Positions 1-64,000 of a DNA stretch of 64,000 nucleotides are shown here, piece by piece. How positions within the stretch are numbered: position 1 is the stretch's first letter; each line of letters begins with the position of its first letter. Below the pieces are notes generated by a model. That model searched no databases, was not told where the DNA came from, and saw nothing but the letters and a program-made list of their open reading frames with translations. Location of the stretch: the IMG/VR virus record IMGVR_UViG_3300010163_001408. One strand, given 5' to 3'. This DNA comes from an uncultured virus (IMG/VR IMGVR_UViG_3300010163_001408). Lineage: Duplodnaviria; Heunggongvirae; Uroviricota; Caudoviricetes. A program made the position numbers and the translations under genes.

Positions 1-1
1 A

Positions 2-175
2 GTAACAAACATGGAGAAAAAATTTGTAACATATGGTAAAGATACAGCAAAAACATTAGAATCAATAAATGACATATACAACGTAGGTTTAAACATAAAG
101 GCAATGTCAAAGAAATTTGGAAATTTACCATTATCCATTACAAAACTTATTAGGCTAATGGGTAATATAAATTAA
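2..175 (+). CDS. Partial (5'-truncated) or short hypothetical protein
   Basis: Open frame from the window edge (ATG at 11) to TAA 173-175; no recognisable motif. Confidence 0.4.
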   Translation, partial: VTNMEKKFVTYGKDTAKTLESINDIYNVGLNIKAMSKKFGNLPLSITKLIRLMGNIN

Positions 176-260
176 ATAAACAAGTCATGAGTACATTAAC
201 AAAATTAAGAATACAAGATATAGAATTAAGGAAAAAATAAATAAAAAAGTGTAAAATTAG

Positions 261-289
261 TTGACAAAATAATAATTATGTGATATTAT
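261..289 (+). promoter_or_regulatory. sigmaA/sigma70-type promoter for the SDR-HisG-PurC operon
   Basis: TTGACA (261-266), 17 nt spacer, TATTAT (284-289), TG extended -10; RBS AGGAG before ATG 335. Confidence 0.8.
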
Positions 290-334
290 AAAAATGTACG
301 AAAGTTGTACTAGTTAATAAAAGGAGAGTAAAAA

Positions 335-1024
335 ATGCAGGCAGTAATAACAGGTTGTAACAGAGGACTTGGTGCTGGTATTGCCAAGGTATTGTTACAA
401 AAGGGTTGGAATGTAACAGGGTTAAACAGAAGTAATACAGTTGATGAAGATTTGCTGCATCATCCTTTATATAAAGATTACATTGTGGATGTATCAAATA
501 AGGAGGATGTAGGATTATGTTGGATGCTTAATCCAATTGACTTACTTGTGTGCAATGCAGGCATAAGAAGATTTGGTAACATTGAAGACTTACCATCTGA
601 AGATTGGGAGAATTCAGTGAACATCAATCTTAACGGCGTATTCTATACAGTTAAGAAATTACTTCCTTTTGTCAAGAAGGTTAAAGGCGACATTATTATC
701 ATAGGATCTCACTCCGAAAAGTACACCTTTGAAAGTGGTGCAGCATATTGTGCAACCAAAGGTGCACTTAGGGAGTTTGCAGAGTGCCTCATGCAGGAAG
801 TAAGGTATGATGATGTAAGAGTATCATATCTGTCACTCGGTTCCATTAAGAATCGTGATCATGGCATTGACGAAGAATGGAAGCTCAAACCAGAAGAAGT
901 AGGAAGAGCAGTATATAGTATAGTGGAACTTCCTAAAAATATAATGATGCCTTATGTGGATATAAGACCAGCAAAGCCATTAAAGGACAGCAAATCTGGA
1001 ATTGAAAAACTGCAATATGTTTAA
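335..1024 (+). CDS. Short-chain dehydrogenase/reductase (candidate CofA/PenB-like reductase)
   Basis: TGCNRGLG Rossmann motif, CNAG, catalytic YCATK (YxxxK); Arg after beta2 (GLNRS) suggests NADPH. Confidence 0.9.
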   Translation: MQAVITGCNRGLGAGIAKVLLQKGWNVTGLNRSNTVDEDLLHHPLYKDYIVDVSNKEDVGLCWMLNPIDLLVCNAGIRRFGNIEDLPSEDWENSVNINLNGVFYTVKKLLPFVKKVKGDIIIIGSHSEKYTFESGAAYCATKGALREFAECLMQEVRYDDVRVSYLSLGSIKNRDHGIDEEWKLKPEEVGRAVYSIVELPKNIMMPYVDIRPAKPLKDSKSGIEKLQYV

Positions 1025-1048
1025 TTAATATTCATAAGGAATAAAAAG

Positions 1049-1255
1049 GTGATGAAAGTAGAAGATTTGATAAATCAATTGATGCCTTACAAAGATTTTG
1101 ATTTAAAAGTAAATGTGCATCTAAACGTAATGGAAGAGGAACTGCAAGAAAGAACATACGGTTTTTCTCATGATGATTTTGAAGGGGAATTAAAACTAGA
1201 TGATATTGGTCATTCTGATAAAGATGTATACATTGGAGTTGAAATAGTAAAATAA
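1049..1255 (+). CDS. Hypothetical small acidic protein
   Basis: ORF with RBS (AAGGA/AAGG) inside the operon. Confidence 0.6.
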   Translation: MMKVEDLINQLMPYKDFDLKVNVHLNVMEEELQERTYGFSHDDFEGELKLDDIGHSDKDVYIGVEIVK

Positions 1256-1271
1256 CAGGAGACAGTAGAAA

Positions 1272-2264
1272 ATGATCAAGAGCAATTATGCAATTAAACT
1301 GGACAAGAATATTGAACCAGTGCATACGTGTAAAGATGGTGATACCATAGTATTAGAGTCAGTGAATGCTTATGGAGAACACTTCTCTAATATGGGTGAA
1401 CTCATGGACTTAATTTCAGGTAAACATGGGGATAAACACCATCATCCTTTAACTGGACCAATTGACATTGAAGGTGCAGAAGAGGGCGACGTAATAGAAA
1501 TTGTAATAAAAGAGATAAACATTGATTTATCTGCTCAGGCATTATCAAAAAGTGCTGGTATATCTCCAATAGAAGTTGAATACTTCGGAGACAGGGCACC
1601 AATTTTAGCAAAATATAATAATACAACAAAAAATATCAAATACATGAACGGAATGCATATTCCATACAGACCCATGCTGGGCATGATTGGTTTGGCACCA
1701 GCAGAAGGTTTCATTAAAACAGGTCATGCAGGTAGAACAGGTGGAAACCTTGATATACCTTTCATTACAGAAGGTGTATCAGTATATATTCCAGTACAGA
1801 CATCTGGTGGAAAGCTGTTTGTAGGAGATGCTCATGCTGCTCAAGGATATGGGGAACTTGGTGGAATTGCTCTTGAGGCATCTGCAATAGTGACATTAGA
1901 AATAGCATTAAAAAAGCCAAGATATATGTTTAACAACATAGTAGTAATTGGTAAGGAACCAATGACAAATAGGCGAGCAATCGGTATTATAGGAGTAGCA
2001 AATTCATTTCAGAACCTAAATGAGGCTGTATGTGATGCATATAAGGGTGCAGTTGATATCATGAGTTACATGCTTCCTACAATCAATAAAAATTATGTAA
2101 GCAATGTAGTAACAGCAATTGGTCATTCAATAAACGGGCAGGCATTTTCTAAAACATCAGAATCAACGAGTATAGTAAATATACTTGAAGATGATATGAA
2201 GGTGCTTAAGAAGGATTCAGGATTTACACTATATTCTGAGTTTAATCAAGTAATGTTTAAATGA
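1272..2264 (+). CDS. Acetamidase/formamidase family protein
   Basis: HPLTGPIDIEGAEEGD, PMLGMIG, GGNLD, LFVGDAHAAQGYGE motifs. Confidence 0.85.
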   Translation: MIKSNYAIKLDKNIEPVHTCKDGDTIVLESVNAYGEHFSNMGELMDLISGKHGDKHHHPLTGPIDIEGAEEGDVIEIVIKEINIDLSAQALSKSAGISPIEVEYFGDRAPILAKYNNTTKNIKYMNGMHIPYRPMLGMIGLAPAEGFIKTGHAGRTGGNLDIPFITEGVSVYIPVQTSGGKLFVGDAHAAQGYGELGGIALEASAIVTLEIALKKPRYMFNNIVVIGKEPMTNRRAIGIIGVANSFQNLNEAVCDAYKGAVDIMSYMLPTINKNYVSNVVTAIGHSINGQAFSKTSESTSIVNILEDDMKVLKKDSGFTLYSEFNQVMFK

Positions 2265-2282
2265 AAATGTGGGAGATTATAT

Positions 2283-3026
2283 ATGAAAAATAATGATGTA
2301 GCCTTTTTTGTACAGTATAGATCAACAGGATCATCAAGCAGAGGTATACAGTCAGGCGGTGTGGTATTAACATTTGATGATATGTTTGACCAAGCATATG
2401 TAACCAAGCTTTTAAGAAACGGATATGCTGAAAGTAAACTGATGTATCAGGTAGGCAGAAACAGTCTACAGGATGTAAAAAGTATGAGAGTTGATGAATT
2501 TGAATCAATATTCAGGGGACACACAGATGATATTAAGTATCTGCTTGGATATAGTGATTTAACATCACCTTTCAGAAAAGAGATATTAACAGCATATGGA
2601 CCTGACTTGTATAGGGAAGTCAAAAAGAGTACAACAGTATACAAGAAGGGTGATATATTCATGGGGTCGGATAATATTAAATACATATATCTGGGTAATT
2701 TTGAATATGTCAATGTATACATTGATAAAGAGTTGGTAGCAGCATATAAAGGTCATTTTTACATGCCCATGTCAGCTGAATTATTAAAAAACACTAATAG
2801 AGAATTTGAAGTGGATACTATATTAGAATACTTCAAACGTGTTAGATTAAGCCCTAAGAAGTTTAGTGCAAACTTCTTGAAAACTAAAAAGAAGGCAGAA
2901 GTAAATAGTGTGATGAACATTGGACATAAAGGTTTAAACTCTGAAGGAGAGTTTAATGTAATATTAAATAGAGATTTCATTCATAATTATGAAAGAAAAC
3001 TTAAAATAGTATATAAGGAGGCATAA
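2283..3026 (+). CDS. Hypothetical protein
   Basis: 247-aa ORF with RBS GGGAG. Confidence 0.7.
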   Translation: MKNNDVAFFVQYRSTGSSSRGIQSGGVVLTFDDMFDQAYVTKLLRNGYAESKLMYQVGRNSLQDVKSMRVDEFESIFRGHTDDIKYLLGYSDLTSPFRKEILTAYGPDLYREVKKSTTVYKKGDIFMGSDNIKYIYLGNFEYVNVYIDKELVAAYKGHFYMPMSAELLKNTNREFEVDTILEYFKRVRLSPKKFSANFLKTKKKAEVNSVMNIGHKGLNSEGEFNVILNRDFIHNYERKLKIVYKEA

Positions 3027-3071
3027 TAGATATAAATAAGACATTTAAATAAACGAAAGGAGACAGTTAAA

Positions 3072-4265
3072 ATGGCAAATAGACCAATTATTAAAATTGG
3101 GGCAGGCAAAGGAAAGTTACTGGGTGTAACCAATCAATATCTGGAATACCTTGGACTTGAAACAATTGACCCTAAAAGCAGGGTGCTGACACACTACAGA
3201 GAAGCAGATAACTACATACTGAAGATCACGTTACTCAGGTGGGAGGATATCAAAGCATATGCAAATAGTTTTGATATGATTATCTTTGGTAGTGATCAGT
3301 GGCTTGAAAATGGTAAGAAATCAATGATTGCATTGAAACATTTTGAGCAGAAAGATTGCAGGTTGAGTTTACTGGTGCCAAAGAGTGAAGCTGATCAGCC
3401 ATTAAGATACTTCCTTGAGAGAAAGATTGCAACAGGATACCCAGAGTTAGCTAAAAGTTACATGGGAGTAAACGAAAACAACATTGTAAAAATGACAGGG
3501 AGTGTAGAAGCAGCAATTGGACTTGACTGGGCACAGAGTATTTTTGACATTGTAGAGAGCGGTGCAACTGCAAGAGAGAATGGACTTGTGGAATACAAGA
3601 CATTTGTAAGGTTTGGTGCTGTGTTGGCAACTTGTAAACCAGAGAAGATTCCTGTATTAAGAGACCTTGGACTTGTAGGGGGCTCGGTAGAAAGAAAGAT
3701 TATTGCATTTGACGGAGTGGATGGAAGTGGAAAGTCATCATTGGCTAAACACTTTGTACAAGAAGGACTTGGGGACAGCAATCCTATTGTGTTAATGTGC
3801 CCATACAGTGGATATGTGGGTACAACTGCAAGATCGTTGCTTGACAATGATAAATATATGGAATGGGCAATGCTGGTGGGTGAAAATCATTGGAGACCTA
3901 CACCTGGCGTAAACATGGTTTATGATAGATCAGTATTAACAAGCTTAACTGAATTGATCAAACATAATGCATTCAGAGGACAAATGCTAGATGCAGTTAA
4001 AGCATTTAGCCCATTACCTCAAGTAATATTTTGGTGCAATGCAGATATTAAAACCCTTACTCATAGGACAGAGTATAGAGGTGTGAAGGATAAGTACGAT
4101 ACTAAAGACTCATTAAAAGAATACAGCAAGCTATATAAAGAAGCAGTAGACTTTGTGAAGTCTGAATTTAACATTAAAGTAATTGAACTTGACACCAGTA
4201 AACCTATTGAGGAAACAATCAAGGAAATAAAGGAGGCACTAAAATGTATAGACTGGGAGAGGTAG
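3072..4265 (+). CDS. hisG: ATP phosphoribosyltransferase (short HisG) fused to a thymidylate-kinase-like NMP kinase
   Basis: N-terminal KGKL, RWEDI, KIATGYP, GSVEAA...IFDIVESGATARENGL (HisG signature); C-terminal IAFDGVDGSGKSS P-loop and YDRS (dTMP kinase family). Confidence 0.85.
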   Translation: MANRPIIKIGAGKGKLLGVTNQYLEYLGLETIDPKSRVLTHYREADNYILKITLLRWEDIKAYANSFDMIIFGSDQWLENGKKSMIALKHFEQKDCRLSLLVPKSEADQPLRYFLERKIATGYPELAKSYMGVNENNIVKMTGSVEAAIGLDWAQSIFDIVESGATARENGLVEYKTFVRFGAVLATCKPEKIPVLRDLGLVGGSVERKIIAFDGVDGSGKSSLAKHFVQEGLGDSNPIVLMCPYSGYVGTTARSLLDNDKYMEWAMLVGENHWRPTPGVNMVYDRSVLTSLTELIKHNAFRGQMLDAVKAFSPLPQVIFWCNADIKTLTHRTEYRGVKDKYDTKDSLKEYSKLYKEAVDFVKSEFNIKVIELDTSKPIEETIKEIKEALKCIDWER

Positions 4266-5002
4266 TAATTGAGGGTAAGTCCAAGAAGTTTTATGACCTT
4301 GGAGATGATAAGTTGTTTATGGTGTTTAAGCCACACTTAAGATCAGTAACTTCAAAGAGAGAAGGCAATATTGAAGGTACAGATACAGAAAGAATGATTG
4401 CAAACAACATGATTTTTAATATGTTAGAGTCAAAGGGAATCAAAACTCACAGAATGGAAAAAGAATTAAGAACCATTGATGGAATGACGGGCATGGTAGT
4501 AAAAAGAACAACTACAGTGCCAATTGAGTTCATCTGTAGATACAGGGCAGCAGGCAGTATTGTAAGGCTGTATCCTAGTATTGTAAAACCTGATATGAAA
4601 TTCAAGAGGCCATTATATAAATATGACCTGAAGCAGGATGTATCAGTAGCAGGTGTGGATGACCCTACATTAAATGAGAGTTACATTATAGGTTTAGAGT
4701 TAATGGAAGAGGATGACTTTGAAAAAGCAAGGGCATACCTTGGGGATATTGGATACCATATGCTAACAACCCTTGACACTGCTGGAATGACACTTGTAGA
4801 TATGAAGATGGAGTTTGGGCATACATCAAGTGGTGAGATTGTACTAATTGATGAGATCAGTCAGGATTGCATCAGAGCAAATGACACGGAAACATGGGAG
4901 CCCGTAACCAAGGATGCATACAGAAATATGAAGTCAGACAGTGAAGTTTTGGCTAAATACAAAGAGTTTAACCAGAGATTATCTAGGGTATTAAATAAGT
5001 AA
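4244..5002 (+). CDS. purC: SAICAR synthetase (PurC) homologue, candidate CofB/PenC-like
   Basis: EGKSKKFY, GIKTH, PIEFICRYRAAGS, DDP, LVDMKMEFG, LIDEISQDCIR, KDAYR motifs; overlaps the hisG fusion by 22 nt. Confidence 0.85.
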   Translation: MYRLGEVVIEGKSKKFYDLGDDKLFMVFKPHLRSVTSKREGNIEGTDTERMIANNMIFNMLESKGIKTHRMEKELRTIDGMTGMVVKRTTTVPIEFICRYRAAGSIVRLYPSIVKPDMKFKRPLYKYDLKQDVSVAGVDDPTLNESYIIGLELMEEDDFEKARAYLGDIGYHMLTTLDTAGMTLVDMKMEFGHTSSGEIVLIDEISQDCIRANDTETWEPVTKDAYRNMKSDSEVLAKYKEFNQRLSRVLNK

Positions 5003-5017
5003 ACATTTGAAATAGTT

Positions 5018-5055
5018 AATGGGGCGCATAAGATTAAGTATGCGCCCCATTTTTA
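5018..5055 (+). terminator. Rho-independent terminator
   Basis: AATGGGGCGCATA / TATGCGCCCCATT stem followed by a T run. Confidence 0.85.
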
Positions 5056-5107
5056 TACATTAGGATATTTAAAATAAATATTTTTAATAAAAGGAGAAGA
5101 CTTAAAC

Positions 5108-5551
5108 ATGAGTATAAGATCAGATGCATTTTTAGGATATTCAGTTGACATAGACAATAAAATGAAAACTTTGGAAGGTAATATTAGGGATGCTTTATTG
5201 TATGATGAAATTAATAAAATTACACCAGAAGATTTAAGAAATTTACATGAATTGAACATAATATCATATTGGAGTGTAAATAAAACATCGACAACAGATA
5301 AAATCATGATAGTATATGATGGAATGTCAGGTGAATATACTAAATTATTCTATATAATAGATTATAGACCAGATGTGGGTATATATGAACAAGGGGCAAT
5401 TGACTTTTTTGAAAGTGTGAAAACATACTTAAATAAGATAGAAACACCTGATAATGTAAAGAAGATGCTTAGTAATGCATATAGATTTATATTTAAAGAA
5501 GAACTGGATACAAATGAAATTCATCTTGAAGCATTTATACATTATACATGA
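5108..5551 (+). CDS. Hypothetical protein
   Basis: 147-aa ORF, RBS AAGGAG. Confidence 0.7.
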   Translation: MSIRSDAFLGYSVDIDNKMKTLEGNIRDALLYDEINKITPEDLRNLHELNIISYWSVNKTSTTDKIMIVYDGMSGEYTKLFYIIDYRPDVGIYEQGAIDFFESVKTYLNKIETPDNVKKMLSNAYRFIFKEELDTNEIHLEAFIHYT

Positions 5552-5604
5552 CACATAGAGTAAATTAAGAACATATCAAAATAGTTTGAAAGGGCATAAA
5601 AATA

Positions 5605-6471
5605 ATGAAAGACTATAATCAAGTAAAGAACAAAATAAATAAAAATATATTCATTGTAATATTTTATATAGCATTAACATTATCATTAGCATATATAACA
5701 TATCATATATTATTAGCAACATCTGGAAGAGAATCAGGACAAAAGAGTTTCTTAGGTTATACTTTTAGAATAGTTGTATCTGGCAGCATGGAACCTACAA
5801 TAAACACCAATGCATTAGCAATAATCAAGATATGTGATATAGACGACATAGAAAAGGACGATCTAGTTTGTTTCAGCTATGGTCAGGACATTATTCATAG
5901 AGTAATAAATAAAAACACTGATGGAACAGTCATATTAAATACTCAAGGTGATGCAAATGAGAGACCAGATGGCATAGAGGTAAACTCTGATATGGTCATT
6001 GGAAAAGTGGTAAAAGTGTTTAATCAAGTTGCACCATTCATTAGTAAATATTCAATATCACCTGGACATATAGATACAATAGCATTAACAAGAAATGTTG
6101 CAATATATTGTGTAATATTTGTTTTAGGAATATATTTAATAATACATATAATAAGGATACTAATAAACATGTTAGTATCAATTATACAAGATAAAAAAGA
6201 ATCAACAAAACAAGATACAATAGAGCAGTATATAATTGATTTAGATGAATTAATACTATATAGAGAGATATTAAAAGATTCATTAGAAAAACAAGTTAGT
6301 AATAATGCTGAACATAGATTTTATTATTTAAGCGGTAAAATTGCAAGAGCAAAAATAAACACAGAATGTAAGAGATTACATAAGAACATAAAAGAATACA
6401 AACATCAGATCAAAAGAGCAATGTTCATAAAAAATCTAGGTAAGATATTAGATGAAAAGACAAACAATTAA
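5605..6471 (+). CDS. sipW: Signal peptidase I, SipW/ER-type (S26), with C-terminal extension
   Basis: N-terminal TM, VVSGSMEP (catalytic Ser), IIHRV (His), TQGDAN..PD, second TM. Confidence 0.8.
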   Translation: MKDYNQVKNKINKNIFIVIFYIALTLSLAYITYHILLATSGRESGQKSFLGYTFRIVVSGSMEPTINTNALAIIKICDIDDIEKDDLVCFSYGQDIIHRVINKNTDGTVILNTQGDANERPDGIEVNSDMVIGKVVKVFNQVAPFISKYSISPGHIDTIALTRNVAIYCVIFVLGIYLIIHIIRILINMLVSIIQDKKESTKQDTIEQYIIDLDELILYREILKDSLEKQVSNNAEHRFYYLSGKIARAKINTECKRLHKNIKEYKHQIKRAMFIKNLGKILDEKTNN

Positions 6472-7558
6472 AAATAAAATGTTACATGCAAAAATGCATA
6501 ATAATCAAATAAAGAAAAAATTAGATTTAAAGGAACTTGGTTATATTATGACAGAGTTAACATGCATTAGTAAAAATAGAAATAACTTTGGTGTATATGG
6601 TAAATACATATTAAAAGATGCAAATGATAATATTATAAAAAAGTCAACAGTGGAACTGATAGATGCAATAAGAAATGGAGAAATAAATGTTGATAATTTG
6701 GAATTAACATCTAAAGGCACATTGAGAAATAAAAAGGATAAATTAAAAATAAAAGATGCAATAATTTTATTTGAGTATATAAAAGATAGAATAATATATG
6801 AGACACATAAGACAGTAGTATTCAAAGATAATACCAATATAGATTTACTAGAACAAAAAGCAAGAGCACTTTATGATAATATATACATTGATAAAATTGA
6901 TGAAGAATTAATTATAATTAAAACATTCGAGAAAATAATAGTAGCAACGCCCAAAAGCAAGTTTGTTATGCTAGATGCAGTTAACTTTTTTAAATGGTCC
7001 ACTTTAAGAGAAATAAACCTAATGAATGTAGATACATCATATTTAATAGATATGGGCTTTATGTTCTATTGTGCTAAAGCAAGTAAAATAAATATAAATA
7101 ATATAAATACTAGCAAAGTAGCATATATGGATCATATGTTTTTTGGATGTAATTTAATTGAGTTAACAATAGGAAATATTGATACAAGTAAAGTAACTGA
7201 TGCAAGTGAAATGTTTGCAGAAAGCAGCATGAACAAGTTAGATCTTAGCAGACTTAACCTAAATAACATTATTATAACAACTAGAATGTTTGAGCATACA
7301 AGAATTAAAGAAATAGACATATCAAATTTTGATCTAACACATACATATTACAATCAATATATGTTTAGAAATTGTAACATAGATATACTAAAAATAGGTA
7401 ACATTGAGATTGATAGTAATTTAATTGATAATTTTAAGATATTCCATAAAGCAAAAATAGGAACACTAATAATCAAAAGTGCACAGGAAGAAACCATACA
7501 ATACCTAAAGCAAAAATTGGGAAGTGATACAACAATAGTATGCAAGCACCAAAAGTAA
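6452..7558 (+). CDS. BspA/DUF285-like leucine-rich repeat protein
   Basis: Repeats of the type NxDTSKVxxMxxMF. Confidence 0.75.
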   Translation: MKRQTIKNKMLHAKMHNNQIKKKLDLKELGYIMTELTCISKNRNNFGVYGKYILKDANDNIIKKSTVELIDAIRNGEINVDNLELTSKGTLRNKKDKLKIKDAIILFEYIKDRIIYETHKTVVFKDNTNIDLLEQKARALYDNIYIDKIDEELIIIKTFEKIIVATPKSKFVMLDAVNFFKWSTLREINLMNVDTSYLIDMGFMFYCAKASKININNINTSKVAYMDHMFFGCNLIELTIGNIDTSKVTDASEMFAESSMNKLDLSRLNLNNIIITTRMFEHTRIKEIDISNFDLTHTYYNQYMFRNCNIDILKIGNIEIDSNLIDNFKIFHKAKIGTLIIKSAQEETIQYLKQKLGSDTTIVCKHQK

Positions 7559-7571
7559 TAAGGTATAGGAG

Positions 7572-8432
7572 ATGTTAAAGATGGAAAGAATAGATGATAG
7601 GGTAATAATAGATCAAGAAACTATAAGCAATATAGCATGTAAGAAACACCTGACATTTAAGAGTAATAAAGACTTTAAAATTATGGAAAATAAAGCAGCT
7701 GTATTAGGTGGAGATACAAGATTTGATTTAATATCACCTGATTTAGGTGCATTAAAAATGAATGATAATATTATATTAATGACAAATAAGAGCAGGATAG
7801 AAGTTTATGATGGATATGATTTATTTAATACTCCACGTATGCATAGTTTTAGTTCAATAAACTTAACTGGATTAGATACTAGCAATATGAAATGTGCAAT
7901 TGAAATGTTTAGTAACATAAAAAATGAAATAATAGGATTGAATAATTTGGATACACATAATGTAGAATGTATGAGAGGAATGTTTTCTAGCATTAAAAGT
8001 GATAAAATAAATTTATCAAACTTTGATGTGTCCAAAGTTATGGATATGCGTTATATGTTTATAAGGTCAACTATAACTGAATTAGACATAAGCAATTTTA
8101 ATATAAATACTTCATCAAAACTAAATTTCATGTTTTATAAAGCACAGATAGGCACTTTAAAGTTGTTTGATATAAAATTGCATATGAATATATCAGATTT
8201 ATTTTCATATACAAACATAGAAACTTTAATATTGAATAAAATAGATATAGAAGAAGACCAAGAGAACTTAAAAGCAGTCCTTGAGGGTGCAAATATAGGT
8301 AAAATAGTCCTACTAGACACAAGTCAGAAAACATTAGAGGGCTTGTACAAAATGTTAATGTCACCTATAAGAGAGGACGGAATAATGCAGACTATTGGTA
8401 ATTTAGATGAAATACTACAACTATATGATTAA
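7572..8432 (+). CDS. BspA/DUF285-like LRR protein (paralogue)
   Basis: LDTSNMK..MF, LDTHNV..M..MF, FDVSKV.DM..MF repeats. Confidence 0.75.
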   Translation: MLKMERIDDRVIIDQETISNIACKKHLTFKSNKDFKIMENKAAVLGGDTRFDLISPDLGALKMNDNIILMTNKSRIEVYDGYDLFNTPRMHSFSSINLTGLDTSNMKCAIEMFSNIKNEIIGLNNLDTHNVECMRGMFSSIKSDKINLSNFDVSKVMDMRYMFIRSTITELDISNFNINTSSKLNFMFYKAQIGTLKLFDIKLHMNISDLFSYTNIETLILNKIDIEEDQENLKAVLEGANIGKIVLLDTSQKTLEGLYKMLMSPIREDGIMQTIGNLDEILQLYD

Positions 8433-8446
8433 AGGGAGACTAAGAA

Positions 8447-9303
8447 ATGGAAAGTAAGGCAGTAATAGACCGTAATATTATAAAAAGTATATTATGCAAA
8501 AAGTATTTAACATTTAAAACAAATGTTGATTTTGATATAATGGCAAATAAAGCACATGCATTAGGTAATGGAATCGAGTTTAAAATCATAAGAGATGACA
8601 TAGGTACATTAGAAATAAATGATAAAATCATTTTAATGACAAACAAAGAAAAATTAATAGCATATGGAAAAGCATTATTTATTAATTGCAGCTCTAAAAA
8701 CTTTTTTTTAAATCTATAGACCTAACTAATTTGGATACTAGTGAAATGACTAGTGCAAATAACATGTTCGGATTTAATACTTACAACATAAATGAAACAA
8801 TGAACATAGATAAATTAGACACACATAATGTAGTAGATATGGAAAAAATGTTTCAATATACAAAATATGATAAGCTAAGTTTATTAGAATTTAATACAAG
8901 CAAGGTCACTAATATGAATGACATGTTCTTTGCATCAAAAATACGAGAACTAGATATTAGTAAATTTAATATAAATAGTATACAAACATTAAAGAATATG
9001 TTTTTTATTTCAACTATAGATACTTTGAAATTATTTGATATACCGTCAGGAATAAATGTTTCAAATATGTTGGCATATTCAAATATAGATAAGCTAATAT
9101 TAGGTAAGATGAACATAGGTCATGATAATCAAGAATTAAAAAGTGTATTTGCAGGAGCAAATATAAACAAAATAATACTAACAGATAAAAGCAAAGATAC
9201 AATAGGTAGTTTACATAAGATGCTAGAATCGACTATAAGAGAAATGGAAGACAAACCAATAATAGGTAATTTTAGCCAAATATCAACACTATGTGGCATT
9301 TAG
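8447..9303 (+). pseudogene. BspA/DUF285-like LRR paralogue frameshifted at a T8 tract
   Basis: ORFs 8447-8719 and 8731-9303 align to the N- and C-parts of 7572-8432; T9 instead of T8 at 8702-8709 restores FKSIDLTNLDTS (cf. FSSINLTGLDTS). Confidence 0.8.
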
Positions 9304-9321
9304 AAAAAGAGGGATAATACA

Positions 9322-10452
9322 ATGAAAGATAAGTATGCAGACATATCTAATTATTACAAGCAAGCACATTTTAATAAACTGGTAAACTACAGAAATAGTA
9401 TAAGAAAAAATCCAGAACTGAAAACACTATTCATAGAAATGACAATAACATGTAACCAGCATTGCAGACATTGTGGAAGTCGATGTGGTGACATTAAGGA
9501 AAAATCGGGGTTGACAGATAATGAAATTTTTGAATGTTTAAAAGAACTTTCTGTAGACATTGCAAGAGATAACAGACCTTTACCATTCTTAGCCATAACA
9601 GGTGGTGAGCCTTTATTAAGAAAGACATTACCAGATTTAATGAAGAAAATACATGATGACCTAGGATATAAATGGGGAATGACAAGTAATGGGCTATTAG
9701 CAACACCTGAAATGTGTCATAGACTAAAAGAAGCTGGCATGTATTCAATAGGGATTAGCCTGGATGGATTAGAAGAAACACATGATTGGTTTAGACAGTC
9801 AAAGGGAAGTTACCAGAAAACACTAGAAAACATTAAGAATTTAGTAAATGAGGGCTTTGGAAATGTAATGGTAACTACAGTAGTTCACAAAAGGAACATA
9901 GGAGAACTTGACAAAATTAAAGAAGTAGTCAAGGGATTAAAAGTGGACACATGGAGAATAATGGGAGTAGACCCTATAGGCAGAACACTGGAAAACAAGG
10001 ATATAATGTTGGACAATAACAGTGACTACAAATACATTATAGATTATATAGTAAACATGAGGGAAAATGACAAAGATATAGATGTAATATATGGATGCAA
10101 TTATTATTTAGGTTTAGACTATGAAAGAAAGGTGAGGCCATGGTATTACTTATGTGGTGCTGGCATAAAGGTAGCAAGCATACAATATAACGGAGACATA
10201 AGTGCTTGCCTAGATATACAAAGAGATGAAAGATTGACCTTTGGAAACATAAGAAAAGATAACCTTTATGACATTTGGAAAAATAAGTTTGAAATATTCA
10301 GAACAGAAAAATCACTAACAAGCAGTAAATGCAAAGATTGTAAAGACAGACTAAATTGTGATGGTAATGGTTGGCATACATGGGATTTTGATAGCAACGA
10401 GCCTAAAATATGTATGAAAGAATTAATAGACTTAAGGGGTGATAACATATGA
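9322..10452 (+). CDS. Radical SAM/SPASM peptide- or protein-modifying enzyme
   Basis: CNQHCRHC (CxxxCxxC), ITGGEPLLR, WGMTSNG, SLDG; SPASM Cys in CGAG...GDISAC...CKDC...C. Confidence 0.9.
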   Translation: MKDKYADISNYYKQAHFNKLVNYRNSIRKNPELKTLFIEMTITCNQHCRHCGSRCGDIKEKSGLTDNEIFECLKELSVDIARDNRPLPFLAITGGEPLLRKTLPDLMKKIHDDLGYKWGMTSNGLLATPEMCHRLKEAGMYSIGISLDGLEETHDWFRQSKGSYQKTLENIKNLVNEGFGNVMVTTVVHKRNIGELDKIKEVVKGLKVDTWRIMGVDPIGRTLENKDIMLDNNSDYKYIIDYIVNMRENDKDIDVIYGCNYYLGLDYERKVRPWYYLCGAGIKVASIQYNGDISACLDIQRDERLTFGNIRKDNLYDIWKNKFEIFRTEKSLTSSKCKDCKDRLNCDGNGWHTWDFDSNEPKICMKELIDLRGDNI

Positions 10453-10928
10453 AACGAAAAATAATAGTAGCTACATTAGGAATTATAATCACAGCAGCCA
10501 CAGTACTGGCAGTTGGCAGTTTAATATCAGATTTTAACCCATTATATAATGAGCCACTATGTTTATATGGTATGATACCAGAGCAAGACGAAGATACACC
10601 AGCAAAAACAAATAGCAACAGTAGGAATTCAAGCAGGAATTTAAACAGTAAAACAAAATTACCAATAGAAATTAAAAAGGCTGCTGATAAAAAAGAAACA
10701 TCCAAGCCATCAGAAGTATATAATCCAGAACGGGATATAGAAATAGATATGTATGGTGTGATAGTACCACGTGATGACGATGATGATCAATCAATAGATA
10801 ACTATGACCCTTATAAAGATATTGTGGTAACCGATTATGGAATAGCAATATTTCCAGATGATGAAGTAAACATTGAATATGATCCATTAAGTGACATACA
10901 AATAGCTGAATATGGATCAATGGAATAA
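10449..10928 (+). CDS. Exported or membrane-anchored acidic protein with four XYG repeats (putative radical SAM substrate)
   Basis: N-terminal basic+hydrophobic signal; LCLYGM, IDMYGV, VTDYGI, IAEYGS, preceded by YNEP/YNP/YDP; overlaps the rSAM stop. Confidence 0.7.
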   Translation: MKRKIIVATLGIIITAATVLAVGSLISDFNPLYNEPLCLYGMIPEQDEDTPAKTNSNSRNSSRNLNSKTKLPIEIKKAADKKETSKPSEVYNPERDIEIDMYGVIVPRDDDDDQSIDNYDPYKDIVVTDYGIAIFPDDEVNIEYDPLSDIQIAEYGSME

Positions 10929-10939
10929 GGAGAAATAAT

Positions 10940-11134
10940 ATGGATGACAAGCAAAAATTAGAAAACATTTTTGGTGATGAACCAACAAACTTTGAGTCTA
11001 ATAACACTATAATAGATGACTATGACCCAGAGGATGATATAGTATTTGATGAATATGAATGTGTAGAAATTGGATATTATATTGATGAACCACCTATAAT
11101 AGATGATAATTCAATGCAAGATTACTATATCTAA
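10940..11134 (+). CDS. Small acidic protein related to the XYG-repeat protein
   Basis: YDPEDDIVFDEYE resembles the YDP..DI...(D/E)YG repeats upstream; RBS AGGAG. Confidence 0.55.
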   Translation: MDDKQKLENIFGDEPTNFESNNTIIDDYDPEDDIVFDEYECVEIGYYIDEPPIIDDNSMQDYYI

Positions 11135-11176
11135 CAGTGACTTAAATATTAGATACACATGCAGGAGTTAATAATC

Positions 11177-11842
11177 ATGGACAAGACACTTAGTGAACTA
11201 TGTAAACAAAATAACATAGAGTATATTAAAGCTATAAAATATAAAAGAAAACATCCAGAATTAACATATGAACAAGTTATTAATTATTATTTAACACATA
11301 ATTTAAATAAAGATTCATTCATGAAACTGTGCAAACAATATGGAATAAAATATGGTACTGCCAATGCTTACAAACAGCATCATCCGGAATTAAGTAACGA
11401 GGAAATAATTAAACATTATATTACACAAAAGAAACCAAAAGAAGAAACATTTAGTAATATGTGCAGGAAACATGGAGTAAATATAGCAACAGCATTTAGT
11501 TATAAGAATTTACATCCTGAATTAAGTAATGAACAAATAATAAATCATTATTTAACATCAAAAACTAATGAATTAAAAGAATTGAGTAAAAAATATAACA
11601 TAGAGTATAAGAGATTACGTGTATACAGAAGTGAGCATCCAAACTTAAGTAATAAAGAAATAATAAATCATTTTTTAGCAAAACAAGAATACCTTAGTAA
11701 GTTATGTGAACAATATGGAATAAAATATAATACTGCCAATGCTTACAAACAGCATCATCCGAAATTAAGTAATGAGGAAATAATTAAACATTATATACCA
11801 AATAGTTTCATCAACAGTCAGGGAGAATTGATTGTACTATAA
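11177..11842 (+). CDS. Tandem HTH-like repeat protein (5 repeats plus cap)
   Basis: LC..Y.I.Y.....YK..HPEL...II..Y repeats; ends IPNSFINSQGELIVL; start chosen from RBS GGAG at 11164. Confidence 0.8.
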   Translation: MDKTLSELCKQNNIEYIKAIKYKRKHPELTYEQVINYYLTHNLNKDSFMKLCKQYGIKYGTANAYKQHHPELSNEEIIKHYITQKKPKEETFSNMCRKHGVNIATAFSYKNLHPELSNEQIINHYLTSKTNELKELSKKYNIEYKRLRVYRSEHPNLSNKEIINHFLAKQEYLSKLCEQYGIKYNTANAYKQHHPKLSNEEIIKHYIPNSFINSQGELIVL

Positions 11843-11855
11843 AGGGGTAAAAAAT

Positions 11856-12347
11856 ATGAATATAAAAATTTATACAGATGGAGCCTGTAGTGGAAACCCT
11901 GGACCTGGTGGATATGGGTGTATACTAAGTACAGTTTTAAATAATGGACAATTGTATGAAGTAAAACACAGTGGCGGATGTAGGATGACTACCAATAATA
12001 GAATGGAAATGATAGCAGTAATTCAAGGTTTACTGGCATTAAATGGTTATGGACATAATATAGAAGTAATAACAGATAGCAAATATGTATGTGATGCATT
12101 CAATGAGGGTTGGGTGTATAAATGGCATGCGAAAGGTTGGCAAAAGAAAGGTGGACTTGCAAATAGGGATTTATGGAGTACATTATTTAATTTAGTAACC
12201 ATGCAAAACAGTGTAAAGTTTACATGGATAAGAGGACATAATGGACACCCATACAACGAGGAATGTGATAGAATAGCAGTCTGCGCAAGACAAGATACAG
12301 CACATCTTGAAACAGATACAGGATATGAAAGATTTGGAAAAATATAA
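11856..12347 (+). CDS. rnhA: Ribonuclease HI
   Basis: IYTDGACSGNPGPGG, TTNNRME, TDSKYV, NRDLW, WIRGHNGHPYNEECD. Confidence 0.95.
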   Translation: MNIKIYTDGACSGNPGPGGYGCILSTVLNNGQLYEVKHSGGCRMTTNNRMEMIAVIQGLLALNGYGHNIEVITDSKYVCDAFNEGWVYKWHAKGWQKKGGLANRDLWSTLFNLVTMQNSVKFTWIRGHNGHPYNEECDRIAVCARQDTAHLETDTGYERFGKI

Positions 12348-12373
12348 ATATAAAAAGATAATAATGCATGATA

Positions 12374-12426
12374 CATTTTATATCAAACAGTTTTATCAAT
12401 AGTCAAGGAGAATTAATATCATATGA
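12374..12426 (+). repeat. Orphan copy of the repeat-family C-terminal cap sequence
   Basis: CATTTTATATCAAACAGTTTTATCAATAGTCAAGGAGAATTAATATCATATGA with no upstream repeat gene; supplies the RBS for ATG 12423. Confidence 0.8.
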
Positions 12427-13235
12427 CATTAAAAGATTTATGCAAGCAGCATAATTTAAAATGGCCTACAGTATATGCATATAAAAATTCACACCCTGAA
12501 TTAACTGATGAACAAATTATAAATTATTATTTATATCCAAAACCACTTACAATTAAAGAATTATGTATGCAACAAGGAATTAAATATGAAAACTTTTTTC
12601 ATTATAGAAGAATGCATAAGGAATTATCATCATTAACAATTAATGAAATAATAGAACACTACTTAGCATCTAAGAAAGTTACATTTAAAGGTTTGTGTGA
12701 TAAAAATGGTATAAATTATAAGCTTGCATCATCATTTAAATTCAAGCATAAAGAATTAACTAATGAACAAATAATTCAATATTATATAAATAAGAGATCA
12801 ACAAAAACAATATTGGATTTGTGTAAAGAAAATAACATAGAACCAAACAAAGTATACGTATTTAAAAGATTACACATTAATGAAGAATTATCTAATGAAC
12901 AATTATTAAACAGTTATATGCAGCATGCTGAAAATAGGTATAAATCAAAACAATTTTTAGATTTATGCAGAAATAATAATATAGATACTAATTCAGCATC
13001 ACAATATAAAAGAAAGCATCCTGAACTGTCAGAGGAACAAGTAATAGAATATTTTTTATTAAAAAATTTAAGCCCACAGAAAATGTTAAGTAATATGTGT
13101 AAAAAGTATAAATTACGTTATAGTACAGTAAGGAAATACAAGGAGAGGCATAACAGTTTAAGTAATGAACAAGCTATTCAGCATTTTATACCAAATAGTT
13201 TCATCAATAGTCAAGGAGAATTAATAGTTATATAA
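12423..13235 (+). CDS. Tandem HTH-like repeat protein (6 repeats plus cap)
   Basis: Same repeat; ends IPNSFINSQGELIVI. Confidence 0.85.
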   Translation: MTLKDLCKQHNLKWPTVYAYKNSHPELTDEQIINYYLYPKPLTIKELCMQQGIKYENFFHYRRMHKELSSLTINEIIEHYLASKKVTFKGLCDKNGINYKLASSFKFKHKELTNEQIIQYYINKRSTKTILDLCKENNIEPNKVYVFKRLHINEELSNEQLLNSYMQHAENRYKSKQFLDLCRNNNIDTNSASQYKRKHPELSEEQVIEYFLLKNLSPQKMLSNMCKKYKLRYSTVRKYKERHNSLSNEQAIQHFIPNSFINSQGELIVI

Positions 13236-13250
13236 GGAGAAAATAAGAGT

Positions 13251-15104
13251 ATGCCAAAGAAAAAATTTGATATGTATAGTGGTGGTGGATTAAGAGATAA
13301 GATAATTGAAAATTACCTAGATGGTAAATTTTTTAATCCTAAAACACACTTAATAGAGCATATTAGTAATAAATTAAACAAATATAATAAAAATTTTATA
13401 CAAAGAATAAATGAATTAAACACACAATTTAGAGCCGTCATAATTGTGTACGGGATTACAATTGTTTTGATACAGGAACATAAGGATCATACATATGGTG
13501 ATTCTCAAAACCTATGGAGATTAATGAGTGCACAGAGTGGTACCATTAATTTCAATAAAAAATTAAGATCAGCACTAAAAAAATATGCAGTAGACAAACA
13601 AATTGTTTATGACAGACTAAAAAATGACTTAGACAGAGAGGATGAAAGATTAGAAAGAAATAAACAATTGATATTTACTACATTTAAAGAGTATGGCATG
13701 AATAATCTAGCTGAATTAGTAGAAAAGGAAACAGGCTTAGATATTTTTAAGCATGCTGAACAATTCATAGATGTTGAATTAGAAGGAGTAATTTTAGCAA
13801 CTGATGAGGATACAGTAGAATTTTATGATAGAACAAAGCATAAATATGTAGAATACTTAAAAGGACTGGCTAATAAGTATGGTATTAACATATATGATGA
13901 CATATCAGAACAAATTAAATTGCATAGGGAAACTAGAGATAGAATAGTAAGTGAAATACATGAAGCAGAAAAACAAAGGAAAGCAGAAAATAAAAAGAAA
14001 AATGCACTTGCTTATATAGCTAAGGATGGAGCAGACTTGCAACAAGATTTAGACAATGCAATTGAACTCATAGAAGAACAAAAAGCAGGTATTAGATTAG
14101 GGTATAGATCAGTTATTACACTCAGAGACAGACTAAAACATTATAGAGGTGCAGCTTATTATATAGGAGTATGTAGTACTAAAATAGTTAATTATATACT
14201 ATTTGGTGATAAACTGGGTAAACGTATTAAAGACATGCTACTTTTTGATACACTAGAAGAAGCTAATCAATACATAGGAAAAATTAACAAAATTCCAGAG
14301 TATAGTAAATTATACATGCTTCCTGTAAAGCTTATTACTAATAATGGTAGTACAAAAGTCATAATGAATAGTAGTTACAAAATAGATGCAGTTAAAAAAT
14401 TAGAGAGTATAATGGAAATATTGGATGATGAAAAGGATACATTATTAACAGTCGAAATAATACAGAAAGCCCTTGGCATCGCAACTAATATTTCATCAGG
14501 TATTGCCATAATATATGTGTGCAAGCATGATAAAAGCCTAGTATTATGCAACAAAGATAATAAAATGGTACCTGGATCAGTTTATGAAAATATGGTTGTA
14601 TTACCTATGAGCAACAGCATAAAAGCAAATGTTCAGTATAATAACATAATATATGAGGCAAGAAAATTGCAAATAAATAATAAGTGGTATAATGAAAAAA
14701 TTGACATAATGAATAGGGAAAATAGATATTTTAGACTATCATTAAGTGGTAACCTTACACTTAAAGACTATGCTATGCTTGATATAAACAAGTATGAAGA
14801 AAAAAATAAATATTATAAATCAATTAATAGGCTAAGAAAACAAATAAATAAAAAACAAGCAACAGAGGAGATATATTATATATGTTTATTACGCACGGTT
14901 AATTATTCTAGTCATAGAATGGGTGACATTATATATGCTAGAATGGAGAATAAAGAAAAAACAACTAATTTTGTATCCTTAATGGATTTATTTTACTCTT
15001 ACAATGATGCATTAGAAGCTTGTAAAGAACTATACAGTATGTATGGCAACACACAAATATACGGAATAAGAACATTTGATTGCAACTATAAAAAGATAAA
15101 ATGA
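13251..15104 (+). CDS. Hypothetical protein with coiled-coil segment
   Basis: 617-aa ORF, RBS AAGGAG. Confidence 0.75.
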   Translation: MPKKKFDMYSGGGLRDKIIENYLDGKFFNPKTHLIEHISNKLNKYNKNFIQRINELNTQFRAVIIVYGITIVLIQEHKDHTYGDSQNLWRLMSAQSGTINFNKKLRSALKKYAVDKQIVYDRLKNDLDREDERLERNKQLIFTTFKEYGMNNLAELVEKETGLDIFKHAEQFIDVELEGVILATDEDTVEFYDRTKHKYVEYLKGLANKYGINIYDDISEQIKLHRETRDRIVSEIHEAEKQRKAENKKKNALAYIAKDGADLQQDLDNAIELIEEQKAGIRLGYRSVITLRDRLKHYRGAAYYIGVCSTKIVNYILFGDKLGKRIKDMLLFDTLEEANQYIGKINKIPEYSKLYMLPVKLITNNGSTKVIMNSSYKIDAVKKLESIMEILDDEKDTLLTVEIIQKALGIATNISSGIAIIYVCKHDKSLVLCNKDNKMVPGSVYENMVVLPMSNSIKANVQYNNIIYEARKLQINNKWYNEKIDIMNRENRYFRLSLSGNLTLKDYAMLDINKYEEKNKYYKSINRLRKQINKKQATEEIYYICLLRTVNYSSHRMGDIIYARMENKEKTTNFVSLMDLFYSYNDALEACKELYSMYGNTQIYGIRTFDCNYKKIK

Positions 15105-15126
15105 TCAGGTGACATCAGGTGACATA

Positions 15127-15972
15127 ATGAATAATAATAATTATACACACTCACAAAAAGACAACATACAGAAAGAACTAATAGAAAAATTATATAAGAT
15201 GTATGCAATCAAAAATAGAAGTGATTACACTGGAAGTATATTAAAATGTGAGTGTATAATTAATAATGAAAGAGGTATATTTAAGGAACGCTATAGTATG
15301 AGAAGCAAAGACCATATAATGGAACAAATAGTCTTTGAACTATCACAACTATTAGGAGTAAATTGTTGCAAAGCATCATGCAGAAAAGTGAATGACATAT
15401 ATGGATCATTTTCAAGATTTGAGGTTGCAGACATAAATAATGTAGTACCATTAAGTGAATATTTGAATGCATCAGAATTACATGCAGATGACTTATTAGA
15501 AACAATAATAAACAAATCAAGAGGAATCATAAATAATATAGTAGTTAATTTATATCAATATATAATATTTGACTACATTACAGGACAACATGATAGGCAT
15601 TTAGAAAACATATCCATATATAAAAATATGAATAATAGAACAATAGTAATGTATCCATTATATGATAACGGTTTATGTTGTTTTTCAATATATAACAATG
15701 AAGATGCTATAGAGAGGTTACAAAAACGTTTTTATCCATCAAGAATGGGTTCAAGTGATGAAATAATGGATGCAATAATAAAGTACAGACACATTATTTA
15801 TCCAGACAATTTAATTAACATAATTCAGTACAACAATGTAAATAAAGATATAATCATGAATATAATAAATAGGTCAGATAAATATAAACAAATGAAACCA
15901 GATAGAAAAGAAGCAATAGCAGAGTTTATATTAAGTCAAATCAAAGATATACATAATATAAATAGGGGATAA
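15127..15972 (+). CDS. HipA/CtkA-like protein kinase
   Basis: FDYITGQHDRHLENI catalytic loop and YPLYDNG; ATG 15127 preferred over GTG 15109. Confidence 0.75.
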   Translation: MNNNNYTHSQKDNIQKELIEKLYKMYAIKNRSDYTGSILKCECIINNERGIFKERYSMRSKDHIMEQIVFELSQLLGVNCCKASCRKVNDIYGSFSRFEVADINNVVPLSEYLNASELHADDLLETIINKSRGIINNIVVNLYQYIIFDYITGQHDRHLENISIYKNMNNRTIVMYPLYDNGLCCFSIYNNEDAIERLQKRFYPSRMGSSDEIMDAIIKYRHIIYPDNLINIIQYNNVNKDIIMNIINRSDKYKQMKPDRKEAIAEFILSQIKDIHNINRG

Positions 15973-15979
15973 TTAGAGA

Positions 15980-16561
15980 ATGTATTACACAAGCGAATAT
16001 ACAAATTTTTGTGCATCAGAACCACCTTATACAGACACAATATATTATAAGGATGGAAATAAGACAATAGCAGTTATACATATAGATAAAGATTGGAATA
16101 TGACAGGTGATGTACTTGATCCATTTGATTTACCAATAAACATATCAGAGCCTACATGGGGTCCTTTAGATCAAGTACAATGTGAGAGAATGTTAATGAA
16201 GGATATGCCAAAACCAAACAGAAAAGATATTATGCAAGAGTATAATATGGGTAATGCAATAGATTATGCAAAGCTAGTGTATTGTACAAGACTTATAAAC
16301 ATGATAAATTCTTATTGGGTAGCATGGTCAGAAAATGATAAAGCAGAGGATTATCACCCAAGGTTTAACCCAGACATTCTAAGAGAAAGGGATTCTTACA
16401 GCATAAAGTTAGACCCAGAGCCAGAAGATAATGAACCACCAACACCTTATATAGACATATGGGACACAAGCAAGTTTGAACCAGTAAACAAACAAGCTTC
16501 AGACTTAGATACTTTTACCATTTCAAATGAGCCATTTAGGAGCATATACAGTAAAGAATAG
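15980..16561 (+). CDS. Putative partner of the HipA-like kinase (HipA N-terminal-like domain)
   Basis: Adjacent to the kinase; MPKPNRKDI...DY...T.....NSYWV resembles the N-terminal region of Firmicute HipA-like kinases. Confidence 0.45.
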   Translation: MYYTSEYTNFCASEPPYTDTIYYKDGNKTIAVIHIDKDWNMTGDVLDPFDLPINISEPTWGPLDQVQCERMLMKDMPKPNRKDIMQEYNMGNAIDYAKLVYCTRLINMINSYWVAWSENDKAEDYHPRFNPDILRERDSYSIKLDPEPEDNEPPTPYIDIWDTSKFEPVNKQASDLDTFTISNEPFRSIYSKE

Positions 16562-16579
16562 AATTAGGGAGAGATAACA

Positions 16580-17119
16580 ATGACATTTAAAGATATGTGC
16601 GAACAAAATGGAATAAGTTATAATACAGCATATCTGTATAGAAAAAGGCATCCAGAATTAACTAACAAACAAGTGATATAACATTACTTAGCACCAAAAC
16701 AAATAGCATTAGCAGCATTATGCAGACAATATAATATAAATTATGGATTAGCAATTAATTATAAATGCAGGCATCCAGAATTAACTAATGAGGGCATAAT
16801 TAAGTATTATATAATTAAGTGTGATTTAAAGCCTAAATCACAATCATTAAAGAGTTTATGCACACAATACAATATAAATTATAATAGAATATACCAGTGT
16901 AAGCAAAGGCATCCAGAGTTAAGTAATGAAGCATTAATACAGTATTGCTTAAGATCAAAAATAAAAACACTTAGTGAATTATGTAAACAATACAAAATAA
17001 AGTACAAGACAGCGAATAATTATAAACAATATCATAAAAATTTATCTAATGAGCAAGTAATTCAATATTTTATACCTAACAGTTTTATTAATAGTCAAGG
17101 AAAATTAATTATAATATAG
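16580..17119 (+). pseudogene. HTH-like repeat gene (4 repeats plus cap) with a premature stop
   Basis: MTFKDMCEQNGISY...QVI*HYL...IPNSFINSQGKLIII; in-frame TAA at 16679-16681; absent from the ORF track. Confidence 0.85.
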
Positions 17120-17131
17120 GAGGAAAAAGAG

Positions 17132-17674
17132 ATGATAGTCTACCATGGAAGTAATAGTAACTTTAAGAAACTAAGAATAGCAAAGGAATTAGTTAAACAT
17201 GAATCATCACAACTCAATGAGGGCTTAGGAATTTACTTTTCAACAAATAAGAAAGTGGCAGAAAGCTATGGAAAGTATTTATATACACTTGAGATTAATA
17301 ATAAATACTTTGTAGATTTTAGAAATAAGTCTAAGTGTCAAGCATATATCAGAGGGATAGTATTAGAAATACAACAAAAAACAGACATAGACATACTTAG
17401 ATATATAAACTTAGATACTCTATTGTATTATATACACAGTGGGAATGTAGCAATCAGTGGTACTTGCAGAGAAATTTACTTAATATTAGATTCAGACGAA
17501 TATTTTTATAGCTTGCCTAAGATAAAAATAGATAGAGTATTTCAGATACTCAGGACATATGATAGCAAACACCTATATGCATACATGTTTAACTATCACA
17601 TAAAAGACATAGGCGTAATAAAGAAAGTAACTGATGATATAGTAAAAATAGTAAACAAGGAAATAGTAGGATAA
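17132..17674 (+). CDS. ADP-ribosyltransferase-fold protein (putative)
   Basis: VYHGS...GLGIYFSTN...AESYG, the H-G-S / G-x-Y-F pattern of PARP/ART-like domains. Confidence 0.55.
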   Translation: MIVYHGSNSNFKKLRIAKELVKHESSQLNEGLGIYFSTNKKVAESYGKYLYTLEINNKYFVDFRNKSKCQAYIRGIVLEIQQKTDIDILRYINLDTLLYYIHSGNVAISGTCREIYLILDSDEYFYSLPKIKIDRVFQILRTYDSKHLYAYMFNYHIKDIGVIKKVTDDIVKIVNKEIVG

Positions 17675-17678
17675 CCAT

Positions 17679-18364
17679 ATGAGTGCTGATATGCATAAAG
17701 AATCATATATAGAAAACCTTTTTATAAATAGTCAATTATCACTATAATCTAAAATAGACACTATAAATAAGATAGATATTTGTAAAATAAATAATATAGC
17801 AGGCGTAGATTTAGACTACTGGAAAGAAAATGGAACAGAATATGCAGTATGTTGCATAGTAGTAATAAACAAAAATAACCAAGTTATTGAAAAAACATAT
17901 TATAAATCAATAATAACAATACCCTATATTCCAGGATGCTTAGCATTCAGGGAGATTCCACTTGTATTAGAAGCAGTAAAACAGCTTAAAAATAACATAG
18001 ACTTATTTATATTTGATGGTAACGGGTACTTACATCCAAGACATATGGGTTTAGCTACACATGCTGGTATATTACTAAATAAACCAAGCATAGGTGTAGC
18101 TAAAACCTATTTTAAGATTATATAGAGCCTGAAAACACGGCATTTGCATATACCAATATAATTATTAATAATTTAATTTATGGCAGAGTAATTAGGACTC
18201 ATAAAGACGTGAAGCCAATATTTTTATCAGTGGGGCATCAGATAGATACAGAAACAGCAACAGAAATAATAAAAACTTTAGTAAATAAAGATAGCCATAT
18301 TCCAATACCAACTCGTTTAGTAGATATAATGACACATGAAAAGCGAAAGGAATTACAGAAATAA
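17679..18364 (+). pseudogene. nfi: Endonuclease V (deoxyinosine 3' endonuclease) pseudogene
   Basis: IAGVDL, PYIPGCLAFRE, FDGNGYLHPRHMGLATH, SIGVAK, then in another frame PIFLSVGH...IPIPTRLVD; TAA at codon 23 and a frameshift near 18115. Confidence 0.9.
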
Positions 18365-18366
18365 TT

Positions 18367-19836
18367 ATGGTAGAATCATTCAAGCAGATGTGCGAACAAA
18401 ATGGAATAAATTATAACACAGCATTAAAATATAGAAAGAAGCATACAGAATTATCAGATAATCAAGTAATTGATCACTATTTAGCATTACAAATAGTTAA
18501 AAAAGAAGAGTCATTTAGCTCATTATGTAAAAAATACAATATTAATTATAGTGCCGCTAGATATTACAAAAGGAAACATCCAGAATTAAGTAATCAAGAA
18601 ATAATTGATCACTATTTAGCATTGCAAACAGTTAAAAAAGAAGAGACACTTAAGTCATTATGTAAACAACATAATATAAATTATTCTACATTTATTAATT
18701 ATAAACGTAGCCATCCAGAATTAAGTAATCAACAAGTAATTGATCATTATTTAGCACCAAAAGAAGAATCGCTTTGGTCCTTATGTAAACGATACAATAC
18801 TAATCATTATGCTGCCTATTATTATAAAAGGAAATATCCAGAATTAAGTAATCAACAAATAATTAATCACTATTTAGCATTACAAACAGTTAAAAAAGAA
18901 GGATCACTTATGTCATTATGCAAACAATACAATATTAATTATGACATGGCATATAGTTATAAATGTAGGCATCCAAAATTAAGTAATCAAGAAATAATTA
19001 ATCACTATTTAGCATTGCAAACAGTTAAAAAAGAAGAGACACTTAAGTCATTATGTAAACAACATAATATAAATTATAATATAGCAAAAAAATATAAGAA
19101 TAGACATACAGAATTAAATGATCAAGAAGTAATTAATCACTATTTAGCATTACAAACAATTAAAAAAGAAGAGTCATTTAGCTCATTATGTAAGAAATAC
19201 AATATTAACTATGGTAATGCATGGAGTTATAAAAAGAGACATCTAGAACTAAATGATCAGGAAATAATCAATCACTATTTAGTATTACAAAAAGAAGGGG
19301 CACTTAAATCATTATGTAGACAATACGATATAAACTACATTACAGTTCTCCATTATAAAAATAAACACCCAGAATTAAGTGATCAGGAAATAATAAAATA
19401 TTACTCAACAAAACGTTACTCAGCAAAACAAGAGTCTACATTTAGAAGTTTATGTAGGCAATATAACCTTAATTATGGTACAACAATATCATACAGAAAT
19501 AAACATCCAGAACTAAGTGATCAACAAGTAATTGACTATTATTTAGTACCAAAAGAAGAATCACTTCTGTCATTATGCAAACAATACAATGTTAATTATA
19601 GTACTGCACGTTTGTATAAAAATAACCATTTAGAATTAAGCAATCAACAAGTAATTGATTATTATTTAGTACCAAAAGAAGAATCACTTATGTCATTATG
19701 CAAACAATACAATATTAAGTATAGTACTGCAAATTGGTATAAAAATAATCATTCAGAATTAAGTAACAAACAAGTTATTCAACATTTTATACCAAACAGT
19801 TTCATTAATAGTCAAGGAGAACTAATAGTAATATGA
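18367..19836 (+). CDS. Tandem HTH-like repeat protein (11 repeats plus cap)
   Basis: Eleven 41-46 aa units with near-identical scaffolds; ends IPNSFINSQGELIVI. Confidence 0.9.
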   Translation: MVESFKQMCEQNGINYNTALKYRKKHTELSDNQVIDHYLALQIVKKEESFSSLCKKYNINYSAARYYKRKHPELSNQEIIDHYLALQTVKKEETLKSLCKQHNINYSTFINYKRSHPELSNQQVIDHYLAPKEESLWSLCKRYNTNHYAAYYYKRKYPELSNQQIINHYLALQTVKKEGSLMSLCKQYNINYDMAYSYKCRHPKLSNQEIINHYLALQTVKKEETLKSLCKQHNINYNIAKKYKNRHTELNDQEVINHYLALQTIKKEESFSSLCKKYNINYGNAWSYKKRHLELNDQEIINHYLVLQKEGALKSLCRQYDINYITVLHYKNKHPELSDQEIIKYYSTKRYSAKQESTFRSLCRQYNLNYGTTISYRNKHPELSDQQVIDYYLVPKEESLLSLCKQYNVNYSTARLYKNNHLELSNQQVIDYYLVPKEESLMSLCKQYNIKYSTANWYKNNHSELSNKQVIQHFIPNSFINSQGELIVI

Positions 19837-20354
19837 CATTTAAAGATTTATGCATCCAAAATAATATTAATTATAAGACTGCTGATAATTACAGACGGAG
19901 TCATCCAGAATTAAGTGATCAAGAGATAATAAAATATTACTTAGAAAAACAAGGACCTACATTTAGAGGCTTGTGTAAACAAAATAACATAAGATATAGT
20001 ACAGCAATAGCATATAGAAATAACCATCCAGAACTAAGTGATCAACAAGTAATTGATTACTATTTAACACCAAAAGAATCACTTCGATCATTGTGTAAAC
20101 AATACAATGTAAATTACAAAAATGCTTGTTACTATAAGGGTAGACACCCAAAATTAAGTTACCAACAAATAATTGACCATTATTTAGTACCAAAAGAAGA
20201 ATCACTCATGTCATTATGCAAACAATACAATATTAATTATAATAATGCACATGAGTATAAAAGGAATCATACTAATTTAAAAAATATACAAATAATACAA
20301 TATTATATACCAAACAGTTTCATCAATAGTCAAGGAGAATTAATAATAGTTTAG
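19833..20354 (+). CDS. HTH-like repeat protein (4 repeats plus cap)
   Basis: ATGA overlap with the upstream paralogue; same repeat. Confidence 0.85.
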   Translation: MTFKDLCIQNNINYKTADNYRRSHPELSDQEIIKYYLEKQGPTFRGLCKQNNIRYSTAIAYRNNHPELSDQQVIDYYLTPKESLRSLCKQYNVNYKNACYYKGRHPKLSYQQIIDHYLVPKEESLMSLCKQYNINYNNAHEYKRNHTNLKNIQIIQYYIPNSFINSQGELIIV

Positions 20355-20369
20355 GAGGATAACCAGAGA

Positions 20370-20894
20370 ATGGAAGTCAAAAAGAATAAATCCTTTAAAG
20401 AAATATGCAAACAGCATTCAGTAAGCTATGCATCAGCATTACATTATAGAAAAAGACATCCAGAATTATCAGATAATCAAGTAATTGATCATTTTTTAAA
20501 TAAAACAAACACATATTTTACAGAATTGTGCAAACAAAATAATATATCATACTCAGCAGCTTATGCTTATAAGCGTAGGCACCCAAAAGTAAGCAACAAG
20601 AATATAATGAATAAATTTTTAGACCCTGCAAGAATGCTTACAAGATTATGCAAGCAGCATAATATACCATATAAAATGGTTTATAATTATGGATACAGAC
20701 ATCCAGAATTATCAAATGAGCAATTAATAGAATACTTTAAGCATAATCAGTACCCTAGGATTCCATTTAAAACATTATGCAAACAAAACAATGTAAATTA
20801 TACAAATGCATATGCTTATAAACGAAATCATCCTGAATTAACAGATGAACAAATAATTAAAAGATATATAGATAAGAGAGAACAGGAGCATTAA
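20370..20894 (+). CDS. HTH-like repeat protein (4 repeats, no cap)
   Basis: Same repeat; RBS AGGAGG. Confidence 0.85.
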   Translation: MEVKKNKSFKEICKQHSVSYASALHYRKRHPELSDNQVIDHFLNKTNTYFTELCKQNNISYSAAYAYKRRHPKVSNKNIMNKFLDPARMLTRLCKQHNIPYKMVYNYGYRHPELSNEQLIEYFKHNQYPRIPFKTLCKQNNVNYTNAYAYKRNHPELTDEQIIKRYIDKREQEH

Positions 20895-20899
20895 GAGAA

Positions 20900-21082
20900 G
20901 TGACTTTAAAAGAATCATCCAAGCAACAATCACTAAGAAGCTTTTGCAAGCAGCATAATATAAGTTATGCAACACTAATAGGTTATAAGCACAAACATCT
21001 AGATTTAGAGTATATGCAAATCATTCAGCATTATATACCAAACAGTTTCATCAATAATCAAGGAGAATTAATAGTAGTTTAG
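20900..21082 (+). CDS. Single-repeat member plus cap
   Basis: SLRSFCKQHNISY...IPNSFINNQGELIVV; GTG start. Confidence 0.65.
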   Translation: MTLKESSKQQSLRSFCKQHNISYATLIGYKHKHLDLEYMQIIQHYIPNSFINNQGELIVV

Positions 21083-21096
21083 GAGGATAAACTAAG

Positions 21097-21633
21097 ATGA
21101 CCAATAAACACAATAAGACATTTAAAGAAATATGTGAACAACATAATATTAACTATATTACAGCATTACAGCATAGAAGAAAGCATACAGAGTTAACAGA
21201 TGATCAAATAATTGAGTATTATATAATCAAACAAAATGGTGATTATACATTCAAAGATAAATGTAAAAAACATGGGATAGACTACATGAGTGCATGTAAA
21301 TTTTTAAGTAGGCACCCAGAATTAACTAAAGAACAAGTAATAGAACACTATATAGACAAACAAAATAAATATGACACATTTAAGAATTTATGTAAAAACA
21401 ATAACATAACTTTTAAAATTGCAAGAGTATATAAGAGAAGGCATCCAGAATTAACAGATGAACAAATAATTGAGTACTATACAACAAAGTTATCAACAGA
21501 AACAATGCATAGTTTATGTAAGAGATATGGTATAGAAACAACAAAAGTCTATAGATATAGACAGAGACATCCCGAATTAACAGATGAACAAATATTTAAA
21601 AAATACTTAGGTCAACAAAAACATAAGGAGTAA
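21097..21633 (+). CDS. HTH-like repeat protein (4 repeats, no cap)
   Basis: Same repeat; start and RBS region resemble those of 20370. Confidence 0.85.
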   Translation: MTNKHNKTFKEICEQHNINYITALQHRRKHTELTDDQIIEYYIIKQNGDYTFKDKCKKHGIDYMSACKFLSRHPELTKEQVIEHYIDKQNKYDTFKNLCKNNNITFKIARVYKRRHPELTDEQIIEYYTTKLSTETMHSLCKRYGIETTKVYRYRQRHPELTDEQIFKKYLGQQKHKE

Positions 21634-21637
21634 AATT

Positions 21638-22117
21638 ATGAGTCAATCATTCAAGGATTTATGTAAAAAGCATAATATCAAATATCCAGTAGCTTATGAA
21701 TATAAACTAAAACATCCTGAATTAACAGAAGAGCAAGTGATATATTATTACACAACATTAAAGCCGAAAAGTTTAACAAACTTATGTAGAAAATACAATG
21801 TAAAATATTATATAGCATATAAATATAAAAGAAAGCATAAGGATTTAAGTAATCGGGAAGTAATAGAACACATTTTAACAAAACCATTAACTTTAAAAAA
21901 ATTATGCATAGACAATAATACTAATTATAATACAGCAAATTCATATAAAAGAAAGCATCCAGAATTAACTAATGAACAAATAATACAGTTTTATAAAAAT
22001 TATAATACAAGAGATAAGCATAATTTTGCAAACTTGTGTAGAAAATATAATCTGGTTTACTCATCAGCATACGGCTATAGACAAAGACACCCAGATTTAA
22101 CAAATGAACAAATATAG
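21638..22117 (+). CDS. HTH-like repeat protein (4 repeats), last repeat clipped
   Basis: Ends EQI*; removing 2 nt from ATATAG gives EQIVQYYKK*, the normal repeat end. Confidence 0.8.
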   Translation: MSQSFKDLCKKHNIKYPVAYEYKLKHPELTEEQVIYYYTTLKPKSLTNLCRKYNVKYYIAYKYKRKHKDLSNREVIEHILTKPLTLKKLCIDNNTNYNTANSYKRKHPELTNEQIIQFYKNYNTRDKHNFANLCRKYNLVYSSAYGYRQRHPDLTNEQI

Positions 22118-22159
22118 TCCAGTATTATAAAAAATAAATCAAAAGGGCAGGTACAAAAA

Positions 22160-22657
22160 ATGACAAAAGAATTAGAATATTTAAAAGATAAAATAGTACT
22201 ATTCGATGTAGATGGTACATTAATGAGATATGACTTTGGAGCAATAGGAAAATGTTTTACAACTGATGAATGGATTCATCTAAGCACAATATGTAACATA
22301 TATACAGAAAAGGGTCATCCAACATCAATATTTAATGACATTATAAGAGAATTAGGAAACAATGCATGGGTAATAACAGTTTCATTAACATTACATGAGC
22401 AAAGAAACAAAATAGCATTAATTAAGAAAATACATCCAACAATTCCAGAAAATCACATTCTTTTTGTAGGTGACACAAAATATAAAGTACCATACATAGA
22501 AAGTCTAATAGCAAGTCAACAAATATATGAAAATAGCAAAGAACACAAGAAAGTAGTATTAGTGGATGATAAAGATGACTTATTGTTTATGCATCAAGCA
22601 GCATATGGTGATTTAGCACCATCCTTTGAAATAAGATTAGTTTCAGACTTTATTTAA
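22160..22657 (+). CDS. HAD-superfamily hydrolase
   Basis: LFDVDGTL motif I; VLVDD motif IV. Confidence 0.75.
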   Translation: MTKELEYLKDKIVLFDVDGTLMRYDFGAIGKCFTTDEWIHLSTICNIYTEKGHPTSIFNDIIRELGNNAWVITVSLTLHEQRNKIALIKKIHPTIPENHILFVGDTKYKVPYIESLIASQQIYENSKEHKKVVLVDDKDDLLFMHQAAYGDLAPSFEIRLVSDFI

Positions 22658-22682
22658 GTGTCATAATAGAAGAAAATAAATT

Positions 22683-23102
22683 ATGGAAGAATCAAATAAT
22701 TTAGCTGAATTATGTAGACAACATAACATAAATTATAATGCAGCAATAAAATATAAAAATAGGCATCCAGAACTAAGTAACAAAGAAATAGTAAATCGTT
22801 ATTTAACAATCGAATCACAGTCATTTCGAAATTTTTGTGAACAACACAATTTAAATTATACAACAGCTTTGGATTTTAAACATAGACACCCAGAATTAAG
22901 CAATCAACAAATACAAATAGTAGAACACTACTTAACGCTGAAATCACAGTCATTTAAAAGTCTTTGTAAACAATTCAATATAAACTATGTTAAAGCACTA
23001 GCTTTTAAACATAGACACTTAGAATTAAACAATCAACAAATAATTCAGTACTATATACCAAACAGTTTTATCAATAGTCAAGGAGAACTAATAGTAGTAT
23101 GA
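22683..23102 (+). CDS. HTH-like repeat protein (3 repeats plus cap)
   Basis: Same repeat and cap. Confidence 0.85.
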   Translation: MEESNNLAELCRQHNINYNAAIKYKNRHPELSNKEIVNRYLTIESQSFRNFCEQHNLNYTTALDFKHRHPELSNQQIQIVEHYLTLKSQSFKSLCKQFNINYVKALAFKHRHLELNNQQIIQYYIPNSFINSQGELIVV

Positions 23103-24346
23103 AACATAAACAACTCAAAGAGTTATGCAAGCAATATAATATAAATTATCATACAGCATATAATTATAAGCAAAGACATCCAGACATAACTGATGATGAG
23201 GTAATTGAGCATTACATATTACCAGATAAGAAACCCTTAGTAAAATTATGTGAACAATATGATATAAATTATCGTACAGCATATAATTATAAACAACATC
23301 ATCCCCAATTAACTAATATGGAGGTGGTTAATTATTACAGGTTTAAACCAAAAGAAGTACCATTAACAGAATTGTGTAAACAATACAATATAAAATATAC
23401 AATGGCTAAACATTATAAATCCAGTCATCCTGAATTAACTAATGAAGAAGTTATTAAGCACTATTTAGAGGAAGGGGAGGAATTTAAGAATCTATGTAAA
23501 CAGTACAACATAGATTATGCTACAGCAGTAGCATATAAACAAAGTCATCCAAGTTTAAACAATAAGCAAGTAATGAGATTTTTCTTAAACCAGCCATTAA
23601 CATTTAAAGAAATGTGTGACATGAATAATATAGATTATCATGCAGTAGCTGCTTACAAAAGCAGACATAAAGATTTAACAGATGAACAAGTAATTCAGCA
23701 CTACTTAGCACCAAAACCTAAGTCTCTTAGAAGTATATGCATGGAGAATAATTTAAGTTTCACATCAGTTAGAAGTTTTAAGACACATCATCCAGAATTA
23801 GATAATGAAGAATTAGTACAACTATACATAGAATTAAATGAGCAAGCAGTAAAAGAAGATAAGCAACTATCAAATGGGAGGACAATACTGGAAAATAACA
23901 ATAATACAGAATCACTCAGGAGTTTATGTATAAAACATGATGTAAATTACACATCAGCTAAAAATTATAAATATACACATCCTAATTTAACTAATAAAGA
24001 AATTATAGATATATGTATTAAATTAAAAGAAGAGGGATCAAAAGATGAAACACTTAGAAAACTATGTGAAGATAATGGTTTAAACTATTCATCAGTAAGA
24101 AGTTTTAAGTACCATCATCCAGATTTAACAAATAAAGAAGTAATAGACATATGTATTAAATTAAAGGCAAAAAGATCAAAAGAGGAGTCATTTAAAAATT
24201 TATGCATAAAACTTAAACTAAATTATTCATCAGTAAGAAGTTTTAAGTACCATTATCATCCAGAATTAACAGACATACAAGTAATTCAACATTTTATACC
24301 AAGCAGTTTTATTAATATTCAAGGAGAGTTAATCATATTAGAATAA
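23099..24346 (+). CDS. HTH-like repeat protein (9 repeats plus variant cap)
   Basis: ATGA overlap; ends IPSSFINIQGELIILE. Confidence 0.85.
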   Translation: MKHKQLKELCKQYNINYHTAYNYKQRHPDITDDEVIEHYILPDKKPLVKLCEQYDINYRTAYNYKQHHPQLTNMEVVNYYRFKPKEVPLTELCKQYNIKYTMAKHYKSSHPELTNEEVIKHYLEEGEEFKNLCKQYNIDYATAVAYKQSHPSLNNKQVMRFFLNQPLTFKEMCDMNNIDYHAVAAYKSRHKDLTDEQVIQHYLAPKPKSLRSICMENNLSFTSVRSFKTHHPELDNEELVQLYIELNEQAVKEDKQLSNGRTILENNNNTESLRSLCIKHDVNYTSAKNYKYTHPNLTNKEIIDICIKLKEEGSKDETLRKLCEDNGLNYSSVRSFKYHHPDLTNKEVIDICIKLKAKRSKEESFKNLCIKLKLNYSSVRSFKYHYHPELTDIQVIQHFIPSSFINIQGELIILE

Positions 24347-24356
24347 GAGGATAAGC

Positions 24357-25034
24357 ATGAGTAAATTTAAAAACCTAAGGCAATTATGTGAGCAACATAA
24401 TTTAAATTGTAGCACAGTTAGAGCATATATTTACAAACATCCAGAATTAACAATTGATCAAATAATTCAATATTACATATCAAAACCAAAGGAAACTTTG
24501 AGAGAATTATGTAGAAAACATAATATAAATTATAATAGAGCAACAGGATTAAGAAAGAGAAATAAGAGATTAACTAATCAAGAAATAATAGATTATTGCA
24601 TATTTAAAGATAAATCTAAGGCTGAGGAATCATTAGCAGAACTCTGTAGGAAACATAATATAAACTATCATAATGCAAATTCTTATAAACAAAGACATCC
24701 AAAATTAACTAATAAACAAGTAATAAATTATTATATTGAACCTAAAGAAAAGCAGTTGTCCTTCAGAGATTTATGTAAAAAGCATAACATAAATGAAGCA
24801 AATGCATATGCATATAGAAGTAGTCACCCAGGACTAACAGATGAACAAGTAATAGAATTTTATCTGAAACCAAAACAATTAACAGTAACTGAACTGTGTA
24901 AACAATATAATATAAATTATACATCTCTATATCATTATAGACAAAAGAATCCAAGTTTATCATTGTCACAAGCAATGCAGCATTTCATACCCAATAGTTT
25001 TATCAATAGCCAAGGAGAAATAGTAATAATATAG
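24357..25034 (+). CDS. HTH-like repeat protein (5 repeats plus cap)
   Basis: Ends IPNSFINSQGEIVII. Confidence 0.85.
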   Translation: MSKFKNLRQLCEQHNLNCSTVRAYIYKHPELTIDQIIQYYISKPKETLRELCRKHNINYNRATGLRKRNKRLTNQEIIDYCIFKDKSKAEESLAELCRKHNINYHNANSYKQRHPKLTNKQVINYYIEPKEKQLSFRDLCKKHNINEANAYAYRSSHPGLTDEQVIEFYLKPKQLTVTELCKQYNINYTSLYHYRQKNPSLSLSQAMQHFIPNSFINSQGEIVII

Positions 25035-25104
25035 CATGTAACCAAGCTTTTAGATATTTAATAATAATTAAATTTTTATTTTTGTGAGAGGAGAACCAGA
25101 ACAC

Positions 25105-27354
25105 ATGAGTCAGAACGATAAGCTTTTAAGAGCAAAAGGATTGCCTGTTTTAACAAAAGGGGAAAAAGACAAGCTAAGAAATAAGTGGCAGGCAGAGACA
25201 TGGGATGACATGTTAATGTCATTACACTTATATGGAAAATATATAATGCTCAGACCAACTGGTTTTGGTAAGACATATACATGTTCATGTGCTACTTCTA
25301 TTGGTTCCAGTACACCAGAGGGTAGTGATGAAATAATACTTAACAATGGTTCAGTAATACACAATCAAAAACTTGTGAACATTCACAAAAAGAAGGTTGT
25401 ATTTGTTTATGTGTCTGATATTCTTAAAAGGACATTCAGTAGTGAAATAGCAGCTATAAAAAATTCAGACAGAATAATATACGAAACATATTCCATGATA
25501 CGGGGTCATTGGGGAGACACTGACTACCTTAAAGAGGTAATAGATATAGATAATGTAGGGCTTGTAATATTTGATGAAGTACAGAGACTTGGTGCAGTTA
25601 AAACATCTCAGACATTTGATATAGCAACTCCTATATTAAATGAACTTGGAGTGTATTATATAGGTGCAACAGCAACAGTAGGTAGGTCAACTGGACATGA
25701 TGTTTGTGACAAGTATTTTACAGTAGGTTCACCTAATATAGCAATCAACAGTAAAGAAGTAAAAGCCAGAGGTGCTAAGCAGAAACTCAATAACCTAACT
25801 TATTGTTGGGGAGAACATATATACACTCTTTCTGATGCATTTAAGAGTGGTTTACTTATTCCACCTGAATATCAATACATTGAGGAAAATGATCAGATTC
25901 TCAAAGAAGCAAGACACTCAAGAAAATCATTGCTTAAGAACTTAAAGACAGACTACGTAAACTGCACTAATCCTGAAGAAAAGCATGCTATATTTGATAG
26001 CATGCAGGAGTTGGACAGAGCAATTATTAAAAACTCTAGCAAAATTATACACGATACAATGTTGCAACTGTATGACTGCAATCCAAAATTTGTAGTAGAG
26101 AGGGAAGATTTACCTCCTGCAAAGTTCGGTAGCTTACCATTCCCTAAAAGATTACCTAAATACATGAGATTTCTTGTGTTTGCACCTGATAGGGAATCTA
26201 TTGTAGCAAATACAAAAGATATAACTACAGGAGATATTTATGGAAGCCTACTTGAAAGAACACGTGATGACTTCGTAGAAGCATTTGGACGTTATGGTTA
26301 TAAAGTAAGAACACTGGTAATTTCATCATTAACATCAGAAGAAAGAAACAATGTAAAGTTACTGGATGCTAAAAACGTATCAGAAGATGATATTGAAAGT
26401 GAGAAGGTAATCAAGCCAACTGATATGACAATTGATTTGATCTTCAGTATCAACATGTTAAATGTAGGATACCATGTGTCACATATAACTGGATTGGTAT
26501 TTAAACGCTGGACAGGAAGTAATCAGGTATACTACCAGCAGCTAGGCAGATGTTTATCAGTTGACTCTGATATTATACCTGTAGTATTTGATTATGTAAA
26601 CAGCATAAGTAGTAAGGGTATCAATGCTCCATTATACTCAATTGAAAGTTCAACTAAGACTACAACAGAGAATGCTGATGGTACAAAGACTATAGAGTAT
26701 AAGGAAAAACCGAAGCAGGAGAGAACACCTGGGGATATCAATATCATTGATGCAAAATATATTACAGTAGGCATGACCAGTGCAACTGTAAAGGATATAC
26801 TTGAAAGAGTTAATGTATACCAAATGAGATTAAATAGTATATCCTTATTTAAAGATAGTTACAACAGTTATATGGATTGTATTAATATTGATGCGGCTAA
26901 TAACAGACTTATAAGCAATGTAAAAAATATACCTTCATTAACAGACTCCATGAGAGTGCATGTAATCAAGAAGTGCAGGGCAGAAGGACATGATATAACT
27001 AAACTGGATTTTAGTAAGATAAGCATGAACTTTAAGGAGTATCTGCTTTGGTTAAAGAACAATAACAAAGATGTTTATGCGAATTATGAAGCATTTAAGC
27101 AATATAAACAGTGTAAAGAGTTAGGTACAACTCCCACAACTTTGGCTGCAGAGGTAAATTCAGTATTGGCTGTGAGCAAAACACTAGCAGCAACTGAAAA
27201 GAAAGCTAAGACAGTATCAACAAATGGGGTAAACATCAAGTTAATGATCAATGCAAACCAAATAGAGGAGTTTAAGCAGGATAAGGAAACACAAGATTTA
27301 CTGTTAAGTAAGGGATTCTCACCATCAAAAGATATAGTAACATATACGGAATAA
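25105..27354 (+). CDS. Superfamily 2 helicase/ATPase
   Basis: RPTGFGKT (I), FDEVQ (II), GATAT (III), MLNVGY (V), QQLGRCL (VI); ATG 25105 follows RBS GAGGAG. Confidence 0.85.
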   Translation: MSQNDKLLRAKGLPVLTKGEKDKLRNKWQAETWDDMLMSLHLYGKYIMLRPTGFGKTYTCSCATSIGSSTPEGSDEIILNNGSVIHNQKLVNIHKKKVVFVYVSDILKRTFSSEIAAIKNSDRIIYETYSMIRGHWGDTDYLKEVIDIDNVGLVIFDEVQRLGAVKTSQTFDIATPILNELGVYYIGATATVGRSTGHDVCDKYFTVGSPNIAINSKEVKARGAKQKLNNLTYCWGEHIYTLSDAFKSGLLIPPEYQYIEENDQILKEARHSRKSLLKNLKTDYVNCTNPEEKHAIFDSMQELDRAIIKNSSKIIHDTMLQLYDCNPKFVVEREDLPPAKFGSLPFPKRLPKYMRFLVFAPDRESIVANTKDITTGDIYGSLLERTRDDFVEAFGRYGYKVRTLVISSLTSEERNNVKLLDAKNVSEDDIESEKVIKPTDMTIDLIFSINMLNVGYHVSHITGLVFKRWTGSNQVYYQQLGRCLSVDSDIIPVVFDYVNSISSKGINAPLYSIESSTKTTTENADGTKTIEYKEKPKQERTPGDINIIDAKYITVGMTSATVKDILERVNVYQMRLNSISLFKDSYNSYMDCINIDAANNRLISNVKNIPSLTDSMRVHVIKKCRAEGHDITKLDFSKISMNFKEYLLWLKNNNKDVYANYEAFKQYKQCKELGTTPTTLAAEVNSVLAVSKTLAATEKKAKTVSTNGVNIKLMINANQIEEFKQDKETQDLLLSKGFSPSKDIVTYTE

Positions 27355-27402
27355 GAAAGACATGAATAATTTAAGATTACAACAAGAAAGGGAGATAAAA
27401 CA

Positions 27403-27690
27403 ATGAAGCAAGGTTATGAGCACAGTAGCAGTTTAGGTGAAACATTGGCAACTTATTACAATGACAATGGTAAACAAGCATTTAAGATAAGATCAACTAA
27501 GCAGGGATATCAAAGCTACGGTTGTATGATTGGGATAGAACCTTTCTTCATATCATATGCAGATGCAAGCAAGATGTGTACAGAAGAGGAAAGACAACTG
27601 CCAGTAACAGAATGGAAAAAGGTTATGACAAAATACATATGCGAAGCATTTGAAATAAACTACAAAGAGCAATTGGCAGCAGTAAAATAG
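27403..27690 (+). CDS. Hypothetical protein (paralogue of 28786-29108)
   Basis: RBS GGGAG; shares AFKI.ST..GYQS and KMCTEEE.QLP with the downstream remnant. Confidence 0.75.
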   Translation: MKQGYEHSSSLGETLATYYNDNGKQAFKIRSTKQGYQSYGCMIGIEPFFISYADASKMCTEEERQLPVTEWKKVMTKYICEAFEINYKEQLAAVK

Positions 27691-27710
27691 GATCAACATA
27701 TTGTAAGTCA

Positions 27711-27760
27711 TAATAAAACAGTACCTAAGCAGTATCAAGCATAGGTACTGTTTTATTATT
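27711..27760 (+). terminator. Terminator hairpin (17-bp perfect inverted repeat)
   Basis: TAATAAAACAGTACCTA / TAGGTACTGTTTTATTA. Confidence 0.75.
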
Positions 27761-27781
27761 TATATTTTATAAAAAATAATA

Positions 27782-27810
27782 TTGACAACTTATTTACAAA
27801 ATGTTATAAT
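27782..27810 (+). promoter_or_regulatory. Consensus sigmaA promoter
   Basis: TTGACA-N17-TATAAT with TG extended -10. Confidence 0.9.
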
Positions 27811-27851
27811 GTATTTAGAAGTTAAAGAAAAAGAGGAAAGGGAATAAAAAC

Positions 27852-28211
27852 ATGAACAGTTACGAAGATTATAATTTAAAAAACAAGAAAAATTCATCCT
27901 TGGGGCTTTTAAAGTTTATAGGTGCGGCAGCCATTTTAATAATTGCAGCTGGAATAGCTCTCAATACAGCCTGGGGAAAAAGATGGATTAAGTCCATGCA
28001 ATCCAGCTGGGGTGATGGAATTTACAGAGAAATCATAGTTTATGATGCTGTAGGAAACCAGCTGCAGTATGACATTGGTCAATTTGACATTGATTACACC
28101 AGCGACAGGATCATGTATGACGATGAAAACAACTTGAGGCATGTGATATACTTCAAGGATGGTTTGGTAATTGTAAATGAAATTAAACCGGACGAACGGG
28201 ACAAGGAATAA
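27852..28211 (+). CDS. Hypothetical membrane-anchored protein
   Basis: Single N-terminal TM; flanked by its own promoter and terminator. Confidence 0.75.
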   Translation: MNSYEDYNLKNKKNSSLGLLKFIGAAAILIIAAGIALNTAWGKRWIKSMQSSWGDGIYREIIVYDAVGNQLQYDIGQFDIDYTSDRIMYDDENNLRHVIYFKDGLVIVNEIKPDERDKE

Positions 28212-28229
28212 AAAAGCATAATGGTTTAC

Positions 28230-28270
28230 ATGGGTTTAACACAGAAACAATGTGTTAAACCCATTTTTTT
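28230..28270 (+). terminator. Rho-independent terminator
   Basis: ATGGGTTTAACACA / TGTGTTAAACCCAT plus T run. Confidence 0.85.
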
Positions 28271-28356
28271 ATTGTCAATATACCAAATTTTAAGCATGAG
28301 ATTATATTAAAAATAAATTTTAAATTTTATATTAAAATAATTGGAGGATATACATT

Positions 28357-28767
28357 ATGGTGCTTAATATGGCAGCTATTAAGATGAATGATTCATTAGA
28401 GAATAAAAGAAAAGTAACACCAATGGACATAACCAATTTAGGTGAAGAGTCAGGACCATACGTAACAGTAGCAGTAATGGATCTTATACAAGTAGCAGTA
28501 TTACTATTAAGAAACTTAGTGATAAATCAAGAATTAAATGCATCAAGCATAACAATAGAAGGTTTATTAAAAAATATACCAGCTGAATTTAGAGCAGAGC
28601 CATGGTACAATTATTTTAAAGTAAATACGAGTAGAATTAATAAATGGTTAAAGCAATATCAGGACGGAATGGCAATAAGAATGTTACCTGGGCAATATGG
28701 TATATTTTATGATAATGTAAAATGGTTATATGAGTCGGTAGAAAAAGCACATAGCATGAGAAATTAG
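28357..28767 (+). CDS. Hypothetical protein
   Basis: 136-aa ORF, RBS GGAGG. Confidence 0.7.
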   Translation: MVLNMAAIKMNDSLENKRKVTPMDITNLGEESGPYVTVAVMDLIQVAVLLLRNLVINQELNASSITIEGLLKNIPAEFRAEPWYNYFKVNTSRINKWLKQYQDGMAIRMLPGQYGIFYDNVKWLYESVEKAHSMRN

Positions 28768-28785
28768 ATAAGGGGATAAAGTGAC

Positions 28786-29108
28786 ATGACTATAGACAGA
28801 ACAAAACTTAAAGATAAAACAGGATTTCAATATAGATATGGTACAGATGACGTAGTAGCTGTTATTATAACAGTAAGAATAACAGAGCATTCAAGATTAT
28901 AAGTACAAGAGATGGGTATCAAAGTTGTGAATGCATACAGGGAATAAAACCTTACTTCATTCCCTACTTAGTAGCAAACAAAATGTGTACAGAAGAGGAA
29001 AAACAGCTACCAACTGAGGAATTGAGCAGAATAACAATAAAACATGTATGTGAGGCATTTGAAGAAAATTATAAAGAACAAGTAAAATCATTAACAGATA
29101 CATTATAA
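28786..29108 (+). pseudogene. Frameshifted paralogue of 27403-27690
   Basis: After a 1-nt shift near 28860 it reads CYYNSKNNRAFKIISTRDGYQS...KMCTEEEKQLP...CEAFEENYKEQV. Confidence 0.75.
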
Positions 29109-29142
29109 AACAAACAGTGATAAAACAAAAAGAACGAAAGGC

Positions 29143-29349
29143 ATGAATAAAAAGCAAATGAAACAAGCACCTTGTAAAGATTGTACAAAAAGAGAATTAG
29201 GTTGTCATGGAAAATGCGAACTATATAAAGAATTTCAAGTAGAAACACAGGAATTTAAAAGAAACATTAAGAAACAAAAAAGAGAATCTAATGAACATAT
29301 AGCATACTTAAAAGATGTAAAAGAGAAACATCGAAGATGTAAAAGATAA
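29143..29349 (+). CDS. Small Cys-rich basic protein (possible zinc finger)
   Basis: PCKDC..R..GCHGKC..Y. Confidence 0.6.
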   Translation: MNKKQMKQAPCKDCTKRELGCHGKCELYKEFQVETQEFKRNIKKQKRESNEHIAYLKDVKEKHRRCKR

Positions 29350-29372
29350 AGAATGAAATGGAGAAACAATAT

Positions 29373-30146
29373 ATGAGAAACAATAAAAAGATTTCAATAG
29401 GGACAATATTAGTAACCATACTATTTTTAATAATAGGAACCGTTTTTGTTGGTGTAAGTGAAATATTTCCATCAGCAGATGACATATTGAATAATGGTGG
29501 AGAAGAAATAGATGTGCAAATAATTAACGTTGATAATGCAAATGGAGTTACAACAGTACAAGTAGCTGATAATAATTCTAAGTATAGTGGAGAAGTAGTA
29601 AACATAAATGCAATATCAAGTTCATGGTATGACGGACTTTATACAAAAGGTTATTATGATGGTGACACACTTTTATTATCAGATGTACTTGTAATTGCAA
29701 ATATACTTAGTGCAATAGGAAAAGTATTACAGCTAGTTGGATTAATAATGACAATAGCATTAGGCATTAAGCTATTATTAAAAGTAGGAATTGCAGGAGT
29801 ATTGATAGGTTTAGCAGCTAAACAACAGAAAGATCAAAATAGATATGATCAACAAGCATTTGAACAACAGTTACAACAGCAACAGTGGTCAGGACAACAA
29901 ATGAATCAGCAGATGCCATTAGGACAGATACAGAGTTTAGATCAGATGCAACAACAGCAACAACCTTATAACAATCAACAGTGGTCAGGGCAACAAAATC
30001 AAGTAAATCAACAGCAGTTTACACAGCAAGGTCAACAAAATCAAATAAACCAGCAATACTATAACAATCAGCAACAGTATTATAATCAGCAACAGTATTA
30101 TAATCAACAACAATATGATAATCAAAACAATTCAGGGTGGCAATAA
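29373..30146 (+). CDS. Membrane protein with Gln/Asn-rich C-terminal tail
   Basis: N-terminal TM, further TM segments, QQQYYN-type repeats; ATG 29373 follows GGAG. Confidence 0.7.
   Translation: MRNNKKISIGTILVTILFLIIGTVFVGVSEIFPSADDILNNGGEEIDVQIINVDNANGVTTVQVADNNSKYSGEVVNINAISSSWYDGLYTKGYYDGDTLLLSDVLVIANILSAIGKVLQLVGLIMTIALGIKLLLKVGIAGVLIGLAAKQQKDQNRYDQQAFEQQLQQQQWSGQQMNQQMPLGQIQSLDQMQQQQQPYNNQQWSGQQNQVNQQQFTQQGQQNQINQQYYNNQQQYYNQQQYYNQQQYDNQNNSGWQ
30066..30119 (+). repeat. 18-bp tandem repeat x3 (NQQQYY)
   Basis: AATCAGCAACAGTATTAT twice plus one degenerate copy. Confidence 0.7.
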
Positions 30147-30188
30147 TAAGCATTATAAATAAAAATTAAAAAGAAATTTTGAAAAATA

Positions 30189-30217
30189 TTGACAACTTAA
30201 GTACAAAATGTTATAAT
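30189..30217 (+). promoter_or_regulatory. Consensus sigmaA promoter, near-copy of the 27782 promoter
   Basis: TTGACA-N17-TATAAT with TG. Confidence 0.9.
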
Positions 30218-30236
30218 GTATATGTAGGATAAGAAA

Positions 30237-30479
30237 ATGAAGAAATTAGAAATTTTAATTAAATTGGGTGTCATAGCAACATTTATATATGAGTTGTTAT
30301 TCTTATTTAAAAATGGTACAGCTGGTAATGTGGATCACATAGTAGTTGTAATGATTATAGCAGTTATAGGTATTGTATCATTTTTTATAAAGTCAATATT
30401 CAAGATAACAAAATGGTTGTTCCTCATCACAGTAATATATACGGTGGGATCACATATAGTACCGTTGCTTAATAATTAA
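30237..30479 (+). CDS. Small membrane protein
   Basis: Two to three hydrophobic segments. Confidence 0.65.
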   Translation: MKKLEILIKLGVIATFIYELLFLFKNGTAGNVDHIVVVMIIAVIGIVSFFIKSIFKITKWLFLITVIYTVGSHIVPLLNN

Positions 30480-30506
30480 GCAAGAGAGTTTAAAGGAGGA
30501 TTTAAA

Positions 30507-30842
30507 ATGGCTTACAACGCAGACAATGAAAAGAAAGAAATGATCGGTGACTTGTGGAGTAACTCCAGAGGAGATTCCATCAAGGTCCAAAAGGTAACAA
30601 ACAAGACCAGTGGGACAGTGAATGCAGATATCAGAAGATATTACACCAATGACGATGATAAGGTTATGCCTACCCAGAAAGGTATCAGGATCAATGCAGA
30701 GTTAATTCCTGAACTTATTAAAATGCTGGCAGGCATGCTTGAGTACAGCGAGTTGGATACGGTACAGAGCAATTTGTCTGATATGCTGGAAGCAATGGAT
30801 GCAGACGAAGAGGAAGAAGATGCTGACGGAGCAGCAGAATAA
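30507..30842 (+). CDS. PC4/Sub1-like ssDNA-binding protein
   Basis: ADIRRYY...PTQKGIRI matches the PC4 DIR.(F/Y)Y...P..KGI pattern; acidic C-terminal tail. Confidence 0.7.
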   Translation: MAYNADNEKKEMIGDLWSNSRGDSIKVQKVTNKTSGTVNADIRRYYTNDDDKVMPTQKGIRINAELIPELIKMLAGMLEYSELDTVQSNLSDMLEAMDADEEEEDADGAAE

Positions 30843-30874
30843 GTAGCAGATAGCAGCTGAATAATAAAAAGTAT

Positions 30875-30912
30875 AAAGACTGACATTGTGTATACAGTGT
30901 CAGTCTTTTTTA
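30875..30912 (+). terminator. Rho-independent terminator
   Basis: AAAGACTGACA / TGTCAGTCTTT plus T run. Confidence 0.85.
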
Positions 30913-30957
30913 TTGCCTTTCATTAGGCATAGTAACTAAGGATAGAAAAATTAAAAT

Positions 30958-32985
30958 ATGTTAGGTGTGGACAAGAAAATGAATTGGAAAACAGAGGTAA
31001 TTAAAAAGAAAAATTTGGTATATGTAATGGGCATACTAATAATGGTTAGTATTATATTAATAAGAAATATTACATCAAAAGCATCTACAGATAACTTTGA
31101 TGTGGCAGAGTCAAACCATGATATACAATTAGAAACAACATTAGATTTATCTGATATAACATCAGATAAACCTAAGCTAGCATCTCTTGAAATTCAATTA
31201 AATGATTTATATATTAAAATTGCAAATGAATTAAACTGTGACTTAACATATGTTAATTTAATACATCAATTAGCTGGTGGTAGGGCATTATATATAAATA
31301 TAAATCCAAATATTTATAGTGAAACAACACTTGAAAGTGTGCAAAAGCCAGCAAGCATAAATTTAGGTGAACAAATAGAAATAGTAGAGGCACCTTTTAT
31401 AATAACTGATGAAACCAATAAGAGTATAAGAAAATCAGAGTACTACCTACCAGATGCATTATATAGTATATGTAAAAGGCTAATAGAAATGGAACAAGAA
31501 AGAAAAGACTGTGATAGAAAGCAATATGCAAAATACTTTGATTCATTAGATGATGAAGCAAAGCATCAATTATTATTTATTGAGACAGTATTATTATATA
31601 CTGGAGAAGCACAGGAGATAGTAGACAATGTGTATCCTGCATATCAAAAAATATTAGAACTTGAATTACAAGATAAATCAGCAATAAAGGAGATATTACA
31701 ACAAGTAGGAATAATTGATGAAACAAGATTAGAATATGTATGTCTTATATTAAATAGCAATGAATGTCAGTACAAAAATAAAGTATTACCTTATGAAATA
31801 AATTATATGACAAAAGAAAATATGTTTATTACTGCAGCTTCCTTAGTAGGCAAAGTAAGATATGTATGGGGAGGCGGTCATAGCGGAACATCATACATTA
31901 AGGGGATTAATCCAGCATGGGAAGAATATAATAGATTATACTTATTAGATGAATATGGATATAATAAGAGTATAAAATCAACAGAATCTTGGTGTCCAAT
32001 GCATGGAAATACTGAATCAGGTTTTCATGGTGAGACTATAAATACAGTGGATGAATATATAAATTTAAGAAAAGATTACTATACAGACATGGATGAAGAA
32101 GTGTATAGCCAATACCTTTCACAAATAGACAACGTCTACTTAGTAGATGGTACATGGAAGGATAAAAAGATAGATATACATTCGATAGATGGTTTAGATT
32201 GTAGCGGATACATAGCATGGATATTTACTCAAATGATGCCAGACAGCATGGCAGCATTATCAGCATCAGATTTTGTTAAACTTAATGGTTTCTATGAGAT
32301 ACCATTAGGAGAAAGAATGTTACCTGGAGATTTGTTTGCATGGACAGAACATATAGTGCTTATAGTAGGTGAAACACATGAAAACAGTAAAGTATATATC
32401 ACCTTAGAAGCTACATTAAACATGATAAAATTTGGAGTATTGCATTATGAAGGTGCTAAAGAAAATGATATATTAGAAGCAATGTCAATAGCTGAAGAAG
32501 CAAACAAAATAGCAGGAAACATAAATAATGAACTAGACCCATTACATGTCTATTGCATAGACAAAGTAAAATATTACACTACAGAGGAATCATTAGAAAC
32601 AGATACAGAAGTAGACACAAGTGCAGAGGAAAATCAAGAAGGTGACTTAATAGAATTATCAGAAGACATAATAGATGAAGAAGGTACACCGGAAGAGGAA
32701 ACACCAGAAGAAGATATATCAGAAGACATATCAAAAGAAGAAAACAACACAGAGGAAAAAGAATTAGTCACCAAGGAATTTGCAGTAATAGGTAGATACC
32801 TAAACGGCTTTGTGGACAATGATGAATCAAATTTTAGTAACTCATATGCAGTAGAAATTATTCAACATACATTTGATAAATTGCCTATAACATATCTACT
32901 AGGCTATAATGAATATGAGGGAGATTTTTTTAATAAGAACTCCATGGGCTTAAGCATAGGCATTGAAAAAATAGATGTAGAATAA
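30958..32985 (+). CDS. Membrane-anchored or secreted NlpC/P60-type cell-wall hydrolase
   Basis: N-terminal TM; YVWGG, GLDCSGYIAW, PGDLF, HIV catalytic motifs. Confidence 0.7.
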   Translation: MLGVDKKMNWKTEVIKKKNLVYVMGILIMVSIILIRNITSKASTDNFDVAESNHDIQLETTLDLSDITSDKPKLASLEIQLNDLYIKIANELNCDLTYVNLIHQLAGGRALYININPNIYSETTLESVQKPASINLGEQIEIVEAPFIITDETNKSIRKSEYYLPDALYSICKRLIEMEQERKDCDRKQYAKYFDSLDDEAKHQLLFIETVLLYTGEAQEIVDNVYPAYQKILELELQDKSAIKEILQQVGIIDETRLEYVCLILNSNECQYKNKVLPYEINYMTKENMFITAASLVGKVRYVWGGGHSGTSYIKGINPAWEEYNRLYLLDEYGYNKSIKSTESWCPMHGNTESGFHGETINTVDEYINLRKDYYTDMDEEVYSQYLSQIDNVYLVDGTWKDKKIDIHSIDGLDCSGYIAWIFTQMMPDSMAALSASDFVKLNGFYEIPLGERMLPGDLFAWTEHIVLIVGETHENSKVYITLEATLNMIKFGVLHYEGAKENDILEAMSIAEEANKIAGNINNELDPLHVYCIDKVKYYTTEESLETDTEVDTSAEENQEGDLIELSEDIIDEEGTPEEETPEEDISEDISKEENNTEEKELVTKEFAVIGRYLNGFVDNDESNFSNSYAVEIIQHTFDKLPITYLLGYNEYEGDFFNKNSMGLSIGIEKIDVE

Positions 32986-33110
32986 TAGATAAACTAATCA
33001 ATCAGGAAACTCAAAATAAACTAGTTATTAAAATTATAAATACCCAAAAAATGGCATGTAATTCATGGGGAATTAAATTCAATTTTATTTTAAAGAAAGT
33101 GAAAATTATT

Positions 33111-34784
33111 ATGAGCATCATTCACAACGGACAGGTCATACCAGATTCAACAGACATACTTTTAGAAAAATGGAAGTTAAAATCAGTAACAGGAGAGAAA
33201 AAACCAGAAAAGCCTGGTTTCTGTGCATTCAACAACATAGTTTATGGGTTGGACTTATTAAGAAAGCACATAATAAACAATAGTAAAATAGCATTACATA
33301 CTGATGTTGATGTGGACGGAATAGGTACAACCTATATAATGAAAAAGACACTTGAACATTTAGGGTCAAATCAGCATATACTTGTAATAAACAAGGACAA
33401 AGATCATGGTATACAGCAAAAGCATGCTTTATACTTTAACAAAAATAAAATAGACCTTATAATAATAACAGATTCAAGTTCAAATGAAATAGAAACAATA
33501 AAAATGTTTAATTGTGACGTATTATGTATAGATCATCATGAGTTAACACACAATGATCTACTTGGGTATTGTAATGATGGCAAGCATAGATATGTAATAA
33601 TTAACAACACTATAGATAATAAAAACTTTGGGTTTGATAAAGGGTGGTTAAAGCAAAAAAATGTATCAGCATTCAATAATATAGAAGAATACAAAGGAAC
33701 TCAAGATATGTCATGTGGTTTAGTAGTTTATGAGCTTCTACGAATTTACTGTGAATGCTTTGATAATCCAAAACTATTAGAAAATCTTATGTTATATGAA
33801 TGGGTAGGGGTTACATTAATAACTGATGTAATCAATACACTAAATGATAGAAACCAGTGGTATTTAAACCAGACAGTATTTAATAATGACACAGAACATA
33901 CACTTAAAGTAATGTTAAACATTATAAATAAGTACAAGGCAACACTGGATAAGTCTTATATACAATATACATTCGCACCACTCATAAATAAAGCCATAAG
34001 AGCAGATAAAGGCTCACATGCATTAAATATTATAATAAATGAGCCTAATAATATTTTGGAACTTAATAAATATAAAAAGTTACAGGAAGATGCAATTGAT
34101 AAAGCTTGTTATTATAGTGTAACCAGAAACATTAATAACGAAGTGGTATCAAAAAATCCCAAAGTATTTACAGGTGAGAATATACAATTAAACATTGGAG
34201 AACTCAATATTAATAAGAATTATTCTGGAGTTATAGCAAGTAAATTAAGCGGAGACAATAATAAAAATGCAGCTGTGTTTATTATAAACGATAAGGGACT
34301 TTGTAAAGGCAGCTTTAGAGGAAAGTATAAAGAAGTAGACTATAGAAAATACTTTGATAATTATAGTGATGACATTTATGCCCAAGGACATCCAGGGGCA
34401 TTTGGATTTGAATTAACAAAAGAACAATTAGATTATTTAATGTCTAATATAAAAAGTATAGAACCTACAGAGGATCCAAAGCCTTGGCTAACACTGGGTA
34501 ATATGAAACCTGAGGAGTATGGAGTATACCACATAATAGATTTTAATAAGTTTAAACAACAAGGATATTTATGGAAGATAGCAACTGGAAATTCTAAAGT
34601 AACATCTAAAGATGAAATAGTCGTAAGGGTTAAGGCCTGTGATGTGGTCCTTAAATCTACAAAAGGAAAAATTTTAATTTATGATGTATTCGGTATGGAA
34701 TGCAAGGCATTCAAACCTTTGGCAGGGGAGTACTTTGACATATACATGGAATACACAAATGAAATCAATATTTTTATTAAATAA
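33111..34784 (+). CDS. DHH-family phosphoesterase (RecJ-like ssDNA exonuclease)
   Basis: HTDVDVDG, ITD, IDHH, KGSFRG, GHPGAFG (DHHA1); ATG 33111 preferred over 33051. Confidence 0.85.
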   Translation: MSIIHNGQVIPDSTDILLEKWKLKSVTGEKKPEKPGFCAFNNIVYGLDLLRKHIINNSKIALHTDVDVDGIGTTYIMKKTLEHLGSNQHILVINKDKDHGIQQKHALYFNKNKIDLIIITDSSSNEIETIKMFNCDVLCIDHHELTHNDLLGYCNDGKHRYVIINNTIDNKNFGFDKGWLKQKNVSAFNNIEEYKGTQDMSCGLVVYELLRIYCECFDNPKLLENLMLYEWVGVTLITDVINTLNDRNQWYLNQTVFNNDTEHTLKVMLNIINKYKATLDKSYIQYTFAPLINKAIRADKGSHALNIIINEPNNILELNKYKKLQEDAIDKACYYSVTRNINNEVVSKNPKVFTGENIQLNIGELNINKNYSGVIASKLSGDNNKNAAVFIINDKGLCKGSFRGKYKEVDYRKYFDNYSDDIYAQGHPGAFGFELTKEQLDYLMSNIKSIEPTEDPKPWLTLGNMKPEEYGVYHIIDFNKFKQQGYLWKIATGNSKVTSKDEIVVRVKACDVVLKSTKGKILIYDVFGMECKAFKPLAGEYFDIYMEYTNEINIFIK

Positions 34785-34808
34785 CAAAGACGAAAGGTAG
34801 GAGTTGAC

Positions 34809-35672
34809 ATGAGAGTAGGAAAGAGAGTAAATAACAATATTAGTAGAGCAACAAACCCTACTAAGAATTACTCAAAGAAAAATTTATTGGTAATAGGGGT
34901 ACTGGCTATAACCATATTATTGATAATATGGGTTTATACTATGGGTAGGAAAGCAGAAGAAACAGTAAGTGTCATTATGTTTGCAGAACCGATTTACAAG
35001 AATGAAGTAGTAACAGAGAGTATGCTTAAAGAGTATCAAATGCTCAAGGGAGAATTTGAAAAATATGCAGTGACAGATGAAAACGGAAATACTCAGAGAA
35101 GAATATTACTCTGGGATGAAAGATATAACATAATTAACTGGTTTGCAGCTTATCCTTTACAACAGGATACAGTGGCAATGTATACAGACTTCATTAAATC
35201 AAGAACAGATAACAGTGATACTGTATTGTATTCATATCCTGGAAAAGATATTGTAGCATTGGAAATTGGTACGTCTGAACTTCAAGCATTCAAGACATTT
35301 TTGGAGCCCGGTGATAAAATAAATATCACTGCAATATACAAGATAGATGAAACTGTATACGTAGAAGATGAATATGGTGAACTTACAAGACAGGAAGTAG
35401 AAACAGTAAAAGAAGAAACAGTATTTAAAGATATTACAGTAGCAGACTTATTAAATAGTGCTGGTGATTCAATTTTGGATATATATGCTTCTTATAGAGA
35501 AAGAACAGTTTATCAGCAAGCAAACTTAGATGCTAACGAAGCATTTAAGTCAAGCGTTCAGCCAGCAACAATGCTTGTAGCACTTACACCTGAAGAAGTG
35601 AAATTGTATTATACATACTTAAGTAAGAGAGATATTGAATTTAGAGTATCATTACCTCAGAGAGTTGAGTAA
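34809..35672 (+). CDS. cpaB: CpaB/RcpC-like (SAF domain) pilus assembly protein
   Basis: N-terminal TM, SAF-like segment, LEPGDKINI, VALTPEE; first gene of the tad-like locus. Confidence 0.65.
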   Translation: MRVGKRVNNNISRATNPTKNYSKKNLLVIGVLAITILLIIWVYTMGRKAEETVSVIMFAEPIYKNEVVTESMLKEYQMLKGEFEKYAVTDENGNTQRRILLWDERYNIINWFAAYPLQQDTVAMYTDFIKSRTDNSDTVLYSYPGKDIVALEIGTSELQAFKTFLEPGDKINITAIYKIDETVYVEDEYGELTRQEVETVKEETVFKDITVADLLNSAGDSILDIYASYRERTVYQQANLDANEAFKSSVQPATMLVALTPEEVKLYYTYLSKRDIEFRVSLPQRVE

Positions 35673-35717
35673 TAACAATAAAACAAAAACAATAAGTGAC
35701 CATAGGAGAAAGATAAC

Positions 35718-36614
35718 ATGGGATTTCTGAATAAAAAAATTAAAGCAATAGAAAATGGCGAGGCTCAAACAAACCTCGCCAAGTCAGCTTCAGACATGGC
35801 ATCAGATGTTATTAAGGAGTTGTCTGGTAAGGGTGAATTTGAACAAAAGAAAATACCTGATAACATTATAGCATTTACTAATTCATCAGGTGGCACTGGT
35901 GCATCAACATTAATTAGTAATATAGCATATACATTACATAGCAGAGGATTTAAAGTACTGCTGATAGACTTAAATATCACATGTCCTATACAGCATACTT
36001 ACTTAGGAATACAGCAAGAATTAGAGAAGAATGACCTTGTTAGTTATTTGTTAGGTAAGACGCAATTAAGTGAAAGCATTGATACATCAAAGAGTATAAA
36101 TCTGTTATATGCAAACAATAGAACATTGACAGATGAAATAAACTGTAATGACGGTGTAGCAATTGAGAACTTCGAGATAATGCTAAAGAAGGCAAGACAG
36201 TACTATGATATAGTGCTTATAGATTGTCCAATGCGCATAGATAATATGTTACAAAATGTTATGTTTTATAATGCAGATTCCATATATGTTGTTTGGGATG
36301 AAGGAATAGGTTCTATAATAAACACTGAAAGAATAAGAAGAAATATGGCTCTTTCTGGCATAGACAGTTTCACAAAAATGAGAGTCATATTAAATAAAAG
36401 AACATCAGTACATTTCTCCGATTATCCATTGAATAAGTTGAATATGGAACTTATAGGAGTATTACCATTCGATGTAGATATTATAGATAACTCCTTAAAA
36501 GGACAGATATTCTGTGAGAAGGGTTCTAGTAACTCTAAAAATGCAATAGAGTTTGCAAAGAAAATTCAAGAGATATCAAACAAAATACTTAAAATTGGTG
36601 GATATGTAGAATAA
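35718..36614 (+). CDS. CpaE/TadZ-like MinD/ParA-family ATPase
   Basis: Deviant Walker A NSSGGTGASTL, VLLIDL, YDIVLIDCP, ILNK. Confidence 0.8.
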   Translation: MGFLNKKIKAIENGEAQTNLAKSASDMASDVIKELSGKGEFEQKKIPDNIIAFTNSSGGTGASTLISNIAYTLHSRGFKVLLIDLNITCPIQHTYLGIQQELEKNDLVSYLLGKTQLSESIDTSKSINLLYANNRTLTDEINCNDGVAIENFEIMLKKARQYYDIVLIDCPMRIDNMLQNVMFYNADSIYVVWDEGIGSIINTERIRRNMALSGIDSFTKMRVILNKRTSVHFSDYPLNKLNMELIGVLPFDVDIIDNSLKGQIFCEKGSSNSKNAIEFAKKIQEISNKILKIGGYVE

Positions 36615-38263
36615 TGGGAAAAATAAAAGACTTAACAGGACAGAAATTTGGACACTTAACAATCATAAAGGAACTTGGAGGGGGTAAGGTATTATGCCAA
36701 TGTGATTGTGAAAATCACACTATAAAAGAAGAGTTTAAAAGCAATGTTGTTAGAGGTACTATTAAATCATGTGGCTGTTGCTTTAGAGCATCAAAGAATA
36801 CAGCCATAAAAGAAGATTTAACAGGGAAAAAATTTCATCATTGGACAGTATTAGAAGAATTAGGCAAGAGCAAGATATTGTGTCAATGTGATTGTAAGAA
36901 TAAAACACAAAAGATATTATATAAAAAAGCAGTAAAAAATGGGAAGACAAAGTCATGCGGATGTGCTGCAAAAGAATATATGGATTTGACAGGTAAACAG
37001 TTTGGAGAATGGACAGTACTTGAATATGTAGGTAATGAAAAGTGGTTATGCCAATGTTCTTGTAAGAATAAAACACAAAGAATACTATACAGATCAAGTT
37101 TAATAAACGGTGATAGCAGGTCCTGTGGATGTAAACAAGCAGAGCATATGAAAGCTACCATGATAAAATTATATGGTGAAACAAATAGCAGGAAAGTAGA
37201 CGCACCAAGAGAGACTTGGCAAATAGATGCAGTAGCATCTAAAGAAAATATGTATAAGTACATAAAGAGTTTAGGGTCTAAACCTACAGTAAGGGAATTG
37301 TCAAACAATCTTGGGATAACTATATCGACTACATTAGTAAAAATACATAATTATGAGTTGAATGAATATGTAGACTTACAGCCTATGGTATCCACAGATG
37401 AAAAAGAATTATTGTCATATGTTAAACAAATATACAATGGAGAAATAATAACAAACTCTAGAAATATATTAGATAATAATTATGAATTGGATATATACAT
37501 CCCAGATAAGAAAATTGCAATAGAGTTTAATGGTAACTATTGGCATTCGGACTTAAACAAAGATAGAAATTATCATAAAAATAAGACTAAAGCTTGTAAA
37601 GAAAAGGGGATATATCTTATTCATATATTTGAATATGAATGGATAGAAAATAAAGAAGGCATAAAAGGATATTTAAGCAATATATTACAAGATACAATGC
37701 ATACAAAAATTTATGGTAGGAATACAAGAGTTGTAGAAATACATGATAATGATATAATAAAGGACTTTGAGAATTATAATCATTTACAAAAATATTGCAG
37801 AGCATCAATAACAATAGGTTTATATAGCGAAGATAATGAATTGTTAGGTATAATGTCATTTGGAACACCTAGATTCAATAAAAAATATCAGTGTGAATTA
37901 ATAAGATTATGTTTTAAACATAATATAAATGTAGTAGGTGGTTCAGAAAAGTTATTCAATTACTTTATAAATAATTATAAGCCTGAATCAATTATATCAT
38001 ACTGTAATGCATCAAAGTTTAATGGAGAAGTTTATACCAGATTAGGATTCAGTTCAAATGATTGGACAGAGCCAAATTATGTGTGGTGCAACAGTTACAA
38101 TGATGTTTTACCAAGATATCAAACACAAAAAGGCAAACTAGTTGCTAATGGACTTGGTACAAATGATCAAACAGAAGATGAAATATTAAAGGCATTAGGT
38201 TATTATAAGGTTTACGATAGCGGAAATATAATATACATTTGGAATAACAATATAGAAGGGTAG
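36614..38263 (+). CDS. Freestanding homing-endonuclease-like protein 1
   Basis: DLTGxKF...CQCDC...SCGC repeats; ELDIYIP..KIAIEFNGNYWHS (Vsr/DUF559-like PD-(D/E)xK); conserved C-terminal domain. Confidence 0.75.
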   Translation: MGKIKDLTGQKFGHLTIIKELGGGKVLCQCDCENHTIKEEFKSNVVRGTIKSCGCCFRASKNTAIKEDLTGKKFHHWTVLEELGKSKILCQCDCKNKTQKILYKKAVKNGKTKSCGCAAKEYMDLTGKQFGEWTVLEYVGNEKWLCQCSCKNKTQRILYRSSLINGDSRSCGCKQAEHMKATMIKLYGETNSRKVDAPRETWQIDAVASKENMYKYIKSLGSKPTVRELSNNLGITISTTLVKIHNYELNEYVDLQPMVSTDEKELLSYVKQIYNGEIITNSRNILDNNYELDIYIPDKKIAIEFNGNYWHSDLNKDRNYHKNKTKACKEKGIYLIHIFEYEWIENKEGIKGYLSNILQDTMHTKIYGRNTRVVEIHDNDIIKDFENYNHLQKYCRASITIGLYSEDNELLGIMSFGTPRFNKKYQCELIRLCFKHNINVVGGSEKLFNYFINNYKPESIISYCNASKFNGEVYTRLGFSSNDWTEPNYVWCNSYNDVLPRYQTQKGKLVANGLGTNDQTEDEILKALGYYKVYDSGNIIYIWNNNIEG

Positions 38264-38275
38264 GTAAGATAGTAT

Positions 38276-39784
38276 ATGCAATCAAAAGAATTATTGGAAT
38301 TACAAACACAAAGAGGTGCCAAGATAGCAGCTGGTGGAGACCAGACAACAAAAACATTAGAATCAGTTATTAATGATTGTCGAAAGGCCATTGAGGAACA
38401 GTCAGATCAATATAGAAATTCTGATGCTGAAAGTAAGAAAAGTATCATTAAGAAAATAATCATTGACTTTGTTATGAATAATAAGCCATTGGTTAAAGGT
38501 TTTATAGATGGTGAAAATAAACCAGATACATTGAAACTTGTAGATAAGTTAGTTGAAGAGATAACTGACTATGGTATACTATCTGCTGCTATGGCAGATG
38601 AGGATGTATATGAGATTCGTTGTAATGGTAAAGAACTTAAAGTAGAGATAAAAGGACATGTACAAGATCTTTTAGACAAAGAAGGTAATATAGTTTCATT
38701 TGAGTCACCTGAACAGCAAGAGATTATTATGAGAAAGCTATTAGGTGATGTAAGACTTACACCTAAAGATGCATTAGTAAATGCAAGAACTATAGAAGGC
38801 TTTAGACTTGCAGCCATACACTGTAGTGCATTGGGCGATGACCCACTAGATCCTGTAGGTGACAAATATCATGCATTTGTACTTCGTAAGTTTAGAAAGA
38901 GTAAGATGAATCTGGATGAGATAGTCCAGTATGAAACGCTATCAGACAACATGGGTAGGTTGCTAAGCCTTTTCTGTTCAGGTGGGCTAACTTTTTTCAC
39001 GGTAGGTCCAACTGCATCAGGTAAGACAACTACAAACAATGCAATACTCCAATCTGTACCAAGTACCACACGTACAGTGTTAATCCAAAACCCTTCAGAA
39101 ATTGACTTAAGATTCAGATCTTCTGACGGTAGGATTTATAATGATGTCCTTCACTTAGAGGCTACTGAAAAAGAAAATCCAAGTCCGGCAGATGCAACTA
39201 TGAGTAATCTTATGGATCACACATTGAGACTTAGTCCAAATTTTGTATGCTTTGGAGAGGTTAGAAGTAACAAGGAGTTCAAACAGTGCATGAAAATTCT
39301 TCAGGCAGGTCATCCTGTTAATTCTACATTCCACGCAGAAAGTAGCCTAGGAGCCATAAAGAGATTCCAAACTGCATACCTAGCAGAATCTGGTAATGAA
39401 CCCTCACATCTGGCATTAAGTAGTATAGTAGACCTTGTAAATATGATTATAGTACAAAAGATAATGAGGGATGGATCACGTCGTATTATTCAGATTTCAG
39501 AAGTAGTGGGAGTAAACCCAGAGAATAGAGAAGAACCATTACTAAATGATTTGTATATATTTGATATTGACCAAGACCCTGAATACGATGAAGCAGGTAA
39601 TGTAAAGAAGATTCATGGTACACATAAAAGGGTAGGAAGGCTTTCAGAAAGAACAATAAGAAAGTTTAACCTTGAGGGTGTTGCAAAGAGCAGGTATGAC
39701 TTCATTGATAAAGAGGTAAGTGCAGCTGAAGTAGAAACCTATACAGGTAGAGATATAGATAGATACGGAATGCCAAAGCACTAG
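38276..39784 (+). CDS. tadA: TadA/CpaF secretion ATPase
   Basis: LRKF, GPTASGKTT (Walker A), LRLSP...GEVRS, GH...STFHA, DGSRRI..ISEV. Confidence 0.9.
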   Translation: MQSKELLELQTQRGAKIAAGGDQTTKTLESVINDCRKAIEEQSDQYRNSDAESKKSIIKKIIIDFVMNNKPLVKGFIDGENKPDTLKLVDKLVEEITDYGILSAAMADEDVYEIRCNGKELKVEIKGHVQDLLDKEGNIVSFESPEQQEIIMRKLLGDVRLTPKDALVNARTIEGFRLAAIHCSALGDDPLDPVGDKYHAFVLRKFRKSKMNLDEIVQYETLSDNMGRLLSLFCSGGLTFFTVGPTASGKTTTNNAILQSVPSTTRTVLIQNPSEIDLRFRSSDGRIYNDVLHLEATEKENPSPADATMSNLMDHTLRLSPNFVCFGEVRSNKEFKQCMKILQAGHPVNSTFHAESSLGAIKRFQTAYLAESGNEPSHLALSSIVDLVNMIIVQKIMRDGSRRIIQISEVVGVNPENREEPLLNDLYIFDIDQDPEYDEAGNVKKIHGTHKRVGRLSERTIRKFNLEGVAKSRYDFIDKEVSAAEVETYTGRDIDRYGMPKH

Positions 39785-39811
39785 AAACATACATTAAAAA
39801 GAAGGCTTAAC

Positions 39812-41431
39812 ATGGCAAAAAGAGAAGATTTAACAGGCAATATATATGGTTGCTGGAAGGTATTAGGACCAGCAGAGGATTATAAGTGGGAATGTGAATG
39901 TCAGTGTCCTCTACATACACGTAGAGCAGTTCTTGCATCCTCATTAAAAAGAGGTATATCACAATCATGTGGTAATAGAAAGTATCATCCTAAATCAGAA
40001 GTGAATGCAAGAGAAAAGAAAACACCAGAGGAATTAAAAGTAAAACACTGGAGTGAAGAAGCAAAACAGAACAGAGCCAACAAGGTGAATACTTATGCAA
40101 TTGGTAACTGTTTTGGAGATTGGGAAATCATAGAGAAAATAGACGTAAGACATTATAAATGTAAGTGTAAAAAGTGTAGTACACTAAAGACACTAACAAC
40201 ATCTGGTTTATGGAATGCCAGAAAGAATAATTTCCAGTGTAATCATAATATATTAACGGGACAATTCTTTGGTAAGTTAGAAGTGCTTGAGGAAAAAGGA
40301 TATGATACTTGTATATGTAAATGTCACAATTGCAATAAGATAGTAGAAGTACTAAGAAGCAATTTAATGCTAGGACACTATATATCCTGTGGATGTGTTA
40401 GAAATGAATCTAAGTATTCAAAAGAAGAAATAGAGGCGGCAATAGTAAATTACAAGATAACACATAATAATGATAAGCCACAGCCATTTGAAATAGCTAA
40501 GATGCTTAACCTTGGTATGACGTCAACATATAAAAGCATTTATAAATATGATATAAAAGACCAATTTGATGTAAATTCAAGCAGGGCAGAAAAAGATATA
40601 GCACTTTTATTTGAGGATATACCAAATGTAAAACGGCAAGACAGAAGTATAATAGAGCATTACGAGTTAGATATTTATTTACCAGATTATAGGTTGGCAA
40701 TAGAGTACAACGGAAACTATTGGCACTCAGAATTAAAAAAGAAAGATGCAAAGTATCATCAAGCTAAAACATTAGCAGCATTAGATAAAAATATAAGACT
40801 TATTCACATATTTGAATATGAGTGGATAAAAAAGAAAGATTTAATTACAAGGTATTTATTGAGTTTAGTCAATAAAAAAGAAGTATTTCATGCCAGAAAA
40901 TTAAATATACAAGAAGTGAGTATTAGTAAAGTAAATGAGTTTTATGAGAAGAATCATTTACAAGGAAAAGCTTATAGCAGCAAAGTAAATATAGTATTAA
41001 CAAATGAAAATAATGAGATAATATCAGCTATATCTTTAGGAACTCCAAGATTTGATAAACAGCATCAGTGGGAAATAATAAGATACTGTGTAAAAATTGG
41101 GACTGCAATAAGTGGTGGAATAGAGAGATTATATAAATACTTTGAAAATAAATATAATCCAACTAGTGTAGTAACATATGCAGATGCATCTAAGTTTACA
41201 GGCGAAGTATATAAGAAGATTGGCTTTGAATTTAAAGAAATTACAACACCTAATTATATATGGGCAAACTCTAGCTATGAATGTTTACCAAGATATAAGA
41301 CTCAAAAGCATAAGTTAATAGAAATGGGACTAGGAACACCAGATCAGACAGAGATAGAGATAATGACAGGCTTAGGGTATTACAGAGTTTTTGATTGTGG
41401 TAGTTTTAAGTTTGTAAAAAACAATAATTAA
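39812..41431 (+). CDS. Freestanding homing-endonuclease-like protein 2
   Basis: Same architecture: Cys repeats, ELDIYLPDYRLAIEYNGNYWHS, NHLQG...GTPRF C-terminal domain. Confidence 0.75.
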   Translation: MAKREDLTGNIYGCWKVLGPAEDYKWECECQCPLHTRRAVLASSLKRGISQSCGNRKYHPKSEVNAREKKTPEELKVKHWSEEAKQNRANKVNTYAIGNCFGDWEIIEKIDVRHYKCKCKKCSTLKTLTTSGLWNARKNNFQCNHNILTGQFFGKLEVLEEKGYDTCICKCHNCNKIVEVLRSNLMLGHYISCGCVRNESKYSKEEIEAAIVNYKITHNNDKPQPFEIAKMLNLGMTSTYKSIYKYDIKDQFDVNSSRAEKDIALLFEDIPNVKRQDRSIIEHYELDIYLPDYRLAIEYNGNYWHSELKKKDAKYHQAKTLAALDKNIRLIHIFEYEWIKKKDLITRYLLSLVNKKEVFHARKLNIQEVSISKVNEFYEKNHLQGKAYSSKVNIVLTNENNEIISAISLGTPRFDKQHQWEIIRYCVKIGTAISGGIERLYKYFENKYNPTSVVTYADASKFTGEVYKKIGFEFKEITTPNYIWANSSYECLPRYKTQKHKLIEMGLGTPDQTEIEIMTGLGYYRVFDCGSFKFVKNNN

Positions 41432-41445
41432 GGAGACAGGTTAAC

Positions 41446-42456
41446 ATGAAATTATTTGGAGACTCAAGTATATTTACACCATTACAAACAGTAGAAGGAG
41501 CAGTAAATCTGACAATAATATGCTTAGTAGTATTAGCATTATTGGTACTGTCAGTCATTTTAAAACTACCTATTATACAAGTAGTTCACAAGTTTGTAAA
41601 CTGGATAATGAAAAAGGTAGGAAAGATAATCAATAAGAAGGAAAAAGCTTACCATAGGGATTTAGAGATTGGTAAAATTGATAAGAAAAGAACAACTTAT
41701 AAATTGTATAATTTTTTAAGTGAATTAGTAATAGATTTAGGAATGTCACACTCAGGAATAACACCATACGAATTATTAACAATTACTACATTCATAGTGT
41801 TGTTAGTAACAGCAATAATATGTCAATTGTTATTCAGTAATGTATTTATGACAATATTCATGGGACCTATAGCTGTAGTAGGTGTATTCTGTGTAATGTA
41901 TACAAGAGCAAATATAGCACATGATACACGTATTGAATCTGTAATTGAAGCAGAAAATATTTTATGTAATAACATTAAAGCAGGTGTACTTGTAGCAGTA
42001 AGAGATAGTTTAGATGTACTACCTAAGACAGTAAGACAAGATTTTAAAACCTTTGTTGATAATGTAGAGCAGAAGAATTATCATATTAAGACAGCATTAA
42101 TGGAGTTGAATATTGCTTTAGGAAGTATAGCAGATGACTTTATTAAAAAGTGTATAGTATTTGAACTAGAAGAGGAACATGGTATTGCAGGTATGTTTGC
42201 TGATATAGTAGAGATAAATAACATAAATATGGAAATGCGTACCAACATGAAAAGAAAATTTGAAGAAGTTAAAACATCATTTATCATTGGAGCAAGCATG
42301 ATATTCCTTTTCCTTGGTGGTGTTATAGCAATATTCCCAGATGTAAGAGACTTTTATTTTACAACAGGTATGGGACAGATAGTATTGGCAATAGACGTAT
42401 TAATCTTAGTACTTGAGTTTGTGTACATCACATATTTAAGGGCACAAGAGTTATAA
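41446..42456 (+). CDS. tadB: TadB-like inner-membrane platform protein
   Basis: TM pattern of T2SS-F/TadB proteins; position after tadA. Confidence 0.65.
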   Translation: MKLFGDSSIFTPLQTVEGAVNLTIICLVVLALLVLSVILKLPIIQVVHKFVNWIMKKVGKIINKKEKAYHRDLEIGKIDKKRTTYKLYNFLSELVIDLGMSHSGITPYELLTITTFIVLLVTAIICQLLFSNVFMTIFMGPIAVVGVFCVMYTRANIAHDTRIESVIEAENILCNNIKAGVLVAVRDSLDVLPKTVRQDFKTFVDNVEQKNYHIKTALMELNIALGSIADDFIKKCIVFELEEEHGIAGMFADIVEINNINMEMRTNMKRKFEEVKTSFIIGASMIFLFLGGVIAIFPDVRDFYFTTGMGQIVLAIDVLILVLEFVYITYLRAQEL

Positions 42457-42506
42457 TAAAAAATTACACAGCAGAAATTTGAGTTTAAGAGGGCTTTATA
42501 AAAAAT

Positions 42507-44480
42507 ATGAGAAACACAGAAAGCATAATAGGAGAACAATTCAACGAGTGGACAGTATTAAAAGACTTAGGCAATGGAAAACTAGAATGTCAATGTTCAT
42601 GTAATAATATAAAGATACTTAATAAATATTCAGTACTGCATGGAAAAACAAAAAGTTGTGGATGTTTAAGAAAGTTCAAGCCACTTAAAGGTCAGAAATT
42701 TAATCATTGGACAGTAATTGAAGACATAGATAAAGATTATGCTTTATGTGAATGTGATTGTGAAGAACATACAATAAGAAAAGTACAAAAAGGGCATCTA
42801 AAGAATGGTACATCAAAATCCTGTGGATGTAATAATAAGAGGTCATTAGAAAATCTTGTAGGACAAAAATTCAATTATCTAACAGTCATAAAAGAATTAG
42901 GTGACGGTAAGGTAGAAGTAGAATGTGAATGTCATAATACTAAGATAGTTGAAAAATATGCAGTTAAAAATGGAATAATCAAGTCATGTGGTTGCAAATC
43001 AAGAGAACTAAAAGCAGCAACTACAATCAATAAAATAAACGAGACTTATAACGATTGGACAATAATAGAAGAACTAGGACATGGAAAAGTAAAAGCAAGA
43101 TGCTCATGTAATAACATCTGTATTTTGCAAAAAGCAAGTATTCTAAATGGCACATCAAAATCATGTGGTCATAACACAAACATGTTTGTTGACTTAACAG
43201 GAAAAATAATTAACAATTGGGAAGTTATAGAAGAACTTGGGTATGGAAAAGTAAAATGCAGATGCTTATGCAAAAAACATACAATACAAATATTACAAAA
43301 AGCAGCTGTAGTTAAAGGCACATCTAAATCATGTGGTTGCCAAAAAACAGCACTAATGCAGAATACACTTATTGAGAAGTATGGAGATATTACAGCAAAT
43401 AGAATAGATAATCCAAGAGAGCCATGGCAGATACAGGTGGTTATAAATAAAGAAAATTTTGAGAAATATCTAAAAACTTTTGCAACAAAACCTACAATAA
43501 AACAATTAGTAGACAAACTAGATATATGTGAAGCACAGGTGGGTAGGCTAATAATTAAATATGGATTAGGATCACATATAAATTATTCACCTAGTCATTC
43601 CTATTATGAGGATGAACTATTAAAATATATAGAATGCATTTATAATGGTAAAATAGAACATAATAATAGACACATAATATCACCATATGAATTAGACATA
43701 TGTATTCCAGATAAGAAAATAGCAATAGAGTTTAACGGAGACTTTTGGCATTCATCATTATATAAAAGTAAGAATTACCATCAACAAAAAACAATAGCTT
43801 GTGCTAAAAAAGGAATACACCTCATTCATGTATTTGAGCACGAATGGATAGATAAAGAAGTGCAGAAAAAGTTGAAGTCTTATTTAAATATGTTGTTAAC
43901 AGATAATAAGGAAGTAGTCTTTGGAAGAAATACTACGGCATCAGAGATAACTAACACAGAGGCAAACGAATTTTGTAACAAGTATCATTTACAAGGTTCA
44001 ATAAATTCTAGGATAAATATAGGTATACTTAATAAAAATAAAGAATTGCTTGGAGTAATGACATTTGGTGTTCCAAGATTTAATAATAATAACTATGAAT
44101 ATGAAATATACAGGATGTGTTTTAAAGATAATACAATAGTAATAGGTGGAGTACAAAAAATATTTAAGTATTTTATAAATAAATATACACCAAAATCAGT
44201 ATTAACATATGTAGATATCACTAAGTTTACTGGTAATTCATATTTGGACTTAGGATTCAAACCAATTACAGGGAAAGCAATAACAGATCCTAATTATGTA
44301 TGGATATCACTCAATGGCAGATTTGAAGTATTATCAAGATATCAAACACAAAAACAAAAGCTAATTGAAGCTGGTTTAGGTACATCAGAACAAACTGAAG
44401 TAGACATAATGGAATCATTAAACTTTATACAAGTTTTTGATAGTGGAAACCTAAAGTTAGAGTGGATAGATAAAAAATAA
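42507..44480 (+). CDS. Freestanding homing-endonuclease-like protein 3
   Basis: Five Cys repeats ending KSCG(C/H); ELDICIPDKKIAIEFNGDFWHS; same C-terminal domain. Confidence 0.75.
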   Translation: MRNTESIIGEQFNEWTVLKDLGNGKLECQCSCNNIKILNKYSVLHGKTKSCGCLRKFKPLKGQKFNHWTVIEDIDKDYALCECDCEEHTIRKVQKGHLKNGTSKSCGCNNKRSLENLVGQKFNYLTVIKELGDGKVEVECECHNTKIVEKYAVKNGIIKSCGCKSRELKAATTINKINETYNDWTIIEELGHGKVKARCSCNNICILQKASILNGTSKSCGHNTNMFVDLTGKIINNWEVIEELGYGKVKCRCLCKKHTIQILQKAAVVKGTSKSCGCQKTALMQNTLIEKYGDITANRIDNPREPWQIQVVINKENFEKYLKTFATKPTIKQLVDKLDICEAQVGRLIIKYGLGSHINYSPSHSYYEDELLKYIECIYNGKIEHNNRHIISPYELDICIPDKKIAIEFNGDFWHSSLYKSKNYHQQKTIACAKKGIHLIHVFEHEWIDKEVQKKLKSYLNMLLTDNKEVVFGRNTTASEITNTEANEFCNKYHLQGSINSRINIGILNKNKELLGVMTFGVPRFNNNNYEYEIYRMCFKDNTIVIGGVQKIFKYFINKYTPKSVLTYVDITKFTGNSYLDLGFKPITGKAITDPNYVWISLNGRFEVLSRYQTQKQKLIEAGLGTSEQTEVDIMESLNFIQVFDSGNLKLEWIDKK

Positions 44481-44492
44481 TTAAGAAAGGAC

Positions 44493-45551
44493 ATGAGAAT
44501 TATGAACACACATAACGCAGGTGGTGGAGAGATCCTACAATATTGGAATCAAAACAATGGTAATAATGGACCAACCTATCTGAACCAAGAATTAATAAAA
44601 CAATTTATGATGTTGCCAGTGGTGAGGGTACTAGTAATAATATTAGTATTAACACTAGCAATTTTAGTAGTTTTAAGGTTGTTACAGGTTCGTTCACCAT
44701 TCAAGGGTAGAGCACTCACAAGTGAATTAGATCACTTAAGCAAAGTTAAGAAGCATGATGACTCAATAATTAGAGCCAATAATATGATAAATTCAATAAC
44801 TAAATTGGTTGAACATTCACCATTTATGTTGAATAAGTCATATACTGAATATTGGTCATACAACCTTACAAGAGCAAATATAAGAATACCAGGTGGTTTC
44901 AGACTAATGAGACCAGAAGAATTTAATGCTTTGATTGTAGCAGGTGAAGTGATCATATCGCTGTTTGGTTTAATTATAGCAGTACTGTTAAGTGTACCAT
45001 TTGGAAGTATGTTGATTATACTATCATTTGTAGTGGGTTCAACAGTACCAATGCAGGTAGTACGTGGAGTAGTAAAAGAGAAAGACGGTGAGATAGTTGC
45101 AAACTTCGCAGACTTCTACCTTATGATCCACTATGTATTATTAGCAAGTGCTGGTACACCTATAGAAGGTATCATGAAAAGTTATGATAAGACCACTAAT
45201 AGTGAAGAAATGCATAGGTTTGTAGATGTTTGTGTTCACTACATAGACACCTACGGAGAATATGAAGCAACAAGGTATATTGCTAAACAGTACAGAGAAA
45301 TTCCTGAAGTAGGTAAGCTAATGAGACTTATCAGACAAGCAAATGAGGGAGGTGACGTAAGAGCAGAACTTGTAGGCTTTAGAAATGAACTGTTAGCGGC
45401 TAAGAAATATGCAATAGAAAAAAGAATGAACAAATTAGTTATGAAAGCAAATGCTTCATTCAATATATTGATTCCAATTTTGATTCAAGCAATCATCAGC
45501 GCAATGGCAATATACTTCGACGATATATCTTCTGCTGGAACATTATTCTAA
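44493..45551 (+). CDS. tadC: TadC-like inner-membrane platform protein
   Basis: TM pattern, LIRQANEGGDV, C-terminal TM; follows tadB. Confidence 0.65.
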   Translation: MRIMNTHNAGGGEILQYWNQNNGNNGPTYLNQELIKQFMMLPVVRVLVIILVLTLAILVVLRLLQVRSPFKGRALTSELDHLSKVKKHDDSIIRANNMINSITKLVEHSPFMLNKSYTEYWSYNLTRANIRIPGGFRLMRPEEFNALIVAGEVIISLFGLIIAVLLSVPFGSMLIILSFVVGSTVPMQVVRGVVKEKDGEIVANFADFYLMIHYVLLASAGTPIEGIMKSYDKTTNSEEMHRFVDVCVHYIDTYGEYEATRYIAKQYREIPEVGKLMRLIRQANEGGDVRAELVGFRNELLAAKKYAIEKRMNKLVMKANASFNILIPILIQAIISAMAIYFDDISSAGTLF

Positions 45552-45623
45552 AGATGCATAGCAATAGGCATTAATTATAAATGAAGAAAATTTTTAAATT
45601 TTTATTAAAGGGAGGCTACTTAA

Positions 45624-45890
45624 ATGAGCGTCAAGAAAATCTTTATAATCCTTGTTACAATCGTTGTATGTATCATCCTTGGTGCATTCGTACTTAATGT
45701 AATCATGCCAAACACTGTAGCAGCTGTAGTAAATGCAGTTGAAGATAGTATTTACAGTGCAACTGGCTTATCACTAGATGTAAATGGTGATGGCAGAGGC
45801 GGCGGAAAACTGGGAACAACATACGGCGGTAATGTAACAGATGACGATAACTCAGCTACAGGTGGTGCAGGCGTAACTGGTTATAAGTAA
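45624..45890 (+). CDS. Flp-like major pilin candidate
   Basis: 88 aa, single N-terminal hydrophobic helix, Gly-rich tail, strong RBS, hairpin directly downstream. Confidence 0.55.
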   Translation: MSVKKIFIILVTIVVCIILGAFVLNVIMPNTVAAVVNAVEDSIYSATGLSLDVNGDGRGGGKLGTTYGGNVTDDDNSATGGAGVTGYK

Positions 45891-45917
45891 ATCGTCAATA
45901 AAACAAAGAAGTACAAA

Positions 45918-45953
45918 AATGGGCTAACTACATTAGGTGGTTAGCCTATTTTT
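45918..45953 (+). terminator. Rho-independent terminator after the pilin candidate
   Basis: AATGGGCTAACTAC / GTGGTTAGCCTATT plus T run. Confidence 0.75.
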
Positions 45954-46052
45954 ATTAATAGGGTATCAATAAAATTTAAAATTTAACCAGTTTTTAGGCT
46001 GTATAATTATTAAGGGAATAATTATTAAAATTTTTAGGGAGAGTGAAAAATT

Positions 46053-46691
46053 ATGACTGATTCAGTTAAGTTTATATTTAAAACATTAATAAAGGTTCCA
46101 ATCTTTATACTTGTAGCCTTCTTTATTCTTAATATATTCTCATTCTTTTTTATATACTTTAGAATGTTAGGTATATCATATGTAGTAATGCAAACAGCAG
46201 TAGAAAATAACTATTTACCTAGAACTGAAACAACATCAATATTGGAGTATATAAATAGTACTGGTGACATATCTATGGTGCAGGATATTGGGCTTGTAAT
46301 TGGTGTAGATGATGGAAAAGTTGATCATGCACCAACATATAACACAACTAGTCCTCAATCAGTTGAACAAGATGGATATAATTACTTCTATATAAGAGAT
46401 ATAGATCAAGCATCAGGTGGTGCATTACAACGTCACCAATACGGAAACAGTATAGTATGTGGAGTTTATTGTGAATATAAAATAATTTGGCCATTAGACT
46501 ATAGATATACAGGTGATAGAGATGCAATTGTAAATGGTACTGGTCAATATACATACAATGATGTAGTAGGATATGACGGAACAGCAGGAGCACCTAAAGA
46601 AAGTTACTTATCAGCATGGGCTAAGTTACCAATACTTATTACTTATGAAGTACCAGGTTTAAAATACTATCCAGACCTTGAGATATATTAA
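46053..46691 (+). CDS. TadE-like minor pilin candidate
   Basis: N-terminal SVKFIFKTL plus hydrophobic helix; tad context. Confidence 0.5.
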   Translation: MTDSVKFIFKTLIKVPIFILVAFFILNIFSFFFIYFRMLGISYVVMQTAVENNYLPRTETTSILEYINSTGDISMVQDIGLVIGVDDGKVDHAPTYNTTSPQSVEQDGYNYFYIRDIDQASGGALQRHQYGNSIVCGVYCEYKIIWPLDYRYTGDRDAIVNGTGQYTYNDVVGYDGTAGAPKESYLSAWAKLPILITYEVPGLKYYPDLEIY

Positions 46692-46714
46692 AATAAGAAG
46701 GTGGAAAAATTACT

Positions 46715-47953
46715 ATGTCAGTTAAAACAATATTTAAAACATTAATTGGTACAATAGCAATTATAATAATATCATCCGTAGTAATAGAGTTTTTTAATGT
46801 GAATGTGACTAGTGCATTATTAAGTCAGTATACAAGATTAGCTGTTAAGCAGTCATGTGTATTGTTCTCACAAGAAACATATAGAAATAGTGACCCAATG
46901 ACAGGATATACTGGTGCAGTTAATCAAAAAGAAATACTAGCAGAAGATGATACAGTTTATTCAACATACAATAACGGTAGTGGTTCAGTCCTTAGCATGA
47001 ATAATTTCTACATAGGAAACAACGAATCAGAAATATGGGATAGCATTTATATAAACAATCAAGAGTTTAAAGATGGTATAAATGAAATAAGTTCAGAGAT
47101 AATGGCACAATCACTAAATAACTATAGCAATAGGATATCAGCTAATCAAGATGAGCAAATAGCAGCAAGAGTACCAGAGTTAGCATCATTAAAATTAATG
47201 GCAAATGCATCAAGCAGTTCCATAAGTAGCATATCATTACCAACTATATCAGGTAATTGGTGGGAATTAGAAGAATCAGACAAAAGACTAATAAATTACA
47301 ACACAGCAACTAGAGCAAGAACTTATCTGACAAATAGATATACACCAATAAATGTAGGTATACCATATATGGATAAGACAGTAACAACTAAAATGTTACA
47401 GTGGCATTTAACAGAGTTATTAGCAAATAATAACAAGGGTGCAATAAACAGATCAGAGGGTGCTCCAGTTGGAGGAACAGGAGTTTATGATTACTATGTA
47501 AACTTTAGAGGCTTTGCAGTTTACACAAGAGGAGCACAAATAACAAATTATATTTATCATATTTGTGACTTGGATACAGCAGAGGGAAGAATAAAGTTAC
47601 AAAATTTAACAGGTATGCAAGCAGATGGTTATGGAACAGGTCAAGGTTTAAAGTATAAACATGTAGATATAGGAAGTAGTCCAGCACATGAAGCAATAAG
47701 CAATAACTTAGTATTTGTAGTAGAAGTTGAATATGAAGTGCCAGTTACCTATTTAGGAATTACACCATTAAAAAATATATTTAACTATGTGTTTAATGAT
47801 GGATCAGGGCAAACAAGAGCAGTAGGTTTAGATGGTTCAGCAGGAAGTCTACCATCAGAAACATATGATACATCAGCAGTAATGTTAACAAATAACTTAA
47901 ACCCAGATGCTAAATTAGCAACAGGAAAGGTTTACTACACATTAGTAAGATAA
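46715..47953 (+). CDS. Large minor pilin/adhesin candidate (TadG-like position)
   Basis: N-terminal SVKTIFKTL plus hydrophobic helix; large exported domain. Confidence 0.5.
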   Translation: MSVKTIFKTLIGTIAIIIISSVVIEFFNVNVTSALLSQYTRLAVKQSCVLFSQETYRNSDPMTGYTGAVNQKEILAEDDTVYSTYNNGSGSVLSMNNFYIGNNESEIWDSIYINNQEFKDGINEISSEIMAQSLNNYSNRISANQDEQIAARVPELASLKLMANASSSSISSISLPTISGNWWELEESDKRLINYNTATRARTYLTNRYTPINVGIPYMDKTVTTKMLQWHLTELLANNNKGAINRSEGAPVGGTGVYDYYVNFRGFAVYTRGAQITNYIYHICDLDTAEGRIKLQNLTGMQADGYGTGQGLKYKHVDIGSSPAHEAISNNLVFVVEVEYEVPVTYLGITPLKNIFNYVFNDGSGQTRAVGLDGSAGSLPSETYDTSAVMLTNNLNPDAKLATGKVYYTLVR

Positions 47954-47971
47954 GCAAGAGAGGTAAAAAGA

Positions 47972-49093
47972 ATGAGAAAAGACATAGTAACTGATGAATT
48001 AAATGATTTTGATATTGACTTTGACAGTGATAATTCAATAGATGTCATTGATAGCGGAGATGTAGTATTAGATGATATAGACATAGATCTTATGGATGAT
48101 ACAACAAACACCATAAACAAAGATAGCAGTTTAGACATGACAGTAGAAAAGATAGCAAATACAATAGAAGATGAAGCAGATGAAGATGATGACATGGAAA
48201 TAGATTTTGGTGACGAGCCAGTTCAAATTCATCAAATTCAGTCAGAGCCAGAGCAGATGATGACATCAGAACCAGTAGAGATACAGAAACAGGCAGAGAT
48301 AGAAGTTGGACAGACAAAGGAGCAGGCACAAACAAAGGCTGAACAAGAACAGACAGAGATTAACCAGGAACAGACAAAACAAGTAGAAGATTTACAACAA
48401 TCAAAAAAGCACTTCTCTAAGGTAAAACATCACAACGTAAGTATAAGTAAGCCACAAACATCCAATAAAGCAGTAATAGACGATGATAACGAGAGGTCAC
48501 AAGATAAAGATAATTATATACTTTATTTAATAGCTGATAAAACATTCCCTGGAATGCTAAGTTACTTCAGATATTACGGTCTAAAAGTAACAAAAATCTT
48601 CAGCAATATTGAAGAAGCTAAAGATACTTTGTTAATGCAGATTGAACCATGTAAGATAGTAGTAGTAGATAGTGGAACAGGAAAATTTACAAGTATATCA
48701 GCAAGGCGTTCTTTAATAGACTTATTAAGTATTAGTGATGAAACAAATAAAGTATCTGTATTCTACACTGATAGTATTATTAGATCAGAGGCTAAAAATG
48801 AAATAAGCATAGAAGAAAAAGATATAACATGGCATAAATATAGATCAACAGCGGACGTGTTAGCAAATCTACTTCAAAATTTAATTAAAGAGCATTATGT
48901 TTATGATATAAAGGATGCTGAAGAAGTAGACAAGTCAGAAGAATTATTAACATTCCAAGGAGCATCATTTAAACATGTCGAACCAATGAAAATAGGATTA
49001 CCAAGTTTAAAGTTGTTTGAGATATTGCAACATGAAAGTGATAATGCAGCTGGGGCAGAAGGGGAATTACCTGGTTACAAAATTAAAATCTAA
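47972..49093 (+). CDS. Hypothetical protein with acidic/Gln-rich N-terminus and globular C-terminal domain
   Basis: 373-aa ORF with RBS GAGG. Confidence 0.7.
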   Translation: MRKDIVTDELNDFDIDFDSDNSIDVIDSGDVVLDDIDIDLMDDTTNTINKDSSLDMTVEKIANTIEDEADEDDDMEIDFGDEPVQIHQIQSEPEQMMTSEPVEIQKQAEIEVGQTKEQAQTKAEQEQTEINQEQTKQVEDLQQSKKHFSKVKHHNVSISKPQTSNKAVIDDDNERSQDKDNYILYLIADKTFPGMLSYFRYYGLKVTKIFSNIEEAKDTLLMQIEPCKIVVVDSGTGKFTSISARRSLIDLLSISDETNKVSVFYTDSIIRSEAKNEISIEEKDITWHKYRSTADVLANLLQNLIKEHYVYDIKDAEEVDKSEELLTFQGASFKHVEPMKIGLPSLKLFEILQHESDNAAGAEGELPGYKIKI

Positions 49094-49117
49094 TAATATA
49101 TTATGGATAAAGCAGGG

Positions 49118-49157
49118 TTAGGGTGTCTATATTAATGGTAATAGATACCCTAATTTT
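49118..49157 (+). terminator. Terminator hairpin
   Basis: TTAGGGTGTCTAT / ATAGATACCCTAA plus TTTT. Confidence 0.65.
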
Positions 49158-49250
49158 ATAAATAAAAGGCATATGCTTAATATTTTTCAAATTTTGTGAT
49201 ATAATATAGAATAGGATTAAAAGAAACAAAATTAAAATAAAGGAGACACC

Positions 49251-49690
49251 ATGGAACAGTATATTTCAACATATGACAGAATACCAGAAAAAGTAATACC
49301 ATACAAGGATACATTAATAATATGCACTGAAACAGCAGCAGATTTCATTGGGTTATCAAAAGGTGGATTATTTACAACAGATATAACTGCCTATTCAACC
49401 ATACCCCAAGACATACTCGGTTTCATCCTAAAGTTTTACCAGATTGTTTTGAATCAAAGCAATATGAAGAAAGGCATGAAATATATTGTACCACACCAGA
49501 GCAAACACTATTAGACCTATTAGAGTATGAAGATGAAGCAGACATACAAACAATTCTTGAATCCTTTTCCAACTATTATTATGAGCATAATGAATCATTT
49601 AATGATTTAGAGGAACAAATGAATGAAGTCCAGATGCAGGCATTTAATAAATGGAAGCAGGCTGTAATAGAATATTACAACGAGGACTAA
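49251..49690 (+). pseudogene. AbiEi-like antitoxin, frameshifted
   Basis: After a shift near 49430 the frame continues ...IYCTTPEQTLLDLLEY... (T.E.TL.D motif) to TAA 49688-49690; lies upstream of an AbiEii-like gene. Confidence 0.65.
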
Positions 49691-49717
49691 TCAGCATAAA
49701 CATAGGAGGATAAAATA

Positions 49718-50464
49718 GTGAATAAAAATATACATTTAACTGAAGATATGATGCCAACTATGTTAAGATTAATAGAAGAATTATCAATAATGAACTTACC
49801 AATAATATTCAAGGGTGCAGTTGTTCTTAAAAATGTATTAAATAAATATACCTTTGACACTGAATGAATGACTAGAGATATAGATGCTGACTGGATAGGG
49901 GAACCTACTTCTATGAGGATATTACATAGATATATAAGTTTAGCACTGTCTAAAATAAATCCAATCCTTTCATGCGAAATAGGTAGAAATTATGGTGATG
50001 GTAAATCAGCTGGCTTCATAATATATAAACAAGGTGTAAAATGGTTTACAATGGATATAGATATGAGACAAAATCCATATAGCACAGTATATACTACAGT
50101 AAACGGGATAAATTTTAATGGTGCATCATTACATAAAATGTTTGCTGATAAAATACAAGCAATATCAACTCAAAAAATATTCAGACGAGCAAAGGATGTA
50201 TATGACTTATATTTGTTATCAGCAGTACAAGGATACTCAACATATGATACATATTTAATATGGAAGAGTTTAAATAGACAACCAGAGGACTTTAGTTGTT
50301 TTATAAATAGGCTGGTTGATTTGGAATATGCATATAACAAAATAAGAGATATAAAAATTAAACCAGACTTCAACATTATATATCCCAAAGTATATCACTT
50401 TGCAGAACCTTTCATACTTAAGGTGCAAAATAACTTAATATGGGATGGAAATAACTGGTTGTAA
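49718..50464 (+). pseudogene. AbiEii-like nucleotidyltransferase toxin with a premature TGA
   Basis: GTG 49718 after AGGAGG; PIIFKGAVVL...TE*MTRDID, ADKI.A, RRAKDVYDLY; TGA 49865-49867 at the expected Arg. Confidence 0.8.
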
Positions 50465-50481
50465 TTTACAGGGGTAACACA

Positions 50482-51306
50482 ATGAAAGCTAAAGTAAAGA
50501 AATGTACAAAATTAGCTGTACTTATAGGATTAGTAACACTTGCATATTCATATATAAATACATTCTTTGTAAAATGTACAGAATATACATATACATCAAG
50601 TAAATTACAAAACAATTATAAAATATTATTTATAAGTGACATTCATTATGGTCATAAGCAAGATAAGAGAGTATTACAACATATTATATCCAAGTTTAAT
50701 GGTTTAAAACCAGACATAGTAATTCTAGGTGGTGACATAGCAATGGAAGAAATCACCAAAGAAGATATGCAAGAAGTTTTTAAACTTCTAGGAAACATAA
50801 AATCAACTTATGGTACATACTACATATATGGAAATCATGACAAGCCTAGAATAAAGGGTTTGTATAACTATACACTTGATGAATTAATAGAGGCAATTAC
50901 AAGTAATAATATAACAATATTAGAAGATAACTATATAATATTAAATAATGAACTGCTATTGTTAGGCAGAAAAGTAGCTAATAAAGATCATCATAACAAT
51001 TCAGTAAAAGAATTATTACCAGACAATTCAGATGAATACTATAACATAGTAGTAGATCACATACCATGTGGTATAAATGACAATGTAAATAATAACATAG
51101 ACTTACAGTTATCAGGACATACACATGCAGGACAAATATTTCCAATAAATTTAATAGTAGCATACAAAGATTTGCCAGTTTATGGTGAATATATAAGTAA
51201 TAACTTAAAAATAATAGTGTCATCTGGGTTTGGAGTAGGAAAAATTAAACTTCGCAATATGAAGCATTGCGAATATGTAATAGTAAACCTAGAATCAGAG
51301 AAATAA
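50482..51306 (+). CDS. Calcineurin-like metallophosphoesterase (YkuE-like)
   Basis: ISDIH, LGGD, GNHD, DH.P, LSGHTHAGQ; N-terminal TM. Confidence 0.9.
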   Translation: MKAKVKKCTKLAVLIGLVTLAYSYINTFFVKCTEYTYTSSKLQNNYKILFISDIHYGHKQDKRVLQHIISKFNGLKPDIVILGGDIAMEEITKEDMQEVFKLLGNIKSTYGTYYIYGNHDKPRIKGLYNYTLDELIEAITSNNITILEDNYIILNNELLLLGRKVANKDHHNNSVKELLPDNSDEYYNIVVDHIPCGINDNVNNNIDLQLSGHTHAGQIFPINLIVAYKDLPVYGEYISNNLKIIVSSGFGVGKIKLRNMKHCEYVIVNLESEK

Positions 51307-51324
51307 GACAGTAATTTAATATAT

Positions 51325-51356
51325 AAAACCAGTCCTTTAAATAAGACTGGTTTTTT
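51325..51356 (+). terminator. Rho-independent terminator
   Basis: AAAACCAGTC / GACTGGTTTT plus T run. Confidence 0.8.
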
Positions 51357-51683
51357 AAAATAATATTAAACAGTTGTATTAAATAACATATCTTTTATAA
51401 TATGAACTAGTTAGTAAAATTTTCCATATTAGTTAAAAATAAAATGTAAATATCTGAATGGTTTAAGGGTATGTGTCTCATACCCTTATTTTATACCCTA
51501 AAGTATATTGAGTATAATTTTTAAAATTTTATTTTACATATAAATTTTTATGATTTTAGGCATCATTAATAGCATACAAATGATAGGATAAAAATTATGA
51601 AAATTTGATAGGCATGTATATATACCTATGTATATGTAAGATAGTTTTTATTAAATAAATAAGTCTTTAGGAGGAAAGTTAAA

Positions 51684-53015
51684 ATGAGTTTCGTAGCAGT
51701 CGATTTAGGAGCATCTGGTTCTAGGTATACATCTGATGCAGGTCAGATCTCAGTAGCACCAAACAATATGGTAATGTTACCTGACATGACAGTATCAAAC
51801 ATCATGACTGATGCACCAGATGTTGAAAGCTGTTTGGAGGTTCAGATTGAAAGAACTACACCTGCATCTGTTCCTGCAAATTTTCCTGTAAATGCATTGG
51901 TTGGAATCATGGCAGAAAAACATAGAGGTGTAAATGAGAGACCTAATATGCTTATGCATAAGCATAGTCAGAGAATTAACTATGTATCCGCTATTCTTGC
52001 ATGTGCAATGAGTAAGCTTAAGTATGGGGATTTAACAGAGAACTTGGACCTTTACATCGCTGTACCACCTATTGAAGTAGAGGAAGCAAGAAAAGTATTC
52101 TCCAATGTACTTGTAGGTGGATACAAGGTGACACTTCCCAAGTACATGGGTGGAACAGTAGTGAACTTCACTATTGATGAAGTTAAATGTTATGAGGAGG
52201 CATTAATGGCTTCTACATCATTCTTCTTCAATATGAATGGTACACCTAGAGAACAGACTAAGAACTTTATTACGGGAACCATCCTTAGCCTTGACATTGG
52301 TGCATCAACAACTGACTTAGCAATCATTAAGAATGGGCGTTATCTTGATAAGTCTGGGCAGACATTTAAGACAGGCGGTAATGAGGCACTTGATAGTTTA
52401 ATTGATGCTGTAAGAAGTAGATATGCAATTGATTTACCTGTATTAGATGCTGAAAAAGCAATGGTAGAAGGTAGACTACAAATGGGCAATAGTTATGTAG
52501 ATATTAGCGATATTGTAGCCGATGCAAAGACAGAGTTAGCTAAGAAGATTATTTCTAACATGCCTGGTTACTTCAAGAGAAATGATATTCCTATTCAGAC
52601 CATCAATGCTATTATGGTGTCAGGTGGCGGTTCTATGCAGAGCCAGTATGCAAATGATGATGGTGAAATTATAAAGACTTCTGAACCTATGAGTTACTAT
52701 GTAACAAATGAAATGAAAGCATGGTGTCCAGGTGTAGATGTAGTAGAATATGGAGAAGATGCAAGATTCGCTAATATCAAGGGTTTGTTTATTAGGGCAA
52801 AGATGGATACACGTAAAAAAGCAGAGCATCAGGCAGCTTCTAACATAGTAAACACCCAGCCTCAGCAGACTCAAGCACCACAAGCAACCACATCTCAGGT
52901 ACAGCCTCAAGCAGTAGCACCTCAGGTACAGCCTCAAGCAGTAGCACCTCAGGTACAGCCTCAAGCAGTAGCACCTCAGGTACAAACAGCACCAACACAG
53001 ACAGTAAATAATTAA
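51684..53015 (+). CDS. ParM/StbA-like actin-fold ATPase with Gln/Pro-rich tail
   Basis: VAVDLGAS (phosphate 1), YEEA, LSLDIGASTTD (phosphate 2), VSGGGS, ARFANIKG. Confidence 0.85.
   Translation: MSFVAVDLGASGSRYTSDAGQISVAPNNMVMLPDMTVSNIMTDAPDVESCLEVQIERTTPASVPANFPVNALVGIMAEKHRGVNERPNMLMHKHSQRINYVSAILACAMSKLKYGDLTENLDLYIAVPPIEVEEARKVFSNVLVGGYKVTLPKYMGGTVVNFTIDEVKCYEEALMASTSFFFNMNGTPREQTKNFITGTILSLDIGASTTDLAIIKNGRYLDKSGQTFKTGGNEALDSLIDAVRSRYAIDLPVLDAEKAMVEGRLQMGNSYVDISDIVADAKTELAKKIISNMPGYFKRNDIPIQTINAIMVSGGGSMQSQYANDDGEIIKTSEPMSYYVTNEMKAWCPGVDVVEYGEDARFANIKGLFIRAKMDTRKKAEHQAASNIVNTQPQQTQAPQATTSQVQPQAVAPQVQPQAVAPQVQPQAVAPQVQTAPTQTVNN
52894..52984 (+). repeat. 27-bp perfect tandem repeat x3.4 (QVQPQAVAP)
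   Basis: CTCAGGTACAGCCTCAAGCAGTAGCAC three times plus a partial copy. Confidence 0.95.
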
Positions 53016-53028
53016 GACATACACACAT

Positions 53029-53059
53029 TATTAGGGTGTGGCAACACACCCTAATATTT
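53029..53059 (+). terminator. Stem-loop (12-bp stem, GCAA tetraloop) after the actin gene
   Basis: TATTAGGGTGTG GCAA CACACCCTAATA TTT. Confidence 0.7.
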
Positions 53060-53080
53060 GTACTTTAGGAGGTTTCACTA

Positions 53081-55696
53081 ATGACCAACGAATTAGCTAA
53101 GGTTATTGTAAAAGTAGGTAAAAGGTCATCTATAAAATTTAGTAATTGCAAATTATATAGAGCAATTATGCCTAGCGAATTAAAGGAGATACATAAGGCT
53201 CATAAAGATTGTAATATGTTGGTAATCGAGAGTATTTCTGAAGATGAACAAACAGAAATTAGAGATTTTGCTAAGCAGTTCAAGGAGGAAAGTGCTGATA
53301 ACAGTGTTTTCTTCTATATTCCTAATGCAAGTGATGAAATAACATCTGGAATAGCAGATGAACTTAATTATGAAATATATTTGACATTGGATTCATTATA
53401 TGAAGCAATATATAAAAAATATGGAATCAACTTATCAGTTTATATAGATGACAAAAAGAAGTATAACTCAATTGAAGATATTTCAGGTATGGATACAATA
53501 CCAAGTTTTGAGCAGACATTAATTTCCAACTTTGATGATGAATTAAAAGAAGCCGAAAAAGAGCAGAAGGCAGTTCAGCAGTTACAGCAAGAAGTAAAAC
53601 AAGAGGTAGTAGAGCAAACACAACAGTCCCAGCAACAATCAGAAGCAGTACAATCAGTAGAATCATCTAAAATAGTAAATAAGGCTGCATCAGTTGAAGC
53701 AGATACACATACAGAGACATCTAGCAAGACAGATCTTGAGGCAATACAAGACCTTAAGATTAAACTAAATGACCTTAAGTATGATTATAAGCAAGCATTG
53801 GATAGTTTAAGAGAGGCTACAGATTATTCTACTAAGCTTGAAGAAACCATAAAGGTAATCAGAGAAGAAAAAGATGATATAATTGATAGATTTAAGAAAC
53901 TCATGGAAGATAATGAGGTAATAGAAGAACCTATATCATTATCTGAATACAATAAGCTTAATGAACAAATAAAAGACCATGATAAGCTAGTAAAAGAACT
54001 TGAAGCTACAGTAGATAAATTAAAGAAGTCAATAGAGGATCATAAAGTTAAAATAACTGAACAGGCTAAAACACTGGCAGAAAAGAACAAAACACTGACA
54101 GAAAAGAATGAAGAATTAATTAAGAAGAATGCACTTTTAGATGAACAAAATATTACAATAGAGCAATTGAATTATAAAATAGACTCTGGTGAGTTAGAGC
54201 AAGCTATAATAGATGAATATGAGCCTAAGCTAAAAGCATTTGAAGCTTCATTATCAGAAGCAACAGGCAAGTTAACAAAAGAAATAACATACAGAATGTA
54301 TATTACAGCAACTGTAAAAAGACTGATAAGCAGTTTAGTGGCTGTAACAAACAGAGTAAAATCATTGGAAGTTGAACTTGTGTCAACTAATGAAATAATA
54401 AATGATTACAAGGTTAAATATGATGACAAAGTAAAAGAGTATGAAGACAGTTTAAATGATAATACAGCTCATTTAAGTGAAATCAAAATACTTAAGAATC
54501 AAATAGAAACAGCTAACAAGAGAGCACAATTAGCTGATAACTATGCTAACTCAGAAAATAAAAAGTTAACAGCAAAAATAAGTGAATTAGAAACAAACTT
54601 AAAAATTGTAAAAGATCAATTAGAATATAAAGAGACTCAGTATAAAGATTTATTAGACAAGTCAAAAGATAATTCACTTACTTCTAAGGAATTGACAGAG
54701 AGTAATAACACTCTGGACATGATTAATAAAACCTTAAAGGAAAAGCTGGGCGCAACTACAAAAGAATTAGATTCATATAAGAAAGAAGCTGAAAGAACAA
54801 TAAATAGTTATAAAGACAGAATTAAAAAACTTACTGAAGCATTACAATCATCTAATCCTAATATGGAAAATATAGCAGGTACAGCAGGAATAATAGGTAA
54901 TGCAATATCATTAAAAGTAGCTCCAATAAAATATACTGGTACAGCTAAAATAATTCCAGTGTTTGGCTCTGGAAGTCATGGAATTACAACTACAGCAATG
55001 TCAATAGCAGGTAAGTTATCAGCAAGTAATAAGGTACTTTACTTAGATTTTGATATAGTATCACCCAGTGCGGATGCTTGGTTTGCTAAGGTACCCATTT
55101 GTAAGAACTTACCTGGCATACCAAACAATGATATGAGAATGTCAGCATTAGGTATATTCCTTGAAATAGGCATAGAGGCATTTGAAAAATATGCAGTAAA
55201 CATTGTAATACAGTGTGAGAGAACTAAGGGTGGTGGGATAGACTACATGAGTGGTTTATACTACAGAGCAGATGCAGGTAAGCTTGCAACAGCTAATTAC
55301 ACTGAACTGCTAAATTTCTTAGGTAATATGTATCAGTATATTATAGTCGATATGGGTAGGCTAGGTAACAGTGAAGTAAATGATAATGTCATAAAAGCAT
55401 TTTCAGATATAGCATACAGATGTATTACGGTGACTACAAGTGATAAGTTTGAAGCTAGAAACTTTAGTATAAAGCTTAAGAATAATGGAATAGACTTATC
55501 AAAAATAGCTTGGCTTGTAAATATGTGTGAGACAACAAATATAGATGAAAAGACAAGACAATCAATATCACCTTGTGCATTTGGAATAATGCTGAAAGAT
55601 ATGTCATTAAGCGGTAACAGAGAGAAGTTTACACGTTACAAATTAAATAAGGATAGGCTTGAATTTTTCATGAATACAGTATTATTCAAGCAATAA
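53081..55696 (+). CDS. Long coiled-coil protein with C-terminal MinD/ParA-like domain
   Basis: Heptad-rich centre; IIPVFGSGSHGITTTA (degenerate P-loop), VLYLDFD, YIIVDMG. Confidence 0.7.
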   Translation: MTNELAKVIVKVGKRSSIKFSNCKLYRAIMPSELKEIHKAHKDCNMLVIESISEDEQTEIRDFAKQFKEESADNSVFFYIPNASDEITSGIADELNYEIYLTLDSLYEAIYKKYGINLSVYIDDKKKYNSIEDISGMDTIPSFEQTLISNFDDELKEAEKEQKAVQQLQQEVKQEVVEQTQQSQQQSEAVQSVESSKIVNKAASVEADTHTETSSKTDLEAIQDLKIKLNDLKYDYKQALDSLREATDYSTKLEETIKVIREEKDDIIDRFKKLMEDNEVIEEPISLSEYNKLNEQIKDHDKLVKELEATVDKLKKSIEDHKVKITEQAKTLAEKNKTLTEKNEELIKKNALLDEQNITIEQLNYKIDSGELEQAIIDEYEPKLKAFEASLSEATGKLTKEITYRMYITATVKRLISSLVAVTNRVKSLEVELVSTNEIINDYKVKYDDKVKEYEDSLNDNTAHLSEIKILKNQIETANKRAQLADNYANSENKKLTAKISELETNLKIVKDQLEYKETQYKDLLDKSKDNSLTSKELTESNNTLDMINKTLKEKLGATTKELDSYKKEAERTINSYKDRIKKLTEALQSSNPNMENIAGTAGIIGNAISLKVAPIKYTGTAKIIPVFGSGSHGITTTAMSIAGKLSASNKVLYLDFDIVSPSADAWFAKVPICKNLPGIPNNDMRMSALGIFLEIGIEAFEKYAVNIVIQCERTKGGGIDYMSGLYYRADAGKLATANYTELLNFLGNMYQYIIVDMGRLGNSEVNDNVIKAFSDIAYRCITVTTSDKFEARNFSIKLKNNGIDLSKIAWLVNMCETTNIDEKTRQSISPCAFGIMLKDMSLSGNREKFTRYKLNKDRLEFFMNTVLFKQ

Positions 55697-55702
55697 GGAA
55701 AA

Positions 55703-56647
55703 ATGATATTACAAAGAATAATAAAAATCATATCAAAACAAAGAAAGACAAAAAAGAAGAGACATACAAAAAAGCATTATATACATGCTAAAAGAAGTAA
55801 GGTATCAAACAAGATAATTGAAAGAGAGAAAGTTAAAACTATGGGAACACATTCAATAAGGTTAGGATCAATATTATCATTTGATGAGGACAAAGAGAAG
55901 GATATGATAGAGATTATGGAATACTTAAATTCTACACATACGACTGGACGATTCTTCTCTAATCTTGTCAGAATAGCATTTGATAATCCAGAAATCATAG
56001 TCAAATCAAAAAATGGCATTGAAAAAAGTAAGCTGTTGCAACAAATGGATGAAGTGGGATTCAGCGATAAACGTGATAAGTTTTTTAAGAACATAGCTAC
56101 AGACATGTTAGAAATGAAGAAAAAAGTTGATATGGTGTATGAAATGTCCCTGAAAACTTACACACTAGCTCAGATGGGTAAACACTTAGCATTAGAAGAA
56201 AAGAGTGAGAACAACCTAAGAGCAGAGTTTATTATAGAAAAACAGTTGAAAGATTTACAAGATAAAATAGGACTTACATTAGGATCAACACCATTTACGT
56301 CAAGTAAATTAATAGAAACAGAGAAAAAAGCAGATGAAATTTTAGAATATATTATTGAATCATATGATAATATTCTAAATGAAATAAAAGATAAATTTAT
56401 ACAGCAGGTGCCAATACAACAGATACCAATACAACAAGTACCAATACAACAGGGACAACAAGCAATTCAACCAGTGCAACAAACAACACAACAAATGATT
56501 CAGACACAGCAGACAATACAAAATACAGGGGTTCAAGTGCAACAGCAACCAGAACAAACTCAAGAAGTACCTGAGGAAGATGATGACACTATAATAGATT
56601 TTGGTAACGCAGATATGAATGCACTTGCAGACTTCTTTGGTGAGTGA
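55703..56647 (+). CDS. Hypothetical protein with Gln-rich linker and acidic end (possible partition adaptor)
   Basis: Long ORF; real start possibly ATG 55841; QQ(V/I)PI repeats. Confidence 0.65.
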   Translation: MILQRIIKIISKQRKTKKKRHTKKHYIHAKRSKVSNKIIEREKVKTMGTHSIRLGSILSFDEDKEKDMIEIMEYLNSTHTTGRFFSNLVRIAFDNPEIIVKSKNGIEKSKLLQQMDEVGFSDKRDKFFKNIATDMLEMKKKVDMVYEMSLKTYTLAQMGKHLALEEKSENNLRAEFIIEKQLKDLQDKIGLTLGSTPFTSSKLIETEKKADEILEYIIESYDNILNEIKDKFIQQVPIQQIPIQQVPIQQGQQAIQPVQQTTQQMIQTQQTIQNTGVQVQQQPEQTQEVPEEDDDTIIDFGNADMNALADFFGE

Positions 56648-56654
56648 GATAACT

Positions 56655-57833
56655 ATGGGGTACACTAAATTATTTAAGGTATTAAATAATGATGTAAAAT
56701 TAACATCATTTATATCAAACATATCAAGTGGATATTTAGATGTTCCATTTTTAATGAGTGAGACACTAAAGATGCTTGATGATGACAATCCAATGTCAAG
56801 TATAATTACTGAAACAAATATGAAGTCATTAACAATTATGCTAGACATGTATTTTACAGATTGTTGGTCAGTATATATTAATGATATACAGTTTGATAAA
56901 TTAATTCCATATGGGAAGATTGAAGTATATAAAATAGATGCATCAAATGGTCTAAGGTATGCAACAGTAAATGAAGTGGCACAGGGTATTAAAGGTTTAA
57001 TAGGAGAGTACATATATCCTGCTGGGGAAGAAGCATATAAAAACATATGTTTGTTATATTGGACATTTACAGGTAAAAGTTATTACTTCAGACAGGCAGG
57101 GTATAAACTTGAATATGATAACAATGGCAAAGTAGCAACATCATTTTACAGTATGATTCAAATGAGTGCAGTAGACCTAAAGAACATGTTTACATGGGTG
57201 TCCCTAAAAGATGATTTTCAAAAAGCAATTAAAAAGATTGAAAAAATGAAAAAAAGCAAGGGATATAAATATGCAACATTTGAAAAAGATGAAATAACAG
57301 AAGATATTACAATAAAACAACTTGTATATAATATATACAGTGTGTTTCCAAGAAATAGTAATAATCAAGAATATAGAAAAGCATTATCACTTTCTATTAA
57401 GGCATATAAAGATAAAAAGATGCTATCCCCACTGGAGGTGTCAACACTTAGAAATATTTATGAATCATTTGCATTAGATAAGGATAAAAATAAAAGAATT
57501 GAAGATGAGCATTCAGATGAATTAAAAGAAACATGTGAGTTTATTGTAAAAAACAAGTATTCAGGTAAGATAGACCCTAAACACTTTGCATTCACAATAA
57601 TTGAAACATTAAAAAAAGGCAACTATACTAAATGTTCACCTAAGCAATATAGCTACATTCAAGATGCATTGAATTTAGTAAATAGGGATGCAACAAGTAT
57701 TAAAAATGATCCTAATAATGTGGTACCAATAACTAATAAAACAGAAATATTGACAGATAGCGATATAGATGCATCATTGGAATTGTTGTCAGATGCAATA
57801 GGGAATGGATTATTTGATGAAGATGATGAATAA
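56655..57833 (+). CDS. Hypothetical protein
   Basis: Long ORF; ATG 56655 follows the upstream stop. Confidence 0.7.
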   Translation: MGYTKLFKVLNNDVKLTSFISNISSGYLDVPFLMSETLKMLDDDNPMSSIITETNMKSLTIMLDMYFTDCWSVYINDIQFDKLIPYGKIEVYKIDASNGLRYATVNEVAQGIKGLIGEYIYPAGEEAYKNICLLYWTFTGKSYYFRQAGYKLEYDNNGKVATSFYSMIQMSAVDLKNMFTWVSLKDDFQKAIKKIEKMKKSKGYKYATFEKDEITEDITIKQLVYNIYSVFPRNSNNQEYRKALSLSIKAYKDKKMLSPLEVSTLRNIYESFALDKDKNKRIEDEHSDELKETCEFIVKNKYSGKIDPKHFAFTIIETLKKGNYTKCSPKQYSYIQDALNLVNRDATSIKNDPNNVVPITNKTEILTDSDIDASLELLSDAIGNGLFDEDDE

Positions 57834-57852
57834 GGGGACAGGGTGATATAAT

Positions 57853-58059
57853 ATGGAAGCATTAGCATTATTAGTGACTGACACTAACTTAGTTTTATAT
57901 GAAGGAACTAAAGAAGAAGCTGAAAAAATAAAAGCATCTGTAAGCACTAAAGAGTTAGGTGCAAGAACACTAACGGTTGTAATAGTTGATAAGAACGAGT
58001 ATGAACACACCAAGAAAGACATTATAAAGCTTGAACAATTAATAAGATCAAAAAGATAG
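57853..58059 (+). CDS. Hypothetical protein
   Basis: 68-aa ORF with GGGG/GGTG RBS. Confidence 0.6.
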   Translation: MEALALLVTDTNLVLYEGTKEEAEKIKASVSTKELGARTLTVVIVDKNEYEHTKKDIIKLEQLIRSKR

Positions 58060-58071
58060 GAAAGATAATAC

Positions 58072-58689
58072 ATGTGCAACCTATGTATACAGTCAGATTT
58101 CATAGACTACTATGATTACTTAAGTAGTGATACATCCAATATAATATATAATAGGTATGTTAGTCAATGTAAACAACGTGGAGTTGCACTAAAATACTTA
58201 AGGAACTTAGGAATAAAAACAGTAGAATTGAAACAAGTCAATAAATTTTTTAGAGAGGATGGAAATATAGTAGTTTATACGGATCCTAGAGCACATAATA
58301 GCTTAGGAAAAAAGATAATGACAGTAGATGAAGCTAATCAGATGTATGCAAACTATATAGCAAGTCATTATTATGAAACAACAGAAGGCATTACATTAAA
58401 ATTTTTACAAGTAGGAAAAAGAAGATTTACATTATACTATAAGAAAAATGACCATTATTCATTAGAAATGGGTAAATTAATAGACATAAGAGAATCAAAA
58501 CCATACTATAACAGATTAATAGGTTTACCTATTTTTTCAATTGACTATATATCAAATGGACGTGAAATGATAGCAACTGACTTTAATGAGGTAGAAAACT
58601 TAAAAGCAATAGGAGTAAGTAACCTATTAAAATCACAAGATGTCATACTAGAAATAGTAGATGCATTGATAGCATATAACAAAATATAA
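58072..58689 (+). CDS. Hypothetical protein
   Basis: 205-aa ORF in the operon. Confidence 0.7.
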   Translation: MCNLCIQSDFIDYYDYLSSDTSNIIYNRYVSQCKQRGVALKYLRNLGIKTVELKQVNKFFREDGNIVVYTDPRAHNSLGKKIMTVDEANQMYANYIASHYYETTEGITLKFLQVGKRRFTLYYKKNDHYSLEMGKLIDIRESKPYYNRLIGLPIFSIDYISNGREMIATDFNEVENLKAIGVSNLLKSQDVILEIVDALIAYNKI

Positions 58690-58724
58690 ATACACTAGCA
58701 TAAGAAAGGATAAGGAGTAAGTAA

Positions 58725-59666
58725 ATGACAACAGATTTTGAAATTGAAGCAAACGTAGGGATATGTGCTAACTGCAAAGAATTAGAGGGTTGTAATAAGT
58801 ATTGTATATTACATGCAGGTAAAGCATTATATGAATTTATAAACAGGGTGGATATGATTGAAACAAGAATTGGTGAGTGTGAATCAAGAGAAAAAAATGG
58901 ACCTCAAGACTTAATAGTATCAGGGCATCAGTTATTTGACTTAAATAATCCAAGTTGGTTACTGACAGACATTAAAACTACACTGGATGCATCTAATAAG
59001 TTTAAGGACTTATATGGTAAGAATCCTGTACAATTAATAAATTGTTATGGAGACAAGGCTAAGTTAAATAAAGATGATATAAATGATACAATAGACAAGA
59101 TAAAAAAATTAAATAGGAACAAGTTAATAGTATTACCATTTAAACCTCATACACAATGCAATGTTGATATAGACACTGAAACTGATAAGCAAAGAAAGAA
59201 AGATTGTAAGATAACATTCTTAAAGTGGACAACTGATAAAGAAACATATAAACTAAATTGCGAGATATGCTTCAATATACCTGGTGCATTTGGTCAAACA
59301 ACATATAAGCTTCCAATAACGGATTATATCACTAAATTCAGAATAAGCCAGATAGATATGCAGGCTAAAAGTAAAGATCATGATGATTCATTAATTCAAA
59401 TGACACAGTCAGGAATAATACAACCAATAGCTATTAAAAATGGTCATGAAACATTAGCAGTAGACGGGACTTATGTGTATTTAACATCTAATAGTGATAC
59501 AAGAATCATTGGGTATTGGAATGAGAAAGATGAATTATTAATAGATTCAAAACTAGTAAATAGCAAGATGTTAAATAAGATAAAGAACAATAAAAACTAT
59601 ATAGCAAATCATAAGAGGTATATAGCACCTTATATGTTATTTCCATCAACAGAAATAATATTATAA
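58725..59666 (+). CDS. Hypothetical protein with N-terminal Cys cluster
   Basis: CANC...C...C; RBS AAGGAG. Confidence 0.7.
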   Translation: MTTDFEIEANVGICANCKELEGCNKYCILHAGKALYEFINRVDMIETRIGECESREKNGPQDLIVSGHQLFDLNNPSWLLTDIKTTLDASNKFKDLYGKNPVQLINCYGDKAKLNKDDINDTIDKIKKLNRNKLIVLPFKPHTQCNVDIDTETDKQRKKDCKITFLKWTTDKETYKLNCEICFNIPGAFGQTTYKLPITDYITKFRISQIDMQAKSKDHDDSLIQMTQSGIIQPIAIKNGHETLAVDGTYVYLTSNSDTRIIGYWNEKDELLIDSKLVNSKMLNKIKNNKNYIANHKRYIAPYMLFPSTEIIL

Positions 59667-59686
59667 TACTAAGGAGACAACAACAC

Positions 59687-59989
59687 ATGATATTCAAAAA
59701 GAGAGCAGATAAGATAGTTAATAAAACAGGTGTTAAAATAACTAAATGCGAAGTAATACCAAATCACAGTGAAAAAGAACTAAAAAGGCACTATGCCGGT
59801 GCATTTGTAGTCAATCCTGAAGTGTTGAGATATGGGGTTTCAGTAACCGTATTTCAGAAGGGTTCAGAGCATTGGTGGGAGCATGGAGAAATAACCAAGG
59901 GTAGTTACAATAATAAGCATGTCAATTGCTATGATGGCACATTTGAGTTTAATGAAGTAGAAGTTTATTTAGATTCAAGATACAATTAA
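59687..59989 (+). CDS. Hypothetical protein
   Basis: 100-aa ORF, RBS AAGGAG. Confidence 0.65.
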   Translation: MIFKKRADKIVNKTGVKITKCEVIPNHSEKELKRHYAGAFVVNPEVLRYGVSVTVFQKGSEHWWEHGEITKGSYNNKHVNCYDGTFEFNEVEVYLDSRYN

Positions 59990-60007
59990 GAAGGAGATAA
60001 AAAGATA

Positions 60008-60937
60008 ATGAAGGTACATGCAATAGTAGACTTTATGCACATTTATTACAAATACTTCTTCCAAGCTAGAGAGGGTAAGATAACAAGATTAAGTGCACCA
60101 GTTGATTGGAATGGAACAGTGATAGAGAAAGATACTACATTGATTTACTATCCAATAAGAGATATTGAGGGTATTAGAAAAGATCTAACATGTCTTGGGC
60201 ATGATGTAACAATATCAATTTGTTTCGATATGCCATCTTCAAGAAAAGAATCTGGTGTTGAGGGAAGTGAAGAATACAAGTCCAGTAGAAAGAAAAACCT
60301 CAATGAGGATGATATAAAAAACATCCAATATATCGAGAAGTTGCTTAAACAGGCTGGACACAACACTTACAGAATAGCAGGATACGAAGCAGATGATATA
60401 GTGTCATACATAGTAAGGAATTATGCTAATGATTTTGATTACAATATCATATATACAAATGATAAAGACTTGTTAGTTAATATAAGTAATAATGTAGGAG
60501 TAATGAGATTTAAACAGTATAAGGGCTACACACAAGTAGATAGAAGCAACTACGAAGCATATCTGGAACCAGAGTTTAAGACATTTATACCTTATAATGC
60601 TTTAGGATTATACTTAGCAAGTGTAGGAGATTCAGCAGACGAGATTAAAGGAATACACAAGTTTGGACCTAAAGCATTTTCAAAACTCATTACAAAAATA
60701 GCTTCTAAAAACAAGATAGATTGGTCAGTCTGTGGAGATTATGATAAGTTACAAGAAGTAGTAGGAATGTGTGAAGAGTTTTTAACTCCTGAACAGTATG
60801 TTCAATTGCAAAACAGCTTTGCACTTGTAGCTAACATGGAATTAATTGATGATATAGACAAACCTATATTGCAAAGTACAATTGAAAAAAGAAAAAAGGC
60901 ATACGAAGTATTAAACATGATATCACTTATACCTTAA
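60008..60937 (+). CDS. 5'-3' exonuclease / flap endonuclease (PolA N-terminal or T4 RNase H-like)
   Basis: IVD, CFD, YKSSR, GYEADD, TNDKDL, GDSADEIKGI..FGPK. Confidence 0.9.
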   Translation: MKVHAIVDFMHIYYKYFFQAREGKITRLSAPVDWNGTVIEKDTTLIYYPIRDIEGIRKDLTCLGHDVTISICFDMPSSRKESGVEGSEEYKSSRKKNLNEDDIKNIQYIEKLLKQAGHNTYRIAGYEADDIVSYIVRNYANDFDYNIIYTNDKDLLVNISNNVGVMRFKQYKGYTQVDRSNYEAYLEPEFKTFIPYNALGLYLASVGDSADEIKGIHKFGPKAFSKLITKIASKNKIDWSVCGDYDKLQEVVGMCEEFLTPEQYVQLQNSFALVANMELIDDIDKPILQSTIEKRKKAYEVLNMISLIP

Positions 60938-60974
60938 TAAAGATAATTAAGATACATTATATAGCATATGAATT

Positions 60975-61013
60975 AAATCAACTACCTAAATATAAATTAG
61001 GTAGTTGATTTTT
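60975..61013 (+). terminator. Rho-independent terminator
   Basis: AAATCAACTACCTAA / TTAGGTAGTTGATTT plus T. Confidence 0.8.
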
Positions 61014-61098
61014 ATATATCTGGTGTACTTGTACTAAATCATTGTCTTGAAAAATTAGAAAAAATTTATTTTTTATTTATAAACAAGGGGTTGAAATT

Positions 61099-62058
61099 AT
61101 GCAGCAATTATTAGAATATGGATTCAATCAGCAGGATATAAATGCATTAATGTACACATTTAATATGTGTGGTAAGATAACACCAGCTGTATTACAACAG
61201 CAAATGGGATATGATTATACACAAACACAAAGACTAATGTATGCATATAATATGTATTGCGGAAAGATTAGTTTGGACTCCATACAAAAATTAGCTAAGC
61301 ACTTTAGAATAGTATGTGGGTGTACACCTGATGAAGCAAATAAAATGGCATATGCTTATAGTCTTCAAAATGGTGGAGTAAACACTAAGGAAAGTTTAAT
61401 TAGGCATTTAAAGAAGATAAACAGAAATCAGATTAAAATTACTATGAATGATTTAGCAGTTAGTAAAGTAAGTAGTGTACCTAGAGTAGCTGTAATAGCT
61501 AATATCATTCAAGAGCCATTTACAATTTGGAATAGTAATAAATACAAGGGGGCTAATGCATTGTACAAGGTAACTGATGTGAGTGGGCAAAAAATAACCA
61601 TAGAAACACCTAGAAAACCTCAGATAGCATATGGACAACCAAAGAAAGTGCCTGGAGTACTTGAAATAAAAGGATTGACAGCAAATGGAAATGCAGTTGT
61701 TACATTTGATAAGAATTATTGCAAATTATGTAATAGATTTATCATTATAGCTTCTTTAAGGATGCCAGAGTTCCATTTAGGTAAATATGAGATAATATGT
61801 TTTGAGGGTACCAAAGTTTATGTGTTTGCAGCTAATATGGGTACACGAGAGAATGTAAATTATAACATGGGAAGTCAAAGAATATATGATTATGGAATAT
61901 TTCCACAAGATATAAAAAGCAAGCTGGACAAGGTAGCAAAAGGAATGTATCAGTATCTTAAAGGAATGAACATAGAATATCAGACTCCAACATCAGATTA
62001 TAAAGTAGTGCCTGTAGAAAAGAAGATAGACACAGAAGCAGATGATATAGAATACTAA
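61099..62058 (+). CDS. Hypothetical protein
   Basis: 319-aa ORF with a short internal duplication (LMYTFNMCGKI / LMYAYNMYCGKI). Confidence 0.7.
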   Translation: MQQLLEYGFNQQDINALMYTFNMCGKITPAVLQQQMGYDYTQTQRLMYAYNMYCGKISLDSIQKLAKHFRIVCGCTPDEANKMAYAYSLQNGGVNTKESLIRHLKKINRNQIKITMNDLAVSKVSSVPRVAVIANIIQEPFTIWNSNKYKGANALYKVTDVSGQKITIETPRKPQIAYGQPKKVPGVLEIKGLTANGNAVVTFDKNYCKLCNRFIIIASLRMPEFHLGKYEIICFEGTKVYVFAANMGTRENVNYNMGSQRIYDYGIFPQDIKSKLDKVAKGMYQYLKGMNIEYQTPTSDYKVVPVEKKIDTEADDIEY

Positions 62059-62076
62059 GAATAGAGGTATAACATT

Positions 62077-62706
62077 ATGACTAATCAAGAAACACTTAAT
62101 ATGTTAAGAATGATGCATGGTAAAGATGTAATATGCACTAACGGATTATTTCATATTATAGACAATAATCATAATGAGATATACATTAATAAACATAATG
62201 GTGAAATTGATAGGAGAGGTAAATACAACACCATCATAGTTTATGATGATGTTGTATTGGCTGAGGTAGTCAATGATGTAAAAGTAAGATACGTTATATT
62301 AAGTAAAAATAACTTAGAATGTATTTATAGGTCTACAGAAGCTATATTATATATAAACGAAGATTTAATGTATGATACAGTTGGAATTTTAATATCTAAA
62401 CATGGAAAAGTATTAGGTAAATTTAATAATATTAAGGATATAGTAAATATAGCAAATAAATATTATTTATTAAGTTCTAATAATATGTTTAGTGATAAAG
62501 TTATTTCTTATATTGAGCATAAGGATTTTATACAGGACTTAACAAAAAATAAAAATTACACCATAAGTATTGTAAAAGAAAACAAACATGCAGTAGATGT
62601 AATTGATATGAATGGTGGAAAGCATAGATATGATTTCTCGGATCATTCATGTATAAACTTATTTACCATGAAAAAAGAGGATATAGGAATTTGGACAATA
62701 ACTTAA
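62077..62706 (+). CDS. Hypothetical protein
   Basis: 209-aa ORF, RBS GAGG. Confidence 0.65.
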   Translation: MTNQETLNMLRMMHGKDVICTNGLFHIIDNNHNEIYINKHNGEIDRRGKYNTIIVYDDVVLAEVVNDVKVRYVILSKNNLECIYRSTEAILYINEDLMYDTVGILISKHGKVLGKFNNIKDIVNIANKYYLLSSNNMFSDKVISYIEHKDFIQDLTKNKNYTISIVKENKHAVDVIDMNGGKHRYDFSDHSCINLFTMKKEDIGIWTIT

Positions 62707-63389
62707 ATTTAAACTTAAAAGACATGCTAAATATGCTACAAATAACATATGAAATCAAAGGCAAACCAACAATAATAACAGATAGGCTATTTGGTTTCAT
62801 GCAAAAAGATAATACAATTATGCTAATAAATCCTGACACGCTTAAACCATTTAATTACGCATACAGCATTAGATATTTTGATGGTAGCATAATAATATTA
62901 TCTAGAAAAATATTTATTATTCAAAGTACAACAATAGTAATAGAGTTGTCAACATTTGAGTTATTATATGAGACAAATAATTATCTAATGATAGAGAATG
63001 ATTTAGTATATGAAACACCTGGTACAAATGCATTGTATAACAAGAGCATGAATATATTAAACTTGAGATTTAAGACACTATACACAGCAGCAATTTTTAG
63101 TAAAATTGCATTAAAAGCAATAAACAATGAATATTATTTATTATCATACAACAAAATTATAAGGGCTGAAGAACATAAAATTGATGAAATAGATATAGAT
63201 TCTAATGACTATTATGAGATACTACACTATGACAAACAAAAAGATACATTAAAATCATTATATAAGTCAAATAAATATGAAATAGATATAGTATCAGAAG
63301 GAATATGCATCTTTAATAAAAGACATGATTATGAGATATTATATATGTATGACTTTACGAATAAAAAGATGCTTTCAGAACAATTATGA
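62649..63389 (+). CDS. Hypothetical protein (start uncertain)
   Basis: 246-aa ORF overlapping the previous gene. Confidence 0.6.
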   Translation: MYKLIYHEKRGYRNLDNNLNLNLKDMLNMLQITYEIKGKPTIITDRLFGFMQKDNTIMLINPDTLKPFNYAYSIRYFDGSIIILSRKIFIIQSTTIVIELSTFELLYETNNYLMIENDLVYETPGTNALYNKSMNILNLRFKTLYTAAIFSKIALKAINNEYYLLSYNKIIRAEEHKIDEIDIDSNDYYEILHYDKQKDTLKSLYKSNKYEIDIVSEGICIFNKRHDYEILYMYDFTNKKMLSEQL

Positions 63390-63394
63390 TTACC

Positions 63395-63436
63395 AAAATT
63401 ATCTACATTAAAGTATTATTATGTAGATAATTTTTA
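63395..63436 (+). terminator. Inverted repeat / terminator
   Basis: AAAATTATCTACAT / ATGTAGATAATTTT. Confidence 0.6.
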
Positions 63437-63454
63437 ATTTAAGGAGAAAAAATT

Positions 63455-63913
63455 ATGGGTAGAATAAGTAAGGATGCATACTACTTAGGTATTGCTGAAT
63501 CTGTACTTGAAAGAAGCACCTGTTTAAGACGAAAGTATGGCGCTGTGCTTGTAAAAAATGACGAGATAGTAAGTACAGGTTACAACGGAAGCCCAAGAGG
63601 TGAAACAAACTGCTGTGATGTAGGCTACTGCGAAAGAGAAAAGCAAAATGTTCCTAAAGGTGAAAGATATGAACTGTGTGTGGCCATACATGCAGAAGAT
63701 AATGCAATAACAAGTGCAGGCAGAAACAGGGCAAATGGAGCAACACTTTATATAGTAGGAAAAGAAGTATCAGATCTATCTAAGTACGCTAATCCAAGTC
63801 CATGCATGATGTGCAGAAGAAAAATCAAGAATGCAGGTATAGAAAGAGTAGTAGGTTTGTTTACTGAAGATGATAAACAAGTAATAAAAGATATTGATAT
63901 CAATATAAATTAA
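63455..63913 (+). CDS. dCMP deaminase (ComEB-like)
   Basis: RSTC.RR.YGAV, STGYNG, IHAEDNAI, PCMMC zinc ligands. Confidence 0.9.
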   Translation: MGRISKDAYYLGIAESVLERSTCLRRKYGAVLVKNDEIVSTGYNGSPRGETNCCDVGYCEREKQNVPKGERYELCVAIHAEDNAITSAGRNRANGATLYIVGKEVSDLSKYANPSPCMMCRRKIKNAGIERVVGLFTEDDKQVIKDIDININ

Positions 63914-63936
63914 GAAAGGATAAGGGTAAAGCAGAC

Positions 63937-64000
63937 ATGACATCAAGATATGATAAGTTAGACGTTGAACAAAAATTTGCAAAGATTATTGTGGATTTGA
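63937..64000 (+). CDS. Partial CDS running off the window end
   Basis: ATG 63937 after AAGGA/AAGGG; open to the end of the window. Confidence 0.45.
   Translation, partial: MTSRYDKLDVEQKFAKIIVDL

Follow-up and report, generated by a model that had tools for sequence, protein, structure and literature searches.

A conserved SDR, FmdA-like, HisG-kinase and PurC-like cassette on a phage- or plasmid-like element, and its candidate coformycin-type product

Operon layout and the carrier element

The window is the whole 64-kb stretch of DNA that was analysed, part of a contig of about 172 kb. On its + strand, positions 261–5056 form a single tight unit with its own promoter and terminator at the ends. 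The promoter (261–289) is of the sigma-70/sigmaA type, TTGACA-17-TATTAT with an extended −10 TG. It matched 11 of 12 consensus letters and was the top site of the 30 promoter-like sites in positions 1–6000, a region not enriched in such sites (shuffle mean 31.5). Six ORFs follow on the same strand: a classical short-chain dehydrogenase/reductase (SDR; 335–1024, 229 aa; PF00106, 116.7 bits), a 68-aa ORF with a GTG start (1049–1255), an acetamidase/formamidase-family (FmdA_AmdA) protein (1272–2264, 330 aa; PF03069, 107.7 bits), a 247-aa protein (2283–3026), a fusion of HisG with a P-loop NMP kinase of the thymidylate-kinase-like type (3072–4265; recognized by PF01634, TIGR00070 and motifs), and a divergent SAICAR-synthetase (PurC) homologue of 252 aa (4244–5002; PF01259), a candidate CofB/PenC-like enzyme whose gene shares 22 nt with that of the HisG-kinase. 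An intrinsic terminator on the + strand (5018–5056) consists of a 13-bp GC-rich stem (5018–5051) and a U run. It was found by folding against shuffles (−22.7 kcal/mol, z −5.7; equal folding in 0 of 200 shuffles), a simple terminator scan having left 5018–5051 unlisted.

These signals bear out the single transcription unit proposed in the first-pass annotation. Its gene set of SDR, HisG and SAICAR-synthetase homologue also stood, and the FmdA-like gene, the fused kinase and the two family-less ORFs, which it had overlooked, are to be added. Its claim that the window has no other his or pur genes holds for the 69 ORFs that were compared with Pfam: every non-overlapping + strand ORF of at least 60 aa (68 in total) and the 68-aa ORF. 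Four minus-strand ORFs lay outside the scan.

About 108 kb of the contig lie beyond the window. Genes for capsid, terminase, portal and tail were not found within the 64 kb; PHROG matches named 'terminase small subunit' covered only short HTH stretches. The window does contain three Hef-like homing endonucleases, relatives of which reside in large phages, as well as an RNase H, a 5'-3' exonuclease, a dCMP deaminase (63455–63913), and ParA-like, actin-like and T2SSE-type ATPases. Judged on 64 of about 172 kb, the element is phage-like or plasmid-like.

The cassette proteins

The SDR has the motifs TGCNRGLG, NAG and YCATK, shares 52–62% identity with the SDRs of related cassettes, and was kept in all 16 complete related loci. 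It is a candidate CofA/PenB-like ketoreductase. The FmdA-like protein was 43–46% identical to its counterparts in related loci, and was conserved to the same degree as the other cassette enzymes; its closest solved structure was 2ii1 ('Acetamidase', E 1.3e-30). A literature search found no paper in which coformycin or pentostatin is connected with an enzyme of the formamidase or acetamidase kind. Because this enzyme is conserved and yet lacks such a link, the product is perhaps not a diazepine.

The HisG part of the fusion is of the short form (PF01634, 81.3 bits; TIGR00070, 88.8 against a cut-off of 75.75) and has the PRPP loop DIVESGAT. The kinase domain occupies residues 209–394 and matched phrog_761 (E 1.3e-13). 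Since its P-loop (GVDGSGKS) and DRS motifs were present but the dTMP kinase cut-offs were missed (PF02223, 26.3 versus 27; TIGR00041, 28 versus 83.25), we regard it as a kinase of the thymidylate-kinase fold and not as a bona fide Tmk. In PADLOC-DB 2.0, the kinase domain matched VakA (E 1.4e-10) and mad8 (E 6.8e-5); the other operon proteins matched no model. Nearly all of the 182 relatives of the HisG-kinase protein share both domains.

The PurC-like protein scored 126.4 bits with PF01259 and 101.8 with TIGR00081, under the equivalog cut-off of 189.9. When 1.84 billion representatives were searched, the score dropped from 287 to 138 bits past three full-length clusters. The first-pass annotation had named grouping with canonical purC as evidence against its reading; in our tree, the PurC-like family came out as a clade of its own (SH-aLRT 97, stem 0.83) that excluded the PurC proteins of E. 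coli, E. faecium and cyanophage. Thus, as far as tree and score indicate, the protein belongs to a clade separate from housekeeping PurC. A second PurC homologue was present in three of four host MAGs. The fold family and the ATP/Mg and ribotide-phosphate residues are those of housekeeping PurC (TIGR00081), and K11, K13, E90, R94, S100, K177, E179, D191, R199, K211 and R215 were kept. The family differs from housekeeping PurC in its identity of about 30%, its sub-cut-off score, the alteration of ten other conserved positions, with the D-x-x-T-A motif changed to P-x-x-R-S, and the lack of adjoining pur genes. Its PDB relatives were canonical PurC only. In human PAICS, four residues hold the aspartate, K191, K228 and R232 among them (PMC9376930). 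The equivalents of these three, mapped by motif and not by alignment, were retained, so the PurC-like enzyme may yet act as a ligase.

Neither the 68-aa ORF nor the 247-aa protein matched a family in Pfam, NCBIfam, PADLOC or PHROGs. The former was absent from related cassettes and may not be a gene. The latter, whose low-confidence Atlas model gave no usable match, had homologues in none of the 21 related loci and is specific to the cassette copy on this element.

Related cassettes and known pathways

The SDR, FmdA-like, HisG-kinase and PurC-like genes occurred together, their order unchanged, in 16 of the 21 related loci, which were all those with enough flank; in the remaining five, a contig end falls where the missing genes would be. 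The four enzymes form a conserved cassette, and the co-occurrence of SDR, HisG and PurC that the first-pass annotation had proposed to look for extends to every related locus with enough flank. Its mobile-element framing fared less well. The cassette is not peculiar to such elements: the related loci lie mostly on chromosomes of low-GC uncultured Clostridia, with one in an archaeon-labelled MAG, and a variant sits on Bacillus plasmids. Most copies are chromosomal and adjoin an NrtR-like regulator, a setting that points to a cellular role. With carriage by 1 of 399 genomes of the class and by 2 of 151 of the family, the cassette was patchily distributed, the pattern of an accessory trait and not of core metabolism. 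The host genomes of related cassettes are small. Among 50,697 phage records, we found no close PurC-like relative and no HisG-kinase fusion, and literature searches returned no description of the four-enzyme cassette.

Clostridial copies carry further histidine-pathway genes. A HisA-HisI fusion was added in 14 related loci and a HisE-like protein of 140–157 aa in 16, fused to PurC in three (L004, L008 and L022). The model of the HisE-like protein (pLDDT 91.9) most resembled phosphoribosyl-ATP pyrophosphatase (1y6x, Z 8.1, rmsd 2.3 Å, 85 of 87 residues; 1yvw, Z 7.9). These PurC-HisE-like fusions, together with HisG-kinase-PurC triple fusions of 659 and 668 aa (P0146 and P0156), tie the pathway parts to one another. 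In all four host MAGs, the sole HisG and the sole strong HisA match were the cassette's own, and HisD was found in none of the four; the histidine steps are therefore dedicated to the cassette pathway. HisE, HisI and HisA were absent from the 64-kb window and, in the four sequenced hosts of related cassettes, from everything outside the cassette; the pathway could therefore stall in a host lacking them. The earlier idea that the element borrows the early histidine steps fits this pattern, as chromosomal relatives bring HisE-like and HisA-HisI proteins and the window has neither.

The pentostatin precedent invoked earlier, with a HisG-like PenA, an SDR (PenB) and a SAICAR-synthetase-like PenC, agrees with excerpts of PMC12648386 and PMC13055916. 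According to these excerpts, the Actinomycetota cores comprise HisG homologues (PenA/AdeC), SAICAR-synthetase homologues (PenC/CofB/AdeA) and SDRs (PenB/CofA), and the ade cluster recruits, besides HisG, a HisA homologue (AdeK). So far as the excerpts describe them, the pentostatin, coformycin and adechlorin cores resemble the present cassette at the family level: the same three enzyme families are clustered, the HisG and PurC homologues are set apart from primary metabolism, and the clusters of the Clostridial relatives, like ade, have taken in histidine steps. Within the same limits, the cassette differs in its conserved FmdA-like amidohydrolase, its HisG-NMP kinase fusion and the lack of an adjoining second nucleoside pathway; its carriers, too, are not Actinomycetota but low-GC Bacillota, an archaeon-labelled MAG and a mobile element. 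Since nothing in these cluster descriptions corresponds to the amidohydrolase or the kinase domain, the chemistry may differ. A fungal parallel is Cns3 of Cordyceps militaris, described in PMC8719641 as a nucleoside kinase and HisG in one chain, the HisG part tied to pentostatin formation and the kinase reported to make 3'-AMP for cordycepin. Compared by that description, both proteins join a nucleoside or nucleotide kinase to HisG in a single polypeptide, in reversed order, the window's protein having HisG at its N-terminus and the kinase at its C-terminus.

In Bacillus cereus-group plasmids (NZ_CP081874.1 and NZ_CP129006.1, with automatic gene names only), PurC-like, FmdA-like, HisG and SDR genes are adjacent. 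Identity to the window was 43% for the SDR, 37% for the FmdA-like protein, 32.5% for the PurC-like protein and 29% for HisG, and both PurC-like proteins have the K46T and E119K changes. Unlike the window, the plasmid cluster has a short HisG without the kinase and a different gene order; it also has a Cof-type HAD phosphatase and, in one annotated record (B. cereus), an MFS exporter. This phosphatase and exporter layout is that expected of a secreted nucleoside.

Proposed pathway and its alternatives

Our best reading, to which we give roughly an even chance, is that 261–5056 is a mobile-element copy of the four-enzyme cassette, branching off the first steps of histidine synthesis, and that it gives a phosphorylated nucleotide by a pathway of the coformycin/pentostatin type. 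Gene content and conservation are observations, and each chemical step is one that we infer. HisG would join PRPP to ATP or dATP, and HisE, HisI and HisA activities, supplied here by the host or the rest of the contig and encoded in the cassette in Clostridial relatives, would carry the product to a PRFAR-type intermediate. The FmdA-like amidase may first convert a carboxamide to a carboxylate, which PurC-type chemistry could activate. The PurC-like enzyme would then close a ring-expanded nucleotide (a 1,3-diazepine, 8-keto-coformycin-like), the SDR would reduce the ketone, and the fused kinase would phosphorylate the monophosphate to a di- or triphosphate, so that the product would be retained in the cell. 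Such a product would block adenosine-nucleotide deaminases, and on this element it would most plausibly guard adenine nucleotide pools against host deaminases, defence deaminases included. The added kinase and amidase probably point to a phosphorylated, cell-retained version of the Streptomyces-type deaminase blocker.

Alternatively, the cassette may yield a different modified purine nucleotide from the histidine branch instead of a deaminase inhibitor; it could serve as a signal or a cofactor-like molecule, or provide a base for the nucleic acid of the element. We consider this doubtful, though a real possibility: the FmdA-like enzyme and kinase have no counterpart in the pen, cof and ade descriptions as excerpted, the PurC-like enzyme retains most ligase residues, and the element has further nucleotide enzymes such as its dCMP deaminase, but HisG, HisE-like, HisI-HisA, PurC-like and SDR proteins are what the coformycin route needs, and no DNA-modification or polymerase partner was seen at the chromosomal copies. 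Pentostatin-type compounds protect a second nucleoside in the producers covered by the excerpt of PMC12648386, and the product could likewise be a nucleoside antibiotic or a protector of an adenosine analogue, a small-molecule weapon or shield for the cell carried as cargo, as on the Bacillus plasmids. The phosphatase that those plasmids add to the four families, and the transporter of the B. cereus record, would suit this role; the window operon has a kinase and neither phosphatase nor exporter, and a second nucleoside pathway was not found in the 64 kb, so we judge it quite unlikely.

An auxiliary purine metabolism, in which ATP is recycled through the histidine branch to AICAR/IMP and the FmdA-like enzyme cleaves a formimino or formamido group, so as to rebalance adenine against guanine nucleotides while the element replicates, seems very unlikely. 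It would agree with the small host genomes and with the neighbouring genes (purA and purB directly upstream in L006, a purA-like gene in L026, and Ham1 after the cassette in 8 of 21 loci). However, the cassette lacks HisF/HisH and PurH, the SDR would have no role in such a route, the PurC-like enzyme is distant from functional PurC, and carriage by only 2 of 151 host-family genomes indicates that the cassette is not core metabolism. Antiviral nucleotide analogues are phosphorylated and intracellular. By analogy, the product, which would be both, could poison rival phages and so serve the element or host in defence or exclusion, and the accessory, patchy distribution is consistent with this; yet no cassette enzyme matched PADLOC beyond the kinase domain (VakA, mad8), and no sensor or effector gene was conserved beside the cassette in related loci. 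This role, too, appears very unlikely.

Deaminase-based bacterial immune systems have been described since 2020. Under the coformycin-type reading, a bolder and rather unlikely extension is that a large phage-like element makes a coformycin-type nucleotide from host ATP or dATP and PRPP, and that its own fused kinase converts this to the di- or triphosphate, a transition-state-like inhibitor of immune deaminases (RADAR RdrB, CARF-ADA/Cad1 and Kongming KomA). This would be a small-molecule counter-defence produced by a virus in several enzymatic steps; on Bacillus plasmids the same chemistry would yield a secreted nucleoside, and in gut Clostridia it would be an accessory trait of the chromosome. 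That the operon is expressed early, and that its product inhibits the RADAR or Kongming deaminases, we can only infer.

If the product is otherwise, the cassette would still encode a conserved route leading from an intermediate of histidine synthesis to some other nucleotide, for which we found no description in the literature. If it is a coformycin-like nucleotide, this chemistry would reach beyond Actinomycetota and fungi, to anaerobic gut Bacillota, an archaeal MAG, Bacillus plasmids and a mobile element; the amidohydrolase and fused kinase would be candidates for additional steps in the formation or tailoring of diazepines, and the product a concrete candidate for a small-molecule counter to deaminase-based immune systems. 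The Bacillus toyonensis plasmids offer a culturable way in.

Organisation and conservation of the cassette

Six tightly packed plus-strand ORFs were found within positions 1–5100 of the window. The first encodes a classical SDR (335–1024), in which the TGCNRGLG and NRS motifs suggest that the enzyme likely uses NADPH. It is followed by a 68-aa ORF without a family (1049–1255), an FmdA_AmdA (acetamidase/formamidase-family) protein (1272–2264), a 247-aa protein (2283–3026) for which no known family was found and whose Atlas model was of low confidence, a short-form HisG protein with a thymidylate-kinase-like P-loop kinase as its C-terminal half (3072–4265), and a SAICAR-synthetase (PurC) homologue (4244–5002) that overlaps the HisG-kinase gene by 22 nt. 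The plus-strand promoter (261–289) matches 11 of 12 consensus positions, has an extended −10 element and is the best-scoring site of the first 6 kb; the plus-strand terminator consists of a 13-bp stem (5018–5051; −22.7 kcal/mol, z −5.7) and a U run. The first-pass annotation had reported an SDR, HisG and SAICAR-synthetase trio between this promoter and terminator, all of which proved real; the FmdA-like gene, the kinase joined to HisG and the two family-less ORFs were not in that annotation. Its statement that the window holds no other his or pur genes agreed with our scan, in which no further his or pur families were detected among 69 window ORFs, all on the plus strand (four more lie on the minus strand).

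A search of a 5.8-billion-protein collection returned 220 relatives of the PurC-like protein at E ≤ 0.001, with identities of 56–73% among the 119 matches listed besides itself. For the HisG-kinase there were 182 relatives; almost all of them have the two domains, and in two (P0146 and P0156; 659 and 668 aa) the PurC-like domain was joined to the same chain. Profile scans yielded 10 loci from metagenomes and 11 from species genomes, the latter comprising nine uncultured Clostridia/Clostridium MAGs, one 'uncultured bacterium' and one archaeon-labelled groundwater MAG. The SDR, FmdA-like, HisG-kinase and PurC-like genes were all present in the same order in 16 of these 21 loci; in the other five (L002, L019, L024, L026 and L028), a contig end falls where the missing genes would lie. 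Identities between the window and the related loci were 52–62% for the SDR, 43–46% for the FmdA-like protein, 35–55% for the HisG-kinase and 51–62% for the PurC-like protein, while the 68-aa and 247-aa ORFs had no counterpart in the 21 loci. Most copies of the cassette are chromosomal. G001 is a Clostridia MAG hosting a cassette; when 399 genomes sampled from its class were searched at a family-only threshold of E ≤ 1e-60, the cassette PurC-like gene was present in one, G001 itself, and among 151 genomes of its family it was present in two. The cassette is an accessory, patchy trait rather than core metabolism.

The PurC-like enzyme and the histidine steps

The window PurC-like protein scored 101.8 bits against the purC equivalog model, whose cut-off is 189.9, and shared approximately 30% identity with the PurC of E. 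coli, plasmids and cyanophages. Among 1.84 billion representatives, the family profile matched three full-length clusters at 287–392 bits; the next score was 138 bits, below which lay ordinary PurC proteins, many of them fused to PurS, PurB or PurH. A rapid maximum-likelihood tree with 62 rows, in which some long branches were flagged, placed the family in a single 16-row clade (SH-aLRT 97, stem 0.83), separate from the PurC of E. coli, E. faecium, cyanophages and the MAGs. Within this clade, the window protein grouped with the homologues P0002 and P0004 and with that of the related locus L019 (SH-aLRT 96). A second PurC homologue was found elsewhere in the genome in three of four host MAGs. 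Judged from these comparisons, the PurC-like protein is not the housekeeping PurC. Two of the Clostridia MAGs, G003 (L013:1486–2520, minus strand) and G001 (L014:1441–2466), carry an additional, very divergent PurC-like ORF of 341–344 aa, which falls together with the long-type PurC from a third, G004, on a long branch.

Residue positions (E. coli numbering) were compared between 24 members of the family and 92 canonical PurC proteins. The nucleotide, Mg and ribotide-phosphate positions K11, K13, E90, R94, S100, K123, D125 and D129 were kept, as were D175, K177, E179, D191, D196, R199, K211 and R215, and ten conserved positions carried a fixed change (D30P, T33R, A34S, K46T, N95Y, E119K, N159G, P195Q, W201N and D210T). 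In human PAICS, T40, K191, K228 and R232 hold the aspartate carboxylates (PMC9376930); by motif correspondence, the T40 equivalent is Arg in the PurC-like family and the other three residues are kept. Since three of the four aspartate-holding residues are retained, it is still plausible that the PurC-like enzyme activates a ribotide carboxylate using ATP.

Clostridial relatives add further genes. A HisA-HisI (His_biosynth and PRA-CH) fusion continues the cassette in 14 loci, usually followed by a 168-aa protein of unknown family and an NrtR-like regulator, and Ham1 is present in 8 loci. A protein of 140–157 aa occurs in 16 loci, three of which have it as a fusion with the PurC-like protein. 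It had no Pfam family match, and a language-model search pointed to MazG/PRA-PH proteins. The best alignments of its AlphaFold model (pLDDT 91.9) were to phosphoribosyl-ATP pyrophosphatases (1y6x: Z 8.1, rmsd 2.3 Å, 85/87 residues, 24% identity; 1yvw: Z 7.9); Foldseek gave probabilities of 0.72–0.87 but E-values of approximately 2. A HisE-like identity is thus a supported lead from the modelled fold, and not proof, because helical proteins with Z values of about 8 are no more than moderately similar. Upstream, a conserved protein of approximately 300 aa adjoins the SDR (L001:4142–5047; homologues in L003, L009, L020, L021, L023 and L027), with faint P-loop/kinase hints only (AAA_18 and Thymidylate_kin, E 0.03–0.35); this protein may also belong to the cassette in Clostridia. 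Immediately 5' of the cassette, one locus carries purA and purB (L006:2390–5023); in another, an adenylosuccinate-synthetase homologue lies immediately 5' of the SDR (L026:533–1822) and scores more weakly (271 bits versus 581).

Histidinol dehydrogenase was not found in any of the four host MAGs searched. Each of the four contained exactly one HisG and one strong HisA-type match, in both cases the cassette's own; these counts are subject to MAG incompleteness. Therefore, the chromosomal cassettes supply the histidine pathway only to PRFAR, and by gene content their host organisms do not appear to synthesize histidine. Work by Ren and colleagues in 2020 is said to have placed the branch point toward coformycin at PRFAR. 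Homologues of HisG and HisA have similarly been recruited into the adechlorin cluster (PMC13055916). The Cns3 protein of the fungus Cordyceps militaris is described as having two domains, HisG and a nucleoside kinase (PMC8719641).

Chance acquisition of a housekeeping, host-type PurC or HisG was rejected as an account of these genes: every one of the 16 complete loci has the four genes in the same order, and the remainder of the histidine pathway is missing from the host MAGs searched. The first-pass annotation had named, among others, two outcomes that would refute its proposal, a PurC homologue grouping with canonical PurC and a failure of SDR, HisG and PurC to co-occur in relatives; the separate clade, the sub-cut-off score and the conserved order speak against both.

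Proposed chemistry and two forms of the cassette

Gene content, gene order, the fusions, their conservation, the divergence from PurC and the hosts' truncated pathway were observed, and we infer all chemical steps. HisG would begin with PRPP and ATP or dATP, and HisE, HisI and HisA activities would lead to a PRFAR-type intermediate. The FmdA-like enzyme may convert an imidazole-4-carboxamide to the carboxylate, the usual kind of substrate for ATP activation by a PurC-type enzyme. The PurC-like enzyme would close the seven-membered ring, the SDR would reduce the 8-keto group, and the fused kinase would phosphorylate the 5'-monophosphate. A phosphorylated analogue of coformycin should act as an inhibitor of AMP, ATP or dATP deaminases; coformycin 5'-phosphate has long been known to inhibit AMP deaminase. 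We consider this coformycin-type chemistry moderately likely.

A tblastn search of plasmids revealed neighbouring PurC-like and FmdA-like genes on nine B. toyonensis, B. thuringiensis or B. cereus plasmids. Both records opened (L029:5132–9439, NZ_CP081874.1; L039:5164–10377, NZ_CP129006.1) had the order Cof-type HAD-IIB hydrolase, PurC-like, FmdA-like, short HisG and SDR, with an MFS transporter next in the B. cereus record (L039). Compared with the B. toyonensis cluster, the window proteins were 43% (SDR, E 1e-66), 37% (FmdA-like), 32.5% (PurC-like) and 29% (HisG) identical, and K46T and E119K are common to the Bacillus PurC-like proteins and the window family. The co-occurrence of SDR, HisG and PurC families that the first-pass annotation had suggested looking for in phages and plasmids was seen in both Bacillus plasmid records opened.

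Thus, the same four families occur in two forms, a phosphatase type in Bacillus and a kinase type in the window. The former, with its phosphatase and, in one of the two records opened, an exporter, is predicted to make, dephosphorylate and export the product; the latter, which lacks an exporter and has the HisG-kinase fusion, is predicted to make it and keep it phosphorylated. The window cassette is the kinase form. The Bacillus cluster, whose hosts are culturable, has the appearance of a cassette variant for a secreted nucleoside.

The carrying element and possible targets

The window represents 64 kb of a contig of approximately 172 kb. It has approximately 30% G+C, and all 68 non-overlapping plus-strand ORFs share one direction. 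It encodes a DEAD-like helicase, RNase H, a 5'-3' exonuclease, a RecJ-like DHH protein, a PC4-like protein and a dCMP deaminase, together with an actin-like protein and ATPases of ParA-like and T2SSE type. A Hef-like homing endonuclease is present as three paralogues; its relatives are multi-copy in large phages. No capsid, portal, tail, true terminase or tRNA genes were found within the 64 kb. The element is clearly a mobile-element-like replicon, whether phage, phage-plasmid or plasmid.

At the DNA level, positions 261–5055 matched none of 50,697 phage and 72,556 plasmid records. Searches of IMG/VR viral contigs found no relative of the PurC-like protein (single-sequence and profile), of the HisG-kinase or of the window's 756-aa helicase. 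By tblastn against phages, the PurC-like query retrieved 186 records, mostly cyanophages and all canonical PurC at approximately 30% identity; the HisG-kinase retrieved 10, at ≤40% query coverage and without the kinase part; the helicase gave one short match only, and the window's 871-aa protein none.

Other genes of the window were also recorded. Immediately 3' of the operon lies a four-gene array of DUF285/BspA-like repeat proteins (6452–9303), in which 8447–8719 and 8731–9303 resemble a single gene split in two. A radical SAM/SPASM enzyme (9322–10452), a HipA_C-like kinase under the Pfam cut-off (15109–15972) and a weak ART-PolyVal-like N-terminus, also under cut-off (17132–17674), may be further host-interaction genes. 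Several proteins in 18367–25034 (489, 415 and 225 aa) consist of many short helix-turn-helix-like repeats, with fragmentary matches to HTH_Tnp_1, HTH_psq, LysM and 'terminase small subunit' profiles. The Hef-like paralogues (549, 539 and 657 aa; phrog_3339) are interleaved at 36614–44480 with the T2SSE-type ATPase (38276–39784) and a 336-aa protein of unknown family; in jumbo phages and Campylobacter CP81-type phages, relatives occupy up to 12 sites in a genome.

The first-pass annotation had proposed that the product counters deaminase-dependent defence. As it stated, Kongming needs an adenosine deaminase and phage kinases (10.1101/2024.12.20.629578), and RdrB of RADAR is a deaminase (PMC9994260). 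PADLOC gave no match for the SDR, FmdA-like, PurC-like, 247-aa and Clostridial accessory proteins, and no known defence or anti-defence families were found beside the cassette. Counter-defence is an attractive possibility for the candidate product. Three of four cassette-bearing Clostridia MAGs encode one conserved protein of approximately 835–850 aa with a central adenosine-deaminase domain of 58–72 bits (L036:9016–11535; L037:9544–12084, minus strand; L038:8196–10694). PADLOC rejected these as RdrB, one of the three having a weak CARF-ADA match only. The G003 gene lies approximately 12 kb from the cassette, beside Ham1-like and small RelA/SpoT synthetase genes. Speculatively, this protein could be a cellular target of the product.

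The literature searched described no such cassette in phages, plasmids, Clostridia or Bacillus, and no paper found joined a formamidase/acetamidase to coformycin or pentostatin. The cassette is a real, conserved variant of the coformycin/pentostatin logic, undescribed as far as our searches show; it has two extra conserved parts, and in the window it is carried by a novel mobile element.

Follow-up and report, generated by a model that had tools for sequence, protein, structure and literature searches.

A HisG–kinase fusion in a conserved gene cassette of gut Clostridia and a phage-like element: a possible relative of the coformycin and pentostatin pathways

The DNA analysed here, called the window, is a 64-kb stretch (64,000 nucleotides) of a 172,141-bp contig. 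On its + strand, an open reading frame at 3072..4265 encodes a HisG–kinase fusion protein of 397 amino acids followed by a stop codon. The gene begins with ATG, carries a GGAG Shine–Dalgarno sequence 9 nt 5' of the start, and occupies exactly the coordinates given in the preliminary description. The AlphaFold2 model of the fusion protein (pLDDT 91.1, pTM 0.85) divides cleanly into a HisG domain at residues 5–204 and a thymidylate kinase (TMK)-type kinase domain at residues 205–397.

Residues 1–204 (3072..3683, + strand) form a short-form HisG, i.e., the catalytic core of an ATP phosphoribosyltransferase. This part matches Pfam HisG (PF01634) over residues 65–187 with an E-value of 9.6e-23 and 81.3 bits (cut-off 25.5), and NCBIfam TIGR00070 hisG with 88.8 bits (cut-off 75.75). 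The Pfam score is 81 bits in the fusion versus 147–189 bits in the nine ordinary HisG proteins that the scan also covered. The closest solved relatives are the short-form HisG structures 5m8h, 1z7m, and 2vd2. Foldseek matched the domain to 1z7m with an E-value of 2.5e-14, and VIA-align superimposed residues 5–204 on 5ub9 with Z 18.1 and an rmsd of 3.1 over 195 aligned residues. Comparison of four cassette HisG domains with six stand-alone proteins of short HisG length revealed 15 invariant columns, namely G14, R37, D59, D68, G73, E79, C96, T121, Y123, G143, E146, D159, G164, N170, and L172. We take R37, D59, D68, E79, C96, E146, D159, and G164 to serve in the active site or the PRPP loop. Similarly, the motif DIVESGATA (residues 159–167; 3546..3572, + strand), whose D159 and G164 are invariant in the alignments, is presumably the PRPP-binding loop. 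The HisG_C regulatory domain (PF08029) was not found in the fusion protein by Pfam and NCBIfam profile searches, and residues 205–397 are occupied by the kinase; the earlier proposal of a short-form HisG devoid of the histidine-binding C-terminal domain is thereby borne out. Without that domain, HisG would therefore escape feedback inhibition by histidine.

Residues 205–397 (3684..4262, + strand) form a P-loop nucleoside monophosphate (NMP) kinase of the TMK fold, as judged by VIA-align and PHROG. The domain superimposes on 2wwf with Z 17.9 and an rmsd of 3.0 over 184 aligned residues, and on 5x7j, 2plr, 2v54, and 4dwj with Z of 17.9, 17.4, 17.3, and 17.2, respectively. After the TMKs come adenylate kinase 6ln3 (Z 15.4) and deoxyadenosine kinase 8puu (Z 15.0). 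PHROG 761, thymidylate kinase, matches the domain at 1.3e-13. Pfam Thymidylate_kin (PF02223) covers residues 213–386 with an E-value of 6.9e-6 and 26.3 bits, slightly below the cut-off of 27, which some relatives clear (44.3 bits at locus L001); the score for TIGR00041 dTMP kinase is 28 bits against a cut-off of 83.25. The P-loop AFDGVDGSGKS (residues 212–222; 3705..3737, + strand) follows the pattern DG.D.[SC]GK[ST], which is present in 42/42 aligned family members. The YDRS motif (residues 284–287; 3921..3932, + strand) is the counterpart of the 'DR' motif of TMK and aligns with CDRY of the canonical enzyme; Y284-D285-R286, R332, and D343 are invariant in the family alignment. On the acceptor side, the motifs PYSGY.G and ..NHW are nearly invariant across the fusion family. 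An hhalign comparison with the canonical TMK of the carrier genome G001 (probability 96.3) placed PYSGYVG opposite KEPTQDVFG and GENHW opposite TANRA; in reading it, we have assumed which residues of canonical TMK bind thymine. The 150 best of 1.84 billion representatives included no relative of the kinase domain outside the fusion family.

The preliminary description depended on the kinase being something other than a plain dTMP kinase, and this expectation holds, given the scores below the curated TMK cut-offs and the acceptor motifs that differ in the profile alignment. Additionally, two of the three host-type metagenome-assembled genomes (MAGs) described below encode a separate TMK, which scores 86.6 bits in G001 and 57.3 bits in G003 versus 30.7 and 42 bits for the fused kinase; none was seen in G002.

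A near-length search with the fusion protein returned 182 protein matches at E<=1e-3. PF01634 was present in all 120 matches listed and PF02223 as well in 115 of them; the HisG–kinase architecture thus occurs in at least 115 metagenomic proteins among the matches listed. The longer homologues were all (21/21) FmdA–HisG–kinase proteins, and a HisG–kinase–PurC-like fusion was found in P0026 and P0036, which brings the module fusions to three combinations. A quick tree with 55 rows did not place the PurC-fused forms, two in number, as sisters; it put 10 of the 11 FmdA-fused forms in one clade. To judge from mean pairwise identity within the family (0.49 for the kinase domain versus 0.64 for HisG), the kinase domain evolves faster than the HisG domain. 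Distant matches of larger size with a C-terminal HisG turned out to be ordinary HisZ–HisG, HisG–aminotransferase, or long-form HisG proteins and not relatives of the fusion. Because the fusion recurs in homologues with invariant catalytic motifs, it is neither a chance reading frame nor a frameshift artefact. The claim that HisG runs directly into a P-loop kinase is likewise upheld by the Pfam and NCBIfam matches, the division of the AlphaFold2 model, and this recurrence.

The fusion gene belongs to a conserved cassette, all of it on the + strand. The first gene encodes a short-chain dehydrogenase/reductase (SDR) of 229 aa (335..1024; Pfam adh_short 1.2e-33), a candidate 8-keto reductase with a role like that of PenB or CofA. 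It reaches no NCBIfam equivalog cut-off, and it heads the cassette in 7/7 related loci with identities of 48–62%. A promoter-like site 5' of the SDR gene (261..289, + strand; TTGACA, 17 nt, TATTAT, with TG; 11/12 matches) is a lead only, because the 30 such sites in 6 kb are not above shuffles (mean 31.5). The second gene encodes an FmdA/AmdA-family amidohydrolase-like protein of 330 aa (1272..2264; Pfam FmdA_AmdA 8.3e-31), which matches PDB 2ii1, 'acetamidase', at 1.3e-30. This module is present in 7/7 related loci as well as in the window, lies N-terminal to HisG–kinase in 21/21 longer homologues, and is without an equivalent in the known Pen/Cof pathway. It had gone unmentioned in the preliminary description. 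The fusion gene is followed by a gene for a SAICAR-synthetase-like protein of 252 aa (4244..5002; Pfam SAICAR_synt 1.9e-36), which shares 22 nt with it and possesses an AAGGAGG site of its own. This protein matches the PDB PurC structure 2yzl at 8e-27, scores 101.8 bits with TIGR00081 purC, under the cut-off of 189.9, and is a candidate diazepine ring-closing enzyme with a PenC/CofB-like role. A PurC-like gene lies 3' of the kinase in 6/6 related loci reaching that far. The order SDR, FmdA-like, HisG, kinase, PurC-like is the same in the window and in 7/7 related loci (L001–L004 and L006–L008; L003 ends after HisG and L008 within the SDR). A look-up of sequencing runs listed none for 335–5002, and no RNA set.

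Two further reading frames of the + strand lie between these genes and outside the conserved cassette. The 68-aa frame at 1049..1255 has no Pfam match and no tblastn match in L001–L008. The 247-aa orphan frame at 2283..3026, between the FmdA-like gene and the fusion, has no Pfam, NCBIfam, or PHROG match, no usable Atlas match, and no counterpart in the related loci by tblastn. A 147-aa reading frame of the window, also outside the conserved cassette, resembles hypothetical proteins only, mostly viral; it is unrelated to a 148-aa frame at the same position in L007.

Small-genome Clostridia MAGs also carry the cassette, in chromosomes where its neighbours are housekeeping genes, among them coaD, prfA-like, and suf genes. 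A cytidylyltransferase-like gene 5' of the cassette in these MAGs was ruled out as a pathway member, as it is CoaD, above the cut-off. We examined three incomplete carrier MAGs of gut Clostridia (G001–G003). In 3/3, the fusion is the sole HisG and the cassette gene the sole SAICAR_synt protein. PRA-CH, His_biosynth over the cut-off, and Histidinol_dh were each found in 0/3, and PRA-PH gave one weak match among the three. PurH was likewise found in 0/3, and PurE in one, where the copy carries two stop codons. The fusion is thus not a housekeeping gene, the carrier MAGs being without histidine or de novo purine genes. Collectively, the domain identities, the catalytic motifs, the conservation of the cassette, the module fusions, and carriers without histidine and purine pathways are matters of observation.

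The window itself represents a large phage-like element of a low-GC gut bacterium. Its own nucleotide-metabolism genes include a dCMP deaminase (63455–63913) and an RNase H (11832–12347). Within these 64 kb, no capsid, portal, or terminase genes were found, a tRNA scan found none, and tblastn detected no homologues of HisE, HisI, or HisA. In recognised viruses, the fusion family hardly occurs. Among 50,697 GenBank phage records there was no full-length match to the fusion and there were six weak HisG-only matches; the GenBank phages with a PurC-like protein had ordinary cyanophage-type PurC only, at ~31% identity. Similarly, the 102 pattern matches from an IMG/VR scan with the family alignment contained one weak locus, which matched the kinase only. 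A metagenome scan yielded 12 loci, with the cassette in three; the other nine matched the kinase domain only, at 24–41% identity, and had no cassette genes nearby.

To our knowledge, pentostatin and coformycin have been described solely as nucleoside antibiotics that actinomycetes and fungi secrete. The mechanism of CofB and CofA is reportedly treated in the work of Ren et al. on the coformycin cluster (PNAS, 2020). According to PMC12648386, the pentostatin core consists of PenA, a HisG homologue, PenC, a SAICAR-synthetase homologue, and PenB, an SDR; the adechlorin and coformycin clusters likewise combine a HisG homologue, a SAICAR-synthetase homologue, and an SDR, as described in PMC13055916. 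The coformycin/pentostatin-type pathway first suggested for the fusion agrees with its neighbours, since the SDR and the PurC-like protein that flank it complete the PenA/PenB/PenC trio. By analogy, the cassette may encode a pathway of the pentostatin/coformycin (1,3-diazepine nucleotide) type in Firmicute/phage form, a reading to which we give about an even chance, and probably turns ATP into a coformycin/pentostatin-like nucleotide inside the cell.

We infer every chemical step of this pathway, as well as which acceptor the kinase uses and which biological target the product has. First, the HisG domain would join an adenine nucleotide, through its N1, to PRPP. The six-membered ring of the adenine would then be opened and the ribosyl arm rearranged, either by HisI/HisA of the host, a HisA–HisI fusion being encoded in the cluster of one relative, or by the FmdA-like hydrolase. 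With ATP, the SAICAR-synthetase-like enzyme would close the seven-membered ring to give an 8-keto intermediate, which the SDR would reduce. Finally, the kinase domain would phosphorylate a nucleoside 5'-monophosphate of the pathway, the likeliest acceptor being the finished diazepine nucleotide; the roughly even chance given above covers the pathway together with a kinase that acts on such a monophosphate. The resulting di- or triphosphate would be retained in the cell and might mimic the transition state of adenine-nucleotide deaminases. Several features qualify this scheme. Canonical enzymes leading from PR-ATP to the PurC-like step are not visibly complete, because HisE, HisI, and HisA are not found in the window, 64 kb of a 172-kb contig, or in the three incomplete carrier MAGs, one weak PRA-PH match apart. 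The faster change of the kinase domain, the near absence of the family from viruses, and the window's lack of capsid, portal, and terminase genes also count against it. Moreover, the product may differ from those of Pen and Cof, because the FmdA-like module is universal here and absent from the known Pen/Cof/Cns pathways.

On a phage-like element, such a product might keep host deaminases away from the ATP/dATP pool or from adenosine salvage. According to PMC13733733, adenine-nucleotide deaminases act as phage defences and toxins (RADAR, Cad1, DeaR), and coformycin 5'-phosphate inhibits AMP deaminase. The deaminase-blocking, counter-defence role is our own inference. In its most specific form, a complete pathway on a large phage of gut Firmicutes would convert host ATP/dATP and PRPP into coformycin or deoxycoformycin 5'-di/triphosphate, which as a transition-state mimic would block ATP/dATP-deaminase immune effectors (RADAR RdrB, Cad1-type). 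The TMK-derived kinase would keep the inhibitor at the nucleotide level, the FmdA-type hydrolase would replace or supplement the ring opening of the histidine pathway, and in small-genome Clostridia the cassette would provide self-protection against deaminase toxins. We consider this full scenario improbable. It is a directly testable hypothesis of a mobile element neutralising adenine-nucleotide deaminase defences. If true, diazepine chemistry would extend to the gut microbiome and viruses, with an NMP kinase and an amidohydrolase as extra modules, and the cassette might be a source of new enzymes for phosphorylated deaminase inhibitors. Among the papers searched, none tied coformycin or pentostatin synthesis to phages.

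Alternatively, the pathway might start as for pentostatin and lead to a different, undescribed purine-derived nucleotide that is not coformycin. The FmdA-like protein would then take the N1-phosphoribosyl adenine nucleotide produced by HisG as its direct substrate. It might open the ring, hydrolyse the 6-imino group, or convert a carboxamide to a carboxylate and so provide the PurC-like enzyme with a CAIR-like acyl substrate; completion of the product would fall to the kinase, the SDR, and, at some loci, a PurA-like paralogue. This proposal accommodates the occurrence of the FmdA-like module in 8/8 loci and its direct fusion to HisG in 21 proteins, as well as the absence of HisI, HisA, and HisD from the carrier MAGs. 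It is also favoured by the divergent PurA-like paralogue that adjoins the cassette in L001 (252 bits) and L006 (241 bits), under the purA cut-off of 395.55; G001 encodes a canonical PurA too, at 438 bits. However, the SDR, the PurC-like protein, and HisG are exactly the PenB/PenC/PenA set, and we know of no chemistry for such a product. Furthermore, a HisA–HisI fusion (PF00977 and PF01502) lies within the L007 cluster, two genes after the PurC-like gene and followed by an NrtR-like protein and a Ham1 ITPase, and therefore points to the canonical ProFAR/PRFAR intermediates. On this evidence, a different product is possible but rather unlikely.

The diazepine pathway could also hold with the kinase at its entrance. 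In that case, the kinase would convert dAMP or AMP to the diphosphate, which the fused HisG would then phosphoribosylate; dAMP would be abundant during phage degradation of host DNA, and the route would lead to a 2'-deoxy, pentostatin-type product ending as a monophosphate or nucleoside. A feeder role suits the presence of kinase and HisG in one polypeptide across the family, as for consecutive steps, and the UMPH-1-type 5'-nucleotidase that adjoins the cassette in L004. Moreover, short HisG binds ADP in place of ATP, PDB 6fua being titled 'in complex with PRPP and ADP', and PenA is described in PMC12648386 as joining PRPP to dATP. Precursor supply of this sort, from dAMP to dADP, agrees with the same data as a kinase at the end of the pathway. 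Against this, the bacteria that carry the cassette in their chromosomes do not degrade DNA. In addition, AMP and dAMP are already converted in cells by adenylate kinase; a dedicated, remodelled acceptor site is therefore not obviously needed. We regard a feeder kinase as doubtful.

The preliminary description had offered a modified dNTP for DNA as an alternative, in which the cassette would protect the element's own DNA from restriction. The kinase could start a modified dNMP on its way to the triphosphate, the element encodes a dCMP deaminase and RNase H, and deoxycoformycin is said in older literature to be phosphorylated and to enter cellular DNA in human cells, although our search of papers did not turn this up. 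However, in the eight loci the cassette is linked to no DNA polymerase, dNTP-clearing enzyme, base-transferase, or glycosylase, and the same cassette stands in Clostridia MAG chromosomes beside housekeeping genes. Furthermore, a diazepine base with a tetrahedral C8 would have no obvious pairing partner. The alternative thus found no support and is very unlikely. Ordinary metabolism, i.e., a histidine HisG that merged fortuitously with a housekeeping dTMP kinase beside a housekeeping PurC, can point to the TIGR00070 score above the cut-off and to one family member named merely 'ATP phosphoribosyltransferase' in public annotation, but is disfavoured to the point of being barely credible by the lack of the remaining histidine steps and of the purine pathway in the carrier MAGs, the separate TMK in 2/3 of them, the missed TMK and purC equivalog cut-offs, the low HisG score (81 versus 147–189 bits in nine ordinary HisG), and the strictly conserved cassette with its independent fusions.

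Returning to the pentostatin/coformycin-like reading, we compared the cassette with known systems. The HisG domain shares its fold, length, and catalytic residues with HisGS of the HisGS–HisZ holoenzyme (L. lactis 1z7m, P. arcticus 5m8h). In contrast to HisGS, the fusion has no histidine operon or HisZ in view, bears a C-terminal kinase where HisGS would partner a HisRS-like regulator, and scores about half as high as ordinary HisG in Pfam. For residues 205–397, thymidylate kinase is the top structural match (Z 17.2–17.9), and the P-loop, the DR motif, and the LID arginines are shared; the fused kinase differs in missing the Pfam and NCBIfam cut-offs and in the replacement of the acceptor-side motifs in the profile alignment. 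The third system is Cns3 of Cordyceps militaris, which resembles the fusion in joining a nucleoside/nucleotide kinase and a HisG-family domain in one polypeptide. As described in PMC8719641, the HisG domain is needed for pentostatin, and the kinase is proposed to produce 3'-AMP for cordycepin. Cns3 is eukaryotic and its kinase is N-terminal, whereas that of the fusion is C-terminal, so that the order is reversed; no fungal protein was among the matches listed in the homologue searches with the fusion.

Finally, the Pen/Cof core differs from the cassette in several respects. In the cassette, HisG is invariably fused to a TMK-fold kinase, the FmdA/AmdA-like amidohydrolase is an obligatory fourth partner, and no phosphatase or exporter is conserved in the loci. 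The Pen/Cof core resides in actinomycetes, whereas the cassette resides in gut Clostridia MAGs and a phage-like element, with the carrier MAGs examined being without HisI/HisA. The likeness to Pen, Cof, and Cns3 would rest on shared family membership and gene order, as those systems are described. In both the Pen core and the cassette, a HisG homologue stands outside histidine biosynthesis and the SAICAR-synthetase homologue is not a housekeeping enzyme. As in the Pen/Cof/adechlorin core of Actinomycetota (PenC/CofB/AdeA, PenB/CofA), the same three enzyme families are clustered as a cassette.

The open reading frame at 3072–4265 on the + strand starts with ATG, preceded at 9 nt by a GGAG ribosome-binding site, and encodes 397 aa. 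It matches HisG at residues 65–187 (Pfam, E 9.6e-23) and Thymidylate_kin at residues 213–386 (Pfam, E 6.9e-6; 26.3 bits, slightly below the 27-bit cut-off). Additionally, the N-terminal part lies above the NCBIfam hisG equivalog cut-off (88.8 vs 75.75) and the C-terminal part far below that for dTMP kinase (28 vs 83.25), and no HisG_C regulatory domain was found in the fusion with Pfam or NCBIfam. An AlphaFold2 model, computed from an alignment of 42 family members, is confident (pLDDT 91.1, pTM 0.85). In this model, residues 5–204 align structurally with catalytic cores of HisG (5ub9: Z 18.1, rmsd 3.1, 195 aligned; 1z7m: Foldseek E 2.5e-14). The predicted fold of residues 205–397 is best superposed on thymidylate kinases (TMKs; 2wwf, Z 17.9; 5x7j, 17.9; 2plr, 17.4; 2v54, 17.3; 4dwj, 17.2), with lower values for adenylate kinase (6ln3, 15.4) and deoxyadenosine kinase (8puu, 15.0). 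Collectively, Pfam, NCBIfam and the superposition confirm the HisG core and thymidylate-kinase-like domain in one frame noticed in the preliminary description, and its view that the HisG is a short form lacking the regulatory domain is borne out.

The fusion is a conserved family and no accident. A word-indexed search with it returned 182 proteins at E<=1e-3; among the 120 matches listed, all contain PF01634 and 115 also PF02223. In a separate search for longer proteins, 21 were found, every one combining FmdA_AmdA, HisG and Thymidylate_kin. When 1.84 billion representatives were searched exhaustively with HMMER, 613 matched at E<=1e-3, just 11 of them at E<=1e-30; these 11 are the fusion family and fragments of its members, and the kinase-half matches among the best 150 of the 613 all come from the fusion family. 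In the 42-sequence alignment, K13, G14, R56, G73, D75, E79, C96, E146, D159 and G164 of HisG are invariant, and so are D214, G215, D217, G220, K221 and S222 of the kinase P-loop, Y284-D285-R286, R332 and D343; D68 of HisG is nearly invariant. Fifteen HisG columns are common to the family and stand-alone short HisG-length proteins. Pairs of family members have a mean identity of 0.64 over HisG and 0.49 over the kinase. Judged by sequence, both domains look functional. One family member of 326 aa (P0128) retains the kinase motifs, and its N-terminal HisG-like half no longer fits the HisG model.

The genes of this part of the window are closely spaced on the + strand. They comprise an SDR (335–1024; Pfam adh_short, 1.2e-33), a 68-aa ORF without Pfam match (1049–1255), an FmdA/AmdA-family amidohydrolase (1272–2264; Pfam 8.3e-31; PDB 2ii1, 1.3e-30), a 247-aa orphan without family match in Pfam, NCBIfam or PHROG (2283–3026), the fusion, and a SAICAR-synthetase-like (PurC-like) gene (4244–5002; Pfam 1.9e-36; purC equivalog, 101.8 bits vs 189.9), which overlaps the fusion gene over 22 nt and is served by an AAGGAGG site of its own. 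Seven further loci carry the cassette, namely four contigs of uncultured gut Clostridia MAGs (L001–L004) and three metagenome contigs (L006–L008). The order SDR, FmdA-like, HisG, kinase, PurC-like is identical in all seven (tblastn with the window proteins; Pfam), with the L003 contig stopping after HisG and that of L008 starting within the SDR. The 68-, 247- and 147-aa ORFs of the window have no tblastn match in any of these loci. A divergent adenylosuccinate-synthetase paralogue, not PurZ, adjoins the cassette in L001 (9942–11333; 252 bits) and L006 (533–1822; 241 bits; purA cut-off 395.55), and G001, a carrier MAG, encodes a canonical PurA as well.

Three combinations of joined modules occur. 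The HisG-kinase form occurs in the window, L006 and L007, the FmdA-HisG-kinase form in L001, L002, L004, L008 and the 21 longer proteins, and the HisG-kinase-PurC-like form in two proteins (P0026 and P0036). We set up a quick maximum-likelihood tree of 55 rows (42 HisG-kinase proteins, the 2 PurC-fused ones trimmed to 400 residues and 11 FmdA-fused ones trimmed to their last 395), with SH-aLRT as its sole support measure and a careful search unfinished. In this tree, the window protein is sister to the family protein P0002 (support 96), a single clade holds 10 of the 11 FmdA-fused forms, and the two PurC-fused forms are separate from each other. Recurrent fusions in different combinations speak for a single pathway served by all four enzyme modules.

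The element can be called either a large phage or a phage-plasmid. The window has low GC (0.25–0.36), codes on a single strand and is rich in orphans. Pointing to a phage are three paralogous Hef-like homing-endonuclease genes with relatives in 444 phage records, many from jumbo phages, a RecJ-like exonuclease weakly matched by proteins of large Firmicute phages, an RNase H, a 5'-3' exonuclease, a PC4-like protein, a dCMP deaminase (63455–63913), and the 147-aa ORF 3' of the cassette, which resembles mostly viral hypothetical proteins. A ParA-type ATPase (35718–36614), an actin-like (Alp7A/MreB-like) segregation protein (51684–53015) and a T2SSE-type ATPase (38276–39784) point to a plasmid, the first two suggesting plasmid-like maintenance. 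No capsid, portal or large terminase gene was found in the 64-kb window. The Hef-like paralogues (PHROG 3339/559; 549, 539 and 657 aa) span 36614–44480, interleaved with the T2SSE-type ATPase and a 336-aa unknown.

Other genes of the window include an array of paralogous DUF285/BspA-type leucine-rich-repeat proteins at 6452–9303 (6452–7558, 7572–8432, 8731–9303); a related N-terminal piece at 8447–8719 looks, with 8731–9303, like one split gene. A radical SAM + SPASM enzyme (9322–10452) precedes two small acidic proteins (10449–10928, 10940–11134) in which D/E-rich 'Y(G/D)..I' motifs recur, and may form a peptide-maturation pair with them. Members of a protein family made up of numerous tandem helix-turn-helix repeats (11159–11842, 12423–13235, 18367–19836, 20370–20894, 21097–21633, 23099–24346, 24357–25034) match HTH_Tnp_1, HTH_psq and HTH_28, and their 'terminase small subunit' PHROG matches cover the HTH only. 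Moreover, a HipA_C-like kinase (15109–15972) matches the candidate defence model PDC-M03A (1.5e-14), and an AbiEii-like nucleotidyltransferase lies at 49868–50464.

We give roughly even credence to a reading of the cassette as a nucleotide pathway akin to that of pentostatin/coformycin, to which a dedicated NMP kinase and a new amidohydrolase module are added. The kinase P-loop, IIAFDGVDGSGKS, is near that of Aquifex TMK, and fold, P-loop, DR motif and LID arginines are all TMK-type, which points to a nucleoside 5'-monophosphate as the probable acceptor. In a profile alignment with the canonical TMK of G001 (probability 96.3), the nearly invariant family motifs PYSGY.G and ..NHW stand in place of KEPT..FG and ..NRA; the acceptor pocket therefore appears remodelled. 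The preliminary description had proposed histidine-insensitive flux and a kinase raising a coformycin-type product to a di/triphosphate. This proposal is supported in part: the window has a coformycin/pentostatin-like gene set (HisG, PurC-like, SDR). As candidate acceptor, a finished diazepine monophosphate is favoured because a dedicated kinase is sensible only if the cell's NMP kinases refuse the substrate, because the actinomycete clusters, in the sections of the reports cited, list no kinase (PMC12648386, PMC13055916), and because two lineages have the kinase and the PurC-like enzyme in one protein. A kinase making dADP from dAMP to supply HisG is a rival reading that these facts also fit. 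As for dTMP, two of the three carrier MAGs have a separate TMK scoring better than the fused one, which is predicted not to be their dTMP kinase.

These three MAGs (1.4–1.9 Mb each, completeness not known) were searched whole. In all of them, the fusion is the sole HisG match and the cassette gene the sole SAICAR_synt match. None has PRA-CH, a His_biosynth match above cut-off, histidinol dehydrogenase or PurH; PRA-PH gave one weak match among the three, and PurE occurs in one, with two stop codons. With the genes of both pathways largely missing, the cassette is thus probably kept in organisms making neither histidine nor purines. No HisI or HisA for ring opening and rearrangement was seen in these MAGs either, which is the main difficulty for the pentostatin-like reading. 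Three explanations can be offered: the assemblies are incomplete, the steps are supplied by the rest of the contig or by the host, or the FmdA-like hydrolase, joined directly to HisG in many family members, contributes to them. An amidase of the FmdA type could hydrolyse the ring-opened intermediate at its carboxamide, leaving a carboxylate, which would give the PurC-like enzyme an acyl substrate of the type its family normally activates. The L007 locus has, two genes 3' of the PurC-like gene, a HisA-HisI fusion (PF00977 + PF01502) that exceeds the PRA-CH equivalog cut-off (139 vs 126 bits); it directly supports the histidine-branch logic of the cassette and has no match in the 64-kb window. 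This stretch of L007 (10566–13463) holds the unusual HisA-HisI, without HisE, then a 163-aa unknown, an NrtR-like protein and a Ham1 ITPase.

In the part of PMC13733733 drawn on here, adenine-nucleotide deaminases are established phage defences and toxins (RADAR, Cad1, DeaR), and coformycin 5'-phosphate inhibits AMP deaminase. An element-made nucleotide-level transition-state mimic would be a plausible counter-measure to such deaminases; our literature search found no paper proposing one. In the carrier MAG G002, contig 39 (L022) encodes at 4337–6865 an 842-aa protein with an adenosine-deaminase domain. Its weak match (8.2e-10) to the deaminase half of a CARF-ADA defence model is a lead only. 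The gene adjoins others weakly matching RT-protease and Cas10-type models, and the region may be a defence island.

Among known systems, coformycin biosynthesis is said, in the work of Ren et al. 2020, to leave the histidine pathway after HisG, HisE/I and HisA. CofB, a SAICAR-synthetase homologue, reportedly closes the diazepine ring to give 8-ketocoformycin 5'-phosphate, which the SDR CofA reduces before a phosphatase acts last. The cassette resembles the pentostatin core PenA/PenC/PenB, as outlined in the cited sections, in having a HisG homologue, a SAICAR-synthetase homologue and an SDR, and the related coformycin, adechlorin and pyrazomycin clusters have the same core (PMC12648386, PMC13055916). 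Finally, fungal Cns3, in the excerpt cited, combines a nucleoside/nucleotide kinase domain with a HisG domain required for pentostatin (PMC8719641), and thus provides a precedent for a kinase-HisG fusion in a pentostatin setting, with a domain order opposite to that of the window fusion.

Follow-up and report, generated by a model that had tools for sequence, protein, structure and literature searches.

Twelve open reading frames, all on the + strand of a large, AT-rich, phage-like genome, encode tandem copies of a small helical unit. The 64-kb window, the whole stretch of DNA that was analysed, contains 60 such units between 11.1 and 25.0 kb. A unit HMM search accepted all 60 at E ≤ 1.4e-6, with the remaining 35 rows at E ≥ 0.13, which bears out the roughly 60 repeats counted in the initial annotation. 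The repeat family occupies ~8 kb of the phage genome, and the cluster is located among DNA-metabolism genes. The following features were identified.

11159..11842, + strand: paralog with 5 units and tail
12374..12424, + strand: orphan tail remnant HFISNSFINSQGELISY, 3´ of an RNase H gene, without units
12423..13235, + strand: paralog with 6 units and tail
16583..17116, + strand: paralog with 4 units and tail; helix 3 of unit 1 is interrupted by an in-frame TAA (16679-16681)
18367..19836, + strand: 11-unit gene, 489 aa, units of three helices followed by a C-terminal tail
18415..19737, + strand: span of the 11 five-codon variable windows of this gene
18415-18429, 18550-18564, 18685-18699 and 18808-18822, + strand: variable windows of units 1-4
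18943-18957, 19078-19092, 19213-19227 and 19339-19353, + strand: variable windows of units 5-8
19477-19491, 19600-19614 and 19723-19737, + strand: variable windows of units 9-11
18584..18684, + strand: near-identical tract of 101 nt, 1 base different from 18977-19077
19789..19833, + strand: conserved C-terminal tail IPNSFINSQGELIVI, predicted β-hairpin
19833..20354, + strand: paralog with 4 units and tail; its start overlaps the stop of 18367..19836
20370..20894, + strand: paralog with 4 units, without tail
20900..21082, + strand: paralog with 1 unit and tail, 60 aa; starts 5 nt past the stop of 20370..20894, in a different frame
21097..21633, + strand: paralog with 4 units, without tail
21638..22117, + strand: paralog with 4 units; terminates within helix 3 of the last unit
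22160-22657: HAD-like gene directly after 21638..22117, unrelated to the repeat genes
22683..23102, + strand: paralog with 3 units and tail
23099..24346, + strand: paralog with 9 units and tail
24357..25034, + strand: paralog with 5 units and tail
25084..27354, + strand: SF2-helicase-like gene, 756 aa, adjoining the repeat gene cluster

Of the 12 paralogs, 9 carry the conserved tail, as do at least 64 of the 151 relatives that were retrieved, and all 12 repeat proteins are basic (pI 8.3–9.6). The translation of the adjoining gene 25084..27354 contains Walker A-, DExx-, TAT- and QxxGR-like motifs. It gives a weak BLASTP match (E=4e-4) to the helicase part of P0066, a family homolog that bears units, together with a weak PADLOC match; a Pfam search returned nothing at 1e-5. 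This SF2-helicase-like protein is a possible partner of the repeat proteins. An ADP-ribosyltransferase-like ORF with weak AcrIF11/ART-PolyVal matches and a HipA-like kinase are encoded near the cluster. Rfam and tRNA scans of the 64-kb window were empty.

The units of the 18367..19836 protein are 41–46 aa long (n=11), and each contains a five-residue variable window. The windows read NTALK, SAARY, STFIN, YAAYY, DMAYS and NIAKK in units 1–6, and GNAWS, ITVLH, GTTIS, STARL and STANW in units 7–11. All 11 were re-read at these coordinates, with the same translations as in the initial annotation. Two conserved aromatic residues had been described as flanking the window, which is generally the case; unit 4 departs from this description, with His instead of Tyr as the aromatic residue preceding the window. 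The third window position, described as mostly Ala, is Ala in 8 of the 11 units; over the nine genes at 18.3–25.0 kb, 40 of the 44 units have either Ala or Val there.

The 101-nt tract extends from helix 3 of unit 2 or 5 to the turn of unit 3 or 6 and stops exactly where the first codon of the variable window begins in units 3 and 6. With a single difference in 101 bases, it substantiates the claim that these two units are identical over long stretches of DNA. Units 3 and 6 mismatch at 9 of 15 window bases and 11 of 132 flanking bases (Fisher P=8e-6). The same distribution was observed for units 2 and 5 (12/15 and 16/132; P=7e-8) and for units 2 and 7 (9/15 and 15/132; P=5e-5). In the comparison of units 10 and 11, the window is not enriched in mismatches (3/15 and 15/132; P=0.4). 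The variable windows are islands of divergence within near-identical DNA, beyond what chance would produce.

These nine genes contain 44 units, over which entropy was calculated. Window positions 1 to 5 exhibit 3.40, 2.68, 1.23, 3.16 and 3.37 bits, which agrees with the observation that positions 1, 4 and 5 vary most. Outside the window, position +15 (counted from a near-invariant Cys at 0) reaches 3.06 bits, and no other position exceeds 2.64 bits. In these genes, window positions 1, 4 and 5 are the most variable of the unit, with +15 next. In 17 other, more diverged family proteins (at least four units each), the window does not stand out in this way: the mismatch values are 0.91 at +15, 0.88 at +8, 0.85 at −2, 0.84 at +11 and +12, and 0.83 at +1. 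The variable residues exhibit distinct preferences. Thr accounts for 39% of residues at +9; +11 is often hydrophobic or aromatic (Tyr, Ile, Leu, Trp), with Tyr at 26% and Arg at 15%; and +12 is usually Ala, Ser, Asn or Lys. Acidic residues make up 2% at +8, +11 and +12 compared with 8% expected from base composition, and with about 15–28% where helices 1 and 3 are exposed. These site-specific preferences argue against plain drift.

A dN/dS comparison over all pairs of units carries no information, since saturation has been reached at synonymous sites (pS 0.60). A parsimony count on a tree, which treats the units as a tree and ignores recombination among them, gives N 181 and S 27 at the window sites (omega 1.74, P=0.003) and an omega of 0.45 at ten other exposed sites. 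In 27 independent pairs, pN/pS at the window is 1.13–1.44, which is not significantly above 1 (P=0.15–0.44), and pN is 0.41–0.56 at the window versus 0.17–0.26 at other exposed sites. Across both counts, pN/pS is 1.1–1.7 at the window versus about 0.4 at other exposed sites, and non-synonymous change at the window is ~3 times that at other exposed sites, which are clearly under purifying selection. The evidence for the diversifying selection proposed in the initial annotation is suggestive: the excess of non-synonymous change is significant in the tree count and not significant in the independent pairs.

The independent-pair ratio, indistinguishable from 1, is also compatible with generic proteins that coat or shape nucleic acid independently of its sequence, or with fillers. 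The window would then be the least constrained patch, which stays diverged because gene conversion homogenises the flanks only. Older arrays, in which every exposed position is saturated alike, and decayed-looking paralogs (in-frame stop, truncation, orphan tail) are consistent with this explanation. Conversely, the tree count reveals a significant excess of N, the remaining exposed sites are under purifying selection, four sites have distinct non-random preferences that avoid acids, and three conversion tracts end at or flank the window. We consider the generic explanation improbable. Targeted mutagenesis of the windows, for example by a diversity-generating retroelement, is close to negligible as an explanation. 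The sharp localisation of the differences is the sole point in its favour; the Pfam scan of 62 ORFs and ORF pieces in the 64-kb window identified no reverse transcriptase, the differences occupy 60 separate five-codon windows over 12 genes instead of a single variable region, and synonymous differences are equally frequent inside and outside the windows (pS 0.44 vs 0.48).

AlphaFold (AF2) predicts three helices per unit, which form a mini-domain of ~36 residues at a repeat spacing of 41–46 aa. In the model of the 4-unit protein 19833..20354 (pLDDT 96.1, pTM 0.59), helix 1 of every unit comprises 7 residues, the turn 4 and helix 2 10. For the 11-unit protein, the model (pLDDT 84.7, pTM 0.24) has 33 helices, ends in a hairpin and includes linkers at pLDDT 57–68; it contains no regular or confident solenoid, and the units may still pack together on a ligand. 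Mapping on the model locates the variable window in helix 2. Its variable residues, +8, +9, +11 and +12, alternate with the conserved core residues Y+7, A+10, Y+13, K+14 and H+17; this interleaving assigns them to the exposed face of helix 2, in line with the exposed helix face proposed in the initial annotation.

The unit exhibits the pattern of a helix-turn-helix (HTH), with two helices, a tight turn, a small residue, a turn Gly and core hydrophobic residues. Among 276 units, position 0 is Cys in 270, the turn residue +4 is Gly or Asn in 228, +5 is Ile, Val or Leu in 267, +10 is Ala or Val in 233, and +13 is Tyr or Phe in 238. The key positions of the canonical 20-residue HTH are 5, 9, 10, 15 and 18, to which we take the signature residues of the unit to correspond; the variable sites are presumably positions 13, 14, 16, 17 and 20 in this numbering. 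Lys, Arg or His is conserved at +14 to +17, and these residues account for 54% at +15/+16. A joint Cys/His metal site within one unit was set aside, since it appears geometrically unlikely from the helix register.

Profile matches were obtained to HTH_Tnp_1, HTH_psq, HTH_28, the N-terminal HTH of phrog_51, phrog_147, and the HTHs of IS481, IS3 and IS66. The HTH alignments span exactly the helix 1-turn-helix 2 stretch of the unit, and apart from a few obviously partial matches every profile match is to an HTH family. In the Pfam scan of single units, 4 of 60 match HTH_psq at E ≤ 0.01 (best 0.0036) and none matches another family; none of the 60 passes the gathering threshold of any Pfam family, and member 1 scores 16.3 bits to HTH_psq versus a cut-off of 20.4. 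Whole proteins reach 45.9 bits to HTH_psq and 46.2 bits to HTH_Tnp_1, but these scores are unreliable because they pass the cut-offs solely by adding up partial matches and the highest score, 68.7 bits, belongs to the unrelated LysM. The HTH-like sequence and turn pattern, together with the sub-threshold HTH profile matches, is suggestive of a window that sits on a 'recognition helix'. This part of the initial annotation is weakened by the small number of single units that match and by the structure searches, which do not discriminate HTH proteins from other three-helix bundles.

Foldseek searches against the PDB and BFVD returned no match at E ≤ 1e-3. The weak top BFVD rows (all E ≥ 0.085) are mostly HTH proteins and HNH, GIY-YIG, LAGLIDADG or NUMOD1 endonucleases. 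In PDB sequence searches, neither the unit profile nor a profile of the last unit plus tail found more than chance rows (E ≥ 0.17). The best rows of the VIA structure search (Z 4.2–3.1) are RuvA domain III (4.2), UBA/CUE domains and Protein A repeats, and the HTH proteins CvkR, sigma and TFIIB (Z 2.7–3.1) are intermixed with UBA and Protein A.

The VIA ranking, including Protein A constructs, is consistent with the notion that the units are protein-binding three-helix modules, arranged in a Protein A- or UBA-like string, with the face of helix 2 binding host or phage proteins. A fast-evolving anti-defence or host-takeover family would be an example. The unit resembles Protein A, UBA and RuvA domain III in its compact three-helix form of about 35–45 aa (Z 3.1–4.2), and the five three-helix units of staphylococcal Protein A form a comparable string; the AF2 models likewise resemble beads on a string. 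Tyr, Ile, Leu and Trp are common at +11, and the ADP-ribosyltransferase-like ORF and HipA-like kinase nearby are candidate counter-defence or host-takeover genes. Multi-copy families with rapidly changing surface residues are typical of arms-race proteins, and the present family fits this description. By comparison with those modules, however, the repeat proteins (12 of 12) are basic, have an HTH-like pattern and share no sequence relation. Their +14 to +17 residues keep Lys, Arg or His, the variable face is poor in acidic residues, and every informative profile match is to an HTH family. In addition, some homologs are fused to further domains: P0066 is an SF2 helicase (ResIII and Helicase_C) with 5 units, each preceded by a short β-hairpin-like motif, and P0088 and P0104 combine 2 units with an RNA-polymerase α-CTD-like domain that scores above its cut-off. 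The Z-scores are at the noise level of helical bundles and far below what a UBA or Protein A assignment needs. We regard protein binding as rather unlikely.

Helical repeats of ~36–45 aa with specificity-type variation at fixed sites of one helix also recall the TALE, PUF and PPR proteins, which are tandem helical repeats of similar length that vary at fixed positions. A reader of this type would recognise RNA, ssDNA or dsDNA with one unit per nucleotide and the window as its code, and the abundant Tyr at +11 could stack on bases. We judge this very unlikely. Of 60 windows, 59 are distinct, so no small recurring alphabet exists, and the +8/+11/+12 triplets comprise 58 distinct combinations. 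Unlike TALE, PUF and PPR proteins, the units are predicted as independent three-helix bundles, their inter-unit packing is predicted without confidence, and the nearest solenoids found by Foldseek are designed toroids (E ≥ 0.035). Neither Pfam nor Foldseek gave a sequence or structure match of the repeat proteins to TALE, PUF or PPR proteins. The programmable code envisaged in the initial annotation, in which one unit reads one motif, finds no support in the near-complete distinctness of the windows, in the 11-unit model that lacks a confident solenoid, or in the 17 more diverged relatives, whose windows are not uniquely variable.

Parallels are also found among zinc-finger and HTH proteins. 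Like the C2H2 zinc-finger arrays of PRDM9 and KRAB-ZNF proteins, the repeat proteins are long tandem arrays of mini-domains that each present one helix. As in those arrays, a few fixed helix positions differ and evolve fastest within a scaffold that is kept uniform at the DNA level, which describes the behaviour of an array and is not evidence of membership. The PRDM9 array has been described as a 'coding minisatellite' whose DNA-recognition positions are under positive selection (PMC3890296). C2H2 fingers are ββα units of about 28 aa; the present units have three helices and 41–46 aa, are phage-borne, would bind DNA only putatively, and lack Cys2His2 ligands, with one near-invariant Cys (0) and one His (+17) per unit. 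The transposase and homeodomain HTHs of the HTH_Tnp_1, HTH_psq, HTH_28 and HTH_23 type share the helix-tight turn-helix arrangement, a small residue in helix 1, Gly or Asn in the turn, a hydrophobic residue, Thr or Ser near the start of helix 2, an aromatic residue and then basic residues. Tandem repetition is shared with Myb/SANT proteins, since Myb proteins contain 2–3 tandem HTH repeats; the present proteins differ in having up to 11 units. Compared with classical HTH families, single units fall below every threshold, helices 1 and 2 make up the HTH and helix 3 follows it, and the proteins possess a family-specific HPEL[ST][DN][EQ]Q loop as well as the C-terminal hairpin tail. The NUMOD1 modules of phage homing endonucleases (I-TevI and I-HmuI type) are likewise small HTH modules joined by linkers, and the β-hairpin-like motifs of P0066 add to this likeness. 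Unlike these endonucleases, none of the 12 repeat proteins in the 64-kb window contains a nuclease domain; NUMOD1 was absent from nine repeat proteins at Pfam E ≤ 1, and no nuclease family was found in nine (PHROGs) or in four (NCBIfam, PADLOC).

We favour the explanation that these genes encode basic 'poly-HTH' proteins, arrays that bind nucleic acid and follow the evolutionary mode of zinc-finger arrays; it has in our estimate an even chance of being correct. The repeat proteins are predicted to be strings of independent ~36-residue three-helix mini-domains, in which helix 1, the four-residue turn and helix 2 form the HTH signature and helix 3 packs behind. Nucleic-acid binding is proposed because the proteins are basic and HTH-like and because homologs are fused to a helicase or an α-CTD-like domain; the target would probably be double-stranded DNA. 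Each unit may make a few contacts through helix 2, with the exposed residues +8, +9, +11 and +12 as the putative binding surface, backed by the mostly basic +15/+16. Unit duplication and gene conversion would extend and homogenise the arrays, and the helix-2 contact codons would evade this process and evolve at least as fast as neutral sites, a pattern also seen in C2H2 zinc-finger arrays. The C-terminal β-hairpin tail may serve as a common capping, docking or oligomerisation element.

A more far-reaching version, which we regard as a long shot, is a zinc-independent phage counterpart of zinc-finger arrays in which each ~42-aa mini-HTH unit reads a short DNA word with the four hypervariable residues of its helix 2. 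Arrays of 1–11 units, reshuffled by duplication and conversion, would then possess composable specificity. The twelve paralogs, docked through their shared tails to a common partner such as the neighbouring SF2 helicase, could steer that partner to numerous distinct locations in the genome of the host or the phage. If the units are modular DNA readers, engineered DNA recognition would gain a scaffold that is compact and needs no metal. The arrays would also represent a rare case in a prokaryotic virus of the evolutionary regime of vertebrate zinc fingers, in which concerted evolution of the scaffold is combined with rapid turnover of contact residues. The ~8 kb of genome devoted to the family and its strongly conserved tail suggest that it acts in an important step of infection by large phages that only metagenomes have revealed so far.

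Even on a cautious reading, the repeats define an undescribed protein family, which is rare (308 among 1.84 billion representatives), was previously unannotated and has no name in any library searched. The repeat genes had no match in GenBank phages (megablast, tblastn) or PLSDB plasmids (tblastn). A literature search found no paper on the repeat family, and the text of PMC5472282, a TALE-inspired repeat screen, contains none of five HTH or phage terms. Viral contigs searched with gene 19833-20354 and with P0014 yielded no related locus; two viral-contig loci that match the back-translated loop motif are unrelated aminotransferase-like ORFs with only the short motif in common. No match was obtained in metagenome contigs with gene 19833-20354 or the back-translated tail pattern, or in genome contigs with the tail pattern. 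The protein-homolog search with gene 24357-25034 gave a single match, and eight homologs checked for cluster membership are all unnamed singletons from Logan or ENA; two repeat proteins of the 64-kb window are absent from that collection. The nearest ESM Atlas clusters are multi-HTH Bacteroidota proteins (scores 0.80–0.84), which are at most a lead.

The ORF at 18367-19836 (+) encodes a 489-residue protein of eleven units, each 41-46 residues long, and a C-terminal tail. Units are numbered from their single near-invariant Cys (position 0), and the core spans -5 to +30. The Cys lies within a short helix, which is followed by a turn, Tyr +7, five residues, Tyr +13 and a Lys or Arg; two mostly basic residues, His-Pro-Glu-Leu-Ser/Thr and a last helix ending in His/Tyr-Tyr-Leu complete the unit. 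A unit HMM searched against the six-frame translation of the 64-kb window identified 60 units at E <= 1.4e-6; they fall in twelve + strand ORFs spread over 11.1-25.0 kb, and the other 35 rows have E >= 0.13. The initial annotation had counted about 60 repeats, which agrees with this number, and its eleven five-residue sequences match +8 to +12 of the units in 18367-19836 exactly. Family-wide, position 0 is a Cys almost without exception (270/276 units), even though a small residue, such as Ala, would be enough for helix packing there.

The five residues between the two conserved aromatic positions are hypervariable. Across 44 gap-free units from nine genes (18.3-25.0 kb), the entropy is 3.40 bits at +8, 2.68 at +9, 1.23 at +10 (Ala/Val), 3.16 at +11 and 3.37 at +12, and the next positions are +15 (3.06 bits), then +27, -3, +23 and -2 (2.5-2.6 bits). 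At the DNA level, these five-residue windows form islands of divergence. Units 3 and 6 differ at one of the 101 bases preceding the five-residue window; the tract stops at the first of the five variable codons, and 9 of the 15 bases of these codons differ. Differences are concentrated in the five-residue window relative to its flanks for units 3/6 (Fisher, P=8e-6), 2/5 (P=7e-8) and 2/7 (P=5e-5), and are not enriched there for units 10/11 (P=0.4). The hypervariability claimed for this protein is confirmed and is not a chance pattern. Among 276 near-complete units from 149 proteins, +8, +11 and +12 are still the most variable (3.59-3.75 bits), with other exposed positions close behind (3.0-3.4 bits). 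When units are compared within 17 further proteins of at least four units, the five-residue window is not uniquely variable (mismatch 0.91 at +15, 0.88 at +8, 0.85 at -2, 0.84 at +11 and +12, and 0.83 at +1). The sharp contrast in the present arrays therefore comes from their being young and partly homogenised, so that the fastest sites were the first to diverge.

The initial annotation had attributed this variability to diversifying selection. When all pairs of units are compared, synonymous sites are saturated (pS 0.60). In 44 nearest-neighbour pairs drawn from 54 gap-free units, pN is 0.62 versus a pS of 0.44 at +8, +9, +11 and +12, and 0.20 versus 0.48 in the remainder of the unit. A SLAC-like count, in which non-synonymous (N) and synonymous (S) changes were tallied on a FastTree of the 54 units with Fitch ancestors, gives N 181, S 27 and an omega of 1.74 at the four sites (binomial P=0.003 for N excess) and an omega of 0.45 at ten other exposed positions, under parsimony and with recombination among units ignored. 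Greedy matching into 27 independent pairs puts the four-site ratio at 1.13-1.44, which does not significantly exceed 1 (P 0.15-0.44), and that of other exposed sites at 0.38-0.42. It is safe to state that +8, +9, +11 and +12 change at approximately three times the rate of other surface sites, which equals or somewhat exceeds the neutral rate. The four sites are not free of constraint, because each retains a residue preference of its own: polar or small residues at +8; Thr in 39% of units at +9; Tyr in 26%, Arg in 15% and Ile in 13% at +11; and mainly Ala, Ser, Asn or Lys at +12. Acidic residues account for 2% at +8/+11/+12 versus 8% predicted from base composition.

The 4-unit paralog at 19833-20354 (+) was modelled by AlphaFold2 from 25 aligned sequences (pLDDT 96.1, pTM 0.59). 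Each predicted unit comprises a 7-residue helix, a 4-residue turn, a 10-residue helix (+7 to +16) and, after a 5-residue loop, a third helix of 9-11 residues; the conserved C-terminal tail is modelled as a two-stranded hairpin. In the model of the 11-unit protein (pLDDT 84.7, pTM 0.24), confidence is lowest in the linkers, and single units are confidently predicted, whereas their mutual arrangement is not. The variable residues interleave with the conserved Y+7, A+10, Y+13, K+14 and H+17, and this alternation would place them on the exposed face of helix 2. Foldseek returned no match at E <= 1e-3 in PDB or BFVD. An exhaustive VIA search ranked RuvA domain III first (Z 4.2), ahead of UBA domains, Protein A repeats and a few helix-turn-helix (HTH) proteins; for small helical bundles, all of these scores are noise. 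HTH proteins and homing endonucleases whose DNA-binding parts are modular make up most of the top BFVD rows, which are weak and serve as a lead only.

Canonical HTH positions follow a textbook rule, and the unit fits it by sequence: a small residue lies in helix 1, Gly/Asn at the turn, then Ile/Val, with Thr/Ser early in helix 2, followed by Ala/Val, an aromatic residue and basic residues. On this numbering, the variable sites occupy positions that usually face DNA. Whole-protein profile searches matched HTH_Tnp_1, HTH_psq, HTH_28, the N-terminal HTH of phrog_51, phrog_147 and the IS481, IS3 and IS66 HTHs, with scores that add up partial matches and an unrelated LysM profile at the top. With the units scanned one at a time, only 4 of the 60 score E <= 0.01 and not one passes a cut-off; the HTH matches are concordant in kind, not in strength. 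No solved structure related to the unit by sequence was found. Several further features speak for nucleic-acid binding. All twelve repeat proteins are basic (pI 8.3-9.6), and +15/+16 are basic in 54% of cases. Among the homologs from the protein-collection search, P0066 has units fused to an SF2 helicase, and P0088 and P0104 have units fused to an RNA-polymerase alpha-CTD-like domain. The repeat-gene cluster itself adjoins an SF2-helicase-like gene (25084-27354, +), in which helicase motifs are visible and which weakly matches P0066, and is surrounded by RNase H, RecJ-like, exonuclease and deaminase genes. The repeat proteins are a new, unannotated variant of an HTH-type repeat architecture, and we give about even weight to the units binding nucleic acid via helix 2.

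The variable residues had been proposed to form a recognition face and, further, a programmable code. The first part has partial support, as far as an exposed, fast-evolving helix face that is plausibly a recognition surface. The programmable code is unsupported: 59 of the 60 five-residue windows are distinct, which excludes a small alphabet of the TALE, PUF or PPR type, no regular solenoid is predicted for the 11-unit protein, and the 17 other multi-unit proteins lack a uniquely variable window. The best analogy is a zinc-finger array, in which the mini-domains are likewise independent, the scaffold is homogenised and helix positions turn over rapidly. One study describes the PRDM9 array in such terms, as a 'coding minisatellite' under positive selection at the positions that recognise DNA (PMC3890296).

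Among 1.84 billion representatives, the unit profile matched 308 proteins at E <= 1e-3, of which 119 pass 1e-10 and 36 pass 1e-30; a single protein carries up to 11 units. Eight members checked individually are singletons without a name, all from raw assemblies, and the searches made of GenBank phages, PLSDB, IMG/VR, JGI metagenomes and GTDB genomes did not find the family. The C-terminal tail, its most conserved part, is common to 9 of the 12 paralogs here and present in at least 64 of 151 retrieved proteins under a strict pattern. Asn is invariant in this hairpin and Pro, Gly and Glu are near-invariant; it may be a cap, a docking peptide or an oligomerisation element. Some homologs, among P0009, P0028, P0033, P0106, P0108, P0110 and P0118, end in a Cys-rich zinc-ribbon-like segment replacing the tail, and some also carry repeated beta-rich modules weakly similar to T4 gp30.7.

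Several paralogs appear damaged or rearranged. One 4-unit paralog is intact except for an in-frame TAA (16679-16681) in helix 3 of its first unit, and the preceding 33-residue fragment is a predicted protein in a public collection (P0100). The paralog at 21638-22117 ends mid-unit, and the gene behind it (22160-22657), which is unrelated and HAD-phosphatase-like (NCBIfam HAD-IIIC, E 0.003, under cut-off), interrupts the run. An orphan C-terminal tail without units (12374-12424) separates the RNase H gene from the repeat gene that follows, which suggests replacement or overwriting of a repeat gene. The in-frame TAA, this truncation next to the inserted HAD-like gene and the orphan tail fit a rapidly turning-over gene family. 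Directly upstream of 18367-19836, an endonuclease V gene is split in two overlapping frames (17748-18125 and 18116-18364, +), which cover Pfam Endonuclease_5 positions 16-126 (E 2.6e-40) and 131-197 (E 3.3e-14). Either the gene is now a frameshifted pseudogene or its expression requires a frameshift. A 180-residue ORF inside the cluster (17132-17674, +) matches ADP-ribosyltransferase families weakly and below threshold, namely ART-PolyVal (E 5e-6) and the anti-CRISPR ART AcrIF11 (E 6.6e-4), and its product is possibly a counter-defence enzyme. The gene at 15109-15972 (+) encodes a HipA-like kinase domain (Pfam HipA_C, E 3.8e-7, just under cut-off; PADLOC PDC-M03A, E 1.5e-14).

The 64-kb window is AT-rich (GC 25-36%), with every long ORF on one strand. 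It encodes ParA-like and actin-like partition proteins, a RecJ-like exonuclease, a 5'-3' exonuclease, dCMP deaminase, RNase H and a radical SAM enzyme, together with three endonuclease paralogs matching phrog_3339 and phrog_559 (E down to 1.6e-91):

36614-38263 (+), 'Hef-like' homing or HNH endonuclease
39812-41431 (+), 'Hef-like' homing or HNH endonuclease
42507-44480 (+), 'Hef-like' homing or HNH endonuclease

Relatives of these endonucleases occur in 444 phage records, many from large or jumbo phages (tblastn). The window is most likely part of a large phage seen only in metagenomes. The three endonucleases carry tandem Cys-rich N-terminal modules of approximately 55-60 residues (repeat families D13 and D16). 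Three consecutive ORFs at 6452-9303 (+) contain DUF285 (Mycoplasma-type leucine-rich-like) repeats and are followed by the radical SAM/SPASM enzyme (9322-10452).
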